Positions 1-29,555 of a stretch of 29,555 nucleotides of DNA are shown piece by piece. Source of the stretch: Desulfurococcaceae archaeon (lineage in GTDB: Archaea; Thermoproteota; Thermoprotei_A; Sulfolobales; Desulfurococcaceae); NCBI GenBank assembly GCA_038824035.1, contig JAWBBW010000018.1, positions 1 to 29,555 of the forward strand, read 5' to 3'. The notes beneath the pieces were generated by a model. That model ran no database searches, had not been told where the DNA came from, and worked only from the letters and a program-made list of their open reading frames with translations. Position 1 is the first letter of the stretch. Each line of letters begins with the position of its first letter. The translations under genes were made by a program, and so were the position numbers.

Positions 1-177
1 GGTATAGACTATAATGAAGATAAAAAAACGTTAATATTGAAAATGCCGGGTAAATACTTATCTCGAAGAAACCTCGGCTATGCAAAAATAGCGCTAGCCT
101 CCGATATCTTCGACTTAGTGAAAGAGCAAGTCGATGTGCTCATATATCATGAAGAATTAAGGAGGCCTGGTAGCTAA
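1..177 (+). CDS. 3' end of a CDS running into the window; probably the C-terminal domain of an archaeal long-type FKBP peptidyl-prolyl isomerase
   Basis: Frame 1 is open from base 1 to TAA at 175-177 (GIDYNEDKKTLILKMPGKYLSRRNLGYAKIALASDIFDLVKEQVDVLIYHEELRRPGS*). The product call rests on general resemblance and recalled crenarchaeal adjacency to egsA. Confidence 0.45.
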   Translation, partial: GIDYNEDKKTLILKMPGKYLSRRNLGYAKIALASDIFDLVKEQVDVLIYHEELRRPGS

Positions 178-212
178 CATAGCAGTCTTTACTGCTGATT
201 CACATTGAAACA

Positions 213-1283
213 TTAGATCACACCTGTTTCCCTGGCAACAGCATATGCTGCATCCCGTGTCAACCCATTTTCACCGAGAATAGTGTACCGTTCAGGCCTG
301 ATCTTATGAGCCATGGTCAAAGCCTCTATTATTTTATCGGGCTCTATATTCAGTTCATAAGCAGACGTTGGTAAACCTATTTTTTTCGCAATTCTCCTAA
401 CAAGTTTCCACCTTGGGTCCCCATATATGTACAGCATCATTATAGTGCCCAGAGCAACTTGCTCCCCATGAAGGGCCTTTCCCGGCGAAACAATATCCAA
501 TGCGTGGCTAAACAAGTGCTCACTGCCACTGGCAGGTCTACTAGAACCGGCAATGCACATCGCAACACCACTACTTATCAAAGCCTCCACTAAAATCCGG
601 ATCCCCTCTTCTGTGCCCTTGGCTATTATTTCATGGTATTTGATCACATGCTTGGCGCTCATTAACGCCAATTGAGCTGCGTACTCGCCGTAGTATTCGC
701 CTTTTAATCTATGCGAGAGCTCCCAATCCTTTACAGAAACCAATTTACCCAATAAATCACCTATTCCCGAGAGAATTAATCTACGAGGAGCGTTAGCTAT
801 TATTTTCGTGTCAGCTACTATAGCGTATGGAGTTCTAGTATACACACTGTATGGTTTTTCCACCCCCTTTAAACTCGCGAAAGGGCTCGCTATCCCATCG
901 TGGCTTGGAGCTAGTGGCACACTTATGACTTTAATGTCATTCTTGAATGCAACATACTTGGCTATGTCAATGGATTTACCTCCGCCTATGCCTATGACAA
1001 GTCCTATTTTCTTTTCCCTCGCATTATTTGCTATCTCATCTGCCGTAGATATGTGAGAATCCTCTACTTTCCATAGATAAACATCGTGTTCATTTATTAG
1101 CTCATTTTCAACGATTTTTCCACCTATATTATAAGTAGTAGCCCCTGTCACTATCCCTACTCTAGTGCTAATGCCTCTTGTTATTTCCTCCACAATATCT
1201 CTAACTCTATATATTGCGTGAGGACCTACGATGACTTTGAGTGGCAATATTATTTCATGGATCTTGTCCAAAGACTCACCCAT
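213..1283 (-). CDS. egsA: sn-glycerol-1-phosphate dehydrogenase [NAD(P)+]
   Basis: GGGKSIDIAK, SHDGIASP, GIGDLLGK, SSRPASGSEHLFSHALD, HGEQVALG and IRPERYTIL motifs typical of EgsA. Confidence 0.96.
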   Translation of the reverse strand: MGESLDKIHEIILPLKVIVGPHAIYRVRDIVEEITRGISTRVGIVTGATTYNIGGKIVENELINEHDVYLWKVEDSHISTADEIANNAREKKIGLVIGIGGGKSIDIAKYVAFKNDIKVISVPLAPSHDGIASPFASLKGVEKPYSVYTRTPYAIVADTKIIANAPRRLILSGIGDLLGKLVSVKDWELSHRLKGEYYGEYAAQLALMSAKHVIKYHEIIAKGTEEGIRILVEALISSGVAMCIAGSSRPASGSEHLFSHALDIVSPGKALHGEQVALGTIMMLYIYGDPRWKLVRRIAKKIGLPTSAYELNIEPDKIIEALTMAHKIRPERYTILGENGLTRDAAYAVARETGVI

Positions 1284-1350
1284 TGTTATGATTAATCATC
1301 ATTCTTTATTAACACGATTCCCATATAGCAATAACAAGGGGTGTTTCAGA

Positions 1351-1974
1351 ATGATGGAAAAAACAGTATCAAAGACCACTACTGTAGGGATAGTCATAAA
1401 AGACCACGTTATATTAGCAGCTGATAAAAGAGCCACAGCTGGCCCCATGGTATATCACAAAGCCGTTAAGAAAATAGCCAAGATAACCGATTATTCCGCG
1501 TTAACAATATCAGGCCTTGTAGCTGATGCACAATTTCTCATCGAAAACGCCAGATATTTCGCTAAACTATATGAGCTCAGGACATTGAAGCCTATTTCAC
1601 TGCGTTCCCTCGCAACACGGTTAGCATTAATACTCTCAATATATCTACGGCAAGCACCATTCATTGTCCAATTACTATTAGGTGGCCACGATCTCGGTGG
1701 CCCCGCTCTTTATTACATAGACCTCTATGGAACCATATCCACGGAGAAATACATGGCAACAGGTAGTGGTTCTCCACTAGCATTTGGAGTTTTGGAAAGT
1801 GAATATAGAGAAGACATGAGTGTTCAGGACGCTGTGAACCTGGCATTTAAAGCCATTGCAACAGCATTATTGAGGGATGGCTATAGTGGTGAAGGAGTAG
1901 ACATAGTCGTAATAGGGCCTGGGATTTACGAGGAAAAAACAATACCCATAAAGAGAACACCGGTTTCTTCATAG
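1351..1974 (+). CDS. psmB: 20S proteasome beta subunit (Thr1-containing, presumably catalytic)
   Basis: TTTVG N-terminus after a short propeptide, AADKRAT, K33 region (KKI), SGLVADAQ, GSGS and RDGYSG. Start moved to ATG 1351 (GGGGTG upstream); the longer ORF overlaps egsA. Confidence 0.95.
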   Translation: MMEKTVSKTTTVGIVIKDHVILAADKRATAGPMVYHKAVKKIAKITDYSALTISGLVADAQFLIENARYFAKLYELRTLKPISLRSLATRLALILSIYLRQAPFIVQLLLGGHDLGGPALYYIDLYGTISTEKYMATGSGSPLAFGVLESEYREDMSVQDAVNLAFKAIATALLRDGYSGEGVDIVVIGPGIYEEKTIPIKRTPVSS

Positions 1975-2032
1975 ATTCACTTCTACTACTTTCCTCATAG
2001 ATAAGCAATAGTGGATATCCGCGAAATCGAAT

Positions 2033-2048
2033 CGTAAACTTTAAAACC
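2033..2048 (+). promoter_or_regulatory. possible BRE/TATA box upstream of aCPSF1
   Basis: CGTAAACTTTAAAACC in the psmB-aCPSF1 spacer resembles an archaeal BRE plus TTTAWA. Confidence 0.35.
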
Positions 2049-2128
2049 CTTAATTTCTAATCCCAAAAAGGTATGACAATCAACAAGTAGATTCTCTTCA
2101 ACTGGATAATACCAGGAAGGGATCTTCT

Positions 2129-4072
2129 GTGAAGGTAAACAAAATGATCTTGGACAAGAACAAAATAGCGTTATTGAAAAGTATTATGGAAGAGATACCG
2201 CCGGAATTAGAGCTATCAAATATAGAGTTCGAGGGGCCTTCAGTAGTCATCTATATAAGAAATCGCCAGGCACTAGTGAAATATATGTTCTTGGCGCAAA
2301 ACATAGCTAAAAAAGTCCGTAAAAGAGTTCTATTAAGAGTTTCGAGCGATGCGAGGTTACCGCCAGAGGAGGCCAAGAAAAAAATAATAGAGTTAGCTCC
2401 AAAGGATGCCGTTATAGATCCCAACGGGATCTACTTCGATGAGGCCAGTGGAGAGGCATGGGTTAAAGTCGAAAAACCTGGTTATCTAGTTGGAAAAGGA
2501 AATATTATACGGCATTACATACTCGCTGAGACTGGTTGGAGAATTGTACCACAGAGGGCTTCTCCACTTGAATCGAGAACTCTCAAAGAAGTTATGAACA
2601 ATGTTCTTAGGCAAAGTGCCTATAGGTTAGAGTTCCTAAGAAGCCTTGGCGAAAGAATACATAGAGATGTGATATTCAAAAATAACTACGTGAGAATGAC
2701 CGCTCTAGGCGGGTTTAAAGAAGTGGGGAGATCAGCCATTCTCGTGGAAACACGTGAAAGTAAGATATTACTGGATTTTGGATTAAACACGGGCGCTCTC
2801 GACGATCCAAGCAGAGCGTATCCAATAATTGACTTAGATTCATTCAGACTCGACGAATTAGATGGAGTAATAATCACTCATGCACATTTAGATCATATAG
2901 GTCTTGTTCCATTACTATATAAGTATGGATATAGAGGGCCCGTATACGTTACACGGCCTACAAGAGAATTGGCAACAGTTATGTTAAAGGACCTTGTCGA
3001 GGTCTCGAGAAGATCTGGCAAATACTTGCCATTTAGTGAAAAGGACATTTCAACAATGGTGCTACATACGATCACGGTGGAGTATGACGAGGTCACAGAT
3101 GTTGCACCAGATATCAAACTGACAATGTATAATGCTGGACATATTCTCGGATCAGCCATTGTACACCTACATATAGGCATGGGGCTTTATAACGTAGTTT
3201 ACACAGGGGACTTTAAATACGCTGATTCGAGATTATTGAGTAGGGCGAATACCATATTCCCCCGTGTAGAGGCCGTGATCATGGAGGGGACTTACGGAGC
3301 CACTTTGCAGGAGAGCCGGGCTCAAGCCGAAAAACAGCTGATCGATATTATAAAGAGAACAGCGGAGAGAAATGGAGTGGTATTAATACCTGTGTTCGCC
3401 GTGGGCAGAGGGCAGGAGATCCTTCTCATACTTAACGAAGCCATGGAAAACAACATGATACCCGAATTAAACATATACGTGGAGGGCTTAGTCAACGAAG
3501 TAACAGCAATACATACGCAGTACCCTGAATATTTGAATAAAAACGTGAGAGATGCTATATATAATGGTGAGAACCCATTTGTTTTTGAAAATGTAAAAAT
3601 ATTGGAAACAGGTACAGCTAGGCCAGATATAGTGGAGGACAGACCATCTGTAATAATAGCTACAAGCGGTATGTTGACTGGGGGTCCTGCTGTAGATTAT
3701 CTGAGACTTCTAGCCAATGATCCGCGGAATTCTCTGGTATTTGTTGGCTATCAAGCCGAGGGCACACTTGGCAGGCGTATAAAGGATGGTTCCAAGGAAA
3801 TAACCGTAGTAACCGATAACAAAGTAGAAATAGTTAAGATCCAATTAGAGGTATATAGTATAGAGGGGTTCAGTGGTCACAGCGATCAACGTGAATTAAT
3901 GGCATATATAAGAGACATTAATCCTAAGCCAAAGAAAATCATAATAAATCACGGAGAGCAAAACGCACTACTAGCTTTAGCCACTTTATTTAGGAATAGC
4001 AAAGAGATAAGGCAATTCAAGCCAGAAATATACATACCATCCAACCTGGACTCGATAAATCTCACTGCATAG
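2129..4072 (+). CDS. fttA: beta-CASP ribonuclease aCPSF1 / transcription termination factor FttA
   Basis: N-terminal KH region (EFEGP, EKPGYLVGKG), LGGFKEVGRS, HAHLDH metallo-beta-lactamase motif, AGHILGSA, YTGD, PVFAVGRGQE, GFSGHSD and NHGE. The start may be ATG 2144. Confidence 0.95.
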   Translation: MKVNKMILDKNKIALLKSIMEEIPPELELSNIEFEGPSVVIYIRNRQALVKYMFLAQNIAKKVRKRVLLRVSSDARLPPEEAKKKIIELAPKDAVIDPNGIYFDEASGEAWVKVEKPGYLVGKGNIIRHYILAETGWRIVPQRASPLESRTLKEVMNNVLRQSAYRLEFLRSLGERIHRDVIFKNNYVRMTALGGFKEVGRSAILVETRESKILLDFGLNTGALDDPSRAYPIIDLDSFRLDELDGVIITHAHLDHIGLVPLLYKYGYRGPVYVTRPTRELATVMLKDLVEVSRRSGKYLPFSEKDISTMVLHTITVEYDEVTDVAPDIKLTMYNAGHILGSAIVHLHIGMGLYNVVYTGDFKYADSRLLSRANTIFPRVEAVIMEGTYGATLQESRAQAEKQLIDIIKRTAERNGVVLIPVFAVGRGQEILLILNEAMENNMIPELNIYVEGLVNEVTAIHTQYPEYLNKNVRDAIYNGENPFVFENVKILETGTARPDIVEDRPSVIIATSGMLTGGPAVDYLRLLANDPRNSLVFVGYQAEGTLGRRIKDGSKEITVVTDNKVEIVKIQLEVYSIEGFSGHSDQRELMAYIRDINPKPKKIIINHGEQNALLALATLFRNSKEIRQFKPEIYIPSNLDSINLTA

Positions 4073-4084
4073 TGGTGAGTAATC

Positions 4085-4630
4085 TTGGTTAAGAGAATAT
4101 TGTTTCCTGGCAGATTTCAGCCATTTCACAATGGTCATTTAAAAGTCCTCGAAGACTTATTAAAAGAATACGAAGAAGTGATCATTGCCGTGGGAAGCGC
4201 CCAAGAAGGGTTTACATGCAAAAACCCTTTCACTGGCGGCGAGAGAATGGAGATGATCAACGAATTGATCGTTAAAAGGGGATTTAAAAATAAGACGTGG
4301 ATCGTCCCTATTCCCGACATCAACATGCCCTTGGCCTGGACTACCCATGTATTATCCATGATCCCGCGTGTCGATGCAATTGCTTCTGGCAACCCCCATG
4401 TCATATATATATTTGAATGGCTCGGTATACCTCTGATTAAAATAAAGCTAATAGAACCAGAGAAATATTGTGGCACTTATATAAGGGAACTGATGATCGC
4501 TGGAGATGATAAGTGGCGTGAACTCGTTCCACCGGAAATAACTGAATATATAGATAAAATCAAAGGGGTTGAGAGAGTTAGGAGGGTTTGCAAAGATGAA
4601 CATACTGGAAATAGATGGCAGTATTGGTGA
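4085..4630 (+). CDS. nadM: nicotinamide-nucleotide adenylyltransferase
   Basis: PGRFQPFHNGH (HxGH), GSAQE, NPFTGGER and W..LVP. TTG start with GGTGAG RBS. Confidence 0.92.
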   Translation: MVKRILFPGRFQPFHNGHLKVLEDLLKEYEEVIIAVGSAQEGFTCKNPFTGGERMEMINELIVKRGFKNKTWIVPIPDINMPLAWTTHVLSMIPRVDAIASGNPHVIYIFEWLGIPLIKIKLIEPEKYCGTYIRELMIAGDDKWRELVPPEITEYIDKIKGVERVRRVCKDEHTGNRWQYW

Positions 4631-5666
4631 AGGAGGGGGCCAAATACTCAGATATGCATTAGCATTATCATCTATGATATTGCGGCCAGTTAGAATATTT
4701 AATATCAGAGCTAAGAGAGATAACCCAGGTCTACGTCCCCAGCACCTTACAGCTGTAAACGTGTTAAAAGAGTTAACTGATGCCGAGGTAGAGGGTGCAA
4801 GAGTTGGAAGTACCGAGCTTGTTTTCAAACCATGTAAATATAAATGCGGTGATTTCGAAGTCGACATAGGGACTGCCGGCAGCGTCTCGCTAGTTATACA
4901 GGCTATTTTACCGGTTTTATTATTTGGTAAATGTCGTTCCAGGATAATCCTAAAAGGAGGCACGAATGTGCAGTGGAGCCCTCCCATCGATTACATGATC
5001 CACGTGTTCTCCTATAACATAAAACATTTCGGAATAGACGCGGATATAAAATTGATCAGGAGAGGTCACTATCCCCGGGGAGGAGGTATAGTGGAATTAG
5101 CAGTGAGCCCTGTGAAAGAGCCCCTTAGATCAATAAATATTATTAAAAGAGGCAAACTACAGGGAATTCATATCATAAGTCATTGTGTTAAATTACCAAG
5201 ACATGTCGCCGAGAGACAAGCCGGAGCCGCGCTTAATATCCTCAAGAACATGCCTATAAAACCAAGCGTAATTATAGAAGCTTATCCAGCCGATAAAGAT
5301 CCCCATCTAGGTCCCGGTAGTGGTATATTGATCTATGCCGAAGCCGAGCCCGATATCAGACTAGGAGGGGACTCTATCGGCGAGAAAGGCAAGCCAGCGG
5401 AGAAAGTTGGCGAAGAAGCTGCCATTAGTCTAATAGAAGACCTCGAGACCGGGATGGCGTTTGATAGACACATGGGGGACATGTTGATCCCATATATGTT
5501 TCTGGCAAAGGGGAGAAGTGTGATCGGTGTTAGTAGAGTGACATCGCATCTATTGACTGCTATTGAGATATCAAAGATGTTTATGCCGAACTCTGAGGTT
5601 AAAGTGGAGGGCGAACTTAATAAGCCAGGCTTAGTGAAAATTACAGGCATCGGTTTCTACGCCTAA
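4596..5666 (+). CDS. rtcA: RNA 3'-terminal phosphate cyclase
   Basis: IDGSIGEGGGQILR, PGLRPQHL, GTAGSVSLVIQ, GGTNV, RGHYPRGGG and DRHMGDML (catalytic His). ATG 4596 has GGAGG upstream. Confidence 0.95.
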   Translation: MNILEIDGSIGEGGGQILRYALALSSMILRPVRIFNIRAKRDNPGLRPQHLTAVNVLKELTDAEVEGARVGSTELVFKPCKYKCGDFEVDIGTAGSVSLVIQAILPVLLFGKCRSRIILKGGTNVQWSPPIDYMIHVFSYNIKHFGIDADIKLIRRGHYPRGGGIVELAVSPVKEPLRSINIIKRGKLQGIHIISHCVKLPRHVAERQAGAALNILKNMPIKPSVIIEAYPADKDPHLGPGSGILIYAEAEPDIRLGGDSIGEKGKPAEKVGEEAAISLIEDLETGMAFDRHMGDMLIPYMFLAKGRSVIGVSRVTSHLLTAIEISKMFMPNSEVKVEGELNKPGLVKITGIGFYA

Positions 5667-6666
5667 ATATATCAACTATGTTTTCTCTGAGCAAATCTAA
5701 GTTATAACCAGTCATAGCTGATATTGGTATAGGTTTAATACCCGTTCTTCGCTCAATAATATCCATCACACGTTCTAATGCATTTAAGTCTACTAGATCA
5801 ACTTTATTTATAGCCAAAGTCACTGGTTTATCCCCTATAATGGTTTTCAACGATATGTAAACATTCAATTGCTCATCAATACTATAGTAAAAGAATGGGG
5901 TTGGCTCAAATAAGTACAACAAATGATCTGCAATGAATTTAACTGCCAGGATTGCTTTATATTCTATGATGTTTTTCTCCTCCAAGGGTGAATCAAGTAA
6001 TCCAGGGGAATCTATTATCACAATTTTACCACAAGGACCAAGATCTATGTGGCCAGCTATCAGTGTTTTAGTTGTAAATGGATATGTACCTATAACCGGT
6101 TTAGCACTTGTTAATTTTGATAAAAGCGTGGATTTGCCTACTTGAGGCATCCCTGCAATGACTACTACGTACTCACCTGATATACCAGGCATTCTAGATA
6201 TTTCTTTGAGAAATTCTTTGAGTACCGAGATTTTACTAGACAATCTTCTATATATCGATAATAATCTGCCAACACCTTCTTTGAAAACCACTATTAACTC
6301 GCTATCTCCGAGGCGCTTAGGGGAGTTCATTTTACTAATGGAGTCTTTATATATTTTATCAGCTATTCTCAGCGCTACTCGAATTCTATTAATTAACCAT
6401 AATGGTTCCTCTCCAGTATAGGCCTTATACAGTTCTCTGTAAAAATCGCTCGATGAGATCAAGGAAAGCGCTGAAATGATCTTTTTCAATTCATCAACGA
6501 TAATATCATATGTCAGCGAGAGCTTAGATTTTAAGACCTTGTATAAAGAATGGTTGCCCCCGGGTACGATGTGTTTTCTCATTTTAATGTTTACATATTG
6601 GTATAGTTCATCATAACTCTTTATATATATTTTGCGGAAAACGCTTGTCATCAGCTTGTCTTTCAC
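5641..6666 (-). CDS. NOG1-family (Obg-like) GTP-binding protein
   Basis: Helical N-terminal domain followed by GMPQVGKST, YPFTT, DSPGLLD, NKVD and ISA G-motifs. Confidence 0.85.
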   Translation of the reverse strand: MKDKLMTSVFRKIYIKSYDELYQYVNIKMRKHIVPGGNHSLYKVLKSKLSLTYDIIVDELKKIISALSLISSSDFYRELYKAYTGEEPLWLINRIRVALRIADKIYKDSISKMNSPKRLGDSELIVVFKEGVGRLLSIYRRLSSKISVLKEFLKEISRMPGISGEYVVVIAGMPQVGKSTLLSKLTSAKPVIGTYPFTTKTLIAGHIDLGPCGKIVIIDSPGLLDSPLEEKNIIEYKAILAVKFIADHLLYLFEPTPFFYYSIDEQLNVYISLKTIIGDKPVTLAINKVDLVDLNALERVMDIIERRTGIKPIPISAMTGYNLDLLRENIVDIFRRRNRCL

Positions 6667-6778
6667 TTTTATCCCTAATAGTAAAAGTTTTGTAAAAGAG
6701 TTTACATTTCTTAATCCTAATATACCGTTTAAAGCTAATTATCAGTCCATCAACTACATTAATCTAAACAATATTGGT

Positions 6779-7399
6779 TCAACCTATTTTAATCAATTTC
6801 AAAGAGCCATTTCCAGTTGTATTAGCCATGTTCATTATTTTCAACGCCAGGGAACATAGTCTTTTATAATTAGTATCGCTTATATTAAAGATCTCCATTA
6901 CTTTTTCCTTGTCAGGGAAACGACCTGTCCTCATTTTCTCCATGAAGATATATGCCAAAGCATACTTGCCCCTATCGCTTCTATTTAGGAAAGCTGGATT
7001 TATCTTTTCTATGATCTCCATGCCCTCTTTGATCACATCCCAATACCCCCTTTTCTCTATGTTTTCACATGCCTTTATCGAGGCTATTGACCTAATAGTT
7101 TTAACGAATCTCCTGTGCTCAAAGACCTTGGTATAATCGATCTCCAGCCATGGTTTATCTTTAACCATTCTCAAGCCCTTGTAATATAGATCTAACATGG
7201 TTCTATATTTTATCAAACCCCTTCTACTATATTGCCTAACTCGCTTAATTGTCAATAACTGGCTATTTTCATCTCGATTTCCATATATGTCTCCATGATC
7301 TAATATGATCTTGTCAAAAACGAGTCCACATCGCTCGCAGACAATTATACCTTCCCTGTAATCCCATATGAGCGCTCCACCACAATTATTACATTTCAA
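6779..7399 (-). CDS. TFIIB-type zinc-ribbon protein, truncated TFB (TFB3-like)
   Basis: N-terminal CNNC-x-WDYREGIIVCERCGLV ribbon. At 206 aa it lacks the two full cyclin repeats. Divergent from psmB, as recalled for crenarchaeal tfb3. Confidence 0.7.
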   Translation of the reverse strand: MKCNNCGGALIWDYREGIIVCERCGLVFDKIILDHGDIYGNRDENSQLLTIKRVRQYSRRGLIKYRTMLDLYYKGLRMVKDKPWLEIDYTKVFEHRRFVKTIRSIASIKACENIEKRGYWDVIKEGMEIIEKINPAFLNRSDRGKYALAYIFMEKMRTGRFPDKEKVMEIFNISDTNYKRLCSLALKIMNMANTTGNGSLKLIKIG

Positions 7400-7540
7400 T
7401 TCTTAACACCAATTGATTATCGAGCACCCACTCTTTTATCCAACCAAGTTATTTACAATGGGGTGAAAGGGGTTTCCGAAACTATCTTGAAACGAGTTTA
7501 TTATCCTTAAGAATTGTTTTATAAAGTAGTGGTGGTATCG

Positions 7541-8140
7541 ATGAGCGTGTTGCCTGGCACAGCTATTGGAATAAGAACCAAGGATAGTGTTGTATTGGCC
7601 ACGGAGAAAAGGCTTACATATGATGGATTTGTATTGAGTAGAAATGTGAGAAAAGTGTACCCAATTACCAATTTCGCTGGAGTGGCCTTTGCTGGATTAA
7701 TGGGCGATGTCAATTTTCTAGCCAGGTTATTAAAATTCGAAGCTAAATATTACGAGCTACAACACGGCAGAGAGATCAAGACACGTAGTCTCGCCAAATT
7801 ACTCTCAGTGATATTATACAACTACAAATTATTCCCAATGTTCACAGAGGTCATTGTAGGGGGGTATGATGAAGCACCTGTATTGTATATACTAGATCCT
7901 ATTGGGAGCATTATAGAGGAAAAATACGCCGCTGTAGGTTCCGGCGCACAGTTAGCACTTGGATATATAGAGCCTAGGTATAGAGAAGATTTGAGCCTAG
8001 AGGATGTGGAAAAACTCTGCATAGAAGCCATCAAGACTGTTATAGAGAGAGATGTGCTGTCCGGTGATGGCGTGGATATGATTGTATTGACCAAGACTGG
8101 TTTCAAAACCAAAGAGATCCTATTTAAACAAACTCAGTGA
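7541..8140 (+). CDS. psmB: 20S proteasome beta subunit, second paralogue lacking Thr1 (likely non-catalytic)
   Basis: LPGTAIGI aligns to TTTVGI with Gly at the Thr1 position. ATEKRLT, AGLMGD, GSGAQLA and RDVLSGDG are present. ATG 7541 follows GGTGGT. Confidence 0.92.
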   Translation: MSVLPGTAIGIRTKDSVVLATEKRLTYDGFVLSRNVRKVYPITNFAGVAFAGLMGDVNFLARLLKFEAKYYELQHGREIKTRSLAKLLSVILYNYKLFPMFTEVIVGGYDEAPVLYILDPIGSIIEEKYAAVGSGAQLALGYIEPRYREDLSLEDVEKLCIEAIKTVIERDVLSGDGVDMIVLTKTGFKTKEILFKQTQ

Positions 8141-8256
8141 ACTCGATCCTTGAATTTTACATCTAATTCACCTACATAATAATAAAAACAAAATAAATAC
8201 CAAAGCAATAATTTTATTCCTTGATATTTCAGCGATGCAATAAAATTTAAGAATAC

Positions 8257-8331
8257 GGGCCCGTCGCCTAGCCAGGATAGGGCGCCGGCCTGCGGAGCCG
8301 GAGGACCCGGGTTCAAATCCCGGCGGGCCCG
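8257..8331 (+). tRNA. tRNA-Arg(GCG), intronless, CCA not encoded
   Basis: GGGCCCG/CGGGCCC acceptor stem, D arm, anticodon arm CCGGC-CTGCGGA-GCCGG, T arm CCGGG-TTCAAAT-CCCGG and discriminator G. Confidence 0.97.
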
Positions 8332-9354
8332 TGATCTTTGTATTTGATCGCAGATTGCCTTGCATTCCGGCAGTAGAACTAAAAATACCTAAGATGTACA
8401 AGATAAAGATATATGACATGCATGTATAAGTGATTGGCTTCAGCAATAAAATTACCTGTTTCGAGTTTACTGAAACAATATCTTTTGAAAGGGGTTGTAT
8501 CGTTTAGAAAAGATGTCATATCGGAATTTTGATCATGTGCACACTAGGTATTATAACATGCCTCACATTGGTAAGATTAGATACATAAGACGATAGATCA
8601 TAATTCTATGCAGATTCAAGTGATCCTAAGTATAATTTTGAGATCATTGATCTAGTGTGGGTGGGTCCTTTGACTTGTGTGTAGTATAGGTGAACTCATT
8701 AGTTGATCTATATATGGATTTGGAAATGGTGTTTACATAGCCATCTGTGTAGTCGTTAAGACAGTGGTTTAGAGATCTAGCAAAGTCTCTTTCATTAAAA
8801 GCTCACAGTGTTTTGTTATCAAATTCCTTAGAGACATCTCGTGATTTTATCAATTTATTTCACAAAAATACTTGACAAACATTTTATAGTATCATCTTGA
8901 TCTAAACAAGTCGTTTACATGTGTATCACGTCTTCGCAATCAGTTTCCCATGAGCCAGGAACTACTGGTTCCCTCATATTCTACATATAATTCTTTTCTG
9001 AAAACAGGAAAACCTAGCTCTTTACTCGAACGTTCGATTTAAATTCTTCGAGTACCTTTAATGAATTAATTGAAGGCAAGAATTTAATTATAAGAACCCT
9101 GGCCAGCACTTATTATAAAATAACCATGATTTTTATCGATGTAATAGTCATGACTACGATATAGTGATGATACAAAGATCAATATTTCTATGTTTTTACT
9201 TTCTGCTATATTTAACACTAAGAACTCTCGGCTTTTACTAATATATCTTATCTCCCTGAATGCCGCGTCTCTTCAAATATCGGGCACTATAATTATCATG
9301 GCAATGTTCACTAAACTACGTAAAACCTCTCATTTTAATTAAATACTGCTTTAG

Positions 9355-9807
9355 TTATCCTAGTGTTATCGTTACTGGTGTCCGCTCAGTTATGTTATCG
9401 GAGACCGGGCAACGATCTTGGACATTTTTGATCAATTTCTCTAGCAAATCACGTGATATTTCGGACTTTATATTTATCTTAACTTTAATTTCTTTAAATC
9501 CTGCCCTTTCACCTTTACCTGTGTACAACTTTTCAGGGTTGAAGATACCTTCGACGCCTATTTCAAGATTCTCGATGCTAATACCCATCTCTTCAGCCAT
9601 TATATTTATAACTATATTAAAACATCCAGCTAATGAAGCTAGCAGGTATTCTAAAGGACTAGGCGCTTCTCCCCCTACTTTGTCAATAAATAACTTGAAA
9701 TTGCCTGATTCCACGCAGAAAAATGTTGGTTGCTTACCTTGAACTCGATAACCTTTTACTTTAAATACTACATCTTTGTATTGAACTTTACTCATTGTCC
9801 TCGCCAT
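9355..9807 (-). CDS. OsmC/Ohr-family protein
   Basis: GGEAPSPLEYLLASLAGC and RCPVSDNI two-Cys motifs. Confidence 0.88.
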   Translation of the reverse strand: MARTMSKVQYKDVVFKVKGYRVQGKQPTFFCVESGNFKLFIDKVGGEAPSPLEYLLASLAGCFNIVINIMAEEMGISIENLEIGVEGIFNPEKLYTGKGERAGFKEIKVKINIKSEISRDLLEKLIKNVQDRCPVSDNITERTPVTITLG

Positions 9808-9917
9808 ATAAAAGTATTTAACTATTTATTTTTAATTTATTTATCAATACAATAAACTAATATGAAAATCGTCGCCCTTTATATCACAATATAAAAATAA
9901 TAGTAGGTGTCAATTAA

Positions 9918-11051
9918 ATGACTGATAGGGCTAGATTCTTTGAAAAATTATTAAGATATATGCATAAGAGGTCCTTTACGTTTTTAGGAATAAGCCCTGT
10001 TTCAGAATATGTAATCATTTCAGGTATAAAAGCCGTAGCTGAACTTAGTGCACCGCTTATATTCGTTGTTTCATTGAATCAAGTCGACATAGATGGGGGT
10101 TATACAGGTTTTACACCAAACACATTTGTTAAATACGTTCAAGAATTAGCCATTAGAGAACATTTAGATGAACAGATAATTCTCTTTCAACTTGATCACT
10201 GTGGACCATGGTTAAAAGACGAACATATATTGAGGAATTATAGTTATAACGAAGCCCTTGAAGCAACTTTAAAATCCTTAGAGAAGTTCATAAAGGCTGG
10301 TTTCACATTGATCCACATAGATACGACAATAGATTTAGAAAAAACAAATTACATCGCCGATGTAGAATTAGCTGCGAAGAGAACAGTTGAAATTATCAGT
10401 TATGCTGAAAATATAGCCAGAGACCTTGGAGTTAAAATATATTATGAGGTAGGAAGCGATCGCTGGGGATTCAAACCTCCTGATGTCTTCGCGAGATTAA
10501 TTTCAAATATTATTTCAGGATTAAAAGGAGAAAACATCGATCACGAAAAGGTTATTTTCGTGGTCACAGATGTTGGGACAAGAGTCAGACCAGGCAATAG
10601 AGTTGATGAAAAAACTATTTCCTTATTTTCAAACATAGCATTACATCATGGATATTTATTAAAAATACATTCAGGAGACTACTTGGAAAATCCCAGTATT
10701 CTACCCCTTTATAGAGTTGGTGGTATAAACATTGGCCCCATGTTCGCAGACATACAGTTCAAATTAGTCAAAGAAGCAACACTTATGATAAATCGCAATG
10801 ATCTATTGGACAGGCTCTATGCAATAATACTTAAGGGTGATAAATTGAAAAAGCATACTAAAAAGGATAAGATCGAAGAACATGAACTTGGATTGGCATC
10901 CAGATATATATGGTCGAGTCCAGAAGCACGTGAAGTCATAAAAATCGTTGAACAACATGGCATATCATTAGCTAGAAAAATAATTGAAGAAATCAAAAAT
11001 ACCATTGAGTGGTACATGCGAGAGTTAAATTTAACGACCATTGAATTATAA
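9918..11051 (+). CDS. GatZ/KbaZ-family protein; putative D-tagatose-6-phosphate 4-epimerase
   Basis: SLNQVDIDGGYTG, LDHCGPW, AGFTLIHID, YEVG, HSGDY, NIGP and RYIW..P motifs of the GatZ/KbaZ TIM-barrel family. No gatY/kbaY partner is nearby. AGGTG RBS. Confidence 0.8.
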   Translation: MTDRARFFEKLLRYMHKRSFTFLGISPVSEYVIISGIKAVAELSAPLIFVVSLNQVDIDGGYTGFTPNTFVKYVQELAIREHLDEQIILFQLDHCGPWLKDEHILRNYSYNEALEATLKSLEKFIKAGFTLIHIDTTIDLEKTNYIADVELAAKRTVEIISYAENIARDLGVKIYYEVGSDRWGFKPPDVFARLISNIISGLKGENIDHEKVIFVVTDVGTRVRPGNRVDEKTISLFSNIALHHGYLLKIHSGDYLENPSILPLYRVGGINIGPMFADIQFKLVKEATLMINRNDLLDRLYAIILKGDKLKKHTKKDKIEEHELGLASRYIWSSPEAREVIKIVEQHGISLARKIIEEIKNTIEWYMRELNLTTIEL

Positions 11052-11359
11052 CTTATTATATTCAAACCCTAAAATTCTATTAATGTGAATAATTGATTTT
11101 TCACCATTTATTTAATGTATAAAAGTATATTTCTAAGATCATAGTACTATTGAATCATAGAAATATATAATTATAAAGAGAAGATGATAAGAAAATATAA
11201 AATATATTCTAATTATATTCGAAATTAGAGCTTAATATAGTGATATATACTATGAGTCATAATTTTAAAGCTTAAATTTACCAAAGAATTTATCGAAAAC
11301 AAGAGTATACTTATATACTTAGATATATTTAAATATTGATAATATTAATATATTTATAA

Positions 11360-12190
11360 TTGGCTGAAAACATGTCTGTAGAGGCCTTATTAAAGGAGTT
11401 GGAAAATGTGTCCTTTGTAAAGGCGTTTGATCTAAAGGGTAAAACTGCAGTTATAACCGGAGGTGCTGGTGGAATATGTAGTGCAATAGCATATGGTCTA
11501 GCAGAGTTTGGAGCTGATATAGCGTTACTTGATATAAACCTTGACAATTTAGCTAGGGTTAAAGAGTTCTTGAAAAATAAATTTCCTGAAAGAAGAATTG
11601 AAATATATCAAGTTGATGTTACGAACTATGAACAAGCATCCGTGGTTATAGATGATATTGTGAATAAATTCGGTAAAATAGACATATTAGTAAATTGCCA
11701 CGGTATAGGACAATGGGTTCCGGCAGAAGATATGAAACTGAGTGACTGGAAACGAATGATAGATATAAACTTAACTGGAGTTTTCATAATGTGTCAATTA
11801 GTTGGAAAACATATGATTAAACAACGTTATGGTAAGATAATTAACATAGCATCCATGTCTGGTCACATAGTAAATATTCCACAGAAACAATCACATTACA
11901 ATACTGCTAAAGCAGGGGTTATACATTTGACAAAGAGCCTTGCAATAGAGTGGGCCCCTTACAACATTTATGTCAATAGTGTTAGCCCAGGTTATACTGT
12001 AACACCACTTGTCGAAAACTTACTCAGAGATAAGCCTGATGTGGCAGAGACATGGAGATCATTAGTGCCCTTAAAAAGATTTGCAAGACCAATCGACATT
12101 GTAGGAGTAGTTATATTCTTAGCATCAGATGCTTCCAATTACATAACTGGAACAGATATATTAGTAGATGGAGGATATACGGCATGGTGA
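11360..12190 (+). CDS. short-chain dehydrogenase/reductase, mannitol/sorbose/galactitol dehydrogenase-like
   Basis: TGGAGGI, Asp at the end of beta2 (LLDIN, NAD-type), IASMSGHIVNIPQKQSHYNTAK (S...YxxxK), KSLAIEWA and DGGYTAW. Start TTG 11360 or ATG 11372. Confidence 0.88.
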   Translation: MAENMSVEALLKELENVSFVKAFDLKGKTAVITGGAGGICSAIAYGLAEFGADIALLDINLDNLARVKEFLKNKFPERRIEIYQVDVTNYEQASVVIDDIVNKFGKIDILVNCHGIGQWVPAEDMKLSDWKRMIDINLTGVFIMCQLVGKHMIKQRYGKIINIASMSGHIVNIPQKQSHYNTAKAGVIHLTKSLAIEWAPYNIYVNSVSPGYTVTPLVENLLRDKPDVAETWRSLVPLKRFARPIDIVGVVIFLASDASNYITGTDILVDGGYTAW

Positions 12191-12196
12191 GGGCTT

Positions 12197-13168
12197 TTGT
12201 ACAATATTAGATACTTCGATGTAATATCCCTTGGCGAAATCCTCGTTGAAATCATGAGACATAAAAAGGACATAATGCATAATGTACCAGAAATATATTT
12301 GGGACCATATCCCAGTGGGGCTCCTGCTATTACTATTGATTGTTGTGCCAGACTAGGTTTAAAATGTGGTTTTATAGGAGTTGTAGGTGCGGATGATTTC
12401 GGCTTAATGCTCATTGAAAGACTAAGATCCGATGGCGTAGATGTTTCTAGAATTAGGATAGATGAAAAAAGTGTAACAGGAATAGCCTTTGTCGCATATA
12501 AATCCGATGGGAGTAGAAGATTTGTATTTAACTTGAAACAATCAGCATCAGCGAATCTCTCGCCCGAAGATGTTGATCCAGAATACATTAGTAAAGCAAA
12601 AGTTTTACATATCTCGGGCTCTACAATGTATATCGGCAAGGAACCCAGAGAGGCGTGTTTAAAGGCAATAGAAATAGCAAGGAGCAGTGGCTTAATCATT
12701 TCATTAGATCCAAATATAAGAATTGAGTTATCATCGATAGAACATATCAGAGAAACATTTAACACTATAATAAAAAATATTGATATAATTCTCGTAGGAG
12801 AAGACGAGCTCACAGCATTGACAGGTGAAAAAGAAACAAAAGAAGCCGTAAACAAGATCATTGGGAAAGGGCCTAAAATAGTTGCTGTAAAAATGGGTAA
12901 AAAAGGATCAGTAGTGTTCTTGGAAAATGGTGAAACTTATAAGGCCAAGGCATTTGAGGTAGAAGAGGTAGATCCGACTGGTGCTGGAGATGTGTTTAAT
13001 GCGGCATTTATATATGGCTATTTAAAAAAGTGGAACCCGGAGAAAATATTATTATTTGCAAACGCAGCAGGAGCGATAAAAGTGACTAAACAGGGCCCCA
13101 TGGAGGGTCCTCTCAGTATAAATGAAGTCGTGGAGTTTCTTAGGAAACATGGAATAAATTCCATTTAA
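12197..13168 (+). CDS. PfkB-family sugar kinase, tagatose kinase-like
   Basis: GEILVEIM, GPYPSGAPAITID (resembles the GPFPSGAPAIFID signature recalled for bacterial tagatose kinases), DPNIR and DPTGAGD. Starts 6 nt after the SDR stop. Confidence 0.85.
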   Translation: MYNIRYFDVISLGEILVEIMRHKKDIMHNVPEIYLGPYPSGAPAITIDCCARLGLKCGFIGVVGADDFGLMLIERLRSDGVDVSRIRIDEKSVTGIAFVAYKSDGSRRFVFNLKQSASANLSPEDVDPEYISKAKVLHISGSTMYIGKEPREACLKAIEIARSSGLIISLDPNIRIELSSIEHIRETFNTIIKNIDIILVGEDELTALTGEKETKEAVNKIIGKGPKIVAVKMGKKGSVVFLENGETYKAKAFEVEEVDPTGAGDVFNAAFIYGYLKKWNPEKILLFANAAGAIKVTKQGPMEGPLSINEVVEFLRKHGINSI

Positions 13169-13545
13169 ATATCCAGTGCTCAATAATTGTTAACCTAGCT
13201 GTCTTGTTATTCTAAGCTAAATCATATACATTCTTCCGGTTTCGATGATGTGTAATACTACTATTACCTATTTATTTAAACCCCAGCTTCATATCATTTA
13301 TTTACAAAGATGCTTGCCCGATATGTTTCTTCTCTTTCGATTTTCAACTGAAAATACCATATTGTCAATCCACCAATAACTGCACTACACCACGGCATTC
13401 TCAGATCAAGTAATTTCATGCGAACGATCTAGGCATCAAGGATACTTACTTATTAAGCAGACTTATCATAATTTAGAATTCCCTATATTTTATACAAAAT
13501 GTATAAATAATAAAATAAAAACTGATCTATAGAATCGATACAAGA

Positions 13546-14733
13546 TTAATATGTAGCGCGTGGATATAACTGACTAATTTTTTTCCCAACTTCATTGGCC
13601 AGCTTCATTAAGTCAACTATTTGATCTGAACCGATATCATAAGGTAGCCTCTGATATTCTGATGTAGCTTTTACTTTTTCTGCAACTTTATATAGGTCTT
13701 CATCTGTTATCTCAGATATCCCTAATTCTTCAAATGTCATGGGCAAGCCAACGGAATGCGCCCATTTAATATATTCCATTGCTTGCTCCAATGTACCCTC
13801 AATTAATATTTCTACTAATGTTCCGAATGCTACCATTTCCCCGTGATATTGAATAGGTTTCATTTTCTTCTCCAAAACGCTAAGAGAGTTACCTATGGCA
13901 TGTGCAAACGCTGTGCCACCATTTTCAAATGCTAGACCACTTAACAAGGTGTTAGCATATACAACTAATTCTAAACTGGGTGTCACAGATTTTAATTTAA
14001 CAGCATGCATTGCAGCTATGCCGTGTTTTTGTAATATTTCCCACAATAATTTAGCAATGTAATGAGGTAATTCAAATGATCTAAGTGGTTCTATTCCTTT
14101 TTTATTATCATAATCCATAAATACATAGCCAGGCTTGTTTGCCTGGAAAACTGCTCTTGTCTCCCAATAATGTGATGCTGCATCCCCCATTCCAGCCGCT
14201 AGGAATCGGGCCGGCGCCTTTGATATTATTTCAGTATCCACTATAACCATATCAGGATTTCTGGGAAAATTTATCGCCTCAACAAATTCCCCTGGATAAG
14301 GTTCGGTGTATATTACTGAAATAGCTGATGTAGGTGCATCTGTAGATGCTATTGTAGGCGCCATTATTGCCGCGAGTTCGTTTGGTATGGCCACAGCTTT
14401 AGCCGTGTCCAGCGCCTTTCCGCCCCCCACACCTATTATCATGTCCACATCATTTTCCAATGCTATCTTTGTGACTCTATTTATTTCCTCCCAACTACAC
14501 TCTCTGTTAAATATCACATATATATAAGTTATATCATGCTTTTTAAGACTTTCCTCGATAATATCTCCCGCAATACGCTTAACATCAAGATCTGATAATA
14601 TCAAAGCCTTTTTACCAAATCTCTTGATTAATTTTCCAATATAGCTTAATACGCCCCTACCCTGAATATATGTTCCAGGAGCTCTAAAACCACGAATATA
14701 GAATGTAGATGTGGTCATTACTGGCTCGAACAT
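13546..14733 (-). CDS. gldA: glycerol dehydrogenase-like (family III metal-dependent polyol dehydrogenase)
   Basis: APGTYIQGRG, GGGKALDTAKA, PTIASTDAPTSAISVIY, NPDMVIVDT, GMGDA, ANTLLSGLAFENGG, AHA and HGEMVAFG. The Asp/His/His metal ligands are retained. Confidence 0.85.
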   Translation of the reverse strand: MFEPVMTTSTFYIRGFRAPGTYIQGRGVLSYIGKLIKRFGKKALILSDLDVKRIAGDIIEESLKKHDITYIYVIFNRECSWEEINRVTKIALENDVDMIIGVGGGKALDTAKAVAIPNELAAIMAPTIASTDAPTSAISVIYTEPYPGEFVEAINFPRNPDMVIVDTEIISKAPARFLAAGMGDAASHYWETRAVFQANKPGYVFMDYDNKKGIEPLRSFELPHYIAKLLWEILQKHGIAAMHAVKLKSVTPSLELVVYANTLLSGLAFENGGTAFAHAIGNSLSVLEKKMKPIQYHGEMVAFGTLVEILIEGTLEQAMEYIKWAHSVGLPMTFEELGISEITDEDLYKVAEKVKATSEYQRLPYDIGSDQIVDLMKLANEVGKKISQLYPRATY

Positions 14734-14783
14734 TTTTGCCCACCCTCTTTATAAATAAATTTTTAAAAAATATATAAATTGTG

Positions 14784-15860
14784 TTAAATCAATCTTTCTC
14801 CATCTTTGCTAAAAATCCTTACCTTTTCACGTGGCAGAGTTATAAATACGATGTCTCCTTCTTTTATATCTAGCTGTTCATATGCCTTTATTGAAATCAT
14901 TTGACCTGTAGAAAGCTCTACGTGGTATAGAATGGCCGTGCCTATCTTTTCTATAATAGCTGTTCTACCGCTTATTTCACCTCTTTCTTTAGAGATCTTG
15001 ATATGCTCTGGCCTAATACCTATATCGAACTCTCTGCCCGCCTTACTTAACACTTCTATTTCGTTTGCCATTAATCTATATTTAAATGCTCCGCAATCAA
15101 GGACATTATTTTCGAGAACACAACTTATGTAGTTCATTCCAGGATTCCCAATGAAATATCCAACAAATTTATTCTTTGGATATTCATATAATATTGATGT
15201 ATCATCGTATTGAACTACCTTACCCTCATTCATTACTGCAACTTTTTCAGCCAAGGTCAATACTTCTGCCTGGTCATGTGAAACATACAGTGTAGTAATT
15301 TTCATTTTTTGGACTATTTCTTTTAGCTTAGATTTTAACTCTATCCTGACAAGTGGTTCCAAATTCGTTAAGGGTTCGTCGAGAAGCAAGACATTTGCAT
15401 CTCGAACTATTGCTCTGGCTACGGCAATTTTCTGTCTCAAGGAGGGATCAGCACCACGAGCACTTTTACTAAGAATATCCTTAGGTATGCCAAGTATTTC
15501 GGCAGCTTCTTTAACCCTTTTATCAATTTCTTCCTTGGGATATTTCCTTATTTTCAGTGGAAATGCTATATTATCATATATGCTCATGTCATATGCAACT
15601 GGGAACTGAAATACCATGGCCACATTTCTTCTTATGGGATCCCAGTCAGTAACGTCTTTATCATCGAAAAACACTTTGCCCTTTGTAGGGCGTAGAAGTC
15701 CTGCTATTATTTTTAAAAGTGTAGTCTTACCACATCCTGAGGGGCCGAGTATGCCGATTATTTTACCTTTAGGAAATACTATGCTAACATCTTTTAAGGC
15801 GATTGTTTCTATTTTGTCGATATATATATGGGTTACTTTTTCTACTCTAATCTCAACCAT
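14784..15860 (-). CDS. carbohydrate ABC transporter ATP-binding protein (GlpT-like, degenerate signature motif)
   Basis: Walker A GPSGCGKTT, VFQFPV Q-loop, ARGADPSLRQK in place of LSGGQ, LLLDEP, VSHDQ and C-terminal GIRPEH TOBE domain. Start likely ATG 15860 (GGGGAG RBS). Confidence 0.9.
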   Translation of the reverse strand: MVEIRVEKVTHIYIDKIETIALKDVSIVFPKGKIIGILGPSGCGKTTLLKIIAGLLRPTKGKVFFDDKDVTDWDPIRRNVAMVFQFPVAYDMSIYDNIAFPLKIRKYPKEEIDKRVKEAAEILGIPKDILSKSARGADPSLRQKIAVARAIVRDANVLLLDEPLTNLEPLVRIELKSKLKEIVQKMKITTLYVSHDQAEVLTLAEKVAVMNEGKVVQYDDTSILYEYPKNKFVGYFIGNPGMNYISCVLENNVLDCGAFKYRLMANEIEVLSKAGREFDIGIRPEHIKISKERGEISGRTAIIEKIGTAILYHVELSTGQMISIKAYEQLDIKEGDIVFITLPREKVRIFSKDGERLI

Positions 15861-15862
15861 TA

Positions 15863-17005
15863 TTACTCCCCTACCCATTCACCTAAAGTATATATTAGTT
15901 TACCAGTAATTTTATCAAATATCATTATATCAGTTGATTTAAACATTAATGATAATTTAATGGCTTTTTCGATTGGTCTAAGTTCTGGTAAAAGTATCCT
16001 CATAATACCTTTATTATTAACTGATGCATAAACAAGTGTTTCAGAACCTAATACCTCACTTGTAATTATTGTAGCTGTAAGTGAAATCATATCACGTGAG
16101 TACGTTATCACTGGTTCAGATGATATTTTAACATCTTGAGGTCTTATACCTATGACTACTTCTCTTCTTTCAGATACCTTGGGTATCTTGGAAGTCTCCG
16201 TTATCTTCAAATTTATATCAAGTGATGGTAAGTCGATAATACAAACAGCATCCTTACACTGCATTGTTCCTTCAAATATATTAATTGGAGGATAGAATAA
16301 GAACTTTGCTACATCAAACATTTCTGGTTTTGAGAGTATTTTTGTGGGCTCGTCATATTGAAGAAGTTTACCCCACAATAATACAGCTACACGATCACCT
16401 AAGGCAACGGCTTCCACGGGATCGGGTGTCGAATAAATCACGATCTTATCTTTACTATATCTTAGTATTTTCTTTAATTCAGCCCTCATAGTCTCTCTGA
16501 TCTTGTAATCCAAATTTGTCAATGGTTCATCAAATAAGAGGATCTTAGAGTCCTTGACTAAGGCTCTCGCAATGGCTACTCTTTGTCTTTGACCACCACT
16601 TAATTGTGCGGGGTATTTATTTAATATATCATCAATTCTAAGTAATGAAGCTATATCCTTAATTCTTTTGTCAATCTCTTCTTTTGAATATTTCTTTGAT
16701 ACTCTAAGTGGAAACGCTATATTATCATATACACTCATATGTGGGAACAATGCATAACTTTGAAAAACAAATGACACATTCCTTAAATGAGAAGGTGTAT
16801 CTGTAATATCGTTACCACCAAATATTATTTTGCCTTGATCTGGCCTCTCGAAACCAGCAATTATCTTTAGCAATGTTGTCTTTCCAGAACCAGCTGGTCC
16901 GAAAACCGTAACGATTTTTCCCGTTTCGAAGTTTAAATTAATGTTATTGAGCGCAATTATTGAGCCATATTTTTTCAAGAGATTTTGTACCACTAAGCCC
17001 TCCAT
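15863..17005 (-). CDS. carbohydrate ABC transporter ATP-binding protein (GlpS-like, lacks switch His)
   Basis: GPAGSGKTT, LSGGQRQR, LLFDEPLTNLDYKIRE, YSTPDP in place of YVTHDQ, and GIRPQD. Confidence 0.9.
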   Translation of the reverse strand: MEGLVVQNLLKKYGSIIALNNINLNFETGKIVTVFGPAGSGKTTLLKIIAGFERPDQGKIIFGGNDITDTPSHLRNVSFVFQSYALFPHMSVYDNIAFPLRVSKKYSKEEIDKRIKDIASLLRIDDILNKYPAQLSGGQRQRVAIARALVKDSKILLFDEPLTNLDYKIRETMRAELKKILRYSKDKIVIYSTPDPVEAVALGDRVAVLLWGKLLQYDEPTKILSKPEMFDVAKFLFYPPINIFEGTMQCKDAVCIIDLPSLDINLKITETSKIPKVSERREVVIGIRPQDVKISSEPVITYSRDMISLTATIITSEVLGSETLVYASVNNKGIMRILLPELRPIEKAIKLSLMFKSTDIMIFDKITGKLIYTLGEWVGE

Positions 17006-17015
17006 ACATGATCCC

Positions 17016-17831
17016 TCAAGCCATACCCATAGTTAAGCCAGTTACCAGATATTTACGAGTTATCAATGCTATCACTATTCCGGGGATGGCTGAGATAACG
17101 CCCAGTGCAGCCATTTGAGACCAGTAAACTCCTGCAACAGTCACCATGCCTTGTAAAGCAGTGGGAATAGTTCTAGCTTCAGTGCTTGTTAGAAATGATG
17201 CAAATAAGTATTCATTAAATGCAAATAGAAATGTCAATATATATGAGATTGCTATAACACCTTTAATTATTGGCACATGTATCTTGAACAATGTTGAAAT
17301 CGGACCATATCCTTCAAGCTTAGCTGCATAATCAAGGTCTCTTGGAATTGCCTCTTCAGCTGAAAGGAGCAACCATATAGCTATCGGTACATTAAACACT
17401 AAATATACTATAATCAATGAAAGAAGCTGATCTTTCATGCCCAGCGTAACGCAGAACATGTAATAATATGCTACTGCAAACACTACTGGCGGGGCCATAC
17501 GCATTGAGACAAAGGAAAAGAATAATGTATCCCTACCCTTGAACTTAAATCTCGATATAGTATACGCTGCTAATAATGAAATTACTGTTGCTAATCCGGC
17601 ATTAACAGCTGCTACTATCAACGAATTCGCCAGGTATTTAAGCCCAAAGAACTTGTATAGGGCATCTAGATAATACTGTATTGATGGATTGGGCGGATAC
17701 CAATAAGGTGGATTAGAATATATTTCTATATAGCTCTTTAGAGAAGTTGCTATTAACCAGTATAATGGAAATATATAGGTAACCGCTATTATCAGGGTTA
17801 TTATTATATATATAAATGTTAATTTCTTCAT
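17016..17831 (-). CDS. carbohydrate ABC transporter permease (MalG-type)
   Basis: FPLYWLIATSLK, multiple TM segments, EAA-like loop IPRDLDYAAKLEG and C-terminal LVTGLTMG. Confidence 0.92.
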   Translation of the reverse strand: MKKLTFIYIIITLIIAVTYIFPLYWLIATSLKSYIEIYSNPPYWYPPNPSIQYYLDALYKFFGLKYLANSLIVAAVNAGLATVISLLAAYTISRFKFKGRDTLFFSFVSMRMAPPVVFAVAYYYMFCVTLGMKDQLLSLIIVYLVFNVPIAIWLLLSAEEAIPRDLDYAAKLEGYGPISTLFKIHVPIIKGVIAISYILTFLFAFNEYLFASFLTSTEARTIPTALQGMVTVAGVYWSQMAALGVISAIPGIVIALITRKYLVTGLTMGMA

Positions 17832-17925
17832 AAGTATCCCTTCAACTACATTTTACATTTATTTCTCTCCTTAATTGTATTATAATTCAATACGGTATTT
17901 ATAGTTAAAAACTTTACCATTAATA

Positions 17926-18783
17926 TCACCTCCTTATGATCCTGGTGATCACGTTGCTAACTGCTATAATAATTATTAGAATTATCAATGATAGTGCAGC
18001 AGCTTGTGAGAGATTCCATGATATTAAACCTAACCTGTATAGAAATATGCTGACATAATGCGTTGCCACACCTGGACCTCCTTGTGTGAGCATCCAGACC
18101 TGGTCAAACACCTTAAAGGAATCCATGAATCTGAGTATTATGGCAAATACAAGGTTTGACCTTATCATCTTTGTATATAAGTACATTAACCTTCTAAAGA
18201 AGCCAGCACCATCGACCATAAAGGACTCTACATATTCAATTGGTATTGAAAGCAATCCACCTAGAACTATGAATGCCACAAGAGGTGTCCATTGCCATAT
18301 ATCCATAATAATCGTTAAGACAAACGCTTGATCTCCGTTTACAACAAAGTTGAAATTTACACCAAATGTTGATCGTAGCCAGTAAGTGAATGCACCAAAG
18401 TCTGGGTGAAGCAAGAACCTCCATATTAAACCTACAGTAATAGGTGGTATTCCAAGAGGTATTACCAATATTGGCGTGAGCACTTTTTTTATTATAGTAC
18501 TTTCGTACATTAAAGCACCTATTATTAATCCAACAATGATCTCAATCACTATAGCTATAACAGTGTAAGTTATTGTCAATCTTAAGGTATGCATAGTCAT
18601 AGGATCAGTGAGAATCCTAACGTAGTTTTCAGCGCCAACAAAACGTATATTTGTTTCACCTGGACGCCACATATTAACTATGGATAGCCATATCGTATAG
18701 CCAAGTGGTATTAAAGCCAGCGACACATACACCAATAGACATGGAAGAAGAAATAGCACAGCTTTTCTAGATTCTCTTGACAT
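17926..18783 (-). CDS. carbohydrate ABC transporter permease (MalF-type)
   Basis: FVGAENY, DIWQWTP, IPIEYVESFMVDGA EAA loop and LTQGGPG. Start likely ATG 18783 after GAGGTGA; the ORF extends to 18843. Confidence 0.92.
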   Translation of the reverse strand: MSRESRKAVLFLLPCLLVYVSLALIPLGYTIWLSIVNMWRPGETNIRFVGAENYVRILTDPMTMHTLRLTITYTVIAIVIEIIVGLIIGALMYESTIIKKVLTPILVIPLGIPPITVGLIWRFLLHPDFGAFTYWLRSTFGVNFNFVVNGDQAFVLTIIMDIWQWTPLVAFIVLGGLLSIPIEYVESFMVDGAGFFRRLMYLYTKMIRSNLVFAIILRFMDSFKVFDQVWMLTQGGPGVATHYVSIFLYRLGLISWNLSQAAALSLIILIIIIAVSNVITRIIRR

Positions 18784-18963
18784 AAGACCCATTTCACCTC
18801 GTCTTAGTACTAAAAGACCCTCCAGGGATTGTATTCTTGACACAAGCTTAAAAACCTTAAATCAATAACAAGAGGTTTATTTAATAATTCAAATAAATAC
18901 AATTATTATGGGGAGTTTGTAAAAAAATAGGTTGTATTTTCTATGTAGAATTCTATGAGCTGG

Positions 18964-20535
18964 CTATATATATGGTGGTATTATCTTATACACGTCGCGC
19001 CACTTAGCGAGAACCTCCAATACTATTGCCGCTGCCCTATCTAGTGCTTCATCAGGCGATATTTCTCCCATAACAGCTCTATGTAATGTTGTAAACAATT
19101 CTGTTGTTGTAGCAATATCATAAGTCGGTCCTGGCGGGTTACCTCTGAAAACGTTTTCGCGCACAGCTTTCATCATTAATGCAAAATATCCATGGCCAAA
19201 TTTCTCATCTAATTTAGGTCCCCACTCTGTTAACACAGACCACCTAACCACGGTATTTACGTTTTCAGCTATTCTGGCAACATTTTGCTTACTTGTAACC
19301 CATTGTATAAACAACCATGAAGCAATTTTTCTTTCTCGTGGCAGATATGGGTTTATGCCCATACCACCTCCATCAAAATAACCTATATAACCACCAGTAT
19401 AGCATTCCGGATCTATTGGTGGATATGCCACGCCATATTTACCTATCATAGCTGGGTTCTCTTTGAATATCGTTCCAAAGAATTCTGCATACATCAAGCC
19501 TTGTACAGCATCTCCACGAGTAAATGTTGCACCTACTTCATCCCAGGTATATGAGGCCACACCTGGTGGAGCATATTTCAATAATTCTACATATAACCTA
19601 AATGCTTTCTTACCACATGTGTTATTAAAGTAAACTTGATCCAGGCCTGTTGATATACCCCAATATTGTATTCCGAACGTGGGCCAAACACTTTCAACCA
19701 TTTCGAACCATAAACATGGATGCGAAGCAGCTTGGGCAACCCATCCATATACTCCAGGCTCTCTTGTACCAGCTCCGAAGAATTCTGCTACTTCCTTAAC
19801 AAAATCCCATGTCAATACCTCAGGTAAAGAAATTCCATATTTAGCGAACAGGTCTTTTCTATATACATATATCTTCAAGAATGCTTCAAATGGTATAGCT
19901 AACAATCTACCAGCATAGTAATAATCTTTTAACACAAATATATCATCAGGGTCGTATGCTGGCCATGTTAACTCTGGATCACTTAAATATGGTGTTAAGT
20001 CCTCTAGCCAGCCTAGAACACCGAATTGTCCTACTATATCTTGTTCAACGTAGAATAAGTCATAGTCTGTAGTCCTAGCTGTTAAAGTAGCTACTGATTT
20101 TCTGTACATTTCATCCCATGAGACAGCCTCTACAATTACCGTTATTCCCGTTATTCTTTCAAACTCCTTTGCCAGAACATCTCGTATAAATAGACTTGTA
20201 GGTGTACTCTCCGTGACCATTCTTATAGTCAAGCCTCTCAATCCATGTTTAGCAGACATCTCTGCAAGCCATTGCTCTAATGGTAATGCTTCTGGCACCG
20301 GTACTCCAGGCGCTGTTACTGTAACAGGTATCGTTACTGTCTCTGTTACAGTTATTACTGCTCCAGGTACTCCCGGCTGGGTTACTGTTACTACGCTCAC
20401 GGTGGGCACTGTTACAGGGACGGTGACGGTCTGCATCTCTCTAGGTAACGTTGCCACAAGGGCTATTGTTACAATAGATAATACAATTAGTACTACTAAA
20501 GCTATTGCTAGGAACCTGGGTGCAACCGCGCTCAA
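18964..20535 (-). CDS. ABC transporter solute-binding protein (family 1, GlpV-like), N-terminally membrane anchored
   Basis: Hydrophobic N-terminal helix, Thr/Val/Pro linker, FERITGI, YRKDLF, KYAPPG, IGYFDGGG and SWLFIQWVTSK. TTG start with GAGGGG RBS. Confidence 0.9.
   Translation of the reverse strand: MSAVAPRFLAIALVVLIVLSIVTIALVATLPREMQTVTVPVTVPTVSVVTVTQPGVPGAVITVTETVTIPVTVTAPGVPVPEALPLEQWLAEMSAKHGLRGLTIRMVTESTPTSLFIRDVLAKEFERITGITVIVEAVSWDEMYRKSVATLTARTTDYDLFYVEQDIVGQFGVLGWLEDLTPYLSDPELTWPAYDPDDIFVLKDYYYAGRLLAIPFEAFLKIYVYRKDLFAKYGISLPEVLTWDFVKEVAEFFGAGTREPGVYGWVAQAASHPCLWFEMVESVWPTFGIQYWGISTGLDQVYFNNTCGKKAFRLYVELLKYAPPGVASYTWDEVGATFTRGDAVQGLMYAEFFGTIFKENPAMIGKYGVAYPPIDPECYTGGYIGYFDGGGMGINPYLPRERKIASWLFIQWVTSKQNVARIAENVNTVVRWSVLTEWGPKLDEKFGHGYFALMMKAVRENVFRGNPPGPTYDIATTTELFTTLHRAVMGEISPDEALDRAAAIVLEVLAKWRDVYKIIPPYI
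20293..20433 (-). repeat. low-complexity Thr/Val/Pro-rich linker coding repeat in the SBP
   Basis: Repeated GTTAC(T/A)G units on the + strand encode TVTVPVTVPTVSVVTVTQPGVPGAVITVTETVTIPVTVTAPGVP. Confidence 0.7.
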
Positions 20536-20687
20536 TACAACCCCCTCTGTTTATATCTGTTATATGTAAGGATGAGTTTAAAAATATTTCCTACTAGAGA
20601 AATCATAGTAAAAGTAAAATAAACATATATAAATGTTATAAATACAGAATATATGAATATAGAAATGATATGGTTCTGGTGATGAAT

Positions 20688-21707
20688 ATGCGGGCCCTGG
20701 TTATTTATAGACCATTTGAAAGTAATATAGATGTGGTAAATGACCCAGAACCTCGAGCAAACGAGATCGTAATAAAAACCAAGGCATGTGGTATTTGTGG
20801 TACGGATATCCATATATTCAGGGGCGAGGAACCTAGAACATTGTTTCCCATAATACCTGGCCACGAATTAGCCGGTGTAATCATAGACATGGGAAAAGAT
20901 ATCAAAGACTTCTCTGTAGGTGATGTAGTAGCCGTTGATCCTAACATTGCTTGCGGCAGATGTTATTATTGTAAAATTGGATCAAGGCATTTCTGTGAAA
21001 ACTGGGAAGGCATTGGAGTCACTAGGCCAGGGGGATTTGCAGAAAAAGTCGCTGTACCTGTTGATAACTTGTATAAAGTTCCGCGCAATATTCCACTTGA
21101 AAGAGCCGCACTTGTAGAGCCTTTATCTTGCATACTTCATGGATTAGATGCTATAATGCCTTTAAAAGGTGGTGAAAAAATAGCAATTTTCGGTGCAGGA
21201 CCGATAGGGCTTATGTTCTTAGCCATTCTTAGAAGGTTTACAATCGCTGATATAGCAGTATTCGAAGTTCAACCTCAAAGAGCTAAGAAGGCTATAGAAT
21301 TTAAAGCAGATATTGTAGAAAATCCCACAGAGATCGATCTGTACAAGTTTTCACAAGAGTTCACCCATGGAAAAGGTTTCAATGTAGTGATAGATGCAAC
21401 TGGAAATATAGAAGCTATTTCAAGAATATTGAAATTAGATATTGTTGCTCCACAGGCAAAGATATTGCTTTTTGGTGTAGCTCCCACTGGTAGAAAAGTA
21501 GAATTAGAGCCCTATATGGTTTTCAGAAAAGAGGTATCCATTATGGGAACCATTATAAATCCGTATACCACGCAAAGAGCTATTATGCTCCTTGACGAAC
21601 TACCAGAGTTGGATACTATGATAGATAGAATAAGTCTCGAAGAAGCTCTTAATATTCTCCGAGGTACGAGTGGAAAGAATTACATCAAACCCATGATAAT
21701 ATTTTAG
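20688..21707 (+). CDS. zinc-dependent (MDR) polyol dehydrogenase, D-altritol/arabitol dehydrogenase-like
   Basis: CGICGTD, GHE, DPNIACGRCYYC-x7-C structural Zn site, EPLSC, GAGPIG, acidic residue after beta2 and INPYT. Start ATG 20688 after GGTG; the ORF extends to 20670. Confidence 0.88.
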   Translation: MRALVIYRPFESNIDVVNDPEPRANEIVIKTKACGICGTDIHIFRGEEPRTLFPIIPGHELAGVIIDMGKDIKDFSVGDVVAVDPNIACGRCYYCKIGSRHFCENWEGIGVTRPGGFAEKVAVPVDNLYKVPRNIPLERAALVEPLSCILHGLDAIMPLKGGEKIAIFGAGPIGLMFLAILRRFTIADIAVFEVQPQRAKKAIEFKADIVENPTEIDLYKFSQEFTHGKGFNVVIDATGNIEAISRILKLDIVAPQAKILLFGVAPTGRKVELEPYMVFRKEVSIMGTIINPYTTQRAIMLLDELPELDTMIDRISLEEALNILRGTSGKNYIKPMIIF

Positions 21708-21727
21708 GATAACACTTGGTGAGCTCG

Positions 21728-22696
21728 ATGTATGTAACTGAAGCTACATGTATGGGTGAAATTTTAGTAGACATTATCCCCTTAGAGCCGGGCGGCTACA
21801 AAGATGGGGCAATATTCGAAGTACATTTCGGTGGTGCACCAGCAAATGTTGCAGTTGGTATTGCTAGGCTTAACCATAGATCAGCATTTATTGGATCTAT
21901 TGGGGATGATCCATTCGGTGACATGTTAAAGGATTTCCTGGTGAAGAATGGCGTTGATACTAGATGGCTTGTCAGGAAAAAAGCCAGGACTAGTTTGGCA
22001 TTTGTCATGCTACACGAGAACGGGGAGAGAGACTTTTTCTTTTACAGAGAGCCGTGGGTTAAAACAGCAGATACTATGCTTAAAATTGATGACATAGATC
22101 TTGACGCCGTCTTAAAGACTAAAGTGATCCATATATCCGGAGTAGCTACAGCTTACCCATCACTCAATGAAACTATTTATGAAGTGATGAAAGAGGCATA
22201 TAGATCAGGGGTCTTCGTCTCTATAGATCCAAATTACAGAGCGGATATTTGGGGTTCAGGTGAACTAGCTTTGAAGACCATGAACAAATATTTCAGGGTT
22301 TCACACATGATAACGATGGGTAAAGATGAATTATTGAATATGTTCGGCATTGAAGATCACAAGTATTTGGCAAGAATGATTTTTGATCAATATCCGAACA
22401 TCGAGATTGTAGCATTAAGACTTGGTGCATTAGGAGCATACGTGGCTAAAAGAAATGATGAAGAAATCTATGTACCAGCATATAAGATAACTCCAGTTGA
22501 TACTACTGGTGCCGGGGATGTATGGACAGCTACATTTATAGTTATGCACATATTAGAAGGCATGAAGCTGGAAAAATCAATCAAATACGCTAACGCCGCT
22601 GCTGCAATAAAATGTACCCGCAGAGGTGCTGTAACAGCATTTCCACGAAGAGATGAGATAGAAAACTTTATTAAACAATACGAATCATGTTGTTAA
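21728..22696 (+). CDS. PfkB-family sugar kinase, fructokinase-like
   Basis: GEILVD, GGAPANVAVGIARL, GDDPFG, TSLAFV, GERDFFFYR, DPNYR and DTTGAGD. ATG 21728 follows GGTGA. Confidence 0.88.
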   Translation: MYVTEATCMGEILVDIIPLEPGGYKDGAIFEVHFGGAPANVAVGIARLNHRSAFIGSIGDDPFGDMLKDFLVKNGVDTRWLVRKKARTSLAFVMLHENGERDFFFYREPWVKTADTMLKIDDIDLDAVLKTKVIHISGVATAYPSLNETIYEVMKEAYRSGVFVSIDPNYRADIWGSGELALKTMNKYFRVSHMITMGKDELLNMFGIEDHKYLARMIFDQYPNIEIVALRLGALGAYVAKRNDEEIYVPAYKITPVDTTGAGDVWTATFIVMHILEGMKLEKSIKYANAAAAIKCTRRGAVTAFPRRDEIENFIKQYESCC

Positions 22697-22852
22697 CTTA
22701 ATTTGACCAAGATATTAAAAATTATTTATTATGAAAATGTTTTATATAATGATGAGACCCGTTAACACAACGTCAATATTGAAGAACATGTTTTAGAACA
22801 TAATCAAAAGTTTCGGCGATGTTGCCGTCGATCGTTCTTTAGCAAATGCCAT

Positions 22853-23395
22853 TCAGTGATTGGCTGGTTTTCTTCTAACAAGTTTACCTCTGTTTGATGG
22901 AATTATTTCTTGCCGTGCATTTTCGAATTTTATGTAAAGTTCCTTTCCTTCATATATTCGATCAAGGAAAATCGCTAGTGCAGCGATCTCCGAGTGAGGC
23001 TGATGTCCTATTGCAATATTGAAATCTGCTATTTCGTAAAAGAACCTAGGAACTTTTTTCGCTCCAACTACAACTAATATATCTCTTGTATCTCTTCTTA
23101 CCTTATCGATTACATCGTCTATATGTATACCATACATGGTTAAATGCACTACTAAGCCTCCTTTCTCTTTCCAATTAACACAGTATTTCTCAGAGTTAAC
23201 GCCCATTTCTAAGTGAAGAAAACCACCCCAATATTTTTCAATTTTCTTGATTGTTTTATACACATTTTCATCTACTACATCACCTAGTATAAATCCATGA
23301 GCGCCAAAAGCCCTGGCCACTAAGGCCACGTGTGTTGTAACTCTCTTATCCCTGCCTGGCCGATGGCCATATCTTAGCACATATATCTTCCTCAT
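22853..23395 (-). CDS. trm56: tRNA (cytidine(56)-2'-O)-methyltransferase
   Basis: LRYGHRPGRDKRVTTHVALVARAFGA, VHLTMYG, VGAKKVP and QPHSEIAALAIFLDR. Confidence 0.96.
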   Translation of the reverse strand: MRKIYVLRYGHRPGRDKRVTTHVALVARAFGAHGFILGDVVDENVYKTIKKIEKYWGGFLHLEMGVNSEKYCVNWKEKGGLVVHLTMYGIHIDDVIDKVRRDTRDILVVVGAKKVPRFFYEIADFNIAIGHQPHSEIAALAIFLDRIYEGKELYIKFENARQEIIPSNRGKLVRRKPANH

Positions 23396-24461
23396 GGTTT
23401 ATAACACCGTTATTTCTATTTCTCAGCCTTACGTATATCTCATTCAATAACTTCTCTATATTTGTTCCATGTTTACATGAAACTGGAATTATATTCTCAC
23501 CTGGCTTAAGGAATTTGGAGATCTCATCTAAAATATCCTTGTGGAAATAGAGCTTATCTATTTTATTTAGAACTATGATCATGTCTTTTCCATGAACATT
23601 CAATTTACTTAGTATGTTTCTAGACGTCTCAATGTCCTCTATTATATTAGAAACAGGCTTAGATGAGTCGACCACATTTAAGATCAAGTCGGCATCCACT
23701 ATTTCCTCTAATGTAGCGTAAAAAGCACTTATGATCTCAGGTGGAAGATCCCTTATAAAACCAACGGTGTCTGTTACAATGAATGCCAAGTCCCTGTAAA
23801 CCACCTTATAGGATTTAGGAGAAAGTGTAGTAAACGGCTCAGGGCCCACAGGTTTATTTAATCCTGTCAACACGTTGAATAAACTCGTCTTACCTGCACA
23901 TGTGTATCCAACGATAACTACATGTGGGAATCCTGCCTCGGATCTCGCTTTTCTCCTTGTATCTCTCGTTTCACGTAGCCTTTCAAGTTCTTTTCTAACA
24001 ATAGCTTCTTTCTTTTTCATCATTGAGTAATATTTCTCGAAACCATACCTACCAGTTCCTAGGAATCCATGGAGTTCTCCCAGTTTTCTATGCCTAATAG
24101 TTTCCTTGATCAAGGGTAAACTATACTTTAGCCTAGCCAGCTCTATTTGTAATAGCGCCTCCTTGGAACCAGCATGTTGTGCAAAAATCTCCAGTATCAA
24201 CATCACCCTATCTATGACATTTTTCCTTAATTCCTTGATCAAGTTTATGTATTGAGATGGTCTTAATCTATCCATCACTATTAGCTTATCAAAGTCCATT
24301 TCTCTGAGTCTTTCGATCTTGTATGGAGATAGATATGTTTTAGGTGATGTATTTTTTACGATCACGACGTCTAGTATATTATTATATATTGTTTTAACTA
24401 ATCCAAGCTCTTCATCAACAAATTTCACGTATTTCTTCGGTATTACAACAATCACATTCAA
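23346..24461 (-). CDS. hflX: ribosome-associated GTPase HflX
   Basis: DRVMLILEIFAQHAGSKEALLQIELARLKY, GYTCAGKTSLFN, FTTL, DTVGFI and NKID. Confidence 0.93.
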   Translation of the reverse strand: MNVIVVIPKKYVKFVDEELGLVKTIYNNILDVVIVKNTSPKTYLSPYKIERLREMDFDKLIVMDRLRPSQYINLIKELRKNVIDRVMLILEIFAQHAGSKEALLQIELARLKYSLPLIKETIRHRKLGELHGFLGTGRYGFEKYYSMMKKKEAIVRKELERLRETRDTRRKARSEAGFPHVVIVGYTCAGKTSLFNVLTGLNKPVGPEPFTTLSPKSYKVVYRDLAFIVTDTVGFIRDLPPEIISAFYATLEEIVDADLILNVVDSSKPVSNIIEDIETSRNILSKLNVHGKDMIIVLNKIDKLYFHKDILDEISKFLKPGENIIPVSCKHGTNIEKLLNEIYVRLRNRNNGVINHEEDICAKIWPSARQG

Positions 24462-24465
24462 TAAC

Positions 24466-24975
24466 TTAATCCCTTTTATCCTTGATTTTTATTAAATCCC
24501 CTATAGTAAGGTGATCGGTTTCATTGCCTTTTAAATCTATTTTTTCATCAACGACCGGTTCTAATAATTTAATATTAAGTACTTTTTCAAGTTTTCTTGC
24601 TATTTCTAAACTTGGCCTCAACCTCCCACTTTCTATTCTCTTAATAGTGTTTTCGCTCTCACCGATCTTAGATGCCAATACTTGCTGTGTCCATCCAAGC
24701 TTTTCACGTGCTTTACGTATTCGAATAGCGTAATCCTCCACAATCTCGTGTTCTTCTCTATAGATAGGTTTTCCAGGTCTGGATTTCGTGGAAATCCCGG
24801 TACCTTGTCTAACAGCGGGCTTTGACTCCACGTATTCCTTGGCCTTGCCTTGTTTGATCAACCTAGTATAACATTGTTGACAGACATGAAGGATCGATCC
24901 CTCTATTAGAACCTTCTTAGCGGATTTCAAATCGACTTCTTTACCACAGATCTCACAGTAATAAGACAATTCCAT
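24466..24975 (-). CDS. mbf1: archaeal multiprotein bridging factor aMBF1
   Basis: N-terminal CEICG...VCQQC ribbon, HTH IRKAREKLGWTQ...IESG and C-terminal TIGD. Confidence 0.93.
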   Translation of the reverse strand: MELSYYCEICGKEVDLKSAKKVLIEGSILHVCQQCYTRLIKQGKAKEYVESKPAVRQGTGISTKSRPGKPIYREEHEIVEDYAIRIRKAREKLGWTQQVLASKIGESENTIKRIESGRLRPSLEIARKLEKVLNIKLLEPVVDEKIDLKGNETDHLTIGDLIKIKDKRD

Positions 24976-25047
24976 ACACCTTGCAATTCACAATATATAC
25001 CCTGGTTTAAATTAGTTTAATGAACCTATTTATCTCCGGGTTTCGTT

Positions 25048-26286
25048 ATGAACAGTGAAATGGAAAAACACACTAAGTTTGGCAAACCCGATGGAGATCA
25101 CATTGATGTAATGATCTCTGATGAAGAAGAATATGTGAGATTTCTTGAATCAAAGCTACGCTTGCTCGAGGAAGAACGTGAAAAATTGCTAACAAAGCTA
25201 AATTACTATAGATCTGAGATCGAGAAATTGCTATCACCCCCACTAATAGAGGCAACTGTTGAGTATTTACTCAGTGATGGAAGAGTCGTTGTCAGAAGCA
25301 CTACAGGTCCTAATCTAATTGTACATGTAATGGATAATATTGATAAATCATTTCTAAAACCTGGGACAAGAGTGGCCCTTAACCAAAGAGGGTCAACTAT
25401 AGTGGAGATTTTGCCAGAACACGTAGATCCATACGTCCAGATGATGGAAATAATAGAGAAACCAAACATAAAGTATACCGATATTGGGGGTCTCAGCGAA
25501 CAGATCAATGAACTCAGAGAGGTCGTGGAGTTACCGCTTAAGCATCCTGAACTATTTGAAGAAATAGGTATAGAGCCCCCCAAAGGAGTTTTACTATATG
25601 GCCCGCCTGGCTGTGGTAAAACATTATTGGCCAAGGCCGTTGCCACCGAGGCCAATGCAACATTCATATCGATTGTTGGTAGTGAATTAGTTCAAAAGTT
25701 CATAGGTGAAGGGGCCAGGATAGTGAAAGAACTATTCAATATGGCGAGGAGAAAAGCCCCCTCAATAATATTTATCGATGAAATAGACGCTATAGCCGCT
25801 AAAAGAATAGATATAGGTACTAGCGGTGAAAGAGAAGTACAAAGGACTTTAATGCAATTACTAGCCGAATTGGATGGATTCCGGCCTTTAGATAAGGTTA
25901 AAGTAATTGCCGCTACGAATAGAATAGATATACTGGACCCAGCTATATTAAGACCTGGTAGATTTGACAGAATAATAGAAGTTCCATATCCCGATAAAAA
26001 TGGTCGGATCGAGATATTCAAGATACACACCAGGAAAATGAAGATCAGTGATGATGTGGACTTTCTTAAATTAGCAGAGTTAACCCAGGGTTTTTCAGGT
26101 GCAGATATAAAGGCCGTTGTAACAGAGGCTGGATATTTCGCGATCAGAGAAAATAGGAAAATAGTAATATTTAACGATTTTCTAAGAGCTATTGAAAAAA
26201 TAAAGAGTAAGAAAAAACTCCGAAACAACGAGGACATGTATGTCGATAGTACTAAAAAATATGAAACCAAGTTTATATTTCAATAA
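25048..26286 (+). CDS. pan: proteasome-activating nucleotidase (AAA+)
   Basis: Coiled coil plus OB domain, [14 protein letters not shown] pore loop, [16 protein letters not shown] and RPGRFDR. Confidence 0.97.
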
Positions 26287-26340
26287 TCCATAATACTTAA
26301 TTACACCTCATTTCTCTACGAGTTGTTAGAGGTGTATGAT

Positions 26341-26820
26341 ATGATTATAAGAAAACCTACGAGCGAGGAACTAGAGGAGCTAAGATATATCGCCAAATTA
26401 CAGTTCGGAGTAAACGCTGAGATATTCCTGCCAAATGATCTAACAGTAGCCATTAGCCCCAACACCAATAAGATACGACTCATTTTCCGTAATGGTAATA
26501 GATATCTCGCGCTGAGATCAAGGGATTTTAGGTTTAACTTATACATAGAGGCTGGTAAAGTTCTCAACGAGATACTACCACATCCTCTGTACAGAGTCTA
26601 CGTTAAAGATGAATACGTGGATTTTATAGCAAGAGGAGCCACACTTTTTTCAAAACATGTCTTGATGGCTGATCCAAGGATTAGGCCTGATGACGAAGTC
26701 ATTGTAGCCGATTCTCATGGAAATTTGTTAGCAGTTGGAAGAGCCGTTGAACCTGGTTGGGAAATGACTTTTTATAAAAGAGGTGTAGCTGTAAAGATTA
26801 GGGAGGGTATATATCAATGA
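26341..26820 (+). CDS. PUA-domain protein resembling the ArcTGT C-terminal domains
   Basis: KIRLI..LALR, RVYV, LFSKHVLMADPRIRPDDEVIV, LLAVGRA and GVAVKIREG. ATG 26341 follows GAGGTG. Confidence 0.8.
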   Translation: MIIRKPTSEELEELRYIAKLQFGVNAEIFLPNDLTVAISPNTNKIRLIFRNGNRYLALRSRDFRFNLYIEAGKVLNEILPHPLYRVYVKDEYVDFIARGATLFSKHVLMADPRIRPDDEVIVADSHGNLLAVGRAVEPGWEMTFYKRGVAVKIREGIYQ

Positions 26821-27545
26821 TTAAGTTCATTCCGTTAACATCATTTAATAAAGAAGAATTATATGACTCATATTTTATCACCGGGTTCCAGGGATTTGGC
26901 TTAGTAGGGTACTTGTCTACTAGGCACATAGTGAAGGAACTGGGCTTAAAGAGAATAGGGTTTATAAAAACGAGATATATGCCAGAATTCACGATGTACA
27001 CTCGTGATCGAAATATAATGTACCCTTATGAGGTATATGCTGGTTCCATAGATAATTCCAAGGTAATAGTGCTTTTGAATCATGCTCTCCCAGATAGAAG
27101 AGATCTAACCAATTATGCCGAGTACCTTGCATTATATGCAAAAGAACACGGCGTGAAAGAACTAATGCTTATCGGTGGATTAGACCAGAGTTTAAGAGAT
27201 AGTCAAGATGAAAAGTATAGATGGATTCCCCTGGGGAATACATCAATTAAATTAGACAGTAAAATTCTCGAGGAGAGATATATCATAGGTCCACTGGCAT
27301 TGACCATGATGTTCGCCGTTGCCCACGGATTAAAAGGCGTGGTTATATTGCCATTTACCGAACCCTATAGGCCTGATCCAAGAGCAAGCGCCATAGCTGT
27401 AGAAATTGTTGGCAAAATAATTGGGGTAAACATAGAGACACGAGCATTGATCGAAGAGGCAGTATTGATAGAGGCGATAAGTGCTGAAAGAGAAAAGCTT
27501 ATTGAAGAATATGAGAAGAGATCTCGGTTGAGTTACATACAATGA
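26817..27545 (+). CDS. PAC2-family proteasome assembly chaperone
   Basis: ITGFQGFGLVGYLS, LIGGLD, IIGPLAL, PDPRAS and L..EA..IE. 4-nt ATGA overlap with the PUA gene. Confidence 0.85.
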   Translation: MIKFIPLTSFNKEELYDSYFITGFQGFGLVGYLSTRHIVKELGLKRIGFIKTRYMPEFTMYTRDRNIMYPYEVYAGSIDNSKVIVLLNHALPDRRDLTNYAEYLALYAKEHGVKELMLIGGLDQSLRDSQDEKYRWIPLGNTSIKLDSKILEERYIIGPLALTMMFAVAHGLKGVVILPFTEPYRPDPRASAIAVEIVGKIIGVNIETRALIEEAVLIEAISAEREKLIEEYEKRSRLSYIQ

Positions 27546-29061
27546 GCTTTTCTCCTAGTAGAGATTTAATTGTGTTGATCACGTCATTACACGGTCCTTT
27601 ACTTAGCCAAGCAGTGTTGATTACTACTATTCTTTTCACATACTTTGAGAGTTTTCTGATAATTTCAAATAATATTTTACAATCTTCGATCGAGCGCCTG
27701 GTGATATATGCTACGTGTTGATAAAATGGATAAGTAGATATTAATTGAGGTGGTATAAGGCCAAGAAATGGATGAATGAATAATGTTTTCACATTATTAA
27801 ACATGGATAAAGACCTCTTAACCCTGATGTATTCTTCTTGATAAACGTACGGTTTTTTATATGCCGGTATTAATATGATTTCCTTGCCCTTTATCTCGCG
27901 TGCGATGATATTCATTGCCCTGTGTACATTGATGGCGATTCTCGGATTATTAGATGACTCCATGTCTATGAGCATAGTAGCTTTTCCACTTGGATTAGAA
28001 CATGAGCTATATTTTTCGAGAAAACCTCTATATTTAATTATAATTTCAAATGCCTTTCTAAGACTCGGGTGTGCCCTGCTCCGGTATTCCATGAGTTCCC
28101 ATAGTCTGTTTTCCCTAATAGCCTGTTTCACGTTGTTGATTTCCCTTTGTAATATATATAAATTATGCTTAGACAACATGTTTATTCTCTCTCTATCAGG
28201 TACTTCGCTCAATTCTCTGATGTCATACCTAGAACATACCGGGCAATTACAGGGTAAGTATGATAATTCGCTTATATGTTTTGTACCAGTTTCTGTCATA
28301 TACCTGTTCTCTCTTGCATATAGTATATAACTAGCAGAGTCGAATAAATCTGCCCCGATCGCCACTAGGAATGGAATTATCATTGGATGGCCTACACCGA
28401 ACACATGTAAAGGTTTACCCGGTAATAGATGTATCTTCGCGATTATGGCTAATTCAAGAAGTTTGGAATATTTATATTTTTCCAACATAACTGTAGGTGA
28501 ACCCAACGCATATATATGATATGGCAATCTCCGTGCAAGTATTGCCGATCTAATGACTAGCTCTCTATAGGGGGCTCCTTGTATTGGTAAAACCCAAAGC
28601 TGATCAGAATCCATGATCAGAGGTAGAGCTTCGAGGGCTCTCCTGTAAGTTTCATATGTATTTTTCAACGCGTTATCGAAACTATCTTTGGTGCCCGTGG
28701 GCACGTCTAGTATGACGCCTATATCTATGTCTATTTCTTTTTCATATTGAACAATAGTCTTATTATCCACATTCACATCTCCATATACAAGTATTTGATA
28801 ACCACCCGAATCAGTCATGATCACGTTATTCCAGTGCAATTCACTATGTATTCTTTTTGCCATCCCTTTATTCCGCATGTAAAATAAGTACGCATTGGTG
28901 ATTATCCCTTTAAAACCCATTTTCGCTATTTCGTCAAGGGATGGAACCTGTCTAGCTGGATCCACTACTGGAAAAATATATGGTGTTTCCAGTGAACCAT
29001 GCCTAGTATGCAATTTACCTATTCTACCAGCTAATTCATATTTTTTTACTTCGAAAAACAA
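27499..29061 (-). CDS. tgtA: archaeosine tRNA-guanine(15) transglycosylase, lacking a PUA domain
   Basis: GRIGKL, ETP..FPV, ITNAY, MTDSGGYQ, LDVPT, PIQG, HVFGVGHP, GADLFDSASY and CNCPVC...HNL Zn site. Confidence 0.95.
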   Translation of the reverse strand: MFFEVKKYELAGRIGKLHTRHGSLETPYIFPVVDPARQVPSLDEIAKMGFKGIITNAYLFYMRNKGMAKRIHSELHWNNVIMTDSGGYQILVYGDVNVDNKTIVQYEKEIDIDIGVILDVPTGTKDSFDNALKNTYETYRRALEALPLIMDSDQLWVLPIQGAPYRELVIRSAILARRLPYHIYALGSPTVMLEKYKYSKLLELAIIAKIHLLPGKPLHVFGVGHPMIIPFLVAIGADLFDSASYILYARENRYMTETGTKHISELSYLPCNCPVCSRYDIRELSEVPDRERINMLSKHNLYILQREINNVKQAIRENRLWELMEYRSRAHPSLRKAFEIIIKYRGFLEKYSSCSNPSGKATMLIDMESSNNPRIAINVHRAMNIIAREIKGKEIILIPAYKKPYVYQEEYIRVKRSLSMFNNVKTLFIHPFLGLIPPQLISTYPFYQHVAYITRRSIEDCKILFEIIRKLSKYVKRIVVINTAWLSKGPCNDVINTIKSLLGEKLIVCNSTEISSHILQ

Positions 29062-29066
29062 TCCAT

Positions 29067-29516
29067 TTATCCCTGGACAACTTTTTTCCTCATCTCCATG
29101 TATTTCTTGAACAAACTATGTAGAGTCTCAGCCATGGGCCCTGAGCCCATTACTCCCTCTTCACTAACTCTATAACGCCCTAAGATCTCTACTGCTCTGG
29201 CATCGTATACAACTCTTATCATATGTTCTTGCAGTTTCATCTCCTTGAGTATAAATTCTTTAAAATCCTCTGGATCGAAAAGCGGTTCCTCTATTATTAA
29301 AATCTCCGAGATCTTGTCTCCTTTTATAACCACTTTGGGAAACTTAGAACCCCTATTGTCAACCGCCTGTCTCAGTAGTATATTCAATGATGGGTGGTCA
29401 AAGCCAGCTAATATTCCCTCATAATACCTTCCATCATTTAACACGATCTTGATCCTCCTATCCAACATCGACGCGAGCTCACTGATCAGTTTTCTGGAGG
29501 CATCTATAACAGACAC
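29067..29516 (-). CDS. Sm-like archaeal protein SmAP3 (Lsm fold plus C-terminal domain)
   Basis: Sm1 LDRRIKIVLNDGRYYEGILAGFD..LNILL, Sm2 KVVIKGDKI and a ~70 aa C-terminal extension. GTG start with GGTGA RBS. Confidence 0.85.
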   Translation of the reverse strand: MSVIDASRKLISELASMLDRRIKIVLNDGRYYEGILAGFDHPSLNILLRQAVDNRGSKFPKVVIKGDKISEILIIEEPLFDPEDFKEFILKEMKLQEHMIRVVYDARAVEILGRYRVSEEGVMGSGPMAETLHSLFKKYMEMRKKVVQG

Positions 29517-29555
29517 TTTTAATCACCGGTTTTATTTAAGTTTAATACTTCTGAA

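Follow-up and report, generated by a model that had tools for sequence, protein, structure and literature searches.

The window analysed here, the whole archaeal stretch of 29,555 nucleotides, raises the question of whether an archaeon can consume sugar alcohols through tagatose by a non-PTS route, as a sequence-only reading had proposed. We predict, with moderate confidence, that the products of its island (Table 1) take up sugar alcohols and oxidise them to tagatose and fructose, which then enter glycolysis via the route of root-nodule bacteria. The host is plausibly a hyperthermophilic crenarchaeon; its relatives are Thermoproteota, and the sequencing runs containing the stretch carry a hot-spring label. 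The six elements named by the sequence-only reading (the GatZ-like, SDR, Zn-MDR and two PfkB genes, and the ABC importer) were all found in place among the open reading frames and their Pfam and NCBIfam matches, but its inventory had omitted a GldA-type Fe-alcohol dehydrogenase and a second ABC ATPase. The island was found in none of the 16 other genomes of the genus, and no operator-like motif common to the three promoter regions rose above shuffled controls.

Table 1. Genes of the island, with positions in the window and the basis of each assignment.
Feature	Position	Strand	Basis
GatZ/KbaZ-like protein, 377 aa; proposed stand-alone tagatose-6-phosphate 4-epimerase	9918..11051	+	PF08013, fold
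SDR, NAD-type; proposed polyol 2-dehydrogenase	11360..12190	+	adh_short_C2
PfkB kinase, tagatose-kinase clade	12197..13168	+	NF049991 TagKinase, tree
GldA-type Fe-dependent polyol/glycerol dehydrogenase; last gene on transporter strand	13546..14733	-	NF006941
ABC ATPase A2, MalK/GlcV/UgpC-like	14784..15878	-	ABC_tran + TOBE_2
ABC ATPase A1, GlcV-like	15863..17005	-	ABC_tran, GlcV
ABC permease 2	17016..17831	-	BPD_transp_1 55.8 bits
ABC permease 1	17926..18843	-	BPD_transp_1 47.1 bits
Solute-binding protein, family 1 (SBP)	18964..20535	-	SBP_bac_1
Zn-MDR, polyol-dehydrogenase/Tdh-like; divergent from binding-protein gene	20670..21707	+	ADH_N, ADH_zinc_N
PfkB2, second PfkB kinase, fructokinase/IolC-like	21716..22696	+	IolC-N, fructokinase scores

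The first PfkB kinase, which bears the quoted stretch GPYPSGAPAITID, matched NF049991 TagKinase best among 23 NCBIfam families (315.5 bits), followed by KDG/KDGal kinase (196.7) and, lower, fructokinase (150.7), although the TagKinase score lies under its cut-off of 420, which we counted against the tagatose reading. It is 39% identical to a kinase encoded on Sinorhizobium meliloti pSymB and 43% identical to the kinase of a Rhizobium plasmid cluster (L087). In a 36-row tree, all archaeal TagK-like kinases joined the S. meliloti kinase and the Rhizobium homologue in a 20-row clade (99/99), outside which fell PfkB2 and four other PfkB paralogues of the window. An operon with the tagatose kinase TagD on S. 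meliloti pSymB is described in the excerpted text of PMC9720028, and we took the pSymB kinase as TagD because its gene adjoins a GatZ-like gene and comes after an ABC ATPase gene. Against the tagatose reading, 38 of the 45 TagK-like-positive genomes in a 401-genome sample of the phylum lacked a GatZ-like gene when queried with that of the window; there the kinase gene neighbours MFS transporters, Amidohydro_2 proteins, MDRs or a fucosidase, and therefore the substrate of the clade may not be uniform.

The GatZ-like protein matched PF08013 at 81.7 bits (cut-off 26.7) over residues 27-181 only, and this family is present once in the whole genome. A profile of 18 homologues placed residues 25-373 on PDB 2fiq, E. 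coli GatZ. Judged from its AF2 model (pLDDT 93.5), the protein has the GatZ/TagE fold, with 3txv (TMq 0.74) and 2fiq (TMq 0.77-0.81) as top matches; 3txv is the S. meliloti GatZ-like protein (899 bits, 407 aa) encoded beside the pSymB kinase. Moreover, D93-H94 and H251 are invariant among the 18 homologues. Their counterparts in the alignment with E. coli GatZ, D87-H88 and H257, are given as catalytic base and zinc ligands in the part of PMC11907403 available to us; the archaeal protein thus retains the catalytic Asp-His as well as the second zinc-binding histidine. The same part of that source reports C4-epimerase activity of GatZ and KbaZ, and an excerpt of PMC10533046 describes the use of GatZ from Caldilinea aerophila for making tagatose-6-phosphate from fructose-6-phosphate. 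Caldilinea-type proteins lie in the sister clade of the archaeal GatZ-like clade in our tree and have the patterns NQ[VI]DxDGGY and DH[GC]GPWL[KR] in common with it.

Several observations were counted against an epimerase assignment. The agaZ_gatZ equivalog scored 67.5, far under its cut-off of 568.8; identity to characterised epimerases is about 28%, and to the Rhizobium GatZ-like protein only 28% over 160 aa. Furthermore, Lys279, Glu44 and Cys20, diagnostic for GatZ/KbaZ according to the excerpted PMC11907403, are replaced by Asn271, Val50 and Ser26, and the ligand Glu171 by Asp181. The protein also nests in an 11-row Thermoproteota clade whose members adjoin amino-sugar genes; L002, the closest member of that clade (57-59% identity), lies on a 9.6 kb contig without a TagK-like gene.

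The pairing of kinase and GatZ-like genes recurs in archaea. In 8 of the 23 archaeal loci (L004, L006, L008, L018, L020, L023, L026 and L044), no more than 1.5 kb separates the GatZ-like gene from a TagK-like gene (39-68% identical); these eight span Thermoproteota, Nitrososphaerota/Aigarchaeota and Bathyarchaeia. Within the 401-genome sample, seven of the nine GatZ-like-positive genomes have a TagK-like gene, adjacent in six. A NagK-like kinase and/or a GlmS-C/GlmD/AgaS-like deaminase is also encoded near the GatZ-like gene in all nine Thermoproteota loci scanned. Tagatose-6-phosphate is a product of the amino-sugar genes of the bacterial Aga pathway as well.

The claim that the GatZ-like gene has no aldolase partner was borne out: PF01116 had no match in the genome (99.67% complete), while 11 of 14 control genomes gave matches to this class II aldolase family in the same search. 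We favour conversion of tagatose to tagatose-6-phosphate and on to fructose-6-phosphate because of the kinase family scores and kinase tree, the fold and catalytic residues of the GatZ-like protein, and the lack of a class II aldolase together with the adjacency of the two genes in archaea. To this extent the proposed non-PTS core of tagatose kinase and GatZ-type epimerase is partly supported, but the wider polyol reading had missed a third dehydrogenase, and the usual neighbours of the GatZ-like clade are amino-sugar genes. The Rhizobium plasmid locus, with MDR, SDR, SBP, kinase and GatZ-like genes, has five families in common with the island, although the SDR and MDR of the window are only 32-37% identical to the dehydrogenases of that cluster (32% between the two MDRs), and another SDR of the locus resembles the window SDR more closely.

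Besides its binding protein and two permeases, the importer has two ATPase genes that differ from each other. The binding protein (SBP_bac_1, 81.4 bits) has an N-terminal membrane anchor and a Thr/Val/Pro-rich linker, and its PDB neighbours include 5iai, a 'sugar ABC transporter' (92 bits), the trehalose/maltose-binding 1eu8, and 4rya, annotated '(Sorbitol)' (58.7 bits). Permease 1 matched UgpA (106.7 bits) and GlcT (84.5), each under cut-off. In the alignment, ATPase A1 (ABC_tran 130.6 bits, GlcV 296.8 bits) keeps a canonical LSGGQ but has Pro for the H-loop His, whereas A2 (UgpC 288.6 bits, GlcV 278.7) has an intact H-loop and a degenerate signature motif.

As for the dehydrogenases, the SDR (adh_short_C2, 218 bits) shows a glycine-rich NAD motif, and its strand 2 ends in an Asp; by SDR rules we take these features to denote NAD preference. 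Dehydrogenases of polyols, mannitol, sorbitol and galactitol are among the PDB neighbours of the SDR. The Zn-MDR (ADH_N 105.4 bits, ADH_zinc_N 57.4) indeed contains DPNIAC, EPLSC and INPYT, and the PDB entry that it matches best (202.5 bits) is the putative Zn dehydrogenase 4ej6. The GldA-type gene (Fe-ADH, 102 bits) is co-oriented with the transporter genes.

These two sets of genes might instead be unrelated modules, the importer and dehydrogenases serving another polyol (glycerol, a tetritol, a pentitol or a diol), and the kinase and GatZ-like protein salvaging tagatose or tagatose-6-phosphate, for example from heat-isomerised galactose or galactosamine. We regard this two-module reading as unlikely, though it accounts for several observations. 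The SBP-permeases-A1-A2-GldA-SDR block is kept at 67-87% identity in L103, L104 and L105 (GldA 81% and SDR 82% in L103, 79% and 74% in L105), with a divergent MDR in addition in L105, and no TagK-like or GatZ-like gene was seen in the available sequence of these three loci, so the halves may be functionally separate; yet L105 stops 57 nt past GldA and L104 past A2, which limits that absence. GldA clears the cut-off of the glycerol dehydrogenase subfamily (NF006941, 373 bits against 336), and the closest NCBIfam subfamily of the SDR, GolD/DthD (240.5 bits, cut-off 286), names threitol dehydrogenases, but a glycerol route via GldA would lack its DHA kinase, none being encoded in the genome. GatZ-like genes elsewhere are linked with amino-sugar genes and not with dehydrogenases, although MDR, TagK, GatZ-like and SDR genes are consecutive in L026 and the same families are joined in the Rhizobium locus. 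Finally, only 6 nt separate the SDR and kinase genes, which suggests one transcript and argues for a single pathway.

PfkB2 starts 8 nt past the end of the MDR gene. Its best NCBIfam scores (IolC-N 194.7 bits, fructokinase 183.5, TagKinase 157) are all under cut-off, and its PDB matches are PH1459 (161 bits) and then fructokinases. A 65% homologue lies 1.7 kb from a TagK-like gene in L094 and pairs with PfkB2 at 100/100, the pair branching apart from the tagatose-kinase clade. Elsewhere in the genome, contig C1 encodes a class I FBP aldolase (NF040816, 476.7 bits, cut-off 430) whose gene shares 4 nt with that of a PfkB kinase, and the two products could carry fructose-6-phosphate onward. A second aldolase, of DhnA type, is encoded on contig C10 (NF005556, 222.5 bits, cut-off 241).

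It is rather improbable that PfkB2 converts tagatose-6-phosphate to tagatose-1,6-bisphosphate, which either the GatZ-like protein, as a self-sufficient aldolase, or a class I aldolase of DhnA type would then cleave. Such a route would fit the two PfkB kinases of the island and those near the GatZ-like gene in L094, the DhnA-type gene on C10, and the E. coli Nissle 1917 cluster of tagatose kinase and bisphosphate aldolase (PMC9720028, in excerpt), but PfkB2 scores 44.5 bits on the 1-PFK/hexose kinase model TIGR03168, well below its fructokinase score. The GatZ-like fold is related to that of class II FBP aldolases (TMq 0.45-0.56), and the proposed epimerase chemistry is itself retro-aldol; the metal site, however, follows the GatZ pattern of two His and a carboxylate and not the three-His site of class II aldolases, and E. 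coli GatZ lacked aldolase activity in a study cited there (PMC11907403, in the part available). The missing PF01116 family likewise speaks against cleavage. Lastly, an oxidative sugar-acid route, with the MDR oxidising an aldose and the 'tagatose kinase' acting as a 2-keto-3-deoxy-sugar-acid kinase, is very improbable, for although TagK-like genes in GatZ-less archaea (L089, L093, L099) have as neighbours genes for lactonase-like Amidohydro_2 proteins and for MDRs whose C-terminal signature is that of glucose dehydrogenases, and the window MDR weakly matches Glu_dehyd_C (29.9 bits, cut-off 34.9), the genome has neither DHDPS-type nor KDPG/KHG-type aldolases and one weak MR_MLE_C match (34.2 bits, 448-aa frame), Pfam and NCBIfam found no lactonase or dehydratase in the island, and the KDG/KDGal model scores far below TagKinase.

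In the favoured polyol pathway, a CUT1-type ABC importer would bring in one or more polyols, probably hexitols, which three NAD-dependent dehydrogenases (SDR, Zn-MDR and GldA-type) would oxidise to ketoses. The PfkB kinase adjoining the SDR would phosphorylate D-tagatose to tagatose-6-phosphate, and the stand-alone GatZ-like protein would invert C4 by metal-dependent retro-aldol/aldol chemistry to give fructose-6-phosphate. PfkB2, coupled to the MDR, may phosphorylate fructose or another ketose, and the archaeal class I FBP aldolase, with its gene outside the island, would together with a PfkB-type kinase lead fructose-6-phosphate into glycolysis. Computation gave the family memberships, the fold and the conserved catalytic residues, as well as gene order, synteny in other genomes and the absence of alternative aldolases; we infer all substrates, the direction of flux, and the link of the transporter/dehydrogenase block to the kinase/epimerase pair.

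In brief, the island is a set of accessory carbohydrate-utilisation genes, probably acquired by horizontal transfer, in a Thermoproteota archaeon of hot springs whose genome is small. It plausibly adds a first member from the archaea to a pathway known in bacteria.

The stretch 9918-22696 comprises eleven genes arranged in three units (see table), within a genome of 1.33 Mb in 29 contigs (99.67% complete) of which the window is contig C18. The second unit, on the minus strand, converges on the first, on the plus strand, and the third diverges from the gene of the family-1 binding protein (SBP), with 134 nt between the two starts. All families named in the sequence-only reading were borne out by Pfam and NCBIfam, and the peptide motifs quoted there are present in the translations; the GldA-type gene and the second ATPase were missing from its gene list. 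Zn-MDR, SDR, ABC binding protein, PfkB kinase and GatZ-like genes all lie inside 12.8 kb. The best reading of this island, which we hold slightly likelier to be right than wrong, is that the hexitol/tagatose logic of rhizobia has been transplanted into an archaeon. Imported polyols would be oxidised to ketoses, tagatose would be phosphorylated and the resulting tagatose-6-phosphate (T6P) epimerised to fructose-6-phosphate (F6P), a second ketose would be phosphorylated by the second PfkB kinase (PfkB2), and F6P would enter glycolysis.

Genes and gap of the sugar island, by unit
Unit	Feature	Position	Strand	Remark
1	GatZ/KbaZ-like gene	9918-11051	+	
1	AT-rich gap			308 nt, between GatZ-like and SDR genes
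1	SDR gene	11360-12190	+	
1	PfkB kinase (TagK-like)	12197-13168	+	start 6 nt past SDR end
2	Family-1 binding protein (SBP)	18964-20535	-	
2	Permease	17926-18843	-	
2	Permease	17016-17831	-	
2	ATPase A1	15863-17005	-	16 nt overlap with A2
2	ATPase A2	14784-15878	-	16 nt overlap with A1
2	GldA-type Fe-alcohol dehydrogenase	13546-14733	-	
3	Zn-MDR	20670-21707	+	
3	PfkB2	21716-22696	+	start 8 nt past MDR end

A shared operator was sought as 12-mers and 14-mers with mismatches in the promoter regions 9808-9917, 11052-11359 and 20536-20669, and none stood out, the counts of every promoter pair falling within the range of 50 shuffles. An Rfam scan of 8000-23000 returned nothing but the tRNA.

The TagK-like kinase, encoded 1.1 kb downstream of the GatZ-like gene on the same strand, was best matched among 23 families by the NCBIfam tagatose kinase model NF049991 (315.5 bits, 119 bits ahead of the next), under the equivalog cut-off of 420 bits. 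The other NCBIfam scores were 196.7 bits for KDG/KDGal kinase (NF040938, the 2-keto-3-deoxygluconate kinase model, cut-off 400), 182 for IolC and 150.7 for fructokinase; for KDG kinase and fructokinase the comparison is one of HMM scores, the tree being without characterised members of either. The best PDB match was 3iq0, an E. coli 'putative ribokinase II' (226.6 bits). On the Sinorhizobium meliloti pSymB plasmid (L102), a kinase 39% identical to that of the window has a GatZ-like gene as its neighbour and follows an ABC ATPase, an arrangement that agrees with the S. meliloti operon TagABC, TagD (tagatose kinase) and TagE (T6P epimerase) as given in the available text of PMC9720028, and on this basis we matched the pSymB kinase to TagD. 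In a maximum-likelihood tree of 36 rows, a hand-picked subset of the kinases encountered, a clade of 20 rows (99/99) united the window kinase, all archaeal TagK-like kinases, two from Chloroflexota and both rhizobial kinases. PfkB2 and four further PfkB paralogues of the same genome fell outside it, as did a distinct set of PfkB kinases encoded next to GatZ-like genes in Bacteroidota, Balneolota and Chloroflexota. Within the clade, the window kinase was placed with three GatZ-adjacent kinases labelled Ignisphaera or same-order. The putative assignment as a tagatose kinase, put forward in the sequence-only reading, is supported by the shared clade with the pSymB kinase and falls short on the NF049991 score. 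Separately, a kinase 98% identical to that of the window (P0078) occurs on a 6.7 kb contig of a MAG labelled Candidatus Methanomethylicia, which may reflect either faulty binning or a very recent inter-class transfer.

Pfam PF08013 matched the GatZ-like protein at 81.7 bits (gathering threshold 26.7), a match limited to residues 27-181, i.e., model positions 21-171 of 420, and pairwise methods detected its N-terminal half only. A profile built from 18 homologues aligned residues 25-373 to PDB 2fiq (E. coli GatZ; E 2.4e-29) and also to 3txv, which corresponds to the pSymB GatZ-like protein (899 bits). The AlphaFold model (pLDDT 93.5, pTM 0.92) had 3txv (E 9.9e-20, TMq 0.74) and 2fiq (TMq 0.77-0.81) as top Foldseek matches, with class II FBA chains well behind (TMq 0.45-0.56), which points to a predicted TIM-barrel fold of the GatZ/TagE type. 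According to the accessible part of PMC11907403, E. coli GatZ and KbaZ are F6P/T6P C4 epimerases, in which GatZ Asp87 is the base and His88, His257 and Glu171 are ligands of the metal (zinc). D93, H94 and H251 are invariant in the alignment of 18 homologues and fall on the DH and HS.DY positions of 2fiq and 3txv. The Glu171 ligand position is Asp181 (GSD) in the archaeal clade, also a carboxylate and one carbon shorter, and Glu (GTE) in E. coli, rhizobial and Chloroflexota-type proteins. Three residues that the same partial source gives as diagnostic of GatZ/KbaZ against aldolases, Lys279, Glu44 and Cys20, are replaced at the aligned positions by Asn271, Val50 and Ser26; Asn together with the small residue Ala at the Lys279 and Glu44 positions also occurs in Bacteroidales, Actinomycetia and Anaerolineales members of the alignment. 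The protein, at 377 aa against 420 aa in E. coli GatZ, scored 67.5 bits on the equivalog agaZ_gatZ (TIGR02810), far from the cut-off of 568.8.

In a family tree (FastTree, 39 rows), Caldilinea-type proteins lay in the sister clade of the Thermoproteota clade, and the rhizobial GatZ-like proteins sat on a long separate branch. As Caldilinea aerophila GatZ converts F6P to T6P (PMC10533046, as far as its available text goes), there is reported epimerase activity on both sides of the archaeal clade, which makes T6P 4-epimerase activity likely in that clade too. The sequence-only reading had also described the GatZ-like gene as lacking an aldolase partner, and indeed PF01116, the class II family, had 0 matches anywhere in this 99.67% complete genome; the same search found the family in 11 of 14 control genomes. 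Databases label these archaeal proteins 'non-catalytic aldolase subunit'.

Agrobacterium tumefaciens C58 reportedly catabolises D-altritol and galactitol along the line hexitol, tagatose, T6P, F6P (Wichelecki et al. 2015, J Biol Chem 290:28963, as cited in PMC9720028, PMC12193009 and PMC11907403). We made the comparison through a stand-in, the syntenic locus L087 on a Rhizobium sp. NXC14 plasmid, where MDR, SDR, SBP, kinase and GatZ-like genes occur together. The A. tumefaciens pathway and the window share the clustering of these five families and, as predicted for the window, the same logic, with neither PTS nor bisphosphate aldolase. The Agrobacterium-type family set proposed from the sequence stands as a set, but at identities to the stand-in of only 26-43%: kinase 43%, MDR 32%, SDR 34% (37% to another SDR of L087), SBP 26% (267 aa) and GatZ-like 28% (160 aa). 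Additions of the window to the A. tumefaciens set are its GldA-type dehydrogenase, one more PfkB kinase and an importer with two ATPases, and the host here is an archaeon.

Furthermore, the S. meliloti pSymB tagatose operon TagABC-TagD-TagE (Kohlmeier et al., 2019, as cited in the available part of PMC9720028) resembles the window, where the enzymatic steps are predicted, in combining ABC import with a tagatose kinase and with epimerisation of T6P to F6P. Its kinase falls in the same supported clade as that of the window, and 3txv is the top structural match of the GatZ-like model. The two systems differ in that rhizobial GatZ-like proteins carry the E. coli-type Lys and Glu, both missing from the archaeal clade, and in that the pSymB locus has a tandem of two ATPase-like stretches that we interpret as one fused ATPase of the CUT2 type, whereas the window importer is of the CUT1 type. 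E. coli GatZ shares with the window protein the Pfam family, the fold, the Asp-His pair and the second zinc His, but is encoded with GatY and a PTS, while the window genome has no class II aldolase; Asn at the Lys279 position is a feature that the archaeal clade has in common with Chloroflexota-type GatZ.

The strongest alternative, which we nevertheless consider unlikely, is that the island consists of two functionally separate modules. A metagenome scan with the SBP as query gave seven loci. One of them (L103) keeps SBP, two permeases, A1, A2, GldA and SDR at 71-87% identity, and another (L105) keeps the same set, from SBP to SDR, at 57-79%, together with a divergent MDR (56%) and a second Fe-ADH; a third (L104) spans SBP through A2. 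No TagK-like or GatZ-like gene was found in the available DNA of L103-L105, of which L104 and L105 stop at the edge of the block. Because this block recurs in L103 and L105 with neither gene seen, the importer and the three dehydrogenases are a conserved unit of their own. In the window, what ties the importer to the kinase and epimerase is the 6-nt junction between the SDR and kinase genes, the gene order MDR, TagK-like, GatZ-like, SDR at the archaeal locus L026, and the rhizobial precedent. A further locus from the scan, L106, combines its SBP (46%) with an integrase, two MDRs and a TagK-like gene at 50% identity.

The substrates of the transporter and dehydrogenases cannot be told from sequence. 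The PDB neighbours of the SDR are polyol, mannitol, sorbitol, gluconate-5 and galactitol dehydrogenases, those of the MDR are an uncharacterised Zn dehydrogenase and threonine dehydrogenases, and those of the SBP include an entry labelled sorbitol (58.7 bits). The GldA-type protein exceeds the cut-off of subfamily model NF006941, putative glycerol dehydrogenase (373 against 336 bits over residues 14-388). A glycerol route through it is weakened, since no Dak1-type DHA kinase was found in the genome; two FGGY kinases lie on contig C14. Regarding the ATPases, A1 keeps LSGGQ and has Pro for the H-loop His (TPDP), and A2 keeps the H-loop (SHDQ) and has a degenerate signature (ADPSL for LSGGQ). These complementary defects are conserved in the three closest metagenome loci, L103, L104 and L105; in two single ATPases of other loci, signature and H-loop are each canonical. 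For this unlike MalK/GlcV-like pair the motif defects predict one competent and one degenerate ATP site, which would be of small separate interest for ABC-transporter mechanics.

A bisphosphate/aldolase route in place of epimerisation is quite improbable. E. coli Nissle 1917, in which T6P passes to tagatose-1,6-bisphosphate and on to a class II aldolase, resembles the window in its ABC importer, its PfkB tagatose kinase (predicted in the window) and a second PfkB kinase nearby, but it has the class II aldolase that the window genome lacks (PMC9720028, in the part available). The PFK-A family was not found in this genome. On contig C1, an archaeal class I FBP aldolase gene (476.7 bits against 430) overlaps by 4 nt a PfkB kinase gene whose product matches generic ribokinase-like models only, a candidate PfkB-type 6-phosphofructokinase. 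In the transplanted-pathway reading, we infer that F6P probably reaches the triose phosphates through this pair (G000:C1:146607-148357, i.e., L082:5607-7357), which is followed on the opposite strand by a CUT2-type sugar importer. The genome also has a second DhnA-type class I aldolase, on contig C10, with 222.5 bits on the ADH-synthase subfamily model, below its cut-off. It is flanked by genes for a beta-hydroxyacid dehydrogenase-like protein and for a cupin isomerase of the IolB/KduI type, and this locus (G000:C10:34827-37358, i.e., L086:1827-4358) may be another sugar or sugar-acid cluster. For the island itself a sugar-acid route is highly improbable: the KDG-kinase reading was dismissed here, since the genome has neither KD(P)G aldolase family, with 0 matches each for the DHDPS type (PF00701) and the KDPG type (PF01081).

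The transplanted rhizobial-type pathway was also considered in the light of other genomes. The GatZ-like profile retrieved 80 loci, 23 of them archaeal; in 8 of these 23 a TagK-like gene (39-68% identical) lies at most 1.5 kb from the GatZ-like gene, several of the other archaeal contigs being just 4-6 kb long. Among 401 genomes sampled evenly across the phylum, that of the window included, and with a threshold of E <= 1e-70 for the TagK-like kinase, a GatZ-like gene was present in 9 and a TagK-like gene in 45, so that kinases of the TagK clade are five times as frequent. Seven genomes have both. The two genes are adjacent (at most 1.3 kb apart) in 6 of the 9 GatZ-like-positive genomes, but 38 of the 45 kinase-positive genomes had no GatZ-like gene with this query. 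Neighbours of the kinase in kinase-only genomes (L088-L093, L096, L099) are an MFS transporter, Amidohydro_2, MDRs, an NAD epimerase/dehydratase and an alpha-L-fucosidase; they do not point to tagatose, which is a caveat for the whole kinase clade.

A different setting was found around the GatZ-like genes themselves. At all nine Thermoproteota loci scanned (L002, L003, L004, L005, L007, L009, L011, L094 and L097; one to three genes per locus), the GatZ-like gene is accompanied by a BadF/NagK-like kinase, by a double-SIS protein, or by both, the double-SIS proteins resembling the isomerase half of GlmS, GlmD or AgaS. The sole Nitrososphaerota locus scanned (L023) has an FGGY kinase and a fucose-isomerase-like protein instead. 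NagK-like, SIS, GatZ-like and TagK-like genes come together in L004 and L094, the latter with a 65% homologue of PfkB2 as well. In the bacterial Aga pathway, a hexosamine kinase (AgaK) and an AgaS-type deaminase lead to T6P, and the pathway continues through a T6P kinase and the AgaY/AgaZ aldolase, not through an epimerase alone. Since that pathway also passes through T6P, this is the one metabolite common to the amino-sugar and TagK-like contexts, and the NagK-like kinase and double-SIS deaminase-like protein would also deliver it. The Thermoproteota neighbourhood resembles a so far undescribed archaeal route for galactosamine/N-acetylgalactosamine, in which the last step would lead from T6P to F6P; the window island has none of the Aga-type kinase and deaminase genes. 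As a separate observation, a PTS EIIC-GAT family permease gene (L002:6721-8037, minus strand; 267 bits) follows directly on the SIS and GatZ-like genes of an archaeal MAG contig; to our knowledge, PTS components are rare in archaea.

From these contexts we derive a broader and more tentative proposal, which we expect somewhat sooner to fail than to hold. The Thermoproteota GatZ-like protein would be the hyperthermophilic T6P 4-epimerase at the hub of an archaeal 'T6P shunt'. One feeder would bring in galactosamine/N-acetylgalactosamine through the NagK-like kinase and the double-SIS deaminase, the other tagatose or hexitols through a TagK-clade kinase, and both would drain to F6P with no tagatose-bisphosphate aldolase. 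In the window organism, this hub would have been added onto an imported module for polyol uptake and oxidation.

The distribution among relatives is sparse. The kinase was found in none of the 16 other genomes of the genus at E <= 1e-60, nor was the binding protein at E <= 1e-40, four of these genomes being less than 90% complete; elsewhere in the family, 0 of 15 genomes have the kinase and 1 of 15 has a GatZ-like gene. Housekeeping genes on the flanks have matches of 64-73% DNA identity in genomes of the same genus, so that the contig belongs to this lineage. The small probability left over from the readings of the island given above falls to an explanation that was not considered or to an assembly artefact. 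At the DNA level, nearly all matches listed for 20 relatives are in the flanks (proteasome subunit, tRNA, OsmC-like gene, Trm56, HflX-like GTPase). Among the matches listed, five short island stretches reach 65-73% identity, in the GatZ-like gene (genome G404), an ATPase-gene stretch (G259, G404) and the GldA and PfkB2 genes (G211). Upstream of the island, a tRNA-Arg(GCG) gene (8256-8332) is followed by about 1 kb of AT-rich non-coding DNA (no ORF above 50 aa) and an OsmC-like gene (9355-9807), and 8256-9354 resembles an integration hot spot. The 3' part of the tRNA is single-copy in the window at up to 3 mismatches, so that no repeat of the tRNA end was found, and no integrase-like frame was seen in the island. 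At L106, a phage-integrase-family gene (L106:14912-15901, plus strand) lies about 1.3 kb downstream of the SBP/TagK-like/two-MDR cluster, which fits mobility of such sugar modules. With regard to habitat, four runs, which come from three studies and carry the label hot springs metagenome, contained a fraction of 0.70-0.75 of the words sampled from 9918-13168, and the source sample may be among them. Galactose isomerises to tagatose on heating, so free tagatose may, speculatively, be a relevant substrate in hot springs.

Rhizobiaceae already provide examples of the pathway, as E. coli and Caldilinea do of GatZ-type epimerases; the island differs in its extra GldA-type dehydrogenase, its second kinase, its asymmetric ATPase pair and its divergent GatZ subfamily. 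We found no published description of an archaeal route for tagatose, galactitol or T6P in a search that lay mostly outside subscription journals, and the sequence-only reading, which knew of no characterised archaeal example, agrees with the literature to that extent. The phosphorylation-epimerisation-dephosphorylation route to the sweetener D-tagatose needs F6P/T6P 4-epimerases (PMC11907403 and PMC13717879, in the parts available), and the enzymes of hot-spring archaea would be candidates for more heat-stable ones. In brief, if the transplanted rhizobial-type reading is true, the island would be the first archaeal non-PTS hexitol/tagatose pathway, and would give a function to a small archaeal clade now labelled 'non-catalytic aldolase subunit'.
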